Of a stretch of DNA of 64,000 bases, positions 1-64,000 are shown piece by piece. Position numbers and translations under genes: made by a program. The notes beneath the pieces are model-generated. The model did no database searches and was not told the DNA's origin. It was given only the letters and a program-made list of their open reading frames with translations. The stretch is taken from contig OZ316899.1 of NCBI GenBank assembly GCA_973895155.1, positions 1,139,573 to 1,203,572 on the forward strand, read 5' to 3'. Every line of letters starts with the position of its first letter. The first letter of the stretch is position 1. Source of the DNA: Marsupella aquatica (lineage: Eukaryota > Plantae > Marchantiophyta).

Positions 1-5
1 AGAAC

Positions 6-1143
6 TTGAGACGAGTGTACATGGGGAAGCAGGCTTCACCCAAGAAGCAAGAGGAAGAGATGCTGCTATTGCGAAATCAGCTACGGGTGCTGAAGGTGGC
101 GATTATGGAAGAGAGTTCAGAAAATGAACTGCAGGAGTACATTGAAACGGAAGACCTATTACACGCAGCGGAACTAGAGGAGGCACATAGAGTAAGACGG
201 CTGGAAAGAATCAAGTGGCTGGGGGAGGGAGAGGAACCCTCTCGATTTTACTTTGCAACGGTAAAGGCAAAGCGGGAACGGGAGGCGATGAAGTACCTAA
301 TGTTAGAGGGAGGGACGGTGATCACAGATGCGGGGATGATAATGAGAGAAGTTGAAAAGGTGTGCATTGAACTGTATGCCCCCGCTGCTCCCACTACTCA
401 TGAGAGGGGAAATACTCTTAGGGAACGTGGCAGACTGCTAGAGCACACTTGGGCTTCTTTATCCATTGCGGAGACTGCAAGGCTGGAGGGGCTGCCAAGC
501 GCTAAGGAAATCCAAGAGGTGCTTTGGGTACTCCCAAAAGATAAAGCCCCTGGCCCGGATGGACTTTCGGTGGAGGTATACCAGGCGTGTTGGGAATTCA
601 TGAAAGAGGATCTGGTCGCCATGGTACAAGAGTTCTGGCTGACTGGGAAGCTGGCAAGTGGGATCAAGGAGGGGACGATTAAGTTCATACCCAAGAAGCC
701 TGATAAGAGAATGCTGAAGGATTGGAGACCTTTAACTATGCTGAACACCATATACAAGCTGATTGCTAAAATATTGGCACTTCGATTAATCAGGATTCTG
801 CCACAACTTATCAGCCCGTAGCAGACGGGCTTTATCCCCGGGAGAAATATTTTGGAAAACATTTCGCTGGCCTGGTTAACCTTTGACTGGCTGAAAAATA
901 GGAAGCATGAGGCACTATTTCTTAAGCTAGATTTTGAGAAGGCGTTCGATAGAGTAGATCATGATTACATATGGGAGACGATGCATCTGTTAGGCATAAG
1001 CAGCAATTTTATTAAATTGGTACAGGCACTGTTGTCAAATTCAACGTCAAGGATTTACCTAAATGGGATGGTATCCACTGAGATTGAACTTAAAAGGGGA
1101 GTCAGACAGGGCTGTCCCCTATCACCGCTCCTGTTTGTAATCT
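6..1143 (+). pseudogene. L1-like LINE ORF2 reverse transcriptase, 5' part (interrupted by CACTA insertion)
   Basis: Motifs KAPGPDG, WRPLTMLNTIYKLIAK, KLDFEKAFDRV and RGVRQGCPLSPLLF are present. One in-frame TAG at 819-821. The frame resumes at 19498. Confidence 0.95.
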
Positions 1144-1154
1144 CACTAGAAGAA
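1144..1154 (+). repeat. Left CACTA terminal inverted repeat
   Basis: CACTAGAAGAA, a perfect 11-bp match to the reverse complement of 19487-19497. Confidence 0.95.
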
Positions 1155-2918
1155 ACCCACCCATTCTGAGACCCTCCCCTATGTGACTTGTGCGAGACCT
1201 TCATAAATATGCGACTCCAAGTTTGTGGGTGTCATGTTAGTTACATCATACCAACTAAGTTTTGGTGAGGTTGTGGGAAGTCATGCTTACAACTTTATCC
1301 AATGTCGCTATTGTAACACTGGTAAGTAAGAAATAGGTAAGTTATGTTAGTTACTCCACAATAGTGCAATATGAATTGGACATCATTTTTTAAAATTCTG
1401 TCAGCATGCATACCCCATTAGCCAATTTCAGATGCCAATCCCTAATATGCAACTCCCGGTGCAACTACATATTGCACACTCATGGTTCAATAAGTCCAAA
1501 TATAATGGGTATAAATATGGGGGTTTTCATCAGAATGGTGGGTACTTTCACTTATAATGTGGATTCATACCTGACTATATTTGGCCTTGTTCTTGACCAA
1601 AGTGCACTCTCCCCACATTGAACTTTTTGCTAAGTCATTTGCATTGGTTCTTTTATGTCCAAACCAACCTGTTTGCTAAGTCACTCGATGGCTGCCCACA
1701 TGTGAGGGGTACTACTTTCCCTCAGGGTCAGTGTACCTTGGAGGTTGGTTTTGCGAGAGATTTTGGGGGTACTACTTGCCCTAAGTGTTCAGGGTCAGTG
1801 TGCCGCAGAGGTTGGTTTTGCGAGGGAAATTGGGAGTCGACGACCTTCATTCCAGCTGCACTCTTCACGAACTTCCTGCAGGGTCGTTTGAAAGTGTTTG
1901 AGCGCGACTGGACTTTAGGGTGCAAATGTGTTTAGGATTGGGCCTGCTACGAGCATCAGTGTGGAGGTCTGCCAATCAGTTTTGAGGGGAGTCCATTGTC
2001 GCTTTTCAACCTGCTGGTGAGCTAAGCTGCTATTGAGTTTCAAGTGAGAGCTGCCGACTTGGAGTTGAGCTCTACGAGGTGGTGCCTGAGTGTACATCTG
2101 CTCGACATACTTTTGGGAGCTCGTAGTTGGTAGGAGGGCCAAGTCATTGCACAAAAAGTTGCAGCCGTGACAGTGCAAACTAGCTAGGCGGAGGCTGGTT
2201 ACTGCAAGCAAGGCGGAGGATCACTGCGAGCTAGGTGGAGGAATGCTGCGCTGCTTCACATTGTCAAGAGACATGCTACATCGGCCCAAGTAAGGTTGCA
2301 TTGACCTATCTATCTCTATGTCTATAAGGTCCTAACCGATAGTCTGCTTAGTGAGGTCATGCTTTAAGCTACATTTGTGCAATTGATTGTGTCCTGAGAA
2401 GCTTAACCATCACATGGGGGAACGGTAGCGAGAAAGGAGGGGTGGAGCCTGATGGTCGCCAAATATTCAAACAGGGTCGCCTTGCTCGATATTGGTCTCA
2501 TTGTTTTTTGCTACGGTGTGAAGGCGGCGGAGCTTCTAGTCTGACCTTTGAGTGACTTGCGGTGAGCTTCTAGTGTGGCTATTGAGGTCGACTGACCTGC
2601 ATTGACCGAGCTGATCAACCTACTGAGCTGCCATTGGGAGTTGGAGGTTGTGTTGCGTTTGATTTTGGAGTCGGGAGGCTAAATGCGATAGCTCTGTTCC
2701 GGGCTCTGTTCAGCTAATGCAGACATTTCTGCTCAGGAGACGAGGTAAAATCTATCGACCTTCAAGCTGCTGTGAGGTTCATTGAAGAGGGAGGTTGAAT
2801 GCCTAGCGCTATGAGGTGAGGAAGGAGAGTATGGCCAAGCTGCATCTTTAGGGGTTTTGCTTCAGCTTCAACCATCTTTCATCGTCGTAATCGCTGCTCT
2901 CATCTATCGCTACATGGT

Positions 2919-3962
2919 GGATTGCTGCTCTGCCCTTTTGGCATGGGTCGCCGACCTGCTGGATGCTATCTCCAGTTTAAAAACAAGTCATATCCTAAGT
3001 CCCGGTGTTGCAGTAGTGTCCCCGACTCTAAGATGGAACAGAGTATCATCTTTCTTGTTTCCTGCTGTTGCTGATGTATGTCTGTTCTCCCCTATTTTTG
3101 CTTACTGATTGGTCTCTCCACACTTCTTGCTTGACTTGCTGCTTCCTTCAATCCCCTATCGCGGACTCACCTCGTGGCTGCAAGTATAGTTGTCTAGGTG
3201 ATGTATGCATTGCGTGTTTAGGGTCTAGGTGACATCGTTGCTGAGCAAAATTCGCGAGCTGCCTAGGTCCATTGTCGAATGCTGCTTCCTTCAATCGCCT
3301 GGTGCCTGCTGTTACAATCGCCTGCTCAATCATGCACCCAATCTCCTGGAGCTCATTCGCCTAGAGCTTCATCCGTCAGATTCAAACTATTATTGGACCT
3401 CCCTATTGCCCGAAGTGTATACACTCCTAGCATTGTCGTCCCAAACTGCAAAACGCTTCTCCCTGTTCTGTCCTCGTGCTTCACTATTTGTATTCAGGTG
3501 TTTTTATCAGTTTCAGAGGGGAGGTCATTGTTTTTGCAAGTTGTTGGTGAGCTAAGCTTCCGCTGTGTGTAGGTTTAGGGAGTTGCGCGTGCGAGCTAAC
3601 GACTTGGACCTGAGGCCACAATCTTTTAGGGAGCTTGGAGTGGAAGCCGACAACTTGGAGCGGGACTTCAACTTGCTATTACTAGCTACCTTGGACAAAG
3701 GTGACAGTCAGTAGCGCAAAGGTGAGACTCGGTAGTTTTAGCGGATTGCTGCTCTGCCCTTTTGCCATGGGTCGCCGGCCTGCTGGATGCTACTAGCAGA
3801 TTAAGAACAACTCATATCCTAAGTCCCGGTGTTGCAGTGGTGTCCCCGACCCTAAGATGCCACCCGAAATCATCTTTCTTGTTTCCTGCTGCTGCTGATC
3901 ATGTATGTATGTTCTCCCCTATTTTTGCTTACTGATTGGTCTCTCCACACTTCTTGCTTGAC
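2919..3962. repeat. ~220-bp internal direct repeat (2919-3135 and 3743-3962)
   Basis: Both copies run from GGATTGCTGCTCTGCCCTTT to CTCTCCACACTTCTTGCTTGAC with scattered substitutions. Confidence 0.9.
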
Positions 3963-5802
3963 ATGACTGTTTTGCTCCTCCCTGTATCAGAACATGCCTT
4001 GTGCCCCGTGCTCTGGCAATGGGGTGGGGGGGGTGAACAGACGGCCTTAAGGTCCACTAAATTTATAGGAACCGTGCAATCGTTCAGCTGATTTTAGCAG
4101 CAAGTTCCCTTGCTTTCCCCTGTTTTTGCTAAGATCCCTCCCCACTAATCACATGCATCTTTTACTTTTCTCGGTGGCCCGTGCACCTGCCTTCCTACTT
4201 TCGTTCTTATGGACTTTCCTTAGGTTTTCTTTCACCTGATTTTGGACTTTTTGCTCCGGTGGAATCTGTCTTGACAACTTGTGTTTGTTCTAATTGTTAA
4301 TATCTCAAGAGGGTCGTCAACTAAGCTCACAGGAGTCAAAGCTAACTACAAGCTAGCAAATAGGGAGAATGCTCCCAAGTCGAGTCAGGAGGAAGTTACT
4401 AAAACTAGACCTTCAGAACTCTCAAAACTGGAAAGTGAAATTCAGCCTGAGACACGCAGCTGAAGGCCACAAGGATAACTATATGGCCACGCTGTCCCTC
4501 ATTCAAGTCCAAAGTCCTCTTCAGATTGTCTGAACTCCTATCTGAACTCCTGAACTGGATGAAGTCCTGTCTGAATGTGAAGTTCAGATTGACAATCTCA
4601 AATGGCAAGTTCTGAACTCTTGTCTGAACTTCATCCACCCTTCTAAACTGGGATTTGTGCTATGTGTATAGACTCCACATTGTTGCTTCTCCCTTTCGGG
4701 CCAGCCCTCCTTGTGAAACGTAGGAGCACGATCATGGCACTTACACATAGTCTGACATTCAAAAAATGCTACTTCTCAGCAGCATGTTTCGAGTAGTTTG
4801 CCTGTGTGTTGAGCCCGGGGTTGAGCCTAATTATTTGTTTATTGCTTTAGTAACATGCATGGCCAATTGGTTTCTCTTCATGTAAAGGCAAGTTTTTGAA
4901 ACTTACTACTTGAATTGGTGGTTTGAATTTAGTTAAGTGTTGAGAAATTAGCATTCACACTAACTATTTTTCTTTTGTGATTGAGTTCTCTTTGCTATTG
5001 AATGTATTGAATAATTATTTCATCACAGAAATTTTCAGAACAAACACGGAAGCACCCGGGGGCTGAGGATTGGATATTGAGGCTGAAGACATTGAGGTAA
5101 TAAACTGGGTGTGGTTCGGGTGACAATGTTAGCAACTGGTGCTTCTTCAGGGGAACTTCCCATGTGCAATTTATCCACACATGATTGACTTTGGTTCTTG
5201 CTATTTTTCTTTTGGTGTACTCTTCAGTTTGGTGTCACTCTATCCTTTCCTATAGCCTCGAAATAGGAACACACCTGCTTAGTGGTCCCCAATTGCCCAA
5301 TGATTTATAATGACTGTGTCTAGGCGATGTATGCATTGCGTGTTCATTCCAGAAGAATGAATATGTACACTTTGCACAAACCTGGACAGATTTTGAATGT
5401 TATTTATCTGAGTTTCTGTTTGTGAGCTCTGACTTGGAGCCTTAACATTTGTGTTTCTGTGGGGTTGAGCAGAGTTTGTTCCGTCCAGAAGCTGCTGTAC
5501 TGAAGTGATCGGCCTCCGGCTTGGAGGTGAATCTTCAATTTTTTCTGGATCCGAGTGACTTCTGTCCAGCTGAGTTTTGCTTTGTCGGGACGATTGTGTT
5601 TGGCTAAGATGCTAGATTGTGGCTTGTCTTCTTGCTTCCAGCTTGTGTATATTCAATTAATAGAAGTTGGGAACGAAGTGATAATTGAATTTCCTTATAT
5701 TAAGCATCTTGACCTAGAAACTCAATACATAAACTCCTGGAGTCCCTCGGGACATAAAATGAGCCAAATTGTTTCAAAATTGGGAACCTGCACCCGCACT
5801 AC

Positions 5803-6142
5803 TCAAACAAATGTGTTGGGCTTGGTGGCCTTGTAAGTCGTCTTTAGCTTTCGCGATGGAGGTTGAATCTTGCGGTACGTCAAGGGGAACTTGATCTTTG
5901 AATCATGGAACTGCTTGGTACTTTCTCGCTTGCACAGAGAGACAGGGACTGTCGTAGTCTTGATGATCTGGATGCAAGGGAACCGAACTCTATGACAAGA
6001 AGCCATCTCATCATACATCTGCTGTGTGGTTGTTTAATGTGGTATCACGATATTTCTTGTACATGTTGGGATAACCTGTACAACTCTGATACCTCACCCA
6101 GATACCGAAGTTCTTAATTGTGGTGGGCTTCTTTTCGAAGAT
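5803..6142 (-). pseudogene. RPL18A: Captured last exon of 60S ribosomal protein L18a (eL20), frameshifted
   Basis: [37 protein letters not shown], then a shift near 6022-6031, then [72 protein letters not shown]. Preceded by a CAG splice acceptor (6145-6143) and followed by a T-rich 3'UTR-like stretch. Confidence 0.92.
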
Positions 6143-7151
6143 CTGGTAGGCACATTATTCAGCATTTGCTAACTTCGAAACTAGAAGGGTAACACATTAA
6201 ACAACAGAGAAACTCACAACATCCTCCTTTGGTCCTTCAGAGTCTGTACTTTGATTATGAAGTTTGACTGAGTTTCTGTTTACTGAAAGAATGTGACTGT
6301 GTAAGAGTTCCGTTTGGCAGTGGATTGGTTGAAGCACTTCATGCTAGTGTGTTGTCCACAGCTCTTCAACCAGCTTTCGTCTTCCTTGTCTTTCACCACT
6401 TACGATGACATCAATTCAGCTAAGACCATAGAAGGTTCCAAAGCATCTAACTTGTAAAATCACATTTTGTTACATCAAGGACTAAGGTGTTCGGTGCCAA
6501 AGGAGACAGCACAACAAACACGCTGAAAAGACTTCAGGACTGGGTTCAACAAGGTAGTGAAGGTGCTTAGAGCCATAGTAAGTATGCATTCTGTATCTTT
6601 CTTTGTTGATGTGAGCTTGTGCATAATGGGAGTTGTAGTTGGCAAGAGTTCCAAATATGAATAGATCCAGAAGTATGTGATCATGTACTTGCTCTATAAA
6701 GTTCTGAAGATATAAGCATTTTCTGTTAGACCAGGCAACTTGGGAGTTGGAAAGTGTCACCTGCATCTGAGGGGCTACACCGGGGGCATCAGTGGAGGTT
6801 CACTTGCACAACACGACAACCAGTGAATTTTCTCTCTGCTGCAACCTGCAAGGTGAGACTTTCGGTCTTTCTGGATGAAAAAACAGGATTTTAATATGAT
6901 TGATATACATGTCCGTCGAGAATATGGGTTTATCACCAAGCTCTTTGTCTTAGGAAACTCATAAACTCAGAATCAAATATGTACTATGCACGTTTCATGC
7001 TATGTGTATACTATGACCTGTAGTTGGAACCAAGACAATGAGTGGGAACTGATTAGTTTAGGTGGTTGCTGTTGGCGAGGCAAGTCGACCTCTTGCTCAC
7101 CTTGCTCATCAAAGGACGTGAACAGAGGACATCACAACGAAAGCAACACTT

Positions 7152-7601
7152 ATGGTGAGGACCCGCAACGCTGAACATGTGCGACTTGCACGCAAGGCAG
7201 AGATGTTGCACCTTGAGTATGTCAGACTTGGGATCCTTCCAGCCCAGTCTGCATGGTACTTTGAGTACCCTGTTGTTTCCAGGAACAACTACAGCCGGCC
7301 TCTACCTGCTTCAGTACCCTTCCCGACATCCTTGGTATTTGTGTCTCTTGTACATGACCCGCCACAAATTAGGTGCCAAGGGTGTGTACACAGTTGCCAA
7401 TATGACTGTCCTGCCTGTAGGGCTTCTGGCCCAGAATTGGATGACCGTTCTCTTGGATGCCGATTTTTGCACAGAGCACAATGTATCATCTGGAACCACT
7501 CGCCATCCTGCAGTGTGCCTGGTGATGTCACTTGTCCTGCCCTCCTAGACCCCACCACCGGTGACTTTGGTGTCTACACATGTTTGGATCACATGCTCTA
7601 G
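7152..7601 (+). CDS. Cys/His-rich hypothetical protein, possibly Zn-binding
   Basis: ATG-initiated 149-aa ORF with CQGCVHSCQYDCPAC and further Cys/His clusters. Family not recognised. Confidence 0.4.
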   Translation: MVRTRNAEHVRLARKAEMLHLEYVRLGILPAQSAWYFEYPVVSRNNYSRPLPASVPFPTSLVFVSLVHDPPQIRCQGCVHSCQYDCPACRASGPELDDRSLGCRFLHRAQCIIWNHSPSCSVPGDVTCPALLDPTTGDFGVYTCLDHML

Positions 7602-8218
7602 AGGACCACTTGTCACACCGCATGCACAGACCAGATACCATTGACCTATAGCTTAACACTCTGACTTCAACACAGAGGATATTTACTTAAAATTTTGATG
7701 TATGAGCAATTTTGGGTCCAGGGTTTAGGGTCAACAGTACATAACTTATATCCTATTATGCCTGCACTAAGCAAAATATCCTAATTCAAGAGGCTAGCAA
7801 ACTCGCATAAAAGTCTCTATTGAAAGACTGCTTTCATGACTGCTTTAACCTGGTGAACATTGCAACGTTCAATGAATTAATGGGCCATGTGATAACCTGT
7901 AAAATGTGATTTATGCATCACTTATTTGTCTCAGCCACTATCATAGCCTATTTAGGATGTATAAATTTCAACCCTTATGACACTGCTTCATACCAATCCT
8001 CTTCGAAGAATGCCTGTTTTACATGTCACGACTATTGTATGTGATTCAAATGCATGAAATGTTGTTGCAGATCTCCTTTGGTGAATCATAGCCACAATTA
8101 AAATTGAGGTGTTGGTGGAGCAATTGTATTAGGGGATCAGGTTTGTGTGTGGGCTCAACATACCAAAAGTATGTCTGCTCTGCATCCTTGTGTGGCCATT
8201 CCAATTCATTGCAGTAGC

Positions 8219-8362
8219 AAATGCCTTTGTACCTTAAATGCTAAATATATTTTACTTTCTGTGCAGTCTGCTAAATTGTAGAGTCTATCTAAATGCCTTT
8301 GTACCTTAAATGCTAAATATATATTACTTTCTGTGCAGTCTGCTAAACTGTAGAGTCTATCT
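8219..8362. repeat. 72-bp tandem duplication containing a splice-acceptor-like tract
   Basis: AAATGCCTTTGTACC...GTGCAGTCTGCTAAA(T/C)TGTAGAGTCTATCT occurs at 8219 and 8291. Confidence 0.9.
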
Positions 8363-8373
8363 CATGCGCAGGC

Positions 8374-9054
8374 ATGGCACGACCTAAAATTCAAGCCAAA
8401 AAGCGTGTGACAGAGGTGAGAAACACAGGTGTACTTGGGGCAGATGCTACTAACTTCTCTGCAAGTCAGATTTTCCAGAAGGCAGCTCATTGTTGTGCCA
8501 TTTGTGACGATGGTGGGGGCCTGGTCATTTGTGAGGGCCCTTGCATGAGGCATTTCCACCTCAACCCGGAGTCTGACCTTGCTGTAGAAAACAACTGTCC
8601 AGGGGTGGGCCTCCCGTCAACACACCAGGGAGACTGGATGTGCACTGATTGTTTGGAGAAGCAGGCTAAGTGTGCACAGTGTGGGAAGTTGGGGTCCTAT
8701 GAGGGCTCTGTTGATGCTGCAGCAAATGTTAGGAAATGTCCAGACCGTTTTCGTGTGAGATTTTTCTATTTTGAGTGTTTGCCTGTTCATGCCACAGCTT
8801 GCCCACTTCATAGGTGCAAGGCATGTGGTGAGCATGATCATGAGTACTGGACTGACATAGTCCACTGTGCTAGGTGTCCCACCATGTGGCACTATCATTG
8901 CCTGAAAGATTGTCAAGCAGAGGGTTATGCTTGTGATAGAGAAATCTATGATCACTCTGCACATGGTGTTGATCGATGGATATTTTATTGTCATCGCCAT
9001 GCCATTGATCCTACCTCGCGCACTCCTGTGAGAGATCACATATCTTGGCTGTGA
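8374..9054 (+). CDS. EDM2-like composite (NSD-type) PHD-finger protein without other domains
   Basis: CAICDDGGGLVICEGPCMRHFH, WMCTDC, CAQCGKLGS, CPLHRCKAC, CARCPTMWHYHCL and C-terminal YCHRHAIDPTSRTPVRDHI parallel the EDM2 PHD region as I recall it. Basic N-terminus KIQAKKRV. Confidence 0.8.
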   Translation: MARPKIQAKKRVTEVRNTGVLGADATNFSASQIFQKAAHCCAICDDGGGLVICEGPCMRHFHLNPESDLAVENNCPGVGLPSTHQGDWMCTDCLEKQAKCAQCGKLGSYEGSVDAAANVRKCPDRFRVRFFYFECLPVHATACPLHRCKACGEHDHEYWTDIVHCARCPTMWHYHCLKDCQAEGYACDREIYDHSAHGVDRWIFYCHRHAIDPTSRTPVRDHISWL

Positions 9055-9646
9055 AGCTGAACATTGTACATGCACAGTGCACCTGATGTGGATGTACTAT
9101 TTTTGGAGATTGCAGAGATTCCAATTTTGAAAAGGAGTTGGGTAGGCGAGTTTATATAGGCAGCACTTATCTTGTGCTCTGGCGTCAGTGGCTGGGTACA
9201 TGCCTATAAAAACTTATCCTTACAAGCCTTCTTGGAAGTATTTAGGCTGAGTGGTCATTTTCATAAACACTTTCATCAGACTGCTAAATTAAAACAGGAC
9301 TTCTAAGTTGTAAGCGTATAAATTATCAGGCATGCGATTAATCAAATTGCCCTATAAGTTTGTCATTGAACGTATCCTCCTTTACAACAAAATATGTATG
9401 TGCCATGACAAGTTGGTTGCACTTCATTTCACCTTTGATATGGATTTTGTAGTATATATTCAAACAATGTCCTGCATCCGTGCAGGTGCCTAGTACGTAT
9501 TGTTCACACATCCCTTGTACCTATCAAAATCGGACCTGAGCACCAGTGGGCCAGATCAACTCAAAAAGCAGGAATTTTGTTGTCCTTGTATTGTCAGGTG
9601 AACCCATTCTTCCAAAATTCACTGTCATCACGTAGGGTGTGTGTAC

Positions 9647-10519
9647 ATGGAGCCTGGGAAACGTAGAAAGTGTGACCACCCAGCAGTGTTTACAGGGGTC
9701 AGAGCCATTTTGGTCCATGGCCAGCATGGGTTGACCAAAGTGCATTGGCCAACTGTACAGAAATGATTCTCTGAGCTCCATGGCACTGTAGTTCAGGACA
9801 TCACTCCAGAGACTACACATGTTGTTGCAGGGACATGGCTATCAGTGATAAAGAAGTGGTCATGGTCCTACATGAATTCTGCAATTACTAAGCAAGGCCT
9901 AAAAGTAGTTGAGGCCTCTTGGATCACAGATTCCATAGCACATCAGATTGTACAGGATACTGAGCAATATGAGCTGTGGGAGGATGAAGAAGCTACTGCA
10001 TCAGCTTGGGCTGAACAAGAAGTCTGGGAAGCAAAGGCACGGCTTGCTGATGTCCAATATGGACCTGTACTCAACAAAGGACAGAGCTCTAGAAGGCTGA
10101 AGAGTATGTTGGCTGAGGAGACGAAGCAACCAACCCCCATTCTGAAAGGGCTGAGCATGGTATTTGTGGAGGCGGGAATTGGAGAGGTTAAGTGCAAAGT
10201 GTACAAGTCCACGGTGCTTGACCTAGGTGGGACAATGGAGGAGAATATAACAGAGGACACCACTCATGTCATTACTAAGTCATATCCCAAAGCCTGCCGC
10301 AAGTTTGGGAAGGGAGACATTCGCTTTTATGTCATGTCCCATAATGTGTTTGTGGTTTCATATGCTTGGCTTGTGGAATCAGTAGCAGCTGGGAAGTGTC
10401 AAAACCCAATGGACTATGATCTTTTTGAGGCCTGGCCACGGAAGGGTCAGGATCCTTACAGAGAGGACTATGAGACAACAAGTGAGGAATGGGTCATTAG
10501 CGATTCTGAATCAGAGTGA
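9647..10519 (+). pseudogene. Tandem BRCT-domain protein (DNA polymerase lambda-type BRCT), one internal TGA
   Basis: ATG at 9647 (MEPGKRRK). BRCT1 VFTGVRAILV...THVVAG...SWITDSI is interrupted by TGA 9764-9766. BRCT2 is ILKGLSMVFVEAGI...LGGTMEE...THVI...KFGK...SYAWLVESVAAGKCQNPMDYDL. Confidence 0.8.
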
Positions 10520-11051
10520 GGAGTAGTAGCATCAGTTTGGACACAAGTTTTTTTGTATAAATCAGATCATTGAAATAAATGTGATCTTTGAACTAATGTA
10601 CCTTGTTATGGTTGGTGGCAGTTGGGCTTATTTTACTGTTGGCGGATTGTTGTTTCCTGCTGCCTGGGGGTGTCACTGTAAACGTACTGGGTGGGCTCAA
10701 ATCTCAGCGGTGAGATATCTGATACCGCTCTCACACCTATGCCTATGACTATACATGATTGGACTCTGATATGGTTATGGGTGTACATGCAGAGGCGGTA
10801 CATTTGAGGACAGCTGTGGAGGTGGTGACACCCTCAAACATTGAGGAATTTTGTGTCATTCACTTGACAATAGGTACACTACTCGCAAACCTGTTTTTTT
10901 CTTTTGGGGTGGTTTAGGGTTTGTGAGAATTTATTACACGTTATGTTAACTCTTTTGGCACATACAGTCAGGGATATATGGAACACAAATACCACCATTA
11001 GGCATCCCTGTTCACTGCTGTCCATGACTGCAGAGCTTCCAGCCTGTTACA

Positions 11052-14000
11052 ATGCACCCTGGTCACCACCCTCCCCAAACCCAGCCCAGGGCACAGGCAC
11101 TGCCTTTGCATCATCCCACAAGGATATCACGCCATGATAATAAGCTTTGGCAGCGTGAAAGGTTACGAACCAGACTTTCAGGAGCCAGTAGGATGAGATG
11201 TCCTTGTGCAATCTGCCAAGGATCCCGTACCAGGGGTCTGAATGAGGTTTGGCGGCATATCGCGGTTCATGGAAGAGATCCACGACATCGAGTTTGGAAT
11301 GATCCTGTAGAGGAAGATTCTTCCGACGAGGAGTGGAGGTTAGAATTTGATGCTGCCAATGCTGCAAGACGGGCAAGTGAGGTTCTGCCTGGTGCATTTG
11401 AAAATGTTGTAGCTGGTCTCTGTGGGTTGTCAGCTCTCCAACGGGATGGTCAGGCAGCACCACGTGACGAAGGAATTCATGTGGAAGAGATGGTGAGAGA
11501 CATCTTCCAAGACTTGGATGCATTTCATGATGGGCTGGACAACGAAGAGGATACAGCTGCAGATGCAAGTGTGCCCCCTGTCGAAGAGCCTCTTGATGAG
11601 TTTGAGATAGGGCAGGAAACCCCTGGGCATGATGGGATGTTTGGCTCTCCCCTGCAAATACAGGAAGGCAGGAAGTCTTTGTACCCCGGTAGCAAATGTT
11701 CTAAACTGGGATTTGTCATCATGTTCCTGAACATTTGCGGCAACCACAATGTCCCCAACGTTTTGGTTTCTGAGTTGTTGGCATTCTTGCAAACAACTGT
11801 GCTACCAGATGGTAATATTTTGCCCAAGAACATGTACGAGGCAAAAAGATGCATATCTAATCTTGGATTGAACTATGATTCAATCTATGCCTGTCCTGAT
11901 GGGCATGTTCTTTTCAGAAAGGAGTATAAAGAATCGTTGACATGCCCTAAGTGTGGGAAGCACAGGTATCGGAACTCAGGAAAGTCTATGGTTCCCGCCA
12001 AGGTACTTCGTCATTTTCCACTCATTCCTAGACTTCAGCGGATGTTCAGAAGCCGTGCCATCTCGGAGGTGATGACTTGGGCAACTGACAAGAAAAGTGA
12101 TGATGGGCTACAACGACATGCTGCAGATTCAAGGCAATGGAAACTCATAGATGAGATGTATCCCGAATTTGCTGCTGAGCCGAGGAATGTCAGACTTGGG
12201 CTGTCATTGGATGGGGTAAACCCATTTGGAGACAAGAACAACAAATTTTCGTGCTGGCCTGTAACTATTTTGAATTATAACCTTCCTCCTTGGATGACTA
12301 CAAAGCGATTTTTTGTTCTGATGGTCCTACTGATACCAGGGCCAGACAGTGTTGTATCTGCCAACATAGATGTGTTTCTGGCTCCCCTAGTGGAGGAATT
12401 GAGAAAGCTTTGGGAGGAAGGAGTTCTCACATATGATGTCCTATAGAGGCTTGGGAGGTTAAACCCATTCATCCTTAGAGCCATTGTCATTCTGACTATA
12501 GCTGACTACCCAGCCCATGGGATGATATCAGACCAAACAACAAAAGGATATTGTGCTTGTACTATCTGTGGGCACAATGTCACCAGTGAGTACTCCAGAG
12601 CCCTGCAGAAAGTGATATACATGGGCCATCGTCGTTTTCTGAAGGCAGATCACCCTTACAGAGAAAGACAGGCACTGATTGCACACTTTGGCAATGAGAT
12701 TGAGCAACGTGGACCCCCGGCACGAGTGACCAAAGAGGAGATCAGGCAGTGGGGAGCACTGAGGGATGACTATATCAAACGAGGGGGCAGGGAAGATGGA
12801 GTGAGTGATCCAATAAAGCGATATGGTGTAAAAAGACTGAGCATATTGGACTTGGAGCTCAAGTACTGGAGGGTAAGCCTCTTGGAGTTGATGCTAATTG
12901 GGATACATGTTTTGGTTCAGAGCATGTGCATTCATTTCGAAGAGAGAGACTAAACTTGAGGCATTTCCTGACGCTTTTGCATTGCAACGATGCAGGAGTT
13001 TGAGCCAAGCAAACATAACATTGATGTTATGCACATTGAAAAGAATATTTGTGAGAGTCTACTCAGATTCTTGTGTGGAGAGAAAGACACTGGTTCAGTG
13101 AGATTGGATCTTGAACAGAGGGGAATGAAACCCCATCTTTGGTTGAGGCCACATGCCCACAGAGCTGATGTGCTCTTGAAGTACCAAGCGCCCTATGTTC
13201 TGACAGACACAGAGTGGGAACTATTTGTGCAGAGGTTGAGTTCTTTGAAGGTTCCTTCAAACTATGGCAATGCTTTCAAGAAGCATATCATGACTAGAAA
13301 GCTTGGTAGTATGAAAAGCCATGACTACCATATGTTGATGCAACAGGTGTTGCCTTTATGCCTGAGGGGCCTGTTGCAGAAGCCTGTTCGTACTGTGATC
13401 ATGCGACTCAGTGATGTGTTTCGTCATATTTGTGTGAAGGTTTGGGATGAAACACACTTCCCACAACTGACAGAAGATGTCGCTCAGGTGCTGTGTGACC
13501 TGGAGATTTATTTTCCTCCCGCATTTTTTGATGTCATGACCCACCTACTTGTCCATGTTGTGGAAGAGCTACACCAATTTGGGCCTGTGAGTGCTCGTTG
13601 GTTGTACCCTTTGGAACGGTACATGAAGCTACTCAAAGGTCACGTGAGAACATATTACAAACCTGAAGCAAGCATGGCTAAAGGTTACATCAAGGATGAG
13701 ACTCTGGGATTTCTGACCGAATACATAGCACAATATGAGCATGTGAAGACCAGGGTGTGGAATTCTGATGAGGAGGAAGGGGTGATAGGTGAAGTACTGG
13801 AAGGGGCTGCAACCACAAAGAACCTGACCATATCTATGAGAGACTTGGCACATGACTTTGTATTGCACAACACTGTGGTGATGGAACCCTGGATACAGTG
13901 AGTGCATACATGTGCTATAATCCAGTTCATGAGCTTAAATGTTGTGTTCGTGTGGTTTTCTCCTTTAGCCTATTCATGTTTACCCAAGCTAATGCTGTGT

Positions 14001-14780
14001 GGTTGTTCGTTCAGGGAGTATGAGTCATTGAAGGCGGCCCATCCCACTGCAGGAACAACTTTTCCAGGTTTCATGGAGTGGATCAGAGTGGCAATTAGAG
14101 AGCATCACGAGACCCACCCAGACATGGATGCAGATGTTTACCTACTGTCTAATGCCCCTAGCCTGAAAGTGAAGACTTACAAACGGATGAGAGCATATGG
14201 GAATCACTTTCGAGTGAAGGATGGTGACAGTGCCTACAGGGTGACGAATGACTTCGGGATCATCACTGTATTTGAGCAACAGAGCCACAATCACGATAGG
14301 GCCTGGATGGAGATGGGATATGTGGGAGAATTAGTTGACATATGGGCTCTGGACTATGGGGCGGTGTCCAGTCCTGTGATTCTTATGAAAGGTTCATGGG
14401 TGCGGCAGGATTGGCTTGGTAATAGGGCTACCATGAAGAGAGACAATGACAGTTTCTTGCTCGCCAATTTCAGAGGGAAATTGCCCGAATGGTCTGAGCC
14501 ATTTGTGTTTCCTAGTCAGGTGGAGCAAGCTTTCTTCCTGGATGTGGAAGACTCCCCAGGTTGGCGTGTAGTGTGTCATAAATAGGCCAGGCAACGTCGG
14601 ATGGAAGGATCAAACCTTGAGTTTCATTTACACTCTCATAGTGCCTTTGATCGTCGGCGTTCAGACCAAGTGCCTGTAGTTCATGATAGCGGGGACTTCA
14701 TTCCTGTGACAAGGGTAGATGCATTTGCTGAAGGAGGCGAATTCAGAGATGCAGATGCCAACAGTGTGCCTGTACCATGA
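11052..14780 (+). pseudogene. CACTA TnpD-like transposase (transposase-associated domain, Transposase_21, DUF4218, DUF4216)
   Basis: Motifs CPCAIC, LSLDGVNPF, HNIDVMHIEKN, KSHDYH, FFDVMTHL and WLYPLERYM. Introns at 12873-12995 and 13898-14014. Premature TAG at 12444 and 14583. Confidence 0.93.
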
Positions 14781-14934
14781 GTAATGTGAATTGTTTGCAT
14801 GGACATTAGTGAGGGGAAGGATGTGTAATAAAGTAATTCTGAAGCAACACAGATGTATGGATGGATGCCTGGTGATTGTGGTTGCATTGTGTTATACGGG
14901 GTGATCATAGATGACATGTTTTTGTGGTCCAGTA

Positions 14935-17900
14935 GGATGGAACAGAGTGACACAGAGATGTGTGAGTATGAAAGGAAAGCTATGGAACAACGAGCATACG
15001 TGAAAGCCAAAATCGCAGAACTGGATCTGGAAAAGGATGTGGCTGAATTGTAAGGGAACGATTCTCAACTACACCCCTCCGCTGAGTTTGTGTGACATGA
15101 ATAGTTCAATGTGGCACTGAAATTGTGACTGTATTCTCATATTGGAATGTCGCAGAGCCACAGCATTTTCAAAGAAACAAAAGGAGTACGCAAGAAGGGT
15201 GACCAGCACTATCTCTGGGCCTGTGCGTCGGAGTGACAGGTTGAGCAAGAAGGTCGTACCTACAATGGCAGAATGTGGAGATGACATTGATGCTGCACAG
15301 GTGGGTGCAGACACTAGACAAGAAGATGCAGATGATGAGTATTTTCCAGAGGAAATGGATGAGGATGGGGGTTATGAAGATGAATACATTGCAGAGCAGC
15401 CCCAAAAGAAACAGGTAAGTAGTTTTCCCAACAAGGTTTTGAGTTAAAAACTCTTGTTTAGAGGTTTCATATGTTCAGTACTACACATATGTACCTTGCT
15501 TAGTTCCTGACATTGTAGTTGGTGATGTGATGCAGCGTCCTGCCAGTTCTGTTTTGCCTTCGAAGCCTGTGCATGCACCATACCAGCAGGGGGGGCTGAC
15601 CTCTGATCAAGGTTGGCAAGGTGGTAGTAGTGGTAGATCCCAGGCTGGTGCCCAATACTATGGCAGGGGGCAAGCTCTAGGTTATGCCCGTGGTAGAGGC
15701 AGAGCAGGTCCAAACCCACAATCTCGTGGGTATGGACGTCCACCTCAACCATGGGGATGTGAGTATATATCTATATGCCAGTTCTTTGTGAAGGCATGGC
15801 ACTCCTGAATTTCAGACTGCATATCAATTTTTGACATTGTTTGGGATGTATTGGATTCAGACAACATGAAATTCTGTCCACCTGCCATGCAGGCAGATTC
15901 TGCCCAACCTGATTGGGCAAATGCTAGTAATGATCAGTTCCAATGTCCACAAGGACAGACATGGGTTGAACCAGGTTGGGAGGATGGTGGTGGGTCGTGG
16001 AATGAACAAGGTTGGGAAGGTGGTGAAGGTAATTGGCAGGGATATCAAAATACAGTACCTACAAACGCTGGAAGAGGGGCAGGTAATGTCTGATCTTGTC
16101 AGCAATGGAAGAACTCATTATATCTGGAGTCCATTCACGTGGGGGGGACTCTGCACATGTATAATGATAGAAAATGTATGTGTGCAGGTTGGACAGTCGA
16201 ATCATCGACTCAAGTATTCACTAATGCCCCTATGCAGATGCAGCACGGAAGGGGGACAGGTATGTTGGTGAATGTTCAGTTGTTTTCCTACAGTTTGTAC
16301 TTAGTTTTCAGTACATATGTTTGCACACACATACCTAGAAAGTGACATCATCCGGCCCCTGTACTAGGCTGGACAGGTGGTCCAGGGTCGCAACAATTTC
16401 AGAGTGTAGTCCCTGCACAGGCATCTACAGGCAGAGCTACAGGTATGTATGTTTGAAGAATTTTTCTTGAAGTGAAGCATTGAATGTTGCCGTCATCCAT
16501 TCTGCTATATGTAGTTCTCAAGCATGAATGGCATTGTATTTTCCCAGGTGGCTTCAGAACCCCAGGTAGGGTGAATGAAGGGGTGGCCAATACAACGCCC
16601 AGTACTACCGAGAGCAGTGCACAAGGGGAGGTGACAAAGAAAGGGAACGTAAAGTTGAATGAGAGACAATGGGTGGATGCTGAGTGTCCTCGCAAGAACC
16701 GATGGCATGCTGATTTGAAAGCTAAAGTATTGCGTTGGTTAGATGTGAGTGTTATTAATTTTAAAAAACAGCATCCAAAAGATTGGAAGACTGTATGTGA
16801 AAATGTTGCTGCCAAATGGAATTATGTGGGCAGTGATGATGGCGTGGACATAGGTTGCCTAGAGAGTACAGCAGGTAAAATCATCAAGCAAGAGAGGTGG
16901 AGAATGCATAAGGCTTGGAAGGAAGGTGGGGAGAAGCCAGATATGCCTCCACCAGCCAGTTGTGATAATAAAGTGTGGGCAAGGTTAGTAGCTTATTTTG
17001 TAACAGATGCTTCAAAAAAGAAGAGTTCACAGATGACCGAGGCCAGGTTGAGTGTTCAGAACCCTAATCTGACAGGAAGGACCGGCACTGCACCGACAGC
17101 TAAACGTTTGGTAAGAATGAATGGCCTAGCTATGTAATTTATGCTACACTATGTACTGTTTTTTAGTGTAAACCCATACATGTAAAATTTGTTTTTTAGT
17201 GTACGTTCCCTGAATATTGATCGATAACTTGTGTTTGCCATGCATGTGCAGAAAGCCCAATTGGGGCAAAGCCCTTCAAAAGAAGAGTTGAGGGCTGAAA
17301 TTGTGAACACCCGGGCTCAAGAGGGTGCATCTGAATCCTCCAAGCATGTAAATTATATGAGTTCTGATTGGTAATTGAATGACCTGCGTTGAATTTCAGG
17401 TGTACACTGTATATAACATTGATTGTGCATATATTGCCCAACATTTCATATGGAGTGATTGAACCTATACCCCTGTGTCATGTAGGGAGGTGGATCTTCA
17501 CTTACAGAGATAAGTGGTCGTTTGAAGGCTGTCGAAACATGTCTTCCAGAGATCAATGAACGTTTGAATTCATTGACTGACTTGTTCCATGTGAACTTCA
17601 AGACATTAATGGAAGCTGTTGTGTCGGTGAGAGATAAAATTGATTCCAATTCTGCAGGAGTTCCACCATCACCACTTGAGGTGGCAAAGTCGATGCACTC
17701 TTCTGGCATGCCAACGACATGTAGGCTTGAAGGTAAGGCCTTTACAACTGTGTGGGATATGATTATTAAATGTATAGTTTGAATTGACATTGTTTGTTGA
17801 ATGTGTTATTTTTAGTAACATATATTGTGGTTGTTGTGTCCATAGAGAATAAGACAGGTGCTACAGAGAAGAAGTATGAGAACCTGGCAAATACTCGCTG

Positions 17901-18642
17901 TAATTTAGAGGCAACAAAGTTGCAGTCTGTAGAAGCAACTTGTTTGATAGAGGGCAGTCAACCATGTTTGGATGAGGATGACATTGGCAAGGGAGTGGAT
18001 GATATCAATGTTGGGGCAAATGAGGATATCAGCAAGCATGACAATGATACCATTGAGCCAGATTCATGCTATGTAGATCTTGACTCCATTGCAGAGATAA
18101 ATGATTTGCAGAATGTATCATTCTCAATGACAGGTGTGCCTCTTGTTGAGATAAATCCAACCAAAGAGTTAGTTGGTATGACACTCCCAGGTGATGAACC
18201 TGCTACTATGACAGTCCTAACAGAGGAACCTACTGAGCCTAGCTTCACTACTGTGAAGAGAGGAAGCATGCGCACATGAAGCAAGTCTGCTGGTGGGAGC
18301 AGAGCCACGTCAAAGGTTTCATACAAACCTCCAAGAATGGTGCTGGCAGAAAGATCTAAGGTGGAAGTGGGGAAAGTACCTAATGCTGAGGGACAAAGTG
18401 GCTTGTTAGCTCTTGATGAGAGTGGAACACGAGTAGGATTTGGCAGAGTGCAGGTTGGTTCCACAACGTTCCATGGCAAGAGGATTCCCCCAGGTTATTC
18501 AGTAGTGTTAGTCACATTACTAGTGAAACCTAAAGCTATCCTTCCCATTCCAAACACAAATGATGATCCTCCTCAAAAGACACTTGGAGATGCTGCAGGT
18601 TCTTTGGTATTATGGCCAAGCAAGTTCATAGAGGATCCATAA
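14935..18642 (+). pseudogene. Multi-exon CACTA TnpA-like gene (Transposase_24-like middle, Tnp1/EnSpm-like C-terminus)
   Basis: VWARLVAYFVTDASKKKSSQMTEAR exon (16484-17137) and terminal FHGKRIPPGYSVVLV...GSLVLWPSKFI exon (18337-18642). Many GT..AG pairs. Exact exon chain not resolved. Confidence 0.75.
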
Positions 18643-19139
18643 CAATGTCATGCCATTATTTGTTTGTAGTGTGAGTCATGTTATGTAGATTTTAGATGTC
18701 AAGAAGCAGTACAAGAATCATGTCCTCTTGGAGATTCATAGTATCATGCATGTGCTTTCAGTTATCTCATCCTACAGTCATCAATTATGAGTTCCTGTTT
18801 TGTCTGAATTACATTGATCACATTGTAAACTATTCCATTGGAATTCAAATGATCTTCATTTTTTAGCAAGATTGTGATTGTGTTTAATTCTTATGAATGT
18901 TTTATGTAGGATCTGCTTATATGATGCTTTGTTTCATGTGGATGTCATTCATGCTATGTTCATTTCTTGTATTCAATGTGTTATATTTCTAAAGTTAGAA
19001 CATCAGGTTTCTATGTATTGTAATGTCGAGTGCTCTCTCTCCTTATGAACTGTCCCTCTGTGTTCATTAGTCATGGTTATAACTTGCATGTGAACCTAAT
19101 TAGTTATAAACATGAGTATATAGAGTCCCAAATGGTTCT

Positions 19140-19470
19140 GTTGTGTGACGCGGGCCAGGGTCTCCATTGGTCTCTCCTGTGACACTAAATGGTCACACGC
19201 TAGTCGTTGTTGAATGCGGGTAAGTCATGTATGTGACTTACGATGTGACTCGCTGAAGTCATATTGCAGTCACGTCGAAACAAGGCTAGACTCCACAATA
19301 AAGTCACAAATCAATCACAAATGGGTATCAAGCAAGTTGCAAAGCCCAGTATCAATAGTGACTTCCATTTTTTGGTCTCAACTTTTGCAACTCCAAGGGT
19401 CACAGCGTGGGTCAAGTCACGTTGAGTCACAATGAAGTCACATGAGCCAAAATGAGTCACATATTGCGGT
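19140..19470. repeat. CACTA subterminal repeat cluster (GTCAC/GTGAC in both orientations)
   Basis: Dense TGTGAC, AGTCAC and GGTCAC copies just inside the right TIR. Confidence 0.75.
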
Positions 19471-19486
19471 CTCAGTTCACCTCGGA

Positions 19487-19497
19487 TTCTTCTAGTG
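19487..19497 (-). repeat. Right CACTA terminal inverted repeat
   Basis: TTCTTCTAGTG followed by the TSD TCT. Confidence 0.95.
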
Positions 19498-21636
19498 TCT
19501 CCACGCAACCGCTAATGGACTTCATGGATGCAGAACTAGCTATGGGTAGACTTGCAGGGATACAGGTTTCTGAGGCACTTACAATTTGTTATCGTTTCTT
19601 CGCGGATGATTTGGGGGTGTTTATGCCTGCCATGGAGAGGAATTTTCAACAAGTTACTGTAGTAATTGAGTGCTATGAAGCTGCCACGGGGGCCCGACTC
19701 AACTTGAGGAAATCGATAATAATCCCGGTTGTTCTGGGGGACATACCGAGATGGCTCAGGGACACGGGATGTATGATCAGTGGAAGGGGGAGTTACAGAA
19801 ATACCTTGGGGCTCCATTAGGCGTTGACTTGAAGACTAAGCAGCTGCATAGCTTTGTCCTGGACAGAATTGGACAGAGACTATCCTCATGGGCTAACAAG
19901 CTTTTGACATTCATAGGACGATCTCTGCTGGTGCAACACATCCTACAGGCTATCCCGATTTATCACTCCATGTTCCTCAAAGCATCCTCTGGATTGGCGA
20001 GGAAAATGATGGCGCTGTGTAGAGACTTCTTATGGGGATATAATGCGGAGGGGGGACGACGGGTGCCATTGGTATCTTGGGCCAGGCTGTCCCGCCCACA
20101 GACTGAGGGGGGGTTGGGGATTAAGGACTTTAGGAGTCACTCGGATGCGCTGCTGGCTAAATGGTTCACTGGATCGCTTGATCACCTTGAGTCAGAATGG
20201 GCTTGTATGTTTGCGGAAAATTTAAATCTGATCGGATGGACAAATTACAAAGTGGTAAGACGAAACAAATACTCTTTTTTGGGACAAGATGTTACTCTGC
20301 AGTCCGGGGGCACTCCATGGATTGGCTTACACGGGAGGACTTTGGAAGGCATGGGATTTGCTGCGGTCAAATCTGATATTCTGTCCAACGGATAGGATAC
20401 CGGGGAGGTGGTCGGTTGGGGATGTACTCCGGTGCCTGAAGGGCTTTCAGTCTTGGAGCAACGCGGATATGGCTGCTACCACGGTGCTCTATGGGAGACT
20501 GGGTATAAGATGTATACAGGACCTCTGGTCGGAGGACAGACAGGAGTGGCAAAGGATGGAAGGACGATGGGAGCATCTGAGGGGACTCACACCTGAGCAC
20601 CTGACTCTAGGCAGGAATTTTATGGAGGCCTTGTATGAAATTGCACATTGTGAGTGGAGATATGAACCAGGACCCGATTGCTGGTGCTGGGCTGATAATT
20701 CCGCCCCTTTGAAGTGCTTCAAGCACCCCAATCGGAGGGCTTACCACCTACTTCAACCTGTGCTAGGGGATGCGCCCAGTCTGAATAGGACGTGGGGTAC
20801 AGGTAAGACTGAGATGGAATGGAATGTGTGTTGGGCAGGTATGTGGGCGGCAAGCATGTCACTGCGGGCCAAGACCTTCATGTGGAGAGTAATAGCTTCG
20901 GGGCTGTTTACTGGGGTGAGGGCGGTTAAGATCGGTCAAGAAAGTGGGGATTGCAAGCTATGCCCGGGAATACTTGAGTCCAATCCGCACTTATTTATGG
21001 ATTGCCCACATGCACAGAAATGTTGGGCTCTCTGTGCACAAGGCTTTGGGGGAATCTTTGCTGGATACACGGGGGGACTGATTGGGCTGGTGGATTCTGC
21101 AATTGGAAGGCGCCACAACAAGACTGTTATGATGGTAGTACTTTTTCAGATGTTGTGGGCTTTGTGGCTGGGGCGGAATGAGCATATGTTCCAGGTTGAT
21201 GGGAGTAGGAAGTTAGACTTCAGATTCATACTGTCGGAAGCAGCGGATCATGTCTCTGCTGTTTTAATTACATTGCCAGTTTGTAACCGGAAAACTCGAT
21301 TATTGAGGGCTAAGGAAATGATTAATAGGGAACGGATTGCATGGATGAGGCGTAGGGATGTATGGATCACTTCAGGATAGGACAATATGATCTGGGGGAA
21401 TTCTGGTAGGAAGACAGGATGACAACAGTAGCTGCTTGCTTGGTTGTTTGGAGGGGCTGTTCGCATATGTGGCTCTTGTGACCCGCCTTGGGGTCTGGGC
21501 CATCTAGTCTGGGTTACTTTTTGGCTCTTTTTGCTGTTTGGTGCTTGGAATTGTCTTTTGGTTCTGTCTGTGTCCTCTGCCACGGGGTTTTCGTGGCCAC
21601 CATTTAAAAAAATATACAAAATGTTGTAAGGAAAAA
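19498..21636 (+). pseudogene. L1-like LINE ORF2 3' part (RT C-terminus, zf-RVT) plus 3'UTR and A-rich tail
   Basis: FFADD catalytic motif, KYLGAPLG, RAKTFMWR...CKLC...HLFMDC. Frameshifts present. Stop at 21380. A-rich tail about 21605-21636. Confidence 0.92.
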
Positions 21637-22090
21637 CTGAGAACATTTTGTCCTTGAGGACCAAGAAAGTGGGGTCTGCTTCACATTCGGCTTCAAACAA
21701 TTGGTTCTCCGCAACCCAAATTGGATCCCAGGTGCTCCGAATTTCATCTAAACACAACTGTGGAGCACCTTTGGCGTTGGAAGGTTGGACAAAAAACCGC
21801 ATGCCTATGGACGAATTGTACCCAGATGTCTTGAAGGAGTCCTTCAGCTTCTTGATGATTGACTATTCCTCTGAAGAGTGCGAACGACCTCCATATGAAC
21901 GAGATGGCATAACGGAATCCGCGGTGGCTCCTTCGGTAATCCATTCGCATCAATGCCAAACGACATGACGTGCTTTTCTATCACATCGACCACTGATTTC
22001 TCAATATCTTTGGCGTTCTAGACAGCAAACTCACCGACCTGCTCCATTTTTGCTTGCCTTGGTTTTGGACACGGAAGCTCTACCTGACTG
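21637..22090 (-). pseudogene. ParB/sulfiredoxin-like domain gene fragment, truncated by the LINE
   Basis: RIPLCHLVHMEVVRTLQRNS/IKKLKDSFKTSGY...RFFVQ...WDPIW...LKDKMFSVF resembles the first half of a ParB-like fold seen in bryophyte hypothetical proteins. The diagnostic GxHR motif would lie past the LINE junction and is not visible. Confidence 0.45.
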
Positions 22091-22642
22091 AGGGATACTA
22101 CGTAGTGGAACGAGTTATCCTTTGACTCAAAACACAACTAGAATACGACGACTCTGAAGACTGAGAATGGTTTGGTGACCCAGATCCCATTTCGTTATAC
22201 TCTCCCACCCACTGTGTTGCGATGTACTCCCGTGCAAGTTGGAATCATACGGGAGTTCAGTCAGGAATTAGTTTGGGAGTTCGGAGACACTTACTCGTGT
22301 GGAGTTCATGTACGTCTGCCCGCAACGATACCAACGCAATTGAGGCAAATCTTCCACACCTGAAACAACTCTGGAAAGCCCGAAGTACCTTCAATGTACG
22401 GCCGTTGGAAATATTTGTGATGGCATACTCAACCGAGAAGGGTATCTAAGGTCTGGAGGACCGTTAAACAAATAAGTGTTTAGAGGTCAAACTCGACAAA
22501 CACCTGGAGAAGATTGGACCATTGATTAAGTCTCAGATGGATCGACCAAGGTTCAGCGGAGTTGTGTGAAGGTATCCATTGAAGTGACCGTTACTAAACC
22601 CCAAGGATACAAATGGATCCAGCCAGCAAAAGAGCCACATAT

Positions 22643-23299
22643 ATCCGTTCAAGTTACCGTTGAATCATGGGTGTTCCATAGATAGCGCCCGACGCTAGCA
22701 TTGGGGGTTATATTTATGGGACATTGTCGTCTCCAATAGATCATATAGATCAAAATAATTTCCCATATGAAACACATTTTGGCACGCTTACTTTACTAGC
22801 GCCCGACGCTAGCCAAAGATCCCAATATATACATTTAAGTTACCGTTTAATAATGGGTCTATGATAGATAGCGCCTGGAGCTAGCAAAAGGGTCTCATAT
22901 ATCCGTTCAAGGTACCGTTTAAGATTGGGTCGTTGATATATAGCGCCCAGCGCTAGCATTGGGGGTTATCTTTATGTCAACAATGTCGTTTCTATTAGGT
23001 CCAATTGATCAAAATCATTTCCCATCTGAACCACATTTTGACACTCTTACTTTATTAGCGCCAGTCGCTAGCCAAATATCCCAACCTATATCTGTTCAGG
23101 TTACCGTTTAATAACGGGTCTTTATTAGATAGCGCCTGGCGCTAGCATTGGGGGTTATCTTCATAGATGATATTTGAGTCAAACTTTGCCACTCGTACTT
23201 TGCTAGCGCCTGGCGCTAGCAAAAGAGTCCACTCAAGAAACTCTCAATTGTTTCACGACAAACCGAAACATTATAGACATTGGATAGTGCCAGGCGCTA
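22643..23299. repeat. Array of eight 15-bp palindromes (consensus TAGCGCCWGGCGCTA) within a ~258-bp higher-order repeat
   Basis: Copies at 22683, 22797, 22869, 22941, 23056, 23130, 23204 and 23285. Spacings 114, 72, 72, 115, 74, 74, 81. Confidence 0.92.
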
Positions 23300-23417
23300 C
23301 CATTCAAAATTTCATTGAATTTATATGAATTGTGTTCACTTATGATACAATATCTCATAGACTGTCAAATTGTAATGCCGTTAGAAAACGACAAACATTC
23401 ATTGATGGCCGGCCATT

Positions 23418-23843
23418 TTGTCGTACTTTCAACGGTTCAATTCGCCACAAATGAATTGTCCGGAACCAAAATTCAGGAAATCATTCTCGATGGATTTGCT
23501 AATTGTAATCTCTCGCTCTCCGCCTGGAGACCTAGTGTCAATCCCTCTCCCAAGTCCTAAGCAACATGATCATATTTCTGAGGAATTTCTTGCCACCAGG
23601 TTTGGAATCCTTGGTGTGAGTATACGCAGAATCATGATCTCAGGATCAGATGTGGTTGTTGATGCTCATGTCACTGGAGGAGTTCGGCATTGGAGATTGT
23701 GCGGTGGTGTGAGGTACGACATTGTTAGTTTAGGGAAATTTGAGGTACCATCCTTGTTGTCAAAGGATATGATGAAAGTAGATTTGATTGATCCAAGAAA
23801 CTTTTCACAAAAACGGAGACCTTCTACTGTCTCCTTTACTTGA
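23418..23843 (+). pseudogene. Hypothetical ORF, possibly the 5' part of the SWIM gene at 35023
   Basis: 141-aa ORF that ends at the element C boundary. The link to 35023 is inferred from the nesting only. Confidence 0.3.
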
Positions 23844-24367
23844 CTAATGTTATGACCTCTATTAATCAGTTTCTCTCTCTCCTTTACTTAACTGCGGCTA
23901 TGCCCTCTGCGAAATGACTCCTATTTGCTTAAACTAGGAGTGCAGGCTTCTGGAGCCATGAGTTCCTCGTTAAAGCACATCATTAATAATTGTTTTAACA
24001 TAGAAAACTCAAAACTATCATGTTGACTCCACATCATACATCCTGGGCAAGCCCCTGTGGTTTCCTCTAGTTTAGAACTTAATTTCCTAGCGATTCTGCC
24101 TATCTGGAATGCTATCGCAACAGGGTACTCATTTCGATTCCAACGACACCACTCTAAGATCTTTCTAAGGTCCTCCTTCCTCTTGGGTAGGCGGTACTGC
24201 GTGTAGCCTTGGGGTAACCAATCACTTGGTGGCATGGTCGCTGTTGTAAACATGTGATGCCTAGCCAGGAATCACTCGGCCAGTTAAGTGGGTAAAGCAG
24301 GACTGCACCCTAGAAACACCTTAGTATAGGGACAAAACAAGGAAAATATAAACAATTAGGGGCGACC

Positions 24368-27300
24368 ATGGAACCCGGGCCGAGGCCGGAGGTAAGGACG
24401 CTGGGGGTGAAAACTCGATTAGGGTTAGGGCGCGTTAAGCATCGGCGGCTAGGAAGGATCAACGGGAGGAAGGACCGGAAGAGGAGAGGGGTAAGGAGCG
24501 CTTGCAGGAGATGGTGGCTCATTTGCGAGCACGAACTAGGCAGACGACTACGGGAGGCAAACTACTGTCAGCTGCTTAGGCAAGCACTCGGGGAGAGAGT
24601 AGATACCGACGATCGACCTAAGGAGGGTATGAGCAACGTCAATCAAGCGGCACATTTCTGGGGATGCCTGTTCGAACGGGAAACTGAGTACATCAAGACT
24701 TACGAGGACGAGGAATCAGAAAGGGCAGCTCGAGAACGACAGGAGCTCGCTCGATTGTGGGAGCTGCAGAAGACGGCTTTCTTAGGAGGCAAACTCATCA
24801 AGAACGAGTTCTTGTGGACTCCTACTTCCAATCAGCTCGACAATCTTCTGTTTTGCAAAGATAGCATCATCGGCATTCGAGAGGCCATCAAGAACTGCAA
24901 TGACATACACTGGGAATTGAAGGGTAGCACGGAAAGGTGGACCCAGGCAACGGTGCTAGGAGAAACCTCCACGGCAGCAGAGATGAAGAGGAAGGGAGCC
25001 GTCAACGATGAAGCCACCCCGGCAAAAAGAACGAGGTCGGCGGCACCAAGGAAGCTAGCTGAGCAGCAGAGCAGGAGGCAGGGAGAAGCCGAAGTGGAGG
25101 AGGTCGATCCCATCAATGCCATTCCAACCAGGGATGACACCTGGAAAGGCTGGGCGGCAACCCTACCGGTGGAGGTGCAACTACATTTTGCACGGGAGGA
25201 GGATGCATGCTTTACGGCCATGCAGACCAAGAAGTACCAAGGCTTCATGGCCGGATCCGGCTTAGAGGCCTTTGTAAGATTACCATGGCTGAAGCCGGAG
25301 GTACCGGATTCAGACCTATTAGAATTCGTGGGGTCATGGGAACTCGAGACCAATTGCACGAGGATATATGGGAAGGATTTCTATCTTACTCCCAAGGTGA
25401 TTGCCGAAGTGTTTGGCTTGCCAATAGGCAATAAGACCAAAGTTGATACCAGGAAGACCTTGCCTGACAAGGAGTTCCGGTCGTTCCCCGGGCCATCAAC
25501 GAAGAATGGCTTCTTCCGGAACACCTGCACCAACCAGCACATAGGAGAGATGATCGACTTCTTGCGGGTGACCATGCATTATAACTTGCCGAGGGCAGAG
25601 ATCGGCAAGGCACAGGTCTATCTGGCAGAGAGGCCAGACCCAAGCCGGGACTACAACGGGTACCTCCTCAACCAATTGAAGAAGATCTTAAAGGAGGAGC
25701 AGCAAGTAATCGGCATGGGGAGCGTGTCGCGGCTTGGCTATCACATGCCGCTGTTGTGCCGGTATGCCAGAGGTCAGACCTTTGCCCCAGTACTTCCCCT
25801 GCAGGTAAGGGCACCCGAGGAAGCTCCAGCACCGAGGCCGGTAGCAGAGAAGCCTCAACCACCTGTTAGCCCTACGATCGAGCAGGTGTTTAGGCCAAGG
25901 ACGGAGGACTTGCCGATACAGCAACCAGGCATGCAGAATCTGCTGAAACTACTGGAGAAAGAAAAGAGATCGGCATCGGCAACGACAACGGCAACGACAA
26001 CAATGCAGGACACTGCTCTAGAGGTAGGCCTACACCGGCTTACAAGGGAAAACCCCTTTACTGGAGACAAGGAGAGGCCAGAATCCAAGCCGGGTGTTCG
26101 AATCTACGCAGGAGTCTCAAGCTCTGAATCTGAGGCAGAATTGCCTGAAGCTCCTACGGACGAAGAGGAGAGGGAGAAGCCGGAAGTCCAAGAAGTAGAG
26201 GAGGCAGTGGAGGACTGCAGCCATGATAACTCCGGCTATGGGTCGGACCATCACGTTCCAGGAGTAAGGACCTGTGGCCGGTTTATCCCCACACTTCCAA
26301 GGGTAGTACGAGGGGACCCCAACCAGCAGAGTAGCCCTGAGTCTCCCCCACCAGATGTTGCTCCCCCGAGCTTTGACGGCATAAAATAGACGGCGCAGGA
26401 ATTTCAGGAGCGAATCAGGCAGGAAGAGGAGGCAGCCCTGGCTAGAGAAAAGGATTTACCAGGAGGAGACTGGCCGGAGGACATCAAGCGGCTAGCCAAA
26501 AAAGGAAGCAAACCTCTAGCCACGATTGAAGAGATCCGCAAGACGGCTTGGGAGCAGAGGCCGCGGTGGATGATGCCGATGACTTCTACTTCCTCCACCT
26601 ATGCTAAAGACAGAGCCATGGAGTACGGGGAGATGTGTGGAGAATTGGCGCTCAGCATATTTGGGGAGGAGTTGGAGCAGGGACCCTTTTTCCAGAGGGA
26701 GATGTTGGAGAAGCGCCAATTAGAAGAAGCGGTGGCCTTGGAAAGAAGCAAGAAGGACGAGGTCATCCATCGGCTTAGGAAAGGGAAGCCAAAATCAAGG
26801 ACCTGAGGGTGGCCAAGAAAGCCCAAGATGAGCTGCGGATTAAGCGGCATGAGCTAAATATCATGCAGGGCCAGTTGGATACCGCACAATCTGATAATCG
26901 GATGATCGAGAATCTACTGACGCGGACCCAAGGAGAATTGGCCGACGCAATCAAGGATAGGGAGAAATGGAAGAAGGAGCTGAGGAATGCAGAGGAGGCC
27001 CACATAACATCCAACAACCGGGCCATGGCGGAGACCCAAAGAAAGGAATGGGCGTTGAAGGGGGAGCTCGAGAAAATCCGCGGAGCCCTTGAGCAGAAGG
27101 AGGCCGAGTTAGGGAAATCCTATCAAGGGATTATGGCGCTGCAGCAGGAGCTTGCGCCCCTGACGGCCAGCTTCAAGGCCGACCTACGGGAGAAGGACGA
27201 GATGCTCGATCAGACTTACGCCAAGATGAACCAGATGGAGTCTGTCATCATTGCAGAGCTCGACAAGGAGCTAAGAGCAACCCGGGAGGAGAGGGCTACC

Positions 27301-27875
27301 ACCAAGAAGGAATTGGAGGAAGCCCACAGGGAATTGGAGGAAGCCAAAAACGAGCTAGAAGAGGCGCGCAAGGACTTGGATGAGACCCAGGAGGAGTTGG
27401 AGGAAATCACGAGGAAGATGGAGAACCTACAGCGGCGGGCCGACAACCAAACAAAGCGGCTGAAGAAAAACAAGCCGCAGTATTTAAGTGCTTGTCTTCA
27501 TCAGGCCCAACTCCAATTGGGGCAACCAAGTTACCAGGAGTGGTACTGGCCGAAGAACAAGCCGCGCCACCTGCACCAGTGCCGGAAGTAAGTGGGAAGG
27601 GGAAGGGACCAGCTGCCGAACCAGAAAAGAAGAAGAAGCGGAAACCTTCAGGGTCAAGGAGTAATACGACTCCACAGGCCGTGGTGACCAAGGAGGTAGA
27701 CCCAGCACCAACCTCCGGCATGAACACGGCAATAGATCCCGCTATCACCAAAGGTGGGGATGGTGCGGCCCAAGCCGAACTACTCAGTAATGAGGCCGGT
27801 ATCCCAGATCCGCCTCTTGAGCAGGCCGGGGAGACCGTAGCCGAGGCTGAGGCCATAGCCGAGAATGATTCCTGA
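24368..27875 (+). pseudogene. LTR-encoded plant-mobile-domain/Transposase_32-like plus coiled-coil protein
   Basis: GFMAGSGLEAFVRLPW...IAEVFGLP...NGFFRNTC domain followed by a long E/K/L heptad region. One TAG (26387) and two frameshifts (near 26800 and 27490). Confidence 0.65.
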
Positions 27876-28647
27876 GCCAATGCCGATGCCGATGGTGGAC
27901 CCAGTCAGGCCGATGGAGAGTTGACTCAGTCAAGGGCAGGTAATCTGTCAGAAAACAAACCTACGGCAGTGGCTGAGGAGGAAGCATTGGGGGCGTCCAT
28001 TGAGGATCCACCACCGGTGTCGTGACGGTGCAAGGGCGCCGTTCCTTTTAGGAAGGGCGGACGTGGAGGGAGGAGGCGTGAGTGGGCAGGGCGGGCGCTG
28101 ATCTCCAAGTTTAGGATTAGGATCAGGACCAGGAGCGGCCCTGACACTTAGCTTAGTGGGATTGCGGTTCCACTGGTAGGAACAACACTTGTGCTCCTGC
28201 CTTGCTGTACATAGGTAAATCCGGGCAGGTAGATTACTGTTAGGTAGATTAGGCTTATGCTGCAAAGAATTAGGCGGATCCACTACTAGGATAAGTACTT
28301 GGGCAGCGGGGAGCTCTTCTTTAGCAAGTTTTTAGTTTGCACCAGCCGGGCTGGGATCAAGTAGTAAGAGAAGCTCTCGGTTAGTCATACAGTGACCCTT
28401 GTGTATATTCATGTTTCCTCATGCCTAAGAGCTGAATAGAGTTGGCCTCACGGCTTAGTTCGCAGAGCTTGTGTATGAGATGTACTGTTTGTATGACAAG
28501 TGCATGGTATGACTCAGTCAGAAGGAGTCATTTTGCTATTTGTGTGTCGCATTAACTTGTGTGAAGAGTGCCCACATCAACTAATAGAGGAAGGAAAGTA
28601 AGCAGGGGAGTGAGAGTTGGATGTGTCGAGCTGAGAGAGGTCTTAGC

Positions 28648-28702
28648 GGCTTAACCAAGCCTATTGGGGATCATTCCGGCGGCGGAATCCAAACATACCT
28701 AA
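28648..28702 (+). other. Conserved stem-loop module near the LTR 3' end (copy in A)
   Basis: GGCTT..AAGCC hairpin, then ATTCCG-GCGG-CGGAAT and AAACATACCTA. Homologous to 45331-45413 and 49653-49732. Confidence 0.7.
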
Positions 28703-30557
28703 CAAGACGGAGGGGAAGACAAGGGAAGGCCTAGATTAGGCCGGCTACGTATCTCATGACCCGATGAAGGATCTGTCCAGTATATGTGTGTAATAATAGT
28801 AGTAGTAGAAGAAGGTTAGCAGCGTCCCATGCCGCTAAGCCGCGGAAACGGCCTCGCCAAGCGCAAAACCTGTGGGAATCGGCTTGAGCTGGGGGGTTTC
28901 TTGGGTTTAGGGAGTCATGGGACGCACCACAAAACACTACTCCGAACAGAGGATTGCAAATGAATCGCCCGCCTCCTCACGTTCCAGGTTCCGCCATGCG
29001 CTTCTCGAAGTACCAACTCGGTGTGTGTGGGCGTGGTGTAAGCGATTATCATAACATCGCCTTCTTGTGCATTGCTCCTCCCGTTGGCCAGTATCGAGTG
29101 CTCTTTCTCGTTCAGTGTCGTTATGATTGCTGCTTCGGCATCTTTCTCGAAATAGAACAACGTCCAGAACTCCTTTGGTGAGTTCATGTCACCCGTTCGC
29201 CCTTCTTGATTTGCTCTTCTCTCTCCTGGTTCGGACTGCTGGTCGTAGCAGTTGCTCCTCTCTCGGAACCCTCAACGAGGCGTTCCCTAGTATGGTCGCC
29301 AAAAATGTTAAATGCCCAGTTTGACTTGCAATTAACGGACGTCTAACTGCCTTCTTCGCAGTATCTCCCGCTTAAATGATCAACCGACCTTCTAGCGGGG
29401 TACTCCCCTCTTCCTCTATATAGTCCCCGTAAGTGAATCCTACCAAGTGCTCTATAATGTCTAACTCTTCCTTCCACTTCTTGGGCACGACTACTTCAGT
29501 CAACACCAGACCCTCCCTGTAGATGATCTCGATAAACCCACACCAGTAGCGGTAAGTAATTAGACAGATGGGAATACTCTCCTGGCGTAACGCTTGGGTA
29601 ATCAGGTGGGAACCGATGGACAGATCCACAATTCCAGTGGTCTTAACTTAATCAAGGAGCAAGGCTTGTCCGCCTTACTGTCTACATTCATGGTTGTTAT
29701 AGTAGCAGTGACCGGGTTAGGTCCTGCTGTCCCTCAATCGTCCTTCCTGGCAATCGATCTGTCTTTGGCTAAATCAAGCAATTTAAATAGAGGTATCCGT
29801 AGTAGGAACCCAAGTTTAACGGTTGACCCTGTATGTTGAAGGTGTACGACGACCAAGGTCACGTCCTGGATACACACAATCTCCAACCAGACCTTGCTTC
29901 CCACGAGCTGTCTGTTAAATTGTTGCCTTAACGTGCTAAACCGTAAGGTCCTCACTCGTAGTGAGACGATTTCCATTCATCCCAGCGATTTATGATTAAT
30001 CGACTTAACACATGTTCCTAACGAGTACTTCGCGCGAACTCCCATAACCGCACTCCTCGACTCTCAGTATTAATCACGAATGCCTCTCCTTCTTTGAATG
30101 ACTTTCAAAGTTACTGCTTCTTCTGACTTGATTCACAACATTCTTCCAACGTTGACTCTGGACTCTTACTCACCGCTCAAGCACAAGGTAACGAAGTTCC
30201 TCTGCACTCTATTGCATTCATACACATCTCTTTATAATCGAAAACTACTCAAAACGAGTAGGGACACTAATACAAAACGCTGGTAATCTTGAGGTGAGTC
30301 CGGCTCTACCTCTCAACCAAGCTCCTAGCAAAAAGTGACAGAGCGCCTAGCGCTCCACAGCCTCTAAATACCTATGCCTCGCGTCCGTTCTATGCTGAGG
30401 TTTCTAACTACTTTCCGGGGTGCACCGACTTCAGTTGGACGGTTCGCCCTTCAGCCGCGGTCTCCTGCACTAATCTGCCAAGAAACTCTAACTGTCTCCT
30501 GCCAAGAACGATGAGCGAGCCAAGAACCGTGTTTACATGTCAAGAAGAATCCCGTGG

Positions 30558-31181
30558 TTACTGAACTGTGCAATGACGCCTTTGATTCTCTTCTTTGATG
30601 GCGCCTGAACTGGAAGCTTCCGGACTTTCGATCGCCAATCCTGCTAAGTGTGAAACAACATTTAGGTTATCGTCCCCTTCCTTAGCGGTAGTCGCTTTGT
30701 TGGCGACGATTACTTGACCGGCGGTGATTAATTGCCATGCAATCCGTTGATCGCGGTTGTTATCCCGCCTTAGTACCAGATTCCACTTCTTCCGCATGAC
30801 ATTTCTGCAGAATTCCTCAATGGCCCCGCTGGTCGTGAATCGCTGACGAAACTCTTCGCCCTTCATTCCAAACAATTGTTGCCCGGCCTCATCCCAGACA
30901 CGACAGCTCCCTTCTTTCATCCGAATGGTGAACATAAACATAAGCACTCCTTCGCCTAGCGGTTTACACCTATGCCCTACTCAATTTTGGCTAATAGGGG
31001 TTCCCATGTCGGTCCCCTCTTGTCTTTTCTGTCGAGCCCTTGTGCCTAAGGCACAGACCTTGCCATCTGCTAGAAAGCCATCGCAACCTTCATAACAGAA
31101 CTCTACTCCTATCCGGCCACTAATCGCGATGATCGTCGCCTCCCCTAATTCTAGCCTTTCTGCCATTCTAACAGGATGCAA
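30558..31181 (-). pseudogene. RPA70 C-terminal (DBD-C)-like OB-fold protein inside LTR C
   Basis: ATIIAI...FCYEGC...LMFMFTI...VWDEAGQQLFGMKGEEF...KKWNLVLR matches the RPA1 DBD-C pattern as I recall it. One in-frame TGA at 30983-30981. Confidence 0.55.
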
Positions 31182-31294
31182 TGAACTGCTACCGGTCCTT
31201 GCGTGCTGCTCCCTAAATACCCTGGATTAACTTCTGGCTGACGCTTCTAAGACTAAAGGACTATAATTTAACCGGTGTAATGTTACCGTTTACA

Positions 31295-31307
31295 TCCTCC
31301 TTTACTT
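31295..31307 (-). promoter_or_regulatory. Polypurine tract of element C
   Basis: AAGTAAAGGAGGA immediately before the TG LTR start on the minus strand. Confidence 0.7.
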
Positions 31308-31356
31308 ACCTACGGACTCACCCTCGATGTCCGTATTGCTCGGTAATCGTTGCTGC

Positions 31357-34236
31357 TTATTTGACTCCATTGCCCCCGCTAACTCCTGGTTTCTTAATTG
31401 GGGTGATCTGTGTTCGGACTTGTGCGTTGAGCTTCCTCACCTCCGACCTGAGATCTAGAATAGATCTTTCCTTGTCTTCCAATTCTTGCGACAATTGGTC
31501 ATGCTCTGACCTGAGCTGTTCCAGCTCCCCGTTCACTTTGTCCCCCTCTGGTCGTTGTTTCAAGGCGTCTGCAAGTTGTACTTCTAATTGACCGATCCTA
31601 CTTTCGGTTGCTTCTTTATACCTTGCGGTCTCCAGCGTGGATTCTCCTTAAGCCGTCGTCGGATCCCCTTGTAAGGTGGCTTGGCTGAGTTGTGTATCCA
31701 GATCCTTGATTTTATGCTTCAGTTCTTCTACACGTTGGCGTTCGACTTCCCACTTGCTGGCTATGCTCTGTTGCTATGCTGCTTCTTCTTTGAGTTGGAG
31801 TCTCAACTTCTCGATCTCCTTTAGCTTCTCTATACCCTGCTCCGTCTGTAGGTTGGCTTTTCGTTTCTCCATCTTTACCGTGGTAATCATTGCTCGGATG
31901 GCCGCGATTACTTCCCTATAGTTGCTTGTTAACCCCCTTGCTTGTATCTTCTCGATGCCCAGGAATTCGGCTAAGTCTTTGATGGCTGTTTCTTCGTGCC
32001 TCCATCCTCGTTCACTAGTCGCTAATCGATCATTTTCTTGTAACAACTTTGCATTTCGGGTGAGTAACTTCTTAATCGTCCCTTCGGCCTCTACTGCCCA
32101 TTTTGTCGATTCTTCCTGCTGGGCTAACTTCCTTGCCATGTCTTCTTCCTGCTTGTCCCACTGCAACTGTAATAGAGCACTTTGTATCCCCTGATAAATT
32201 GACATCTGACTGACAATCTGTCCCACCATGACGTTGAAAATGCTATTCTTTTGTACCATTTCGATCTCAGCTTGTAGCCCTTCCAATCCTCCCTCCTGTA
32301 GTACTAGTTGTGCCTCTTTTTCTCTAATCGCTGATAAAGTGTAATTAAGATCCTCGTCTTCAATCGCTGCCGTCGAGTACTTCCTGGTTTCAACTGGTCC
32401 CTCCTGGTCCTTCGTTGGTGGTTGCTCCGTGACCGTCCTCCTCGTTACTCGCATTGGCGATCGATCATCTCCTAGTTGATTATCTTCCTCGTATGCATTG
32501 TCGTCCTGCCTTGCGCTCTTGCGCTTCTTGGTCGGTTCGACCTTCTCTGTCTTGTCTGCGGTCTTGGGTCGTGCTACTGCTGGACTTCCTCTCTTGCTAC
32601 CTCCTTCCTTTAGTTGACTTCCTATTAAAACTTGAAAATGCGATTCAATTTCTACCGGCAAACTGCTCTGGCTACTTATTAATCGCTGAGCTCGCTTAAT
32701 CGCCGAATGGAATCCCTCATAAAAAAATGCTGACCAGTTCTTTTGCTTACCACTCCCTTCTTCCACGATTTTTATCATGAATCGTGGGTACTCTGACCTA
32801 GGTCATTTCCAATGCACGGCATGGGTAACGAATTCTAACCTTTCTTTGATTCTCTCATTAGTGCAGTGTTTGGTCTGATAGCCTCGTGTGTCATCTACCT
32901 CCTTGTGTTGTGGAAATGAGGCGGGCTGCCAGGTCTTCCCCATCCGCTTCTTAATTTCCGCTCCTCGCTCTGGCAAACTGAATAACTCACGCAATGTCCG
33001 ATGGTCGGTCTTGATGATTTGCCCCCTGCATCTCCCTTGGTTCTCGGTGGGCCTCCACGTGGAGATGAATTCGCTGTAGTCCTCGGCTTGTAGCTCAGTT
33101 GGAACACTCCACGTCGAATTCACGAAATCCTCAAATCCTTGCGAACGTAAGAACTTCCGGTGAGTTGGGTCTCTCATGTTCTTCAAGATATGGGGCTCCA
33201 TCTTTTCGAATTTAAGCACATGGAAAACTTCCCTCGGACGGGCTCTACTCGATCCAACTGACTTCTTCTTCTGGACTGTTGTTTCGTTGCCAAGCTCTTC
33301 TTCCTCGCTGGCTGAGCTACTCTCTTCTTTTTCCTCCTCGGGTTCGATTATCTTGGCCTTCTTCTTCTCTGAATCGGTCGCTCTCCTCTTGGGCCGTTCC
33401 TCGTTAATAAATTTCACCTTGTTCGGGTGAGTTCTCTTCGTGTCGGGAGGCGTCGATTTCTCAAGTATGGCTGCTGTGACTGCCGCAATCTCCACCTCCG
33501 GGTCGGTTTTGGTCAGCCAATCTGCAAGCGTAAATTTTTGTTTTACCTGCGGTCCTTCGTTCCCCACTGACAGCACCTCCGACCTCTCGACCTGAACTTC
33601 CGGTACCTTGATCGGCACTTCCTCTTCTGCTTTGACATCCTGCCGCTTGGACCCCGGCTCCATTTCGAGTTCTTGCTCTCCCATTTCCGTCTCCGCTCCT
33701 GCTATACTATCGGCGATCGGTGGCTGCTTCCCGACGACTCCTTGATCGTTAATAGTCGTGTCCGCGAGGACTTCTTGCACCTCTGTTTCTATTTCTTCCG
33801 CATGTTCTTCTTCTGTGTATGACGTCGTTCCTTCCATGGCTGGCGTTTCTAGCAGTTGTGCCATCGTCGTGCGTTTCCTGGGGTACTCGTCTGCAAATTT
33901 GCCTGCTCTCTTGACGGTTACTACCTTCATTCCTACAGGCAATGTGTAATATTTGCTCCCCACTCTTGTCCACTCGAACCTCAGTGCTCGTTGATAGCCG
34001 CTCCACTCTGCAGTTGCTCGTAGCTTCCGCGCCAACCGCAAATAGGGTTTCCATCTTAGCAACTCCCCCGCTGATAGGGGTATTTGATTCTCGGACTCCC
34101 CCGTCTCGTAAGCTTTTAGAAGCACATGTAATTTTCCCGTGGCGTAGTTCTCTATGCACGGTATTGAGTTAGGTCCTATCGGTATCCGATCCACAATCCA
34201 GGTGGATGATTTTCCATGAGTACACCCTACGATCAC
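31357..34236 (-). pseudogene. Element C accessory ORF (PMD/Transposase_32-like plus coiled coil)
   Basis: KFLRSQGFEDFVNSTW...LRELFSLPERG...GYQTKHC...NWSAFF. In frame across TGA 32803, with a further stop and shift near 31770. Coiled-coil C-terminus. Confidence 0.65.
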
Positions 34237-34305
34237 TACCCTATACGGAAATCGTTCCCGCTCTTCTTCCTGTCCTTTCGTTAGTTTGTATTTCCAATCA
34301 TGAAC

Positions 34306-34827
34306 TTAAAATATTCCCAATAGATCTTCTGCTGCTAGTATAATTGATTTGATTTGGCTTGTCTTCGCTGAACTAAACGGTCCGCTTGATGGGACTACTT
34401 CATTCATGTAATCTGCTAGCGTACATCCCTTAATCGCTGCTGTCCGTACTTGTTCGTTTGTTCGGTCCCTTCGCTGCTGTCGATAGTGGTTAGAGGTGGT
34501 ACTTGGCCTGGCCAGGCGAGCCAAGGACGGTCCTGTGTGCGCTGGTAGTTCTTCCCCTTCTGTGGTCTCCGCCGCTGCGGGGTAGGGAGCCACGCTTATA
34601 CAAGCCACGACTCTGGGAGATGATTGGTACTCCCCTAACCCTACTTGATTCTGGTTTCTTGTAGCTGTTAACGGTTGATAGCGGTCGCTATCCTCGGCCC
34701 GTGTTGGTACTGCATCGTGGTCATTTCCGTCGTCGTCTTCGTCCAGGTAGTCGTTAACCGTGCTTTCTACCTCCCGCAAGTACATGTCGTTTCTAACGTG
34801 ATATGTCTTCATTTTGTTCCCGTTCAT
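34306..34827 (-). CDS. Hypothetical protein of element C
   Basis: 173-aa ATG ORF between the LTR remnant and the accessory ORF. No family recognised. Confidence 0.35.
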   Translation of the reverse strand: MNGNKMKTYHVRNDMYLREVESTVNDYLDEDDDGNDHDAVPTRAEDSDRYQPLTATRNQNQVGLGEYQSSPRVVACISVAPYPAAAETTEGEELPAHTGPSLARLARPSTTSNHYRQQRRDRTNEQVRTAAIKGCTLADYMNEVVPSSGPFSSAKTSQIKSIILAAEDLLGIF

Positions 34828-34847
34828 CAGCTGCTGCTCGCTGCCGT

Positions 34848-35022
34848 CTAATCGCGATGATCGTCGCCTCCCCTAATTCTAGCCTTTCTGCCATTCTAAC
34901 AGGATGCAATGAACTGCTACCGGTCCTTGCGTGCTGCTCCCTAAATACCCTGGATTAACTTCTGGCTGACGCTTCTAAGACTAAAGGACTATAATTTAAC
35001 CGGTGTAATGTTACCGTTTACA
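34848..35022 (-). repeat. Truncated 5' LTR of element C (175 bp)
   Basis: Appears identical by eye to 31120-31294. Confidence 0.9.
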
Positions 35023-35689
35023 GGAACCACATCCGGAACTGATTTGGTTCTGTCCGAATAATGTTTGTTACAAAAGTCATCCTTGAAAAGGTGTGGTGAA
35101 CGTTCCTCCCTGTCGATCACCTGCCTGTTGCATTGAGTACAAATCTTTCCGCAGCGGAGGTCAAGTTTCTGAAGGAGAATGGACTATCAATTGGTGGTGT
35201 AGGTCATGGTGTAGAAAATGCACCAATTGGACTCGATCTCCGCATTGATGTCAATACTTTCCCTGAAAGGATCAATCTAGTTGAGCCGACAATTCGCTAT
35301 TTATCTCAAAACGGAAGGACGTGCTTACAGAGAGTGCATCTAACTAAGTCGCACTATAAGAAGATTGAAGCAACTCAGAAAGAGGAGATGAAAGTAATAT
35401 GTTCCGGGATGTTGCAACAGGAAATGGATGGGGCAAACAATTTTGCGTCCAATCACACATCAATCACCACTCTGTGATTGCCTATTGGGTTCAGATTTGC
35501 TGCTTCCCGTGCTGTTCTTGCAAAGATTTTTACCGTCGTCATGCCCATAGAAAACCTTTCATGTCTTGCAAACATCTGTACTGGATTTATAAAAATGTTC
35601 TCAAGCTGGACCTATGAGAATCCATATTGTCAAGTCAGCCAATACTCACCATTGGAGAAATACGTCTATTGTTGGAACGGGAAACTTGA
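35023..35689 (+). pseudogene. SWIM zinc-finger protein gene, 3' part
   Basis: IWFCPNN...LPVALSTNLSAAEVKFLKENG, then YWVQICCFPCCSCKDF...FMSCKHLYWIYKNVL (CxC-xn-CxH), then past a TGA QPILTIGEIRLLL*. Frameshifts present. Confidence 0.7.
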
Positions 35690-36576
35690 GTGGAAACCGT
35701 TGGCTATTGTGTGGTTTACGTTCAACCGTTGTCATGCCAAAAGATTTTGGCTCAGGAATGGCTTTTATAGGGGATGATGGGCGAAGCCTCCCGGTTGGGT
35801 TGCGTGCATGCTGACTCAGAGGGGCTGCTTGGTTGGATGGATTGAGGTTTGGTGATTGGGTGACTCGTCGTCACCAGGTTTGGTGTTTGGGTGAGTCACC
35901 AGGCTTGGAGTTTGGATGAGCCTCGCTGATGGCAGCTGGCTTAGGCTGGATGGTTGGGTTTCCGATGCTACTTAAGACTTGAACCTTGGCTCATTGAGCG
36001 GCGGTTGTCTATTGAGATCTGTTGAGTTGCGAACTATGAGTTCCGCTCCATTCTGCGGAACTCGACTGTTGTACGACGGTTTTGGAGTTCTGAGCGAGTG
36101 TTGGATCCAGGTGTGGAGTTTTTGATCCAGGCGGGGAATTTCTCGAGTTTGGAGTCTCGTTAATCCAGGCGGGGATTTCTCAAGTTTGGAGTCTCGTCGA
36201 TCCAGGCAAGGATTTCTTGAGTTTGGAGCCTCGTTGGTCCAGGCCTGAGTTCCGTGTTAGCTTTTTAGACTAGTGGAGTAGCTAGTCGAGTTTTGGTTTT
36301 GTGAGCTAAGGAGGATAGTTTTTCCGTCAAATTTTGAGTAGTTAGTCACTCAAGGAGTTCTACTCGACAAGTTAGAGGTAGCGGCCCGCCGTAGGGCCAG
36401 CTACTAGACTCTTGCGGGCAAGCTTACTCGAGGGCACCTATTGTAACCTTTGTGAGAAAAGTAAAAAATATAAAGGAGTGAGAGTTTGCTCCAAAAAGTG
36501 CTTGTCGCCTATCCCAATCACAGCCAGAAATGCGCAATTTGCCCGAGGATCCCCTAACTTTAAGTCCTCGCGACAT

Positions 36577-36593
36577 TGGCGACCATACTGGGG
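36577..36593 (+). promoter_or_regulatory. Primer binding site of element B (primer tRNA not assigned)
   Basis: TGGCGACCATACTGGGG one base after the LTR-terminal CA. Confidence 0.7.
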
Positions 36594-36616
36594 GTTCCTT
36601 GGGGCGGTTGGATGAG

Positions 36617-37648
36617 ATGAGTGACTATGACAAAGTCAATCGGATCTCGAGCATCGTCATGTCGATGATGAGAACCATAAGGAAGGAAGAGCTTGAGTCG
36701 GAAAGGGCAAACAGGGAAGCGAATAGAACTACTTGGTGTCTCCAAGAGGTTCTAAAGGAGAATGGGCAGTTCAATGGGAGAAATGTGACAAGCTACCTTA
36801 AGTCTTACTTGAGAAAACTAGCTGTCTACAAGTTGGACAAAGGGACGGCGGTGAACGAGTTCATGGTGCTGGTTGAGAAGGAGTTGAGTTCGACGGTGCG
36901 GACCATCGTTGAGTCAGCTGAGGGCTGGGATGACTTCGACCAGAAGATGAAAGAGGAGTTCCAAGCGGAGGATGTTGATTGGGTCACGCGGGCTACCTTC
37001 TTGGATTGGGTGAATGACAGGAACAAGAAGCTAAAGGGGCCGCAAGAGCTCCTAAGGGAGTTCAAGAGAAGGGTGTCTCAATTACCAAAGCGGGATGTGG
37101 GAATCATCGAGTTGCAGCGCTTGACGCTCTTCTTGAGGGCAGCCGATGAGGACCTTTGAGAGGAGCTTGAGAACGCAATCCTGGAACCTTTGAGAGTTAC
37201 CTTGTCTAACAACTCGAACCAAGTTGAGAAAGCGGTGTCAAAAGTGAGCAATCGACACCGGCGAGAGCTAGACAAGGAGGCTACCACTCTCAACCTAAGG
37301 CCATCGGAACCGATATTGAGGAAAGGGAAGCAAGAACCAGCGAAGGATGAGATCAAACCATCGGTGGATGATCTCACGGAAATGATGCAGAACCTGAAGA
37401 TCTTGGCGGCACATGCGGTCGAGAATCCAAAACCGAGGGTTGTGAGTGCTCCCGAGAGGAAGCGAGAGATGCAGAGTTGGCCATGCATGTGGTGCAAGAG
37501 TAAAGAGCATGACAAACGAGAGTGCCTGGACCTGAGGGAAGCTGCGGATAAAGGACTGATCAAGTTTGTCGGTGAAGTTGGTAAAAAAAGATATCGTTTG
37601 CTGATACTGAAGAGCCAATTCCATTCAACTCCAACAAGGGAGGCATGA
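36617..37648 (+). pseudogene. gag: Gag with CCHC zinc knuckle
   Basis: FNGRNVTSYL capsid-like start, CMWCKSKEHDKREC knuckle, and one TGA at 37157. Confidence 0.85.
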
Positions 37649-38473
37649 AGGCTTTGGCTGAGAAGCGAGTTGGGAAGCGAGTCAAAGAGGCGTCCTCTTC
37701 GCACCTGGAAGCGAATGTTTACAATGTGGAGTTGGATGGCCCCGTGATGGAAACGGACAAGTTTTACAAGCACTTGGCGGATCTGGTGCGAGAGAGATCC
37801 GGATGGAGTGACCCGGTGCTGATCAATGCGATAACGGTTGAGGTTGGGGCTAGTTGGGATGCCTCGGTTGAGTCAAAAAGGAAGAAAACCAATGAGGATG
37901 ACACTCCGTCTCAATCAGGGGAGCGAGAGAGGCGGGATACTCGAGACAAGGAAAGAAGGGTTAGGTTCGAAGAAGAGGAAATGAGCGAGAAAGAGCCAGA
38001 GAAAGGGAAACCGATCAGGAAGGACCTGGGCTGGGTGCTTGGCAAGGGTTGGACCAGGCCATGTACCCGGAGGTTGTAGCTGAGAAGTTTTGGAGCCAAC
38101 AAGCTCAAGGGTTTACCAATGCCGAGTTCTTTGGCAGTATGAGGCGGGAGATCCAGGAAGCGATCTTGGAGAGATCCAAGAGGAAACAGATTTACAAAGA
38201 GGGCCCTCACACCTTGATGGGGGAGGCTGGCGAGACGGAAATTGGGAGTTTCTGAACTTACACTACTGGGGTGTCCATGGGTTCAGGTAGTAAGCTTGCT
38301 GGCCCCAAAGAGTCAGACTTGGGGAAACCAAAGAGGGTCAAGTCCCTTGAAGAGGAGCTCATGAACTTGGGTGATGAGTTCTTCCATGCGGAAGAGGAGC
38401 TCATGGGAACCGGAAGCGAATCTGAGTCTGTGGCAAACGGGGACCCACCGCACAATCGAGGACCATTCATGTC

Positions 38474-41400
38474 ATGGGCTCAATGAAAGGAAACGGTTAT
38501 GCTTACCGAGATGGATACTGGGCTCGAGCAAGTCTGGAGAGCGAGTGCCAGTTGGAAGGAATGGAAGGCAAGGTGCGGGCGCTCATTGATACTGGCTCGG
38601 AGATCAACTTGATGGATCCAAAGGTGTTTCAAAAGGGGAATTGGCTGGTGGATAATGAGTTGCTTTGGAGTGTGAACTCGGTGAGTTCAATGAAGGACTA
38701 TCTTTGGGGCGGATGTCCGAATGTGATGGTGAAGTTCGGGAATGTCAAGCAGGCTTGTAACATTTTTGTTCATGAGCACTTGTCGTTTCCTGTGATACTG
38801 GGCATGCCGTTCATCACTGAATGGAGGATGGAGACGAAGGTTCTGGATGATACTACCTTCATGGTGAAGGTTTGGAGCAAAGATGGGAAAGAGGTGGTTC
38901 AATTTCCGGCTGTTTTACCTGGAAACGAGAGGAATAGGAAAGGGTTGAGGACTGAGAGTGCCGACTCTGGTCCAGGTCCGGAAAATGACTTGGCACTTTG
39001 CTGAAAAGAGTGGATCGGCGGAGTGCTCGTTCCTTAGCTCCTTGTGAAGGGGAAAACATGATGGATAATGGAGAGGAAGAGCCACTCAAATGTGCGGAGT
39101 CTAACTTGGGAAGGGACAAGCTGGAGAAGGAGTTGGAAAGGCAGTACTCGTCTATGGCCGTGCTTGTATACTCGAGTACCAAATACAAGACGGTCGACAA
39201 GAAGGTGAGGTCGACGGCGATACCTTTGCCGGATGATGCGATGGAGGTTATGGATCAAGCGAGTTGGAACGAAGGCTGAGGCCAACTGATCGGATAGGGC
39301 ATAAGTTTACTCAAGAGAGTTTGGCAAAGCTTAAAATTGGTTCGGATGGGTTACTTACGGAGGTGGAGCAAGTGGCATTTTGAAAGATGATAATGGAGCA
39401 TGGCAAGGCATTCTTGTTTTCGATTGAGGAGACTGGTTGTGCGGATCCAAGTAAGGTGACACTGATGGTCATCTTTACTGTCCCTCATGTTCCGTGGGAT
39501 CTGAAACCGATTTTGGTTCCGCGGGCTTTAGCTCCAAAGCTTGCGAAACTGCTTAAGGAGAAGCTGAGTGCTAGGATTCTCGAGAGGTCTGATGTTCCCT
39601 ACTCAAACAGATAGTTTACAGTGAGAAAGAAGAATGGAAGCTTGAGGTTCATTCAGGATATGCAACCTCCGAACAAGGTGACCATCAGGAATGTGGGAGT
39701 TGGGCCACTCGTGGATGAGTTTGCGGAGGAGTTCGCTGGGAGGGCGATCTACTCCATGGGTGATTTGTTTTTGGGTTACGACCAGTTCTAATTGGCGCAA
39801 GAGAGCCGGGACATTACGACTATGAGGACCCCGCTGGGCCTCTTGAGGATGTGCACTCTTCCTCAAGGGGCGACAAACTCAGTAGCGCACATGCAAAATG
39901 CAATGAGTAAAATCTTGGAGCCGTTCAGTCCGGAAAAAGCGAGACCGTTCATTGATGATGTCCTGATAAAGGGGTGCTTGGCTGAAGGGAAGGATGAGAC
40001 CTTGAGGAGTGATGGGATCTGGCAGTTTGTGTGGGATCACATTGTTGATGTTAAGGCGGTTCTCGAGAAGCTGATTGATGTGGGAGTCACTCTTTTGGGG
40101 GAGAAGTCTGAATTCGGGATGAAAGAGGTGAAAGTCGTTGGGCAAATGTGCGGATCTTATGGAAGGAAGCTGAACATGGATAAGGTGAGAGCTATTAGCG
40201 AGATGAAGGATTGCGAATTGGTGCCGGAAGTTTGGAGGTTTCTGGGTGCTTGTGTCCTTTACAAGATCTGGATCCCTCACTTCTCGCACCTGGCAGACCC
40301 GCTCTATGAGCTGTTGAGGAAAAAGGTTAAGTGGAGAGCGCTCTCATGAGCCCGCCAGTTCTCCAAGCTGCGGACTATGAGAGCGGGCAACCACTGATCA
40401 TGACTGTTGATGCGAGTCCGTTGGCAGCCGGGTGGGCTGTTGGGCAAGATGACGAGAATGGGGAAAGGTATGCGATCATATTTGGGGGAAAAAAATTTAC
40501 GGAAAGGCAAAGGAGATATGCCCAAGTTAAGAGGGAGCTTTGGGGTGCTAAAGTGGCACTCCATCAGGAGAGAAACTATTTGATTGGGGCACCGGTGGTG
40601 GTTGAGACTGATTGCCAATTGCTGTTGGGGATGATTGCAAATTGTGACACGCTTGACATAGCGATGCTCAGGTGGATCGCTTTCATTCGGATGTTCAACC
40701 CTGAGCTAAGTCACATTGCAGGAAAGGATAATCCGATTGCCGACATGCTGTCAAGGGCAAGATTCAGAAATGAGGTAGCAACAAGAGTTGGCGAGGTGAC
40801 CGGAACCAAAAGTGTTGGAAGTCTAGAGTTCAATGAAGAACTCTACTCGGGAGAGTTGTTGGATATTGGGCTTACATTAGCACTTTGGAGAAGCAACCAG
40901 AGTGGAGTTACCAAGAGTTTGTCAAGATCCGAAAGAGATCTTACAAGTTCTTATTGAGGGAGGGCTACTTGTGGTGAAGGCATAAGGACCCAAGTCAGTT
41001 GTTGCAAAGGGTTGTGGGTACTAAGGATGAGAAAGACCAAATTCTCAAAGAGTGCCATGATGCTGACATGGCTGGGCACAAAGGGGTGCATTCGACTTAC
41101 GAGAGGGTTTGGAAGCTGTACTGGTGGCCAGGTTTATACTTGGCCGTTTGAGACTATGTCGAGACTTGCGAGATTTGCCAGTTTTACTCGAGGATCCGAC
41201 ATAGGGATGGATTGGTTCCGACTTACCCTGTGGCTCTACACTTTCAATGGACTGTTGATGTGGTGTACATGCCAAGAGAGAGCAATGGGGCGAGATACTT
41301 GGTTTTGGCGAGAGAAGACTTGTCTTCTTATGTGGAAGGGAGAGCGTTGGTTTCGAACACTACTGTTGCCGTTTGCCAATTCATACTTGAGGATATCATT

Positions 41401-42138
41401 GCAAGGCATGGGTGCTTTACAAGGATCAGAGCTGATAGGGGGGAGCTCAGCTCCAAGGAAGCGCAAGAGTTTTTCGACCAATACCGCATCAAACTGAAGC
41501 TAACTTCGAGTTACAATCCGGAAGGCAATGGGAAATCTGAAAGGGGGCACATCCAGATTGTGGGCGCTTTGGCTAAGGCTTGTGATGGGGACATGGGAAG
41601 GTGGTCAAGTCTCCTTCCACTTGCTCTGTTAGCGGATCGGATGACTTATAGCTCAGTGACCGGATACGTTCCGGCTGAGCTACTTACTGGGCACTTGCCG
41701 ATGATGCCACTCGAGGAAGATGTTTGCAGCTGGCAACTGATTGGATGGAAAGATGAAGTTTCAAGAGAGGAGTTGTTGGCTTAAAGGATCGAACACTTCA
41801 ACTTGTTACCCGCGAAGATTGAGGTGGCTCGGAAGCAATTGAAGATGGCGAGGTTAAGGAACAAGGGTAGGTTTGACAGGACTCATCGGTTGAGGCCTGT
41901 CTTGGTTAAGGAAGGGGATTGGGTTCTGGTTTATGAAAGTAGGTTGGACGAGCAACACTTGAGCCAAAACAAGTTTGCTCGAAGGTGGCAAGGTCCGTAT
42001 GTGGTGGTTGCTGTTCATGCGAATGCGACCTACACTATTCGGGAGTTGGATGGAACAGTTCACCAAGTACCTTATGCAGGGAAAAGGGTGAAGATCTTCA
42101 AGAGGAGGACCGAGAAGGGGAATGGACTCAAGTTTTGA
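38474..42138 (+). pseudogene. pol: Pol: aspartic protease, RT, RNase H, integrase (stops and frameshifts)
   Basis: ALIDTGSE; LPQGATNSVAHMQ...FIDD; TVDASPLAAG...ETDC; HDADMAGH...CEIC; WTVDVVYMP...DRGE...PEGNGKSE; WQGPY. Confidence 0.93.
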
Positions 42139-43487
42139 CTTGAGTGAATTTGAAGATGAGGCACTGGTCCAGGCGCATCCGTTGGACTTGCGTTTTGAAA
42201 GTGGCTTGACTGGTTCTGATTCGGATGAGTTGGACTTTGAGTTTTTGGAAAGTGGAGTGCCTAAGGCCGAGTCTGAAGGCTTTGGGTTTGAGTTTCTTGA
42301 GGAGGAAGTGGTCCAGGCGCATGGCTCGAGTTTGGACTCAGACTTAGAGGAAATCTGATGGATTGGAGCAGACCGGAGGCTGCTCAGGTTTATTGGGGGA
42401 GGATGTTGTGCCGAAAGATTTCAGCTCAAGAATGGCTTTTATAGGGGATGATGGGCAAAGCCTCCCGGTTGGGTTGCGTGCATGCTGACTCGGAGGGGCT
42501 GCTTGGTTGGATGGATTGAGGTTTGGTGATTGGGTGACTTGTCGTCACCAGGTTTGGTGTTTGGGTGAGTCCCCAAGCTTGGAGTTTGGATGAGCCTCAC
42601 TGATGGCAGCTGGCTCAGGCTGGATGGTTGGGTTTCCAATGCTACTTAAGACTTGAGCCTCGGCTCATTGAGCGGCGGTTGTCTATTGAGATCTGTTGAG
42701 TTGTGGACTGTGAGTTTCGCTCCGTTCTGCGGAACTCGATTGTTGTGCGGCGGTTTTGGAGTTCTGAGTGAGTGTTGGATCCAGGTGTGGAGTTCTTTTA
42801 TCCAGACGGGGAATTTCTCGAGTTTGAGTCTCGTTGATCCAGACGGGGATTTCTCAAGTTTGGAGTCTTTTCGATCCAGGCAAGGATTTCTCGAGTTTGG
42901 AGCCTCGTTGGTCCAGGCCCGAGTTCCGTGTTAGCTTTTTAGACTAGTGGAGTAGCTAGTCGAGTTTTGGTTTTGTGAGCTAAGGAGGATAGTTTTTTTG
43001 TCAGATTTTGAGTAGTTAGTCACTCGAGTAGTTCTACTCGACAAGTTAGAGGTAGCGACCCGCCGTAGGGCCAGCTACCAGACTCTTGCGGGCAAGCTTA
43101 CTCGAGGGCACCTATTGTAACCTTTGTGAGAAAAGTAAAAAATATAAAGGAGTGAGAGTTTGCTCCGTGTGACGCCGATGACATGGTCCTTATTCTTTAA
43201 TCTGATTAACTAGGTTGCTGTATGCAAGGAGTAGCTATTGATATTGCATAACAATTAGCAAGATGGCAAGAAGAAGGGCAATCATGGCATTAATAGTAGG
43301 GAAATACAAGCTATGTCGCGGGTGGTCGGCCACCATATCTCTTTCAATATGTCACCAAATCCGGATCTGTAACAAGCATTGGAAAGATCTGGTCAAGGCG
43401 AGTAAAATCGATATAAAACACTCTCAAAATGGAGGTGTATTAGGAAAGATATGATCTTATTAGTGTGACGGGTTAGTGTGTAACCCG

Positions 43488-43875
43488 GGATAGCGGATAC
43501 GGATAGAGGTTAGCGGACACGGATAGCAGATACGGATAAAGGTTAGCGGACACGGATAGCGGATATGGATAGAGGTTAGCGGACATGGATAGCGGATACG
43601 GATAGAGGTTAGCGGACACGGATAACGGATAGTGAATAGAGGTTAGCGGATTCAGATACCGGATAGTGGCTAGTGGCTAGCGGATTTAGATTGGGGTTAG
43701 ACTAAACCCGGGACAACGGATAGCGGACAACGAACACAGACAACGGACACGGATAGTAGACAGCATGCACAGATAGCGGACACAGACAACGGACACGGAC
43801 AACTGACACGGACAACGGACACGGATAGCGGACACGGACAACGGACATAGATAGCGGACAACGGACATGGATAGC
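43488..43875. repeat. Minisatellite in D: 33-bp GGATAGCGGATACGGATAGAGGTTAGCGGACAC units, then 6-7-bp GGACAC/GGATAGC/GGACAAC units
   Basis: Tandem units visible at 43488-43650 and 43715-43875. Confidence 0.9.
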
Positions 43876-45330
43876 GGCTTAGCCCGAGGCCATGGGTTAA
43901 CTCTTCTAAGGTTAGATAGGATAGCTAGGCTAGCCAAACTCGGATTAGCTAGGTAACTCGGGTTAGCGTAGCAATGAGTACCCCCTCTCGGTTGTGGGGG
44001 CATAACTTTCTGTGTATTTGGCCAAATCAGCTATAATTGACCTCGTTGGAAAGAGGAGCTCAAGCCGCTTCCAACGTTGCTATCCACACAACAAATGGTT
44101 GAATAGAGAAATCGGGAGAGGAGGCGCAAGCTCGCAAAAACCATGGAGGAGGGCCAAATCCGAAGTACATAGCCAATTCGAGATAGAAATAAAGTTACGA
44201 GTTAGGGTTCAGTAGTTAGAGATTGTGGCGGCTCTGTTAGGGCTGGGATGGGGCTCCAGCAACGTAGTATCCACCCATTTGGGCTCAGTATGAGAGTATA
44301 TAGAGCAGCCCCCCGGTAGAGGCAAGGGGGGGGGGGGACTTCAGTTGTGTGATCTCACTTAGACTGAGCAGCAGGCAGGAGCTCTGTGCAAGCAAGGCTG
44401 GACTTGGACGCTGCGTGTTGGGGAGAGCTTGGTTGTGCTATTACTCAGGGAGTAATCAGCCAAGCTTCACAGCTGCAACGGGTTGCTAGGTTTGCGAGCT
44501 GGATTGTGGCTCTTTCTAGTGGGCAGCACAATTGGGTTCTTTTCCCCCGATACAGAGCCTTGGTGATAGGTGATGTATTGGTGATTGTAAACTGTGGGGA
44601 GGATGTCAATTTGATTTGTGGTGAGCACATTAGGGAGGCTGAGATACTGATTGAGGGGCAGCAGAAGGAGCATTTACAGTTTGGTCTGGCAAGGCTACAT
44701 GATCCATGGGGAGTCCCGGCCTTTGTTTGGTAGAGAGCACTAAGGGATTTATGGCCAGAGTTGAGCTTGCAAGGCAAGCATGAGGCCGGGCCTCATTGCA
44801 GTCTGGGGTAGATCGCCGTTAGGCCTGGTACCAGCTTTGAAGTTGAGTCAACTATGCATGCATAACTTGACATTCTGAATTGGAGGTGTGAGATCTGTAT
44901 GTGCCCCCAAGAATGAAGTGCAGTGAAGGAGGTTGAGTTCAGGATTGAGTTTGCAAGGCAAGTACGGGATTGGTTTGAGTCCAATCTGCCGTCGCAATCT
45001 GGAGTGAGCCCGGCTCAGGTTCAGGATTGAGCTTGCATGGCAAGCATGGAGCTTGCGGGGCAAGCACGTCACAAGCTGGAGGAGACAGCCTTCGGCCCTA
45101 GTGTTCGGATCAAGTGTTCTCAGTGAACTATTGTGCACATCTTTGAATCTAATTGAGTTTTCCTCTCAGGCCTCATTTCTCTCATGGATGTGTGTGTGTG
45201 TGAGGCAATCTGAGTGTATGATGGGACTAGCAGCGCCACTAAGAGGTGTACAGGGTGCATTGAAGCGGGCTGGGTGAGGATTGTCATAGCTCTGATTGCT
45301 GAGAGTGGAATGGCAGAGTGGTGGGGCAAT

Positions 45331-45413
45331 GGCTTAGAAGTCCCTAAGCCGGGAATCAGTCAGGAGTCACTGGTTTATGGGTACATTCCGGCGGCGGAAT
45401 AGAAACATACCTA
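45331..45413 (+). other. Conserved stem-loop module (copy in D)
   Basis: GGCTTAG..CTAAGCC; AATCAGT..ACTGGTT; ATTCCG-GCGG-CGGAAT inside a GGGTA/TACCT stem. Confidence 0.7.
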
Positions 45414-46363
45414 TGACAGTAAGCATATGTATAGACATATGCGCACCGTAGCGCTAGGCCCTGTGTGTACGGGCCCGATATGAAGACCCCTTCTCACCAG
45501 AACTATCAGGAGCGCAGATCTGATCCCCAACCTTGGTTCCTTGGGATTGAGCTTGGGTGATGTGTGACGGAGTCTTGTTATGATAGTTTGGTGTTAAGGG
45601 CATAAATTGGTGTTTACCGGCCTTCACAACATCCCTTCGTGATCCTCAGGTACAAGGAGATGGTTTTGGCACCCATAGTGACGTTTTTGGTGTTAAGACC
45701 CATGTCAATCGCGTGACACTCTGAAAAGTGCTTGTCGCCTGTCCCAATTGCAGCCAGAAACGCGCAGTTTGCCCGAGGAGCCCCTAACTTTAAGTCCTCG
45801 CGACACCGTGCTTTCTTTTCTTTGTAGTTATCCAACGGCATTATCAGATAGACATTTTTTAGAATGAGTACGTTACATGTTTTTAATGTGGAGTGTTGTG
45901 ACGCCGCCGGTATGGCGGTTAATGAGTGATTCGGTCTAATTGCGCTCGGCACGCGCGTTAGGAGTGTCTTAGACCGCTATTATTAGCATAACGACAGTAT
46001 TTAGGTAATCATTATGGGTAGGATATCATTAGGCAATAAGGGGGAATTCAGGTTCGGATTGGCGGCTGGTCGCTATTCGCACACCCGGGTTACGAGCGTG
46101 GAGGGGCCCCTCCCTCGGGTCCGTATAACGAACTTAAGGAAGCGGCCACTGACACGCGCTGACTCAGACCGGCGGAGTGGCCGGCACACCACAAGCGTGA
46201 ACAGTTCAGCTTATGGGCGTCGAGGAGACGTCGGGGGATCAACAAGCGCTCAAGGTATAAAAGGGGAGCCAACCCTTTGTAGTGCACCAGTCCATCAGTC
46301 CACGCGCCAGCTTCGACCCCAGCTCTCTCGTTCGCTCTAAGTCGCCACTACTATCTCCTTTGA

Positions 46364-49000
46364 ATGTCGCACACGATCCTCTCCAGCTCGGCCATTCGAT
46401 TCTGGACGCAGTTCCTATCTACCGGAAGACACTTGGCCGACTCATTGAAACACGCCAACCCGCGCCGATACGAAATCGAACGCGAGTACGAGAGAGCCAT
46501 CCGCCTAGCAGGACGACACCACTACATCCTTAACTTTGACTACCCGTCTCAGAGTGAGCTTTATTGACCAGCAGAGGTATCCGGGTACTTCTTCAACGGA
46601 GACAAATATATCGGGTTCTGGGAAGCATTGCTTCGGCTTCCGGACGAGGTCTTCAATATCCCGGGTACGATCGACTTGCAGCGACATCACTTCGACCACA
46701 TCCCTGCTCAGGTTCGGGCTATCATCAATAGCGAGTCCAGCACTACCCGTTCGACAAGGTCGTCTGCCCTCGCTTCGGAGAACTTCTACCAACACCTACA
46801 GAGCTTCATAGGAGCTCGGCCAACAACCAACATGACCAACTCAATTGTACCCGTACCCGTACCCGTACAACCTCAGGCTCAGCTTCAGCTTCAGCCTCAG
46901 CCGCAGCCTAGCCAAACCCCACCACCGATCGCCCAGCCAGCACAAGTACGCTCCGTCATCAACGCTGTGGATCTTAGCGATGACGACGAGGCTACCCTAC
47001 CCTTGACCAGGCGGCCCAGAGGAACAAGCGCTCAGGGGGCCGATACTATATCGTCCCCACCCCCTGCTCTGACCCCAGGAGCGGCCCTGACAGACAACAT
47101 GGTGACCGTGGCCGACCCGGGCCCGTTACTAACGGCAGTAGCACTACCCAGGCCCGATCAGGAGGATGGGGAGGTGTCACCTTCCCCAAGCCAGTCACGG
47201 GGAAAGAAGAGGAAGGAATCCGCCACTGCATCCGGGTTACCATTGGCCACGGTAGCCGTGGCCAAGGTGACGATGCACCGCATGGGGGAAAACGTTCACA
47301 AAAATATCCTCCATCCCAAGCATGCGGTGTACCTGAAGACTCAGGGATTCGAGCACCTCGCCTCCCTCCCCTGGAACGCTTGCAGGTACTACGGGGAGGA
47401 CATGACGGAGTTCGTCAGGAATTATGACGACGCGCGTCAACATACTCGGCTACGGGGAAGGAGCATGTCCCTCACGGAAGAACGGCTCAGGATGATCTTC
47501 GGGTTACCCGAAGGTGACCATCGAGTCGAATCACGGGCTCCCGGGGGCAAGGGAGCCAAGTACCAATCTTCAAGTTTTCCCTCAGAGGGAGCAGTGGACA
47601 ACGGGTTCGTGATGAAAACCTGCCTCATCCCCGAGATAGCTGAGCGACTGGAGTTCTAGAGGTACGGCCTCCACATGATGGAACCCCGGGGGGAGATCTC
47701 CGCCGCCCAGGTTATCCAGGTCGAGAACTATCGACCTAGGAGGTGGGCGTCGTACTTCGCTAAGAAATTCCATGAAGAGACGGAGCGGCGAAGGAAGACG
47801 CTATACATTGGCGGGAAGGCGTATTTTGCTAGCCACATCGAGATCATTCTTGAGTGGTACGCCCGGTTTGATCGACGAACCCTTCCCCGTGTCAACGTTA
47901 CAAAGCTGGTCCCAGCTAGGTGGGTTTTCCCGGCCTTGGAGAGACGGCCCCAGCCCGAGGCCCGAAGTCCAGCGGACACGCCAGCTTCACTCACCCCACC
48001 TCCACAAGTAGCTGTAGTCGTAACCGAGGAGGTACCGGATGGGTCGGGTGTCGCAACCGTTGATGCGACCCAACAGGCCGGGTTAAGTACAGAAGTCGGT
48101 ACGGCGGAGGTCTTACCCGAGCCCGGTTCTCCCAAAGACCCACCGGTGGCTATTCCGGAGAACCGGACATTGCTACAGGAGGACGCTCCAGCCCCTTCCA
48201 ACGTTACGTCCCCAGGGCTGGACGTCACTGCCCCGGCCCCCGCGCGTGTGGACGTCTGCCCGTGCCCAACTCCGGACAGGCACAACCTGGACCACCCGGA
48301 ACTCTTCGTACTGGGTACATTTCTGAACGGGCTTTTGGGAGATTTCTCTCATCAAATTGCCCGGGATACCGGGGAGTTCATGGCCCGGAAGGTAGCCTGT
48401 TTCTTCAATCAGGAGTTGGTTGCCGCAGTAAAGGCAGGTCGGGCCCAGTCAGAGGCCCTTCAGAGGATAGAGCGGTACCGGGTGGAGTCCGTGTACCTAA
48501 AGAACAAAGTTGCGGCTCAAGAGGCTGAGCTTCGGCAACTATGACCCAAGGTTGCAGCCGCCGATGAGTTGTTAGCAAAGGCGCATGCTCTTATCGCCCT
48601 AGCCGAACAGGCCAAAGCTGGGAACGAAGCCGAGATTACACGACTCCGGAACCAGATTGACAATTTGAAGAATCAAACTGTCACCTGGCAGAAAGACCTG
48701 GAGGAGGCCGAGGAATGGGCCCAGCGGGACACGACGGAGATAGCCACGCTGCAGGCCGAGGTGGCGCGGCTCCAAACCGAGGCCGAGAAGCAGGACCAGC
48801 TGGCGGGTAAACTGACAAGTGACGCCCAGCAGTTGGAGGAGGCTTGTCAGGAGGCAACGGAGGAGACGGACGCGGCGAGGCGAGAGAACGAATCTCTGCT
48901 GGACCAGGTCCAGCTCCTCAAGGCGGACAATGACAGGCTTCGAAGGCAGCGGGATGGCCGCTCCCATTCAGGTGGCTCTGGCAAGCGTGCCAGGCATTAG
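46364..49000 (+). pseudogene. LTR-encoded PMD/Transposase_32-like plus coiled-coil protein (~880 codons)
   Basis: A single frame broken only by TGA 46565, TAG 47657 and TGA 48542. YLKTQGFEHLASLPW...MIFGLPEG...NGFVMKTC...RRWASYF, then heptads. TATA-like TATAAAA near 46256. Confidence 0.72.
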
Positions 49001-49652
49001 CGGCAGAGTAGGATTAGGACTAGCTTAGTCAGGCTCTTGGGACAGGCACCTGCCTTAGGTACAGCTTCGCTGCCGTGCTGTCCAGCCTGCATAGATTAGG
49101 ATCTTCTAATAAGACAGCCATTTCCGGCCTGATTGTCAGCTTAGTTAGGACCGTAGTCAGTGAATCTTCGGCGAGAGGACACCCCGTCCCTCGGCCCTTA
49201 GTATTTAGTGCACCCCTCGGTAGAGTCGAGGGGGGGGGTTTTTAGTTGCAAAGTTGGGCGTCCGCGGTATGTGCGGGGAGTCCCGACCTCTGGGAATGAA
49301 AGAGTACCAAGGGGAGGGGGTAGGACTAAGCTCGCCGGGCGAGTGCGGAGCCGGGCGCCGTTGTAGTGTGCACCCTCGGCCTTGAACCTGTTCATTCCGG
49401 GGCTGTCGGGTCAACTAAGTGTACGCATATGTTCCCTTTGTAGTAAAATCCTTTCCCATCATTTTCCTTCGTGTAAATTGAGATTGTATGCATGTGCGCG
49501 TGTATGTGTGTGGGTTTCTCGTATATGGGTGGCAGCGCCAGGCCGAACGCACTACCCGAGATGTGCACAGGGTGCAGCCTGCGGGTAAGTGGTTGCGAGC
49601 ACGGGTTGAGGACCTGTATCATCGAATCCGGATCGAAGGCGGACAGCACGAA

Positions 49653-49732
49653 GGCTTAGAAGTCCTTAAGCCGGGGTCGATCCTGCTATCGACTAAGGTA
49701 CGTTCCGGCGGCGGAACACAAACCATACCTAG
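49653..49732 (+). other. Conserved stem-loop module (copy in E)
   Basis: GGCTTA..TAAGCC; GTCGAT..ATCGAC; GTTCCG-GCGG-CGGAAC, with a compensatory G-C closing pair. Confidence 0.72.
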
Positions 49733-49886
49733 GAGGTGTCCGTATTTAGCAGTATGCGCAATTAGCGCTAGTTTACGAGAATAAGGTGCATTACGTGCTT
49801 CCCTTCCTGCCCGAACCCTCAGATTTACGAGGGATGTGCCCGTCTAAGCTGAAGTCTGAGTTAAGGCCGCAGCCGATGACGTGACA

Positions 49887-50110
49887 AGTGTCATCATAGG
49901 TAGCGCCTGGCGCTAGTATTATTGACATATTGATTCAGTAATTGTGTAACAAGGGTTTTACACTGCCTTGTTTTTATTAGAGTTGGTTTTCCTGTCACGA
50001 TCATTATACCCCACCAGGAGGTTTTTTGGGAATCAGTACATTATATGTTTTTAGTTTCTTAAAGTAGAGTGTCATCAATGGTAGCGCCTGGCACTAGTAT
50101 TATTGACAGT
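49887..50110. repeat. Two further TAGCGCCTGGC(G/A)CTA palindromes in ~181-bp units (unit starts before insertion E, near 45850)
   Basis: Copies at 49901 and 50082, each followed by GTATTATTGACA. The upstream flanks at 45850-45896 and 50025-50075 align. Confidence 0.85.
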
Positions 50111-50399
50111 CGATTCAGATCGTGTACTTTTGAGGTTTGGACAATGCCTCATTTTTATTAAAGTTTGGTTTTGAACGCCGTGATAAGTACTGCGAGTCAC
50201 TGAAAACATAAAATGCAATGGAGTTTTGGGAAGGATTTTTTGTTTGTTTTGCTGGTGACTATAAATAGGAAGTAAATTTGAAGCAGGTATTTCCTGATGT
50301 GAGTAAAAACTTTGCTCATATATAACAGTTACATTTTCCTGATATGAGGGAAAATTTTGCTCGTAACTGTAAAAAAAACTCCTGTTTCCTGGCACGGTG

Positions 50400-51420
50400 T
50401 AAACCCTCTAAGGATGAAGCTTTTGGTGTGACATGAAGTGACATCATGATTGATGTATTAGGTGATTGAAAGACGAATAATGAGAAAGATGTGCCCAGTG
50501 CCTCAGTGTCCATAGCCAAGGATGTATCCGGTAAGCTTATGCTTTAAATTCCTCTATATGAATGTTGTGAGACAATTTGTTGATTAATAGATTCAACCTG
50601 AATATTTTGGTGTATTTATTGTTGTTCATTTAGGATCAGTAGAAGTAGACATGGAGAATGTGGCAATGGCAAAGAAGGGGAAGAAGGCTGTTCATAATGG
50701 TAAGGTGATAGTGACAACTTTGTGGTTGGTGACGTGTACATTTAGTACATGTGATTAGTGATTAACTTATGTTGGACAATGCACTGAATTGTAGTTGATG
50801 CAGAGTTGACAAACTCTCAACCAAGTGGGAGCAGGGTGAAGCAACGCCAAAACTTGGGAGCAACATTGGATGCAAGTAAGATTGTAGATGCTTCAATTGA
50901 AGCAAGTACAATGTTGGCAGATATTGAGATGATGTCATATAGAGAAATCTTGCTATGCAATTGGAAGTGTCAAATATGGATGCAAATTCTTTGAAGAAGA
51001 GTGTCCCCAATTCTTGATCACCAGCACAAAGCACTCATGCCAAAGTGATGACTCGCAACCAAGGTATGAACAATGTCATGTATAAGCCACCCAGGAAAGC
51101 CAAGAAAAACAGCCAGGGTAAGGTGGAGGTGATAGCTACAATAGAGCCAGTCCATAATCTTCTATCATGGGAGGATGACTCACAGGTATGTGTGGGTACA
51201 TGCATTTTGTGACCGGATCATGCTAAATTCCATGGCAAAGTGGTCCCGGATGACCATGTAGTAGTGTTGTTGACTACAGCCAAAATGACATGTTGTAATT
51301 TTCCATTTCTGAATAGAGCAGATGATCCCCTCAGGAAGTAATTGCAGATGCAATATGATCTCTTGTGCTCTGGCCATCGAGTGTGTTGGTCTCCCGTAGT
51401 GACTGAATGCAAATGTAGAT
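50400..51420 (+). pseudogene. Degenerate multi-exon gene remnant, product unknown
   Basis: Donors at 50531, 50700 and 51064; acceptors ending 50633 and 50803; purine-rich exon-like blocks containing stops. Confidence 0.3.
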
Positions 51421-51772
51421 AGAATCATGTGAGTTGTGTTACATTTTGACATTGCCTTGGAAAGATCCAAGAAATACATGTACCAATTTTGAATTTGGTA
51501 AAGAGGATGAAGGAGCCGTTGTCATTAAGTGTGACATGTATATTTATGAATTCTGTATGTATGTATGCAACAAGTGATTGATGTCAAACTATAGCTCTAT
51601 AGTGATTGTCCATGATACTTGAATCTGTTTTGTATCATTTGAGATTAGTGTACATGGTATAGAAGAATGCTTTGTGACCTATCGTGCTGGTCTATGATGT
51701 TTGAATCTGTCATTTCATATTAATGTACATGGTATAGAAGAAGGCTTTCTGAAACTCTGTGTGTTCTAATGG

Positions 51773-53654
51773 TTTTTTTCCACCTTTTTGTGGCAATTTA
51801 ACAGTAAAACCCGCAAAAACCCATGGGAAGGGGGGCTAACACAGCCAGTACAAAAGGGTAAAAGTAGCCAGAACATGCACTGGCCAGATAGGGCCCTCAA
51901 AGCAAGTGTCAAGCCCCCGCAAGCACCAGTGACAACCTCTACACGCTATATCACACCAATGAGGAGGACGGTCAGGCCAAGGAGAAGGCCTCAGTCAAAC
52001 AACCGGAGCTAAAAACAAATTAAGCTAAAAGCCAGAGCTGAAAACCAGCACTAAAATACCAAAGCTAAGGGCCTCACTTCAAAATGTCTAGTGTCTACTA
52101 CCTCTAGTGAGAGCCCTGTATGAATCCTGTAAGAAATGAATACTAAGTGCAATCACCAAGTCACAAAGGCATCCCGTCACCCCAACCATTGCCGTCTCTC
52201 AAAAACCACAACATCCTTGGCTAGAAGCAACCGTGTGTGTTTGCAACTAGGGCCAAAGTTCTCACAAAGCCCATGGAGGTGGTCGGCCATTTCAGAGAGT
52301 ACTAGATTCAGATTGAAGGAGCGTCTTATCAAGGGATTAAAAAGTTGCTCATTTCTGGCGATCCATAGAGCCCACAAGACCTGGTGTACTATGAAGGCTA
52401 CTACTGAGTGTGTGAAGCTGGGGCCTTTAAAATGTTGAATCAGCGGCAATATTTCTGCTAGAGGCCAAATGATAATGCCAGGAAAAGACTGAAACACTAA
52501 AGTCCAGCATCTACACGCAAATTGACACTTGAAGAAGAAATGTGGGATGGATTCCAATTTTGTAGAGCAAATTTGACACATACCATTGCTCTTCCCAATT
52601 TTGAGTGCTTGAGTGCCTGTAAAAAGCCCTTGTGCAAGGACTCTCCAAACAAATGTACAGGATTTCAGTGGTAGATCTGATGTCCACATAGACAACCAAC
52701 TTTGTTCCATTCCAGCTCCGAGAGTGCCGTTTGCCACATTCTATTGAGTCTTGTGCTGTCAGACCCTTTAGGTTGAAGCAGCTGATACGTTTGTGCATTA
52801 GATAAAGTAAATCTCCTCAGTGTTTCAGATTTGTCCGACCACCTCCATTGCCCCACTATTGCATGCCCGTATTGTATTGTATCCGTCCGACGTATGACTT
52901 TGCTAAAAAATTCCAGACTCAAGGCTATAATTCTATGGTCCAGCCCTCTCACTCAATCTAGTTATCCCGATCTTGCCACAGGTCCTATTGATAGCACAAA
53001 TTGTGTCCTCCCCAAGACTTTGTATTCCTTCAATATAGTGGATTACATCTTCCACTCTCCACCATGCGGCTACTACAGTGTTTCTAGGAGAAAAAATGAG
53101 GTGTGTACATAGCATCTCCCATGCTTGTCATAGGCTTCCAGTGTAGCTCAGTCCGCTAAAGGCCCATGGGTAGTAGAGCAGAAGCCTATCTATGAAAGAA
53201 TACTTGTTTTGCCGGATGGTTTTAGCATTACACCATTTTTCCAAACAAAGATTACCAGCAAACACTCTAGCCCAGTCAGAGGATGGCCGGTCTAGAGCCC
53301 TATTGAACCATTGACATAGTAAGGCATCGGAATGGGCTCTGAAGTCTTTCAGACCAAGCCCACCATCAAGCTTGGGCCAGGAGAGCATTTTCAAGGAAAC
53401 AAGAGGGATCTTTCGTCCACCCTTAGCATTATAGCCCCAAATAAAATCCCTGCAAAGTGCTATTAATTTGATGGCCAGGCTGTTTGAAGAATGCAAAAAC
53501 ATCATGTGGTAGATAGGAATAGCCTGCAATATGTGTTTTACAAGAATTGTCCGGCCGGTAAACGAGAGGAACCTATTTGCCCAGGTAGAAAGTTTGTTAC
53601 CAATCTTGTCTAAGCAGAAGGTGTGCAGTTGTGCATCGTTCAGACCCCACCCCA
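51773..53654 (-). mobile_element. L1-like LINE 3' fragment (RT C-terminus plus zf-RVT)
   Basis: KLSTWANRFLSFTGRTILVKHILQAIPIYHM and KSCTFVWR...CQIC...HFFFKC. T-run at 51773 marks the tail. Confidence 0.88.
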
Positions 53655-55112
53655 TTTTTTTAATTTTTAATTTTTTGTTAATTGGGGGGAAGAAAAAAAG
53701 GGGGGGAAACCCCCAGCCCCCGAGGACAAAAGCCACCCGGCGGGCCAGCCGCGGTCAACGGCAAACACCAACCAAAAACAACCTAATCAGGCCACCTACC
53801 ACCGAAGGTCCACCAATTGGTGCAGAGCTTCATAGGCCCCTGATCTCTACCATCACTACTTTTGCCCTTACTAGCCCTTCCGCTCAAATTGGTAGTCAAA
53901 TTGGTCTTTCTAGTTTGATCCTGTGACTGCTCGGGGTAATTCAGAGCAGTGTTCCTAACAGTCATTTGCCTGTTCCGGTTTAAACTGGAGTCAGAAATCT
54001 GAGGGGAACCAATAGTTCACTGGTAGGTAAGGGCAGTGTCCCTGATATCCTCAGTCTTAATCTGCTCTTTCACCATCAACATTGTCATTGAGGGGAATAG
54101 GGTTTTCAATTTGTTCCCAAGGATGGAGCGCAATTTGCAGTTGATTAAGAGCAATGTCAATCTGTTTGGCTTTCTTGGGGGAGCAACAAATGGATTTCAT
54201 GGAGTGAAGGTGCCTCTTGGTGTAGCGAAGGATCACCCATCCTGGGAGTTGGCCCAGGAATTGTGAGTAAGTTGCTGCATTCCGCTCGTTCCAAATGCTG
54301 TTGCAGAGTTCCATCACAATGAGCAAGGGACCAGGTCTCCTTTTTTGAAAGTGAATGGCATTGTTGATAATCTCAAATAGGGTGCTGCCCGACGACGTGA
54401 GAGCTGGGAAACCCCTGAGGATCTGTTGGACCTGCCCCCATCTGGCCTTCACCTTGCTGCAAGAGAAAAACATATGCTCAGTGTGTTCAAAGTAGGATTT
54501 ACACTGTGCGCAAATCCCGTCACTTACCTTCCAGTGGCTTCCCCTACCATTGGTAAAGAAGCCATGGTTGAGGAGCCTCCACATAAAAAATCTCACTTTT
54601 GGTAGGGTCCATCCTCCCCATAGTTTCTTCTACCTTGTGTGCCAGCCTTTGGAAGTGTTCAGCTGTCCCCATTGTCGGTTCAGCTTTGTCACATCTTGTG
54701 CATTGGGTAAAGTACATTGAACCCAGACTCTGTTAGTGAATTTCCAGCTTCTGTTCTTCCCGGGCTAGGACCACTGCCAGTCCTTGCAGTCCTGCAGCTT
54801 GTCCTCACTGAGGCCTGGACACCGTGTCATCACGTTGTAGAAGGCATTGAAGGCAGTAGATCCCCGTGGTCTGTTGTTGCGCACTCTGGAGTGCAGGGTT
54901 TCTTCGTCAATCCAGCCGTCCTGAGGATTCCACAGGTCCTTGATCCCCTTGATTTTGCGTCGGGCCAGATAGGTCCTCAAGTCAATGCCTTCTTGTGTGC
55001 TTAACCGATTGTTTCTAGAGTATAAGAGCACCGTTTGTTTGGTGGTGAGAGTCTCTGGCACTGTCCAAGGGACCCCACCCCATTGGCGCTCCAAGATACC
55101 TTTGTACCAACA
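53655..55112 (-). mobile_element. Second L1-like LINE 3' fragment (zf-RVT)
   Basis: RFFMWRLLNHG...CAQC...HTEHMFFSC. T-rich tail at about 53655-53680. Confidence 0.85.
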
Positions 55113-55726
55113 TGGTGAATGGTGAGTTTATAGAGTGAGTATACACAAAAGATCATGAATGGAATGTGTTATTTGTGCACAAGAGTGAGGTCATTCCAAG
55201 TAGTATAGCGGGGTCTTCATCACTCATTTCTAGTTGACGTGAAAGACTTATACATACCCCACAAAGAATCTCCTTAAGTCATTTTATGAACCCACAAAGT
55301 TTTCTTAAAGACTACCCACTAACACCTTTTTAGTCCTTCCCAACGACTCACCACCACAACCCATAAAAGATTGAAAATGACTCACCAAAGCTACCCATAC
55401 AAATACTATACTAGACTGAAAATCCAGTCTATTATACGACTAATCATGCAGTTCTATAAAGGACTCAGTGGATTCTAGTAACAAAACATACGACTCACAG
55501 TCCTATAAAGGATTGTAGTCCCGCCCAGTCATTTGCAAGTCCTAAATGGTGTTGAATAGTTGTTTAATAGGGTCTAAATACAGCCCGGTTTCTACTAGTA
55601 TACAAACAAAGGTAAGAAAAAGTAGCACAGATTAACTGCAAGAAGGTCGCGCTCACCAAGGACTCGAGCTACAACAACTTACAAGACTACATTACCAAGC
55701 TATATATCAATAAAAGTCTCAAAACT

Positions 55727-57094
55727 TGACCAAGTCGCGGAACTCGACTGCCTTAACACTTAGCTCCGGCGTTGCTGAGTCAGCAATGCCAAGCTCCCTT
55801 ATGGTCCAGGCGCTGGTCGGGTCAAGCGGAAACGGGCCGGGCTCAAGGATGACCGTCCAGACCTCCGGATGGACTTTGAGTTCTCAGGGCTTGAGTGTGA
55901 GCTCCTCTTGGGCCCAAGGCCAATGGAGTTGACGCCATGGGCAATGGATGCTTGGGGCACAAGTTATGGCCCGATCCGAGTTGGGCTGATTGGGGGCCCC
56001 AAGCGGCGATGAGACCTGAGGGCCTAGGCATGAGCACTGGGTCGGCCTGATCACAACGGGCTAAGGCACTCCGCTTGCGGATGCCTAACGAGAAAGTTAT
56101 GGGCATTGCCAGTGGGTGGCGCGCCCATTATGCGCAATAGGATCCGGGTTGGAGGCCAAATGTTTAGGGACCAAAGCTGGTCCGGGGGTGACAGGTCTCC
56201 AAAAGCATATATGAGGGGAGTGGTGTCTCCCTGGGGGCTAAGGGCGAGCCAAAGTCGTGAGTCGCGGCGGTCGCACCACTAAGAGAAACTGCCAAACTGA
56301 AACGGCGATATCTTCCCAACGGGAAGTCCATTGGAGGACTTGGGCACGTTGGAAAACTCTCAAGGAGGGATATGCCCTCTTGAGCTCAGTTGGGTCTGGG
56401 GCACCACGGGTTCTTGAGGTTTGCGGGTGTTAACTCGCCCGCTTGCCAAATCCTGCCGAATAGGAGCCAAGCCGTGTTCAGTCTCCCAATGGAGCTTGCA
56501 TTGGGGAGGCAAGGCCAAGTAGGTGTGGAGGTTGAGTTCCAAGAGTTTCCGGCCCCTAGACCATCAATGAGGCAAATTGGGAGTTGGTTGCTAAAGTCGG
56601 GGCCATTCTGGTCCTGACGTGTTGGGACAAGCTTTAGGACAAGCTACGTTATTTGGGCCATGAGCATGTCCTGGGGTCAGGGCGGTTAGTTGGTGATGGA
56701 TAGGTACGAGGGGGAACCCGGGCTGCGCCCAAGGAAGGAGCTATCCTGGATGAACAGTGGGTGTGGGTTCTGGTTCCGGCTTATGGCATCGGGAAGACCT
56801 ATCATTGACCTATTTACCAATGTCTGTTGAGCTTGAGTTAGGATGCTAAACTTGGCGGGTTCTAGATCCTGAAGGCTTACTTACCGAGGTACTTGGTTGC
56901 TTGTGCACACAGTGAGGACCGTTGAGTAGCGGTTGTGTTGGAGGGCGAGTGCGGCTTTGTATGGGAGGGGCCGTTGGTGGTGCAAGGGGCACTAGGGTGT
57001 TTGCTCAAGGTATTCCGTGGAGGCGTTTGGGCACTAGGGGCACTTAGGCGTGAGTGTTGGGATTGGTGAGGGCGTTGGGTGGCTAGGTCCACCA
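55727..57094 (+). repeat. 5' LTR of chromovirus-like element H (start approximate)
   Basis: Ends ...CCACCA four bases before the PBS. Its start matches the LTR start that follows the PPT at 58560 on the minus strand. Confidence 0.65.
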
Positions 57095-57098
57095 CTTG

Positions 57099-57110
57099 TG
57101 GTATCAGAGC
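57099..57110 (+). promoter_or_regulatory. tRNA-iMet primer binding site
   Basis: TGGTATCAGAGC. Confidence 0.9.
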
Positions 57111-57226
57111 GATTGCTGGCATAGACACCGGGCCGGGATTATGCTAAGTCAGAATCCAAAAATCTTAACGGATTTTTGTGAGGACTTAGTGCTTCAACGT
57201 GCCCAACGGATCGACAGCGGGCAGAT

Positions 57227-58420
57227 TTGGTCACTAGGAACAAGGCTAAAAACACTCGATCAAAGAGTGGAAAGCAGGCTCCCCCCGCTAAGGGGAGAGC
57301 CCAAGTTCAAGATGAACAGAATGAGGACGGGTCGATTTCCCTAGACAAACGTTACAAGCAGGATGACAAAGACGTGGCGGCCAAACCGTCGACCGCCACG
57401 GCAAACACGTCAAGTGCAGAGCGCCATCAACTTAAAGGGAAGGAGATGGCCGATCCTTCAGAGGACGGGTTGGACGATGACGGCTCCAACGCGGATGGAA
57501 GCAACGACGATGCAAAAGCTGAATTGGAGGAAGAGGGTCAGGACCCAGAGGAGGAACTGATCCCAGTCTTGAGAGGGTTGGATGCGGAACCAAAGGAATC
57601 ATCGAGCCGGACGTCATCGTGGATAATTTGACCAAGCAGAACCAGGGCAATGCGGGTGATGCCTCAACCCCGAAAGGTCATGGTGCCCGCAAGACGTGGG
57701 GGGTGTCACCAAAATCCACAAGAGAACCTAAGGACAGGCGGCCCGCAAAGGAAAGATGGTTGGATGACTGTCCTCATACAATCGCAAGGGCCCAGCCGCT
57801 GACGACGGTTTGGGTTTGTTAACTCAAGACCACCGACTCATTTATGAGTAGTTGGAACACAACAAGGGAGCCCAGATTAAGTACTTACTTAGTCTGGGTA
57901 ATCAGAGTGCGACGGGTCCCGAGGGAGGAATGGTAGTTGGACGGAGTATGTTCCAAGTGAACCAACTACCAACTCCTCCAACTTACGATGGGGCCTACGA
58001 ACAAAGTGGACAAAAGTTCCTGAGTTGGCTCTCCACAATGGAGATTCATCTCCAAGCGTGCATTGAGCGTTCCACTTGGGCTACTACAGCCGCTCCTTAC
58101 CTGAAGGACTATGCCTTGACTTGGTACAACTCATAGAAGAAGTCGCGAGAGGACTCCTCCTTGCCATTAACTTGGGAAAACCTGGTTGAGGGACTCCGTA
58201 CTCATGTCACCACTAAGTACCCAGAGCGGCACGCTCATAAATGTGTAACGAAGATGAACTTCAGGGGTGATATCCAAAAGTTCATCACTTATTACCAGAA
58301 CCAAGTTGGCGTGTATCCCGGCGGGGCAAGAGACCCTACATACACAACTTCACAATTTTATAGTGAAGCTCCCGTCGTTGCTTAGGGAAAAGTTAACGGA
58401 AAAGCGTCACGAGTTCAAAT
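57227..58420 (+). pseudogene. gag: Degenerate Gag of H (Retrotrans_gag-like)
   Basis: FLSWLSTMEIHL...YLKDYALTWYNS*...LTWENLVEGLR. Stops and frameshifts. Confidence 0.75.
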
Positions 58421-58475
58421 TGCTTTCTCCCCATGCTAAGTCCTCCCCATGCTAAGTCCTCCTTGGATGGCCTAT

Positions 58476-59293
58476 CCGGGCCTGGACTATAAGGGAGCTC
58501 GGTGTCTGAGTCAGCGACACCAGAGCTAAGTGTTAAGGTAGTCGAGTTCCGCGACTTGCACCCCCCCTTAAAAATGGTTACGTCCGCGTGACCTCAGTAA
58601 ATGTTCCAACACGCCTAGATCACTTTGGGCCTTAAAAATTTTATGAGGTAACAAATGGTTTGCTCATAAGGCTGATGCAAACCAGGTTGGTATGCGCATT
58701 CCAGACTTAGGAAATTCCAACCTATCCCACTTATCTAAGTAGGATGCCAGTCCAATCGGGTAAGCTAACCCCCAACTCGTTGGACCCATTGTTCTCCCGT
58801 TGGGTACTCCCCTTTGGTTCAAACTAGCCCGCCCACAGATGTAAGGCGGGCACCATCTACTTCCATTCACAAAAAACAAATCGACCGCCCAACAACCTCT
58901 AGCACCAACGCAATCCGACTTTATCCTTAACAGGTAGAGAGGAGTGAAACTAGGATACAACTCACAAAGGTAGCTACAATTGCCTGTACCAGTTCACAAT
59001 GGTGGTAGGCCGCTTTGTTTATGATAGCTTCCAAGGATCTCTGGGGCATTACCCAAATTTTCTTCCGGTTACCAAGTACTCTCGGCCTAATCATAGCCAG
59101 CCCACTTCACCAAATACTCTAAGATTTGCCTTCCCAACTTGCGTTTGTAACGGTGGTCCAGAATTGCCTCCACCTCAAACTCCTCAACGTCCTCCACCAG
59201 CATGGCATCCCCAACAGAAACTGAAAAGCTAAAGGAAATGGATTTGTGTTCCTCCTTAAGATGCAGAAAGGAAAGATCCCAAAAGTCACAAAG
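58476..59293 (-). mobile_element. Inverted chromovirus 3' end: chromodomain, PPT (58569-58561) and start of 3' LTR (58560 downward)
   Basis: EFEVEAILDHR...EYLVKWAGYD*AESTW*PEENLGNAPEIL at about 59190-58994; AAGGGGGGG then TGCAAGTCGCGG. Confidence 0.85.
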
Positions 59294-61661
59294 TGTCACT
59301 TCTGATTTTCATGGGGGAAAAAGTAACCGTCATTAAAATCCGGAAATGAGTATGAGGCAAAAATCCGGAAATGGATGTAAGGCAAAATCCGGATACTGAT
59401 TTCCGGTTCTACTACTAAATCCAAATTTAGATCCTAGTCGGATCCGGAAATTCTAACTAACTAACTAAAAACTACTAAGCTACTAGAGAATCATCTTCTA
59501 TCTCTACTCTAATTGGCTCATGGGTGCCATCAACCAAACTCGTTGGCTTTTGGGAAGTAGGTGTCCCTAAGCTTGTAGTAGCTTCCGCATCCTTCAAATC
59601 CAAAGTAAAGCCGCGTGTGGGACTGACAATCAAAGGCGACACAGACGGAAAATGGAACTCAATCTTCTCAAATCCGGGTGGAGTGCCCTCTGCATCAGAC
59701 ATTCCGGCTTCCGGAATCCGGACTCAAGCAGGTGCAAGCGTTGACTTCACATCCAAAATAATTTTCTCCATCTGGTCGAAAGCTCCCGTGATCTTCTTAG
59801 CAAACCGGTTATTACACTCAATAACCTTGGCAAGGGTGCCTGGGTTGGCTATGGCTAAATACTTATCAATCACGTTGGTCTCAACCAAGTCCAAGGCTGG
59901 TACATGAAGCGCTTCCTGAACACTGGTGACTGCTGCATTCAGTAATTTCCGGATTTTTAGATGCTCCTCCAACTTCTTATGTGCAACATCCAACTGGTCC
60001 ACCAAGGAATCAATCTTCTGTCTGTCCTTGACAGCCGGATCCTCCAAGTCCCAGATCCTCTTCTTGGCCTGGCTTTTAGTCACCATATCCAAAGTGGAAA
60101 TGATGACAATCGGACTGCAGTTGAGCATCTAAGCAACTTTGCTAACAAGATCCTCTAGTTGTTTTGTCTTGCCAGTGGCACTCTCCACAGGAATCCGGAC
60201 ATGCTCCAACTCTGCTGATGCCGTCCACTTTGAACTTGATGTCATGCCCGAAAGACTTCCTCTGCTTTTCGGTCTTCAGACAGGTTCCAGATCTTTGACT
60301 GGGTCCGGTTCCGGACTCTAAACTAACCGCTTCCGGGTCCTAGGGGGTCGGACTTCAACAACAGGTTCTTCTTCTGACTCAGTCCCCTCAAATGGCTGTC
60401 AATCCGGATCTCCGAGTTGAGCCAACATGGCTTGGTTCTCGTATTCCTCTGCCTTTTCATCTGTCAGAACCCGGTCCATGGAGTACAGGTTCGCTAGGTA
60501 GCACAAAAGGGAGGTGGGAGTCTTCTGAAAGTGAAGATTCTGGACTTCCTTAGCGATGACTTCCTCCAACACCTTTGCCCAAGAAATATTCTTCTCACCC
60601 ACGTAGGAAGCAGCAATCGTATTGCCAATCCGGATTGTTACTCGACAAGGTTTGGCAGGGGATAGAATGGGTAACAGGAAGGCCAGGACATCAAAGAACT
60701 CCTCATTCAGGCACTAAGACATCTTCCAGCCATCCTTCAGATCAACCTCACCATCAAAGTAATTGTCAGCATAATTCTCCTTCGAAGTCAAAAAACTCTC
60801 TCCCTTCAATGGCACATCTAGCAATGAGGAGATGACAGTCGCAGTCCACTTTTCCGGATTTCCTCTAATAGAATCCAAAAAATCCAAAGCAAGGGTGGCA
60901 CGATTGCGGACCTCCTTCACGAACACTGCACTCTGGTATCCCCATGGCAATTCCATCAACTTTGCGCAGCCCATGGCCTCAAGGTTGTTCTGTAAATGGT
61001 CCTTCCTTTCCGGATCCATAGGAATCTCTGGACGCAGCGGCTTCTCGTTAACAATGACTGTCCACTCCTTAGTCGTCTGCTTTGGAAGCGTCCGGATTCC
61101 GGATTTGTCTGGGGCAAAATCTGGATCCTTTCTCTTCACCATGATGAACGAGGGAGAGAAAGAAACCAAATTAAAATCCCTTCACAAAATTCCGGAATCT
61201 CAAATCTGGAAACTGGAATCAAATCGTCACTTCCCCACTCAATCAAATGATCACCCACTTCCCCCGTAACTAGTTCCTCACAACTAATGCCTCAAATTGG
61301 CTGCCTTGTCCGACTCTATTCACTCCTGTGACTTCTCGCAAAAGATTTCCGCAGCAGTTCGGTGGTGTGAGGAATGCCCAGTCACAGTGGCCTTAAGAAC
61401 TCGGTCACCAACTTCCGGTCTCCGGTCGAACGTCAGACTTATGGTTTAGTCGGCATTCTTGTACGCCTTCCCTCACGGTGCAACTGTATTGGTATTTGCA
61501 AGTTCCAAAAAGAGTGCTATCCGGATATTTCCGGAAGTCATACTGCAAACTAGACTTTGTAGTCATTTCCGGGTTTATTATACTCCATTAACGTGGTAAT
61601 GCGCAAAAAAATTCAAAAAATAGCACTTTTTAATTTCTTTGGCCATAGCCCTGTTATCACA
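59294..61661 (-). repeat. 3' LTR of element G (2,368 bp) containing an ORF
   Basis: Begins TGTGATAAC three bases after a PPT and ends GAAGTGACA at the junction with H sequence. The 5' LTR is outside the window. Confidence 0.72.
59475..61142 (-). pseudogene. LTR-encoded PMD/Transposase_32-like plus coiled-coil protein of G
   Basis: Track ORFs 60714-61169, 60399-60602, 59724-60128 and 59475-59702 share one frame. LEAMGCAKLMELPW...IRGNPEKWT...DGWKMS*CLNEEFFDVLAFL...ISWAKVL. Confidence 0.68.
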
Positions 61662-61664
61662 TAA

Positions 61665-61674
61665 CTCCCTCCCC
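61665..61674 (-). promoter_or_regulatory. Polypurine tract of G directly after the integrase stop
   Basis: GGGGAGGGAG, 26 bases downstream of the pol stop. Confidence 0.75.
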
Positions 61675-61700
61675 AACCGGTGCAGCACCCTTGCAAACCG

Positions 61701-64000
61701 TCAAGAGGTGGAGTGATATTTCTTAACCCGAAATCCATTAACTTGAGTTAAGAGAACTTCGCCTTGTAAATCCTCCAATTGTAAAGAACCATTAGCAAAT
61801 ATCTCTCGAACCTTGCAAGGTCCAAGCCATCTGGTATGAAGCTTTCCCGGAAACAACATGTAACAATTATCAAAAAGTAGAACCAAATCACCTGGTACAA
61901 TCTTCACTTCTTTAAGCTTAGCATCATACCGCTGGGCACGTCCCAATTGTTGTTTCTCGATCTCAATCAAAGCATAATGGCGATCCTCTTCTAACTTCTC
62001 CAAATTCTGTAACCTGATAGTCTGACTTAACTCCTCATCCAACCGGGTGGTATCAGAAATTTGGTAGGTGGGTACTTCAAATTCCACTGGGACAATACTA
62101 TGGAGTCCATAAACCAAGTAAAAAGGAGTTTGCTTAGTTGTAATTTTCTCAGCTGTCCGATATGCCCATAAAGCAGAATGTAATTTTACATCCCAATCTG
62201 ACTTGTGTCCAGCCACCGTCTTGAGTAAGATGCGTTCCATCAACCCATTAGCTTTTTCAGTGAGTCCATTAGCTTTAGGATTGTAAGGGGTGGTTTTTCT
62301 ACGACGGATCAGATATGTATTTGTGAGACTTTGGATAGTACTGTTGAGAAAATGTAGACGTCTATCACTCACCAACTCCAAAAGACAACCAAATCTGACC
62401 AAGATACTTTCAAAAATGAATTTAGCTGTTGTCTGAGCATCATTTTTCCTGGTTGCTCGAGCTTCTACCCACTTTGTTGCATAATCTATGGCAAGAATAA
62501 TGTATCGATGTCTGGTTCTGGCTGAGGGAGGTTGAATGGGACCCACGAAATCTATGCCCCACTTTTCAAAAGGTGCTAAAGGCATGATAGGAGTTAAAGG
62601 CCAATGAGAAGTGGAAGTAGGTTTACCCATTCTCTGACATGGATCACAAGCTTGGATGTAAGACTGAGTATCCTTATACATAGTCGGCCACCAATATCCA
62701 ACATTCCAGATTTTCTTCATAGTGTTCATTAATGCATAATGTCCACCTCCCTCTTTTGCATGCATGGCCTGAATGACAGTCTTGATCTCCTTTTTCTCGA
62801 GACATCGTTTCAACTCTTGGTCTGGAGTCTGTTTGTACAACACACCTTCTCGTAAGGTATAAGGCCCAACCTTATGAATGAAGACTGCTTGCTGCTCCTT
62901 GTTCAGATTCTCTGGTAAAACACCCAAAGTCAGAAGTTTGATGATATCCGCATACCAAGAATCCTCCTCATGGACACAGAAAATGTCTTCATCCGGAAAT
63001 CGGTCATTCAATGGAGAGTCATTCGCCTCACCGTCTAATCTCGAGAGGAAATCAGCATTCTCATGATGTTTTCCGGGTCAAACTTCCACAGTAAAGTCAA
63101 AATTCTTGTTGTAAAAAAACCCATCTAGCAATTCTTCCGGAAAGGTCAGTTTGGTTGACTAAATATTTCAACGAAGAATGGTCAGTATGAAATACCGTAT
63201 GATATCCCAAAAGGTAGTGTCTAAACTTCTTACAGGCAAACACCACTGCCAATGCTTCTCTTTCTGTGACAATATAGTTCTTCTCAGCAGGGTTCATTTG
63301 TCTACTAGCATAGAAGATAGGATGGTCCTTACCGGCTTTGTCCTTCTGACTAAGGACTGCTCCAACACAAAATGCTGAAGCGTCAATGTACACATGAAAA
63401 GGCTTATCCCAATCGGGTGGTATCAGCACAGGGCAAACACCAACTTATCCTTCAAATTCTGGAAAGCTGTTTGCCAAGCTTCAGTCCAGGTATATTCAAC
63501 ATCCTTCTTCAACAACTGAGTCAGTGGCATCGCAATCTCAGCATATTTACAAATAAATCTTTGGTAGTATCCCACATGACCTAAGAATGCTCTCAACTCT
63601 CTTAAGTTAGCAGGGGGTTGAAGATTTTGAATAATCTTCACTTTTTCAACATTCACTTCTATCCCTTTTCGAGAAATCACATGTCCCAACAACACTCCTT
63701 TCTGCATCCCCATGAAACATTTTTCTGGATGTAAGCAAAGGCAAGCTTCCCTGAATTTTTGGAAAGTTAATTGCAGCTTCTCCAGATGCTCTTCTTCCGT
63801 ACTGAAAACACAGAAATCATCAATAAAAATTTCCAAAAATCGATGAAGGTATTCTTGAAAAATTATCATCATGATCCATTGAAAGGTTCCTGGGGCATTG
63901 CAGAGTCTAGATGGCATTACTGAAAAAGCATATGTGCCCCAGTACGTAGTGAATGTGGTCTTGTCACGGTCCTCCTCCCTGACTGAAATTTGGTTGTATC
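61701..64000 (-). pseudogene. pol: Athila/Tat-like non-chromoviral Gypsy pol (RT, RNase H, integrase); runs off the window
   Basis: MPSRLCNAPGTFQ...FIDD; IDASAFCVGAVL...EREALAVVFACKKFRHYL; GGHY...CDPCQ...WGIDFVGP...YNPKANG...WLGP. Confidence 0.93.

Follow-up and report, generated by a model that had tools for sequence, protein, structure and literature searches.

Autonomous CACTA transposons of the En/Spm type combine CACTA ends and a 3-bp target duplication with motif-rich subterminal DNA and a TNP2-type transposase gene (Transposase_21, DUF4218, DUF4216) followed by a TnpA-like gene. The element described here shares the ends, the duplication and the transposase, and has a candidate TnpA-like gene and a candidate motif-rich subterminal region at its 3′ end. 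It differs in carrying two extra conserved genes upstream of the transposase, encoding an EDM2-type PHD protein and a two-BRCT protein, and its TnpD and TnpA appear to be separate tandem genes. To our knowledge, there are very few cases of accessory genes that help plant DNA transposons cope with silencing, chiefly VANC of VANDAL elements and TnpA of Spm, and no CACTA element with a PHD and BRCT cassette was described in the literature searched. VANC is a lineage-specific accessory gene of a DNA transposon that probably arose from a captured host chromatin factor and evolves faster than the transposase (PMC13547354). The PHD gene of the present element likewise appears to be a lineage-specific accessory gene, is a probable captured host chromatin factor and evolves faster than the transposase. 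VANDAL elements, however, are Mutator-like and belong to another superfamily; anti-silencing is an activity of VANC that is only proposed for the element PHD, and no sequence relationship was found between the element genes and VANC, their Pfam matches being PHD and BRCT only. A further parallel is provided by the TET/JBP dioxygenase genes of fungal Kyakuja-Dileera-Zisupton and other DNA transposons (PMC12730594). Here too an epigenetic-pathway gene is stably carried beside the transposase of a cut-and-paste element, but the cargo of the present element is a reader module and a putative scaffold rather than an enzyme, and its host is a plant rather than a fungus. Pack-CACTA elements also hold host-gene-derived sequence, yet they are non-autonomous shells with recent exon fragments, whereas the element type described here is autonomous and carries complete, selected and long-diverged ORFs.

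The window, a 64,000-nucleotide stretch of Marsupella aquatica DNA, contains a CACTA transposon of 18.35 kb with exact boundaries (1144–19497). Its two ends are formed by CACTAGAAGAA (1144–1154) and the reverse complement of this sequence (19487–19497), which extend imperfectly to 30-nt terminal inverted repeats (TIRs) that are 73% complementary. Inverted ends beginning with CACTA, a 3-bp target duplication and a TNP2/TnpD-type transposase make it a member of the CACTA (En/Spm, TNP2-type) DNA-transposon lineage. When the element and one TCT are removed in silico, the resulting empty site reads as an uninterrupted LINE reverse transcriptase (RT) frame (...GVRQGCPLSPLLFVISTQPLMDFMD...). The inverted repeats, the TCT duplication and the restored frame bear out the original prediction of an exactly bounded 18.35-kb element, and the three co-oriented ORFs that it described do lie upstream of the TNP2 transposase gene; the label “giant” overstates the case, as 18 kb is large yet unexceptional for CACTA. 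The single insertion examined lies inside another repeat, a LINE.

Table 1 Features of the CACTA element and its insertion site in the window.
Feature	Position	Strand	Details
Target-site duplication TCT, left copy	1141–1143	.	Identical 3 bases at 19498–19500
5′ terminal inverted repeat	1144–1173	+	CACTAGAAGAA perfect, then imperfect to 30 nt
Cys-rich ORF, 149 codons, probably not a gene	7152–7601	+	
72-bp tandem duplication immediately 5′ of the PHD start codon	8219–8362	+	8219–8290 versus 8291–8362, 97% identical
EDM2-type composite PHD module gene, basic N-terminus, single exon, intact, 226 aa	8374–9054	+	
Two-BRCT gene, 291 codons	9647–10519	+	In-frame TGA at 9764–9766 in the window copy
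TNP2/TnpD-type transposase gene, three inferred exons	11052–14585	+	11052–12872, 12996–13897, 14015–14585
TnpA-like multi-exon region	15121–18642	+	Homologues in L009 and L024
3′ subterminal region enriched in AGTCAC/GTGACT motif	19001–19467	.	9/39 of the window occurrences
3′ terminal inverted repeat	19468–19497	-	
Target-site duplication TCT, right copy	19498–19500	.	

The transposase matches Transposase_21 (E 1.4e-43), Transpos_assoc, DUF4218 and DUF4216 in Pfam and is 54–64% identical to its counterpart in L024. Its two introns (12873–12995 and 13898–14014), inferred from reading frame, alignment to L024 and splice signals, have conserved GT..AG ends. A nonsense TAG interrupts the gene at 12444–12446, and all placed contigs of four sequencing runs read C at 12444. 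Two C>T nonsense mutations, at codon 40 of the BRCT gene and codon 465 of the transposase, inactivate the window copy. Downstream, the TnpA-like region comprises a basic PRRSDR exon, an RGG-rich segment, a GW-rich segment, a Transposase_24-like ORF, a coiled-coil-like ORF and a C-terminal ORF. The Transposase_24-like ORF (16484–17137) gives a weak match below the cut-off (E 2.9e-4) and is conserved in L009 and L024. The C-terminal ORF (18280–18642) is homologous to an L009 ORF with a precomputed DUF8039 match; hmmscan returned no family for either of the two. Enrichment of the AGTCAC motif is confined to the 3′ end of the element, where the AGTCAC/GTGACT repeats are candidate TnpA-binding repeats.

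The host protein EDM2 binds H3K9me2, recruits ASI1/IBM2 and EDM3/AIPP1 to heterochromatic introns and suppresses proximal polyadenylation (PMC7529245). The PHD ORF of the element is homologous from end to end to the EDM2 PHD module of plants, contains the composite, atypical module of 2.5–3 fingers typical of EDM2-like proteins, and matches PHD-1st_NSD and PHDvar_NSD in Pfam. A profile search with this protein ranked stand-alone ORFs of ~220 aa first, liverwort PHD proteins second and named EDM2 proteins third, the last at E ~1e-30 over profile positions 33–215. Its fold matches residues 211–429 of Arabidopsis EDM2 (TM 0.63, 28% identity), with which it has a C-terminal TPxRDHI motif in common. 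The profile and fold matches confirm the predicted EDM2-like PHD, and its own ATG and basic start also stand: the ORF is intact and starts with MARPKIQAKKR. The whole element protein aligns to the PHD module of Arabidopsis EDM2, but it has no RFD-like N-terminus, acidic regions, ELP (N6-adenine methyltransferase-like) domain or Pro-rich tail, and it is encoded by a transposon and falls into a separate, fast-evolving clade. Because its 226 aa consist of the PHD module only, it is a homologue of that module and not an EDM2 orthologue. Just upstream, the 72-bp tandem duplication is a candidate promoter or 5′UTR region; some copies have a single 72-bp unit (joint 8235>8324, run X5).

Measured in three pairs only, PHD dN/dS is 0.30, 0.39 and 0.28 (Fisher p = 1e-7, 5e-6 and 2e-9). 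Without exception, homologues down to 36% identity retain all Cys/His zinc ligands as well as the initial MAR and the terminal DHISW-stop. Host EDM2-type modules are ~30–35% identical to the element PHD, never above 35%. In a tree built with a quick method, the nine stand-alone PHDs group as a single clade (SH-aLRT 100, stem length 1.65), apart from the 35 host modules included; four of them (window, P0003, P0008 and P0010) are seen to adjoin a BRCT gene or transposase, and the remaining five are classed as transposon-type only by their length and place in the tree. These comparisons indicate that the PHD gene originated in one old capture of an EDM2-like module and is not a recent copy of a host gene.

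The BRCT gene begins with MEPGKRRK and is interrupted in the window copy by a TGA codon, at which the intact homologues of 294 and 295 aa have Arg. Open homologues of 294, 295 and 271 aa are found at 25–60% identity; a random sequence would stay open over 290 codons with a probability of ~9e-7. Pfam finds the second BRCT only, and the first is visible only in an AlphaFold model (pTM 0.41) of the 60%-identical homologue P0006, used in place of the window’s own broken gene. This model places BRCT folds at about 15–110 and 170–262, joined by a helical and disordered linker of ~60 aa (TM to BRCA1 pairs ~0.25), and Foldseek matches it to twin-BRCT proteins. The predicted tandem BRCT ORF with its own ATG and basic start is thus upheld as to the two folds and the N-terminus, with the reservations that the reading frame is broken here and that Pfam recognizes one repeat. 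In AlphaFold DB the top fold matches, XRCC1 and DNA ligase 4 (E 2.5e-13 to 1e-10), are weak (TM ~0.3, identity 12–16%). The C-termini of XRCC1 and DNA ligase 4 likewise consist of two BRCT folds with a long linker between them, but the element protein has neither the ligase nor the XRCC1 N-terminal part. Since Rad4/TopBP1 and BRCA1 pairs match about equally in the PDB, no BRCT subtype can be assigned; a specific Pol-lambda type is unsupported. BRCA1/MDC1-type pairs also have two BRCT folds, but in an alignment of the element homologues, assessed by eye rather than through structural superposition, the conserved Ser/Thr-Gly and Lys phosphate pocket is absent from the first repeat, and P, S, H, L or R occupies the canonical phosphoserine-pocket position.

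The third upstream ORF, rich in Cys, had been counted as a gene of the cassette, and this claim is not sustained. It belongs to no Pfam family and shows no frame-specific codon signal, and in L007 and L009 the sequence 5′ of the PHD gene contains no counterpart of it. Most real proteins reach an Atlas recognition score of 2300, whereas this ORF scores 1264; an ORF of its length is expected by chance within 18 kb, and its region is high-copy in the DNA runs. The idea of clean, domain-sized ORFs rather than random fragments holds for the PHD and BRCT genes, which are complete, and probably not for the Cys-rich ORF.

The cassette recurs in relatives. L009, a 13-kb metagenome contig, carries PHD, BRCT and transposase genes in the same order and on the same strand as in the window, at protein identities of 38% (PHD), 27% (BRCT), 48–53% (transposase), 37% (TnpA-like) and 50% (last ORF). 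In contig L002, a PHD gene (51% identity) is followed by BRCT, while in L007 and L008 the PHD gene (43% identity) is followed directly by the transposase, without BRCT. In L019/L020 and L022, which are more distant CACTA elements, neither gene was found within 7–8 kb upstream of the transposase. The last of these is a complete 12-kb element with the same 11-mer TIR (CACTAGAAGAA) and a TAA duplication; it carries an antisense protein-kinase fragment. The original prediction was framed so that a cassette confined to a single copy, or dN/dS near 1, would tell against it; the same order is present in the diverged L009 and L002, and PHD dN/dS lies at 0.28–0.39. The sequencing runs containing the element have the appearance of DNA data, with tens of millions of ~136-bp contigs and equal intergenic and genic depth. 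In run X6, a 1381-bp contig links BRCT to the beginning of the transposase at ~95% identity, and in each of the four runs BRCT and transposase have about the same depth. PHD depth is ~2–10x higher than that of BRCT and transposase, the 5–10-fold figure coming from run X6.

Comparison across these relatives indicates that the PHD and BRCT genes are passed on as part of the element, arranged as PHD > BRCT > TnpD > TnpA, and are under purifying selection. Because diverged relatives keep them in this order under such selection, they look like accessory genes of the transposon lineage, and we consider it probable that this CACTA lineage keeps both as selected accessory genes. The BRCT gene is dispensable in some lineages and is thus an optional module. 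“Domesticated”, the term first applied to these genes, is the wrong word, because they still travel with the transposon.

What such accessory genes would do can be put forward only tentatively, as a mark-reading PHD decoy or tether combined with a BRCT repair scaffold. The PHD protein would enter the nucleus and read marks on histone H3 tails, much as the PHD module of EDM2 reads them at transposons marked with H3K9me2. Since the other parts of EDM2 are missing, it may sit on the heterochromatic marks of the element’s own copies and favour full-length transcription, mimicking the EDM2/ASI1/AIPP1 pathway or serving as a decoy for it; another option is that it tethers the transposition complex to chromatin in a preferred state. 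The BRCT protein may link host repair factors, as a scaffold, to the transposase or to the breaks made by excision and insertion, much like the BRCT-linker-BRCT C-termini found in XRCC1 and DNA ligase 4. The fullest form of this proposal is doubtful: a bryophyte-type CACTA lineage whose truncated EDM2 mimic reads H3K9me2 on its own silenced copies and subverts or competes with EDM2/ASI1/AIPP1 read-through, with an optional XRCC1/LIG4-like BRCT scaffold that biases break repair.

The same conservation would also be expected if the selected genes had a role other than silencing and repair, with the PHD protein picking insertion sites and the BRCT protein binding phosphorylated transposase or TnpA for the transpososome, which is possible rather than probable. 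Chromodomains choose insertion sites for chromoviral integrases. Transposon accessory proteins are known to shape integration preference (PMC13547354), and the absence of BRCT from one PHD-bearing lineage suggests on this account that the two proteins act independently. The insertion into a LINE fits an insertion-site role and anti-silencing alike, and the present data favour neither.

It is unlikely that the PHD and BRCT ORFs are alternative 5′ exons of a single En/Spm-style unit, spliced to TnpD/TnpA to yield reader- or BRCT-transposase fusions. Maize En/Spm does use alternative splicing of transcripts from a single promoter to produce TnpA and TnpD (PMC13547354), and the genes here are co-oriented, with short spacers of 350–600 nt, upstream of a transposase with conserved GT..AG introns. 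Each ORF, however, has a conserved ATG and a stop directly after a conserved C-terminal motif, so splicing would have to leave the ORF before its end, and no long protein checked in the profile search combines the PHD module with Transposase_21. The runs hold no well-supported joint with GT..AG ends, which says little, since they look like DNA. Passive transduplication in the Pack-CACTA style, by which pieces of host EDM2 and a host BRCT gene persist as neutral cargo with no role, is very improbable: host-fragment capture by CACTA elements is known (PMC6379663, PMC8903248), L022 holds its kinase fragment and BRCT is broken in the window copy, but the ORFs are complete and intronless with conserved starts and stops, gene order is kept among relatives with saturated synonymous sites, no host EDM2 module exceeds the 30–35% identity range, and the PHD dN/dS, the conserved ligands, start and stop, and the single long-stemmed clade apart from host EDM2 lead us to reject recent passive capture.

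Retention as selected accessory genes means that this CACTA lineage maintains a relative of the histone-reader module of EDM2, which acts in the host at heterochromatic transposons, often together with a putative BRCT scaffold. Genome annotators should note that “EDM2-like” or “BRCT” genes standing alone in such genomes may belong to transposons rather than to the host. If the two proteins act on the element’s own chromatin or breaks, they would offer compact subjects (about 220 and 290 aa) for the study of H3K9me2 silencing and break repair by transposons. In that case they would also show that host chromatin readers can be captured and retained by transposons over the long term, and if the mimic reading also holds, CACTA elements would be a modular carrier of counter-defence genes against chromatin silencing.

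The element begins with CACTAGAAGAA at 1144 on the forward strand and finishes at 19497 with the reverse complement of this sequence. The terminal inverted repeat continues, with imperfect matching, to 30 nt, a TCT target duplication is present on both flanks, and the element, 18,354 bp in size, belongs to the CACTA class. Reconstruction of the empty site (852-1143 joined to 19501 onward, with one TCT kept) yields an open LINE reverse-transcriptase frame that reads ...GVRQGCPLSPLLFVISTQPLMDFMDAEL...FADDLGVF. The TCT flanks and the frame that opens once the element is removed therefore identify a CACTA insertion nested in a LINE; together with the terminal sequences, they uphold the original observation of an exactly bounded 18.35-kb element. 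The upstream regions of the element's genes contain no recurrent 10-12-mer that could represent a common promoter-like motif.

Features of the CACTA element and of its insertion site
Feature	Position	Strand	Content
LINE reverse-transcriptase gene	852-1143, 19501-19820		Insertion site; removal of the element restores the frame
CACTA element	1144-19497	+	Carries the genes below
Direct repeat	2919-3138, 3743-3965		223 bp, 89% identical; in the long non-coding 5' part
Cys-rich ORF	7152-7601	+	No Pfam family; Atlas recognition score (protein-likeness) typical of non-proteins
Tandem duplication	8219-8362		72 bp, 97% identical; ends 11 bases upstream of the PHD start codon; single unit in some copies of sequencing run X5
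PHD gene	8374-9054	+	Intact 226-codon ORF; begins MARPKIQAKKR; Pfam PHD-1st_NSD and PHDvar_NSD
BRCT gene	9647-10519	+	291-codon frame; begins MEPGKRRK; single in-frame TGA at 9764
Transposase	11052-14585	+	One frame: Transpos_assoc, Transposase_21, DUF4218, DUF4216
Putative transposase introns	12873-12995, 13898-14014	+	Blocks non-homologous to the L024 protein
RGG/RG-rich and Trp-Gly-rich segments	15443-16090		Between transposase and TnpA-like ORF; Trp-Gly-rich segment WVEPGWEDGGGSWNEQGWEGGEGNW
TnpA-like region	downstream of transposase	+	Several open segments conserved in L009 and L024
TnpA-like segments		+	Basic PRRSDR, RGG-rich and GW-rich; conservation in L009 and L024
Transposase_24	16484-17137	+	Weak Pfam match
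Final ORF	18280-18642	+	50% identical to its L009 counterpart, whose precomputed match is DUF8039

Three short co-oriented ORFs had been proposed upstream of the transposase. Two of them are the PHD and BRCT genes; the third, the Cys-rich ORF, is not counted as a gene. We rejected it on the lack of support from Pfam, Atlas, tblastn, tblastx and codon frame: tblastn and tblastx detect no counterpart in the sequence upstream of PHD on the related contigs (3.6 kb on L007, 2.4 kb on L009), two frames score alike for its codon usage, and a simple calculation of ours gives about one ORF of such length by chance per 18 kb over six frames. The proposal that PHD and BRCT are clean ORFs, each with its own ATG and a basic start, holds throughout for PHD; the BRCT gene has the predicted start and is interrupted by a stop in this copy.

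The PHD gene bears the marks of purifying selection. Nei-Gojobori dN/dS is 0.30 between the window and locus L001, 0.39 between the window and locus L003, and 0.28 between L001 and L003, an estimate limited to these three pairs; more diverged pairs are saturated. Per site, non-synonymous differences are significantly rarer than synonymous ones in the same pairs (p 1e-7, 5e-6 and 2e-9, respectively). Six PHD homologues, with identity down to 36%, show no variation in any Cys/His zinc ligand, in the MAR start, or in the DHISW end that directly precedes the stop.

A profile built from these six sequences matched 581 proteins among 1.84 billion representatives. The top matches are stand-alone ORFs of 166-245 aa and liverwort PHD proteins rank next, followed by a third group of proteins named ENHANCED DOWNY MILDEW 2 (EDM2) from Selaginella, Neltuma, and Mangifera, which align over profile positions 33-215 at E values of ~1e-29 to 1e-31. 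The PHD protein shares 30-35% identity with host modules, and a maximum-likelihood tree splits nine stand-alone PHD proteins from 35 host modules along a branch of length 1.65 with SH-aLRT support of 100. The best fold match to its AlphaFold model (pLDDT 72.7) is residues 211-429 of Arabidopsis EDM2 (TM 0.63, E 5e-12), followed by NSD2 and NSD3. The profile matches, identity, tree, and fold together show that the label "EDM2-like" is correct for the module and that the protein is a module homologue, not an EDM2 orthologue; the EDM2-type module was captured once and long ago. The metagenome sequences picked up by a scan with the PHD profile were host EDM2 or short EDM2-like ones and included no transposon copies. 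Metagenome contigs L011-L016 encode short host-type EDM2-like proteins of ~330 aa that likewise start with MARKK, and the 287-aa Miscanthus protein P0027 is named EDM2-like; stand-alone PHD-module proteins are therefore also encoded by host-type genes of other plants.

Intact BRCT homologues (294 and 295 aa) read ...VQKRFSELHG at the site of the in-frame stop, which is therefore a CGA>TGA change. Among homologues at 25-60% identity, the frames are open across 271-295 codons. Synonymous sites are saturated in the homologue DNA at 55% protein identity, so dN/dS is not estimable from that pair. A word-indexed search recovered two homologues only, of ~295 aa and with BRCT as the sole domain, and sequence comparison with the PDB gave weak matches, with BRCA1 at E ~1e-3. 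The AlphaFold model of the homologue P0006 (60% identical; pLDDT 70, pTM 0.41) contains BRCT folds at ~15-110 and ~170-262, with a long helix plus a disordered segment between them. Foldseek searches with this model gave generic twin-BRCT matches at a TM of ~0.3 and 12-16% identity: Rad4/TopBP1, BRCA1, and NHEJ complexes from the PDB, and, from the AlphaFold DB, XRCC1 and DNA ligase 4. The matches from the word-indexed, PDB sequence, and fold searches are all generic or weak and support no specific host source gene or subtype; they give no specific support to a Pol-lambda type either. The homologues differ from one another at the site of the canonical phosphoserine-binding Ser. Three of the four full-length homologues carry an acidic Ser/Thr-rich C-terminal tail reminiscent of the CK2-type tails in XRCC1 and XRCC4, a likeness we treat as a lead only.

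Relatives of the element preserve this arrangement. L009, a 13.4-kb contig from an ENA metagenome assembly, carries PHD (38% identity), BRCT (27%), transposase pieces (45-53%), a TnpA-like region (37%), and the last ORF (50%) in the order and on the strand seen in the window; no TIR pair was detected on it. On the Logan contig L002, PHD (51%) is followed 353 nt downstream by a BRCT ORF whose first repeat is stop-free. Two further Logan contigs, L007 and L008, carry PHD (43%) with the transposase 422 nt downstream and no BRCT, and a third, L006, carries BRCT (55%) and then an F-box-like ORF at 1722-2246 (Pfam F-box E 0.005, below the cut-off). The cassette is thus a property of the lineage and not a peculiarity of the window copy. 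In the more distant CACTA elements of loci L019/L020 and L022 (first transposase exon 40% identical), the 7-8 kb that precede the transposase contain neither a PHD nor a BRCT gene. The source of these contigs is microbiome metagenomes of Sphagnum teres and S. balticum (PMC9584203), and for this reason they are probably moss DNA. L022, from the S. teres metagenome, holds a complete 12,036-bp CACTA element at 2485-14520, with identical 11-base CACTAGAAGAA ends and a TAA duplication; an antisense protein-kinase fragment lies upstream of its transposase, and the PHD and BRCT genes are absent.

Alignment of the transposase with the protein of locus L024 leaves two non-homologous blocks with perfect GTAAGC and GTGAGT donors and CAG acceptors, which we interpret as introns; of five internal in-frame stops, four fall within these putative introns. 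The fifth, a TAG at 12444, aligns with a Gln in L024 and is C in every aligned contig across all four runs with near-identical sequence, and is therefore a private nonsense mutation of the window copy. Further downstream, hmmscan assigns no family to the final ORF or its L009 counterpart. RGG-like segments are also present in L009 and L024. GW repeats are known to bind Argonaute, so this RGG- and GW-rich stretch could be a portion of TnpA that is related to silencing.

The four runs appear to be DNA assemblies, because they comprise tens of millions of ~136-bp contigs, show equal intergenic and genic depth, and contain no well-supported GT..AG joint. BRCT depth is about that of the transposase in these runs, and in run X6 one 1381-bp contig links BRCT with the beginning of the transposase gene. 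Depth over window 7100-7700 and over the PHD gene (read from window 8500-9100) is ~2-10x that of BRCT and transposase (5-10x in X6), summed contig depth being a poor measure of copy number that we use for within-run comparison only. The excess is suggestive of numerous deletion derivatives, or of a second family in which the 5' part and PHD are shared.

A full-text literature search found no paper that joins CACTA with BRCT and PHD cargo and none that pairs EnSpm with BRCT, in agreement with the earlier statement that no described CACTA with this combination was known. Literature touching both CACTA and EDM2 does not concern cargo, and neither PHD nor BRCT comes up in a 2026 atlas of transposon products from Arabidopsis (PMC13547354). 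The concept itself is already known from VANC in VANDAL elements and from the TET/JBP genes carried by fungal DNA transposons (PMC12730594). The PHD and BRCT cargo is therefore new in the searched literature as a variant of a known accessory-gene concept.

Rival readings are that the two genes are spliced to the transposase or take part in target-site choice. A further rival is neutral cargo; confinement of the cassette to this copy and dN/dS near 1 had been named as the outcomes of passive capture, and both are contradicted, the first by the order in L009 and PHD > BRCT in L002, the second, for PHD, by values of 0.28-0.39. Taken together, both extra genes are passed on with the CACTA lineage and are under selection in it. 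EDM2 binds H3K9me2 and brings ASI1/IBM2 and EDM3/AIPP1 to heterochromatic introns, promoting full-length transcripts (PMC7529245). As accessory proteins, the transposon's reader-only EDM2-type protein would act on H3 marks at element copies or targets, and the BRCT protein may bridge the transposition machinery or its breaks and host repair factors.

What the first reader, a model, noticed from the sequence alone, without database searches (positions are those of the whole stretch)
8374..9054. Transposon-borne stand-alone EDM2-like histone reader
Seen: an intronless, open 226-aa ORF made almost entirely of the composite PHD module, ending in YCxxHxID...TPVRDHI, which I recall as EDM2-specific. 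The middle finger reads C-PDRF-R-VRFF-Y-FE-C, so two likely Zn ligands are substituted, consistent with decay of this copy. Known: EDM2 reads H3K9me2-containing marks and acts with ASI1/IBM2 and AIPP1/EDM3 to allow full-length transcription through intronic heterochromatin. Inference: a reader-only protein could be a decoy or adaptor that helps the intron-containing transposase be transcribed through heterochromatin.
Basis: partly seen in the sequence, partly recalled or inferred. Interest (0 to 1): 0.85.

Follow-up and report, generated by a model that had tools for sequence, protein, structure and literature searches.

The report
Transposon-borne EDM2-type PHD reader gene
An 18-kb plant CACTA transposon carries, next to its transposase, a small gene consisting only of the triple zinc-finger histone-reading module of the host factor EDM2; the gene family is old and kept by selection, but this copy has lost two zinc-binding cysteines.

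Summary
Positions 8374-9054 (+) are an open, intronless 226-codon ORF made of three PHD-type fingers. It ends in YCHRHAIDPTSRTPVRDHISWL.

It lies inside a CACTA element (1144-19497) with CACTA inverted repeats and a 3-bp TCT target duplication. Removing the element restores a LINE reverse-transcriptase ORF.

"EDM2-like" is supported:
- The nearest long relatives are proteins named ENHANCED DOWNY MILDEW 2.
- The ORF aligns with A. thaliana EDM2 over the whole module.
- Both predicted structures match EDM2 best.
- A family profile scores EDM2-likes at 110-152 bits and NSD2/3 at about 50.
- A dictyostelid-rooted tree puts the transposon clade inside streptophyte EDM2-likes.

The gene is a long-standing cargo, not a one-off capture:
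- About 220-residue relatives share its start and stop.
- They keep the order PHD, BRCT, transposase at 43% identity.
- dN/dS is 0.2-0.4.

This copy is damaged. R127 and Y132 replace cysteines found in every relative and every other contig.

The proposed function (decoy or adaptor for read-through of heterochromatin) is untested, because I obtained no RNA or binding evidence. First-stage notes report the same family in at least eight other windows of this genome. I found no paper describing such cargo.

The parts
8374..9054 (+). 226-codon ORF: a stand-alone EDM2-type triple-PHD protein, here a mutated copy. Residues 1-38 are a basic, poorly conserved tail; residues 39-225 are the module.
   Evidence: BLASTP to A. 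thaliana EDM2 residues 225-432 gives 29% identity, E 1e-24. Fold match to EDM2_ARATH has TM 0.62.
8494..8652 (+). Finger 1 (residues 41-93), canonical C4HC3, all eight ligands present.
   Evidence: Pfam PHD-1st_NSD E 5.8e-5. Ligand columns are invariant.
8671..8811 (+). Finger 2 (residues 100-146). The family pattern is C4-C-C2H, with Cys132 where EDM2 has His. In this copy two ligands are lost.
8752..8754 (+). Codon 127, CGT (Arg). Every relative and every other contig has TGT (Cys).
8767..8769 (+). Codon 132, TAT (Tyr). Every relative and every other contig has TGT (Cys).
8815..9000 (+). Finger 3 (residues 148-209), variant C5HCH-type finger, all eight ligands present.
   Evidence: Pfam PHDvar_NSD E 3e-3.
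8986..9048 (+). C-terminal extension YCHRHAIDPTSRTPVRDHISW, shared with EDM2-like proteins.
   Evidence: The NSD match of the family profile stops at position 169 of 217.
8219..8362 (+). 72-bp tandem duplication (2 copies, 97% matches) directly upstream of the ATG.
1144..1173 (+). Left terminal inverted repeat, CACTAGAAGAA...
19468..19497 (+). Right terminal inverted repeat, ...TTCTTCTAGTG.
1141..1143 (.). Target-site duplication TCT (left copy); the right copy is at 19498-19500.
9845..10519 (+). BRCT-domain ORF, the next gene downstream in the same element.
   Evidence: Pfam BRCT_2 2.1e-10. Homologous to the BRCT ORF of L008, E 4e-20.
11052..14585 (+). TNP2/TnpD-type CACTA transposase in four consecutive ORFs (Transpos_assoc, Transposase_21, DUF4218, DUF4216).
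16484..17137 (+). Possible TnpA-like ORF (weak Transposase_24 match).
   Evidence: E 2.9e-4, below Pfam's cut-off.
852..1143 (+). Left half of the LINE reverse-transcriptase ORF split by the insertion; the right half is at 19501-19820.
   Evidence: RVT_1 E 4e-15. The joined flanks translate as one ORF.

Best explanation
SHOWN. The ORF is one copy, damaged in finger 2, of an accessory gene of a lineage of plant CACTA (En/Spm) transposons.
- The family gene encodes a protein of about 220 residues: a short basic tail plus the complete three-finger PHD module of the EDM2 type.
- It lacks EDM2's N-terminal RFD-like domain. It ends about 870 residues before EDM2 does, so it also lacks whatever lies in EDM2's C-terminal part.
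- The module descends from a streptophyte EDM2-type gene.
- It has stayed for a long time directly upstream of the element's BRCT gene and TNP2 transposase.
- It has been under purifying selection.
- The window copy acquired C127R and C132Y after it diverged from the family consensus.

INFERRED.
- Identity as a histone-tail reader working in trans for the element family (about 0.6). By analogy with EDM2, whose PHD module binds H3K9me2-containing marks (PMC7529245), the intact protein is a nuclear histone H3-tail reader.
- Most likely downstream effect (about 0.3). It sits on the heterochromatin that covers the elements and keeps them usable. It would sustain transcription and processing of the long multi-exon transposase unit (EDM2-like anti-termination) or blunt silencing. 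It would work through partners encoded by the element (BRCT protein, TnpD, TnpA) or through host ASI1/AIPP1-type proteins.
- The window copy itself probably makes no working protein, because both zinc sites of finger 2 have lost a ligand.
For: Element:
- CACTA inverted repeats.
- TCT/TCT target duplication.
- Excision in silico restores one LINE RT ORF.
- TNP2, DUF4218 and DUF4216 domains.

EDM2 type:
- The long hits are named ENHANCED DOWNY MILDEW 2 and carry DNMT1-RFD plus PHD_NSD.
- BLASTP to A. thaliana EDM2 covers residues 41-225.
- The family profile scores EDM2-likes at 110-152 bits and NSD2/NSD3 at 48-52 bits.
- Foldseek's top Swiss-Prot hit is EDM2_ARATH for both models, TM 0.62 and 0.69. 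NSD proteins reach 0.42-0.48.
- The rooted tree places the transposon clade (100/100) inside the streptophyte clade and excludes chlorophytes at 99/91.

Long-standing cargo:
- L008 has PHD, BRCT, TNP2, DUF4218 in the same order at 43% PHD identity.
- L002 has PHD then a BRCT-like ORF.
- L004 has PHD then the transposase.
- Start and stop positions are conserved.

Selection:
- dN/dS is 0.28-0.39 overall and 0.20-0.27 in the module; none of 500 bootstraps reached 1.
- Downstream non-coding divergence is 0.33, about equal to dS, against 0.11 in the module.
- All 24 ligand columns are conserved.

Decay of this copy:
- Of six well-supported private differences, one is synonymous and five are not; the five include both lost cysteines.
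Against: - There is no RNA evidence that the ORF is transcribed, or that it is translated as a separate protein.
- No histone-binding data exist for this family. The EDM2 module has no solved structure, so binding residues cannot be checked.
- The stem of the transposon clade is long (1.72 changes per column) and its place inside streptophytes is unresolved.
- A reader with no sequence specificity would not by itself favour its own element.
- A protein lacking EDM2's other domains may not reach EDM2's partners.
- Several tree rows counted as streptophyte are unnamed.
Confidence: 0.6

Rival explanations
1. Targeting subunit. The reader tethers the transposition machinery (TnpD, with the BRCT protein) to nucleosomes carrying a particular H3 mark. 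It would steer excision or integration toward chosen chromatin, much as chromodomains of chromoviral integrases steer integration into heterochromatin.
For: - The protein is a bare reader with no effector domain.
- It is conserved next to the transposase and a BRCT protein, a type of module common in DNA-break signalling.
- This copy sits inside another repeat, a LINE.
- Part of the fold resembles NSD PHD-C5HCH tandems solved with H3 peptides.
Against: - No interaction data exist.
- Insertion into a repeat is the default in a window that is nearly all repeats.
Confidence: 0.22
2. Decoy. The reader-only protein competes with host readers of the same mark (EDM2 itself, or H3K9me2 readers that maintain silencing). 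It would act as a dominant negative that weakens host control genome-wide.
For: - It keeps only the reading module and lacks EDM2's other domains.
- The family is highly repeated in the runs laid on it, so many gene copies could contribute.
Against: - Blocking EDM2 would be expected to shorten transcripts that cross heterochromatin, which would hurt the element's own long transcription unit.
- Nothing here tests competition.
Confidence: 0.12
3. Not a separate protein. The ORF would be an exon of a larger spliced product. It might form an N-terminal PHD domain of the BRCT protein or of the transposase, or one arm of an En/Spm-style alternatively spliced unit.
For: - All genes of the element are on one strand, in series.
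- En/Spm makes TnpA and TnpD from one spliced unit (general knowledge).
- AG dinucleotides lie just before the ATG, and a GTGAGA lies inside codons 218-220.
- One contig joint with GT..AG ends lies further downstream, 10773>11192.
Against: - The Met-Ala-Arg-Pro-Lys start and the stop within 0-3 codons of DHISW are conserved in relatives down to 36% identity (P0003 runs 10 residues further).
- The last eight residues are constrained at the protein level.
- An in-frame stop lies 30 nt upstream of the ATG.
Confidence: 0.1
4. A dead transduplicate. The ORF would be a fragment of the host EDM2 gene picked up recently by one element (Pack-CACTA style), with no function for element or host.
For: - CACTA elements are known to capture host gene fragments (general knowledge).
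- This copy carries disabling substitutions.
Against: - The transposon clade is monophyletic, deep and distinct from every host sequence found.
- It has its own diagnostic ligand change, H132C.
- It keeps gene order across elements whose transposases are only 48-50% identical.
- It evolves at dN/dS 0.2-0.4.
- It covers the exact module with its own start and stop.
Confidence: 0.03

Closest known systems
EDM2 (ENHANCED DOWNY MILDEW 2, A. thaliana F4K3G5) and plant EDM2-like proteins
   Same: - The same three-finger module in the same order, with all 24 ligand columns.
- The same C-terminal extension YCxxHxI...TPxRDH.
- 29% identity over 212 residues.
- Best structural match.
- The transposon clade nests inside streptophyte EDM2-likes.
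   Different: - About 220 residues against about 1300.
- No N-terminal DNMT1-RFD-like domain, and none of EDM2's roughly 870 residues after the module.
- Finger 2 uses Cys where EDM2 has His, and the Pfam PHD_NSD model no longer detects it.
- It is encoded by a transposon, not a host gene.
- Binding of H3K9me2 and partnership with ASI1/IBM2 and AIPP1/EDM3 are known for EDM2 (PMC7529245) and unknown here.
NSD1/2/3 PHD clusters (PHD1-3; PHDv-C5HCH tandems such as 4GNG, 2NAA, 9GBF)
   Same: - They share Pfam models (PHD-1st_NSD, PHDvar_NSD).
- They are the best solved-structure relatives by sequence (NSD2/NSD3, E about 1e-12).
- The fold matches in part (TM by target 0.56-0.65).
   Different: - They score about 50 bits against 110-152 for EDM2-likes with the same profile.
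- The match ends before the C-terminal extension.
- The ORF has no SET or PWWP domain.
Transposon-encoded anti-silencing factors: Spm TnpA and VANDAL VANC (from my own knowledge, not checked here)
   Same: They are proteins encoded by plant DNA transposons beside the transposase that act on the element's own epigenetic state.
   Different: As I recall, those are sequence-specific DNA binders with no host-reader ancestry. This protein is a histone-reader module derived from a host chromatin factor, and its activity is untested.
Chromodomain-bearing integrases of chromoviruses (Ty3/Gypsy) (own knowledge)
   Same: They are transposable-element proteins carrying a reader of histone methylation.
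   Different: Here it is a separate small protein of a cut-and-paste element.
Host-derived accessory genes kept by DNA transposons: ULP1-like protease genes in Kaonashi MULEs, and TET/JBP genes linked to KDZ/Plavaka elements in fungi (own knowledge)
   Same: They are host-type genes carried and conserved inside DNA transposons over long periods.
   Different: The cargo differs (an EDM2-type reader, paired with a BRCT gene). I found no description of such cargo in the paper library.

Membership tests
EDM2 / EDM2-like proteins | Composite module of three PHD-type fingers with 24 zinc ligands in EDM2's order. | tested here: met
   All 24 columns are conserved in 11 transposon-family and 29 host modules. 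The window copy itself lacks ligands 127 and 132.
EDM2 / EDM2-like proteins | C-terminal extension YCxxHxI...TPxRDH[IV]x[FW] after finger 3. | tested here: met
   Present in the window ORF, in the family and in about 100 EDM2-like hits, including the representative of the A. thaliana EDM2 cluster.
EDM2 / EDM2-like proteins | Closer to EDM2 than to other PHD families by sequence, fold and tree. | tested here: met
EDM2 / EDM2-like proteins | N-terminal RFD-like domain (Pfam DNMT1-RFD). | tested here: not met
   Found in A. thaliana EDM2 and other long hits. It is absent from the 226-aa ORF, whose module starts at residue 39.
EDM2 / EDM2-like proteins | C-terminal methyltransferase-like domain (PF26055 Mtase_EDM2, named only in an Atlas cluster listing). 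| tested here: not met
   The ORF stops one residue after the module. The local Pfam copy did not report PF26055 even for EDM2, so its absence rests on protein length.
EDM2 / EDM2-like proteins | Binds H3K9me2-containing histone marks; works with ASI1/IBM2 and AIPP1/EDM3. | not testable with these tools
   Known for EDM2 (PMC7529245); no data for this family.
CACTA / En-Spm transposons (the carrier element) | Terminal inverted repeats beginning with CACTA. | tested here: met
   CACTAGAAGAA... at 1144 and ...TTCTTCTAGTG ending at 19497.
CACTA / En-Spm transposons (the carrier element) | 3-bp target-site duplication. | tested here: met
   TCT on both sides. Removing the element and one TCT restores a continuous RT ORF.
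CACTA / En-Spm transposons (the carrier element) | TNP2/TnpD-type transposase. | tested here: met
   Transposase_21 E 1.4e-43, plus Transpos_assoc, DUF4218 and DUF4216.
CACTA / En-Spm transposons (the carrier element) | Second (TnpA-type) gene and subterminal repeat motifs. | tested here: inconclusive
   The Transposase_24 match is weak and below the cut-off. AGTCAC/GTGACT occurs 9 times in the last 270 bp but only about once at the left end.
NSD histone methyltransferases | SET and PWWP domains beside the PHD cluster. | tested here: not met
   Only PHD models hit the ORF.
Pack-CACTA transduplicated host fragment | Recent, copy-specific, neutrally evolving fragment of a host gene. | tested here: not met
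   It forms a deep monophyletic clade with conserved gene order and dN/dS of 0.2-0.4.

The most novel reading that the evidence does not exclude
A lineage of plant CACTA transposons has kept, for a long evolutionary time, its own reader of heterochromatic histone marks. Together with an element-encoded BRCT protein, the elements would use it as an epigenetic counter-measure. It would keep their long transcription units readable, or their DNA accessible for transposition, when the host has silenced them.
Probability: 0.25. Interest if true: 0.8.

Novelty: new variant of a known kind. Interest (0 to 1): 0.6.

Why it matters
Plant transposons are silenced through H3K9me2 and DNA methylation. EDM2 is one of the few host factors known to read that mark in order to keep transcription going rather than stop it.

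A transposon family that owns a selected copy of just that reading module suggests transposons may exploit the host's own way of tolerating heterochromatin inside genes. If so, it would add a histone-reader class to the very short list of transposon-encoded anti-silencing or chromatin-targeting factors.

It also provides a natural minimal EDM2 module for biochemical and structural work; no EDM2 structure turned up in the solved-structure searches.

The specific copy in this window is a damaged member, so the interest lies in the family. Practically, gene annotators should expect such ORFs to be mislabelled as EDM2-like host genes.

Tried and rejected
1. Expression and splicing. Both run searches returned runs of unknown kind. 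Laid on 7300-12900, they behaved like DNA of a highly repeated element: 234-5133 contigs laid per run, with summed word depths up to about 470,000. No transcript structure could be read. A few joints are listed as leads only.
2. Single-sequence search of solved structures found only AIRE and BRD1 PHD fingers at weak E-values. The family profile was needed to reach NSD2/3.
3. Naming the host. Run names are coded. A full-text search for the SRR prefix of the relatives' samples found only unrelated papers. The nearest named transposase is from the liverwort Riccia sorocarpa at only 44% identity. The host EDM2 gene could therefore not be put in the tree.
4. Conserved coding sequence upstream of the PHD gene. 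tblastx of 5500-8373 against the related loci found nothing beyond a weak non-coding match to L006. There is no sign of an upstream exon.
5. The word-indexed protein search, limited to similar lengths, found only 5 relatives with the single ORF and 19 with the profile. The exhaustive search was needed.
6. Literature. Three searches gave no report of a CACTA-borne EDM2-type or PHD-plus-BRCT cargo. One candidate paper (PMC11982613) proved irrelevant. The library is incomplete, so this is weak evidence of novelty.
7. A 40-sequence alignment with the intact relative P0001 gave pLDDT 86.5.
Full report
**1. What is at the coordinates**

Positions 8374..9054 on the + strand hold a 226-codon ORF with an ATG start and no interruption.

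Pfam gives sub-threshold matches to two NSD/EDM2-type models and to the generic PHD model:
- PHD-1st_NSD, residues 39-93, E 5.8e-5.
- PHDvar_NSD, residues 148-179, E 3.1e-3.
- Generic PHD, weak.

The window holds only this one copy (tblastn).

**2. The carrier element**

- The best inverted repeat in the first 24 kb pairs 1144-1173 (CACTAGAAGAA...) with 19468-19497 (...TTCTTCTAGTG).
- Both ends are flanked by TCT.
- The left flank is the front of a reverse-transcriptase ORF (RVT_1, E 4e-15).
- Deleting 1144-19500 joins it in frame to the ORF on the right. The result is one continuous LINE RT sequence...RGVRQGCPLSPLLFVISTQPLMDFM...FADDLGVF....

The element is therefore an 18.35-kb CACTA transposon with a 3-bp target duplication, inserted into a LINE.

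All its recognisable genes are on the + strand:

| Gene | Coordinates | Evidence |
|---|---|---|
| PHD ORF | 8374-9054 | |
| BRCT ORF | 9845-10519 | BRCT_2, E 2.1e-10 |
| TNP2-type transposase, four consecutive ORFs | 11052-14585 | Transpos_assoc; Transposase_21, E 1.4e-43; DUF4218; DUF4216 |
| Possible TnpA-like ORF | 16484-17137 | Transposase_24, E 2.9e-4, below cut-off |

**3. Relatives of the small protein**

A length-restricted search found five proteins of 217-245 residues at 36-81% identity, all from Logan assemblies. The exhaustive search of 1.84 billion representatives found 234 hits at E<=1e-3.
- The top hits are more small proteins. Several are visibly frameshifted, as expected for transposon copies.
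- Intact members begin MARPK... and stop directly after ...DHISW[LI]. P0006 runs three residues past the W, and P0003 runs 10 residues further.
- None of the family members looked up comes from an annotated genome. Their sources are Logan, JGI/IMG and ENA metagenomes.

**4. Is it EDM2-like?**

Named hits:
- After the small proteins come proteins of about 1000-1400 residues matched at about 220-430.
- Those looked up are named ENHANCED DOWNY MILDEW 2 (Neltuma, Iris, Selaginella). One cluster contains A. thaliana EDM2 itself.
- They carry DNMT1-RFD plus PHD_NSD and PHDvar_NSD.

Pairwise alignment: BLASTP of the window ORF against A. thaliana EDM2 aligns residues 41-225 with EDM2 225-432. Identity is 29% and E is 1e-24. 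The alignment runs through all three fingers and ends in YCQEHEIDEELLTPVRDHVKF opposite YCHRHAIDPTSRTPVRDHISW.

Profile scores, using a profile of 13 family members (A2):

| Target | Bits |
|---|---|
| Liverwort EDM2-likes (Calypogeia, Riccia) | 141-152 |
| Arabidopsis-cluster representative | 116 |
| Mesotaenium | 109 |
| Best solved structures, NSD2 and NSD3 | 48-52 |

The NSD matches stop at profile position 169 of 217, before the C-terminal extension.

Structure:
- The AlphaFold model of the window protein (pLDDT 67.7) matches EDM2_ARATH 210-432 best in Swiss-Prot, with TM 0.62 and E 1.3e-11.
- The better model of the intact relative P0001 (pLDDT 86.5, pTM 0.81) does the same, with TM 0.69 and E 1.3e-13. 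A Dictyostelium PHD protein reaches 0.54 and NSD1/2/3 reach 0.42-0.48.
- Among solved structures, only parts match: NSD PHD-C5HCH tandems at TM by target 0.56-0.65, and PZP domains at low TM.

**5. Phylogeny**

- On the module, the transposon proteins form one clade with full support, in a 126-row quick tree and in 48- and 46-row careful trees.
- Look-ups showed that the hit list also holds chlorophyte sequences (Tetraselmis, Ostreobium, Myrmecia, Micractinium, Chlorella) and dictyostelid sequences (Acytostelium, Polysphondylium).
- Rooted on the dictyostelids, the chlorophytes branch first. The transposon clade falls inside the clade of streptophyte EDM2-likes with support 99/91.
- Its position within that clade is unresolved and its stem is long (1.72 changes per column).
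- Long-branch attraction would pull it toward the outgroups, not into the streptophytes, so the placement is conservative.

Caveats: several rows counted as streptophyte are unnamed, and the host's own EDM2 could not be included.

The parsimonious reading is an old capture of a streptophyte EDM2-type module by a CACTA element. Diagnostic family changes are Cys for His at ligand 132, Asp92 for Asn, and Ala98 for His.

**6. A conserved cargo, not an accident**

- L008, a 13-kb metagenome contig, carries PHD (43% identical), BRCT, Transposase_21 and DUF4218 in the same order and on the same strand. Its BRCT ORF is homologous to the window's, at 25% identity and E 4e-20.
- L002 has PHD followed by a BRCT-like ORF.
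- L004 has PHD followed directly by the transposase N-terminus, which is 50% identical to the window's.
- First-stage notes of this scan report the same kind of gene next to CACTA transposases in at least eight other windows of this genome. I did not check those windows. They agree with the very high contig depth and the thousands of 90-99% identical contigs I saw in four public runs.

**7. Selection**

| Measure | Value |
|---|---|
| dN/dS among window copy, L001 and L006 (dS 0.35-0.50) | 0.28-0.39 |
| Bootstraps reaching dN/dS of 1 | 0 of 500 |
| dN/dS, module alone | 0.20-0.27 |
| dN/dS, basic N-terminal tail | 0.4-1.6 |
| Jukes-Cantor distance, 231 non-coding bases downstream (window vs L001) | 0.33 |
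| Jukes-Cantor distance, module (window vs L001) | 0.11 |

The non-coding distance is about equal to dS, which serves as an internal neutral control. More distant pairs are saturated at synonymous sites yet keep open frames of the same length. All 24 zinc-ligand columns are conserved.

**8. The state of this copy**

- The window copy has Arg127 and Tyr132 where ten of eleven family sequences have Cys.
- Every contig covering 8752 and 8768 in four runs reads T and G, which restores TGT/TGT.
- Of the six best-supported private differences inside the ORF, one is synonymous. Five are not: A71V, C127R, C132Y, A138V and D156H.
- That ratio fits neutral drift after this copy left the active lineage.
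- By the canonical PHD cross-brace wiring (established knowledge of the fold, not tested here), ligands 4 and 5 belong to different zinc sites. Both sites of finger 2 would be compromised.

**9. What it most likely does**

- Shown: it is a selected, transposon-borne, reader-only derivative of the EDM2 module.
- Known: EDM2 binds H3K9me2, interacts with ASI1/IBM2 and EDM3/AIPP1, and promotes full-length transcripts across heterochromatic transposon insertions (PMC7529245).
- Inferred: the intact family protein is a histone H3-tail reader acting in trans for its element family (about 0.6).

Targeting of the transposition machinery gets about 0.22, and a dominant-negative decoy about 0.12. Nothing in the sequence discriminates between these.

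A spliced fusion with downstream genes (about 0.1) is made unlikely by the conserved start, the conserved stop and the in-frame stop 30 nt upstream. It cannot be excluded without cDNA. A recent dead transduplicate is contradicted by sections 5-7.

**10. Comparison, novelty and verdict**

- The protein passes the EDM2 tests that concern the PHD module.
- It fails those that concern the rest of EDM2, because it has no RFD-like domain and no C-terminal part. It should be called an EDM2-type PHD-module protein, not an EDM2 orthologue.
- Host-derived accessory genes in DNA transposons, and reader domains in retrotransposon integrases, are known kinds (my own knowledge).
- An EDM2-type reader paired with a BRCT gene in CACTA elements was not found in three literature searches.
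- I rate it a new variant of a known kind, with interest 0.6. The family is worth experiments. This particular copy is a broken member, and the scan has flagged the family repeatedly elsewhere in the genome.

Noticed in passing
window 8219-8362: A 72-bp unit is duplicated in tandem (97% matches) directly upstream of the PHD start codon. One run has a contig that skips 88 bp there (joint 8235>8324), so the duplication may be copy-specific.
   Followed up: partly
window 10773-11192: A contig of run X2 joins 10773 to 11192, skipping 418 nt with GT..AG ends, between the BRCT ORF and the transposase ORF. This could be an intron seen in a processed form or a deletion derivative. The kind of run is unknown.
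   Followed up: no
window 7590 to 8135 / 8354 / 9554: Three contig joints share the same left edge at 7590 and land before or after the PHD gene. The ends are AC..AG and the shorter sides are only 20-24 nt, so this is weak evidence, possibly internal deletion derivatives of the element.
   Followed up: no
window 7152-7601: A Cys-rich 149-codon ORF upstream of the PHD gene has no Pfam hit and no counterpart in the flanks of L004 or L008. It lies in the stretch with the highest contig depth. A first-stage note elsewhere in the genome describes a cassette of Cys-rich ORF, PHD, BRCT and TnpD.
   Followed up: partly
window 852-1143 and 19501-19820: The CACTA element split a LINE reverse-transcriptase ORF. 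Joining the flanks restores one open frame.
   Followed up: yes
window 19228-19497: The hexamer AGTCAC/GTGACT occurs 9 times in the last 270 bp of the element but only once or twice at the left end. These are candidate subterminal binding motifs, distributed asymmetrically.
   Followed up: partly
P0014, P0019, P0024, P0026, P0034 (liverwort proteins of 620-770 aa): A well-supported clade of proteins from Calypogeia, Riccia and unnamed sources carries the EDM2-type module at the extreme C-terminus, with no RFD domain. These give the highest non-transposon scores to the transposon-family profile.
   Followed up: partly
P0043, P0193-P0198 (grass proteins of 325-430 aa): Oryza, Urochloa and Setaria have short EDM2-like proteins made mostly of the PHD module, so host genomes also hold reader-only paralogues.
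   Followed up: no
L004 3648-5691: In this related element the PHD gene is followed directly by the transposase, with no BRCT gene between them. The BRCT gene is therefore not an obligate partner.
   Followed up: partly
window 8422-8982 versus flanks: In runs X2 and X5 the summed contig depth over the PHD coding region is several-fold higher than over the adjacent non-coding DNA. This is expected if diverged subfamilies still match only in the conserved gene.
   Followed up: no
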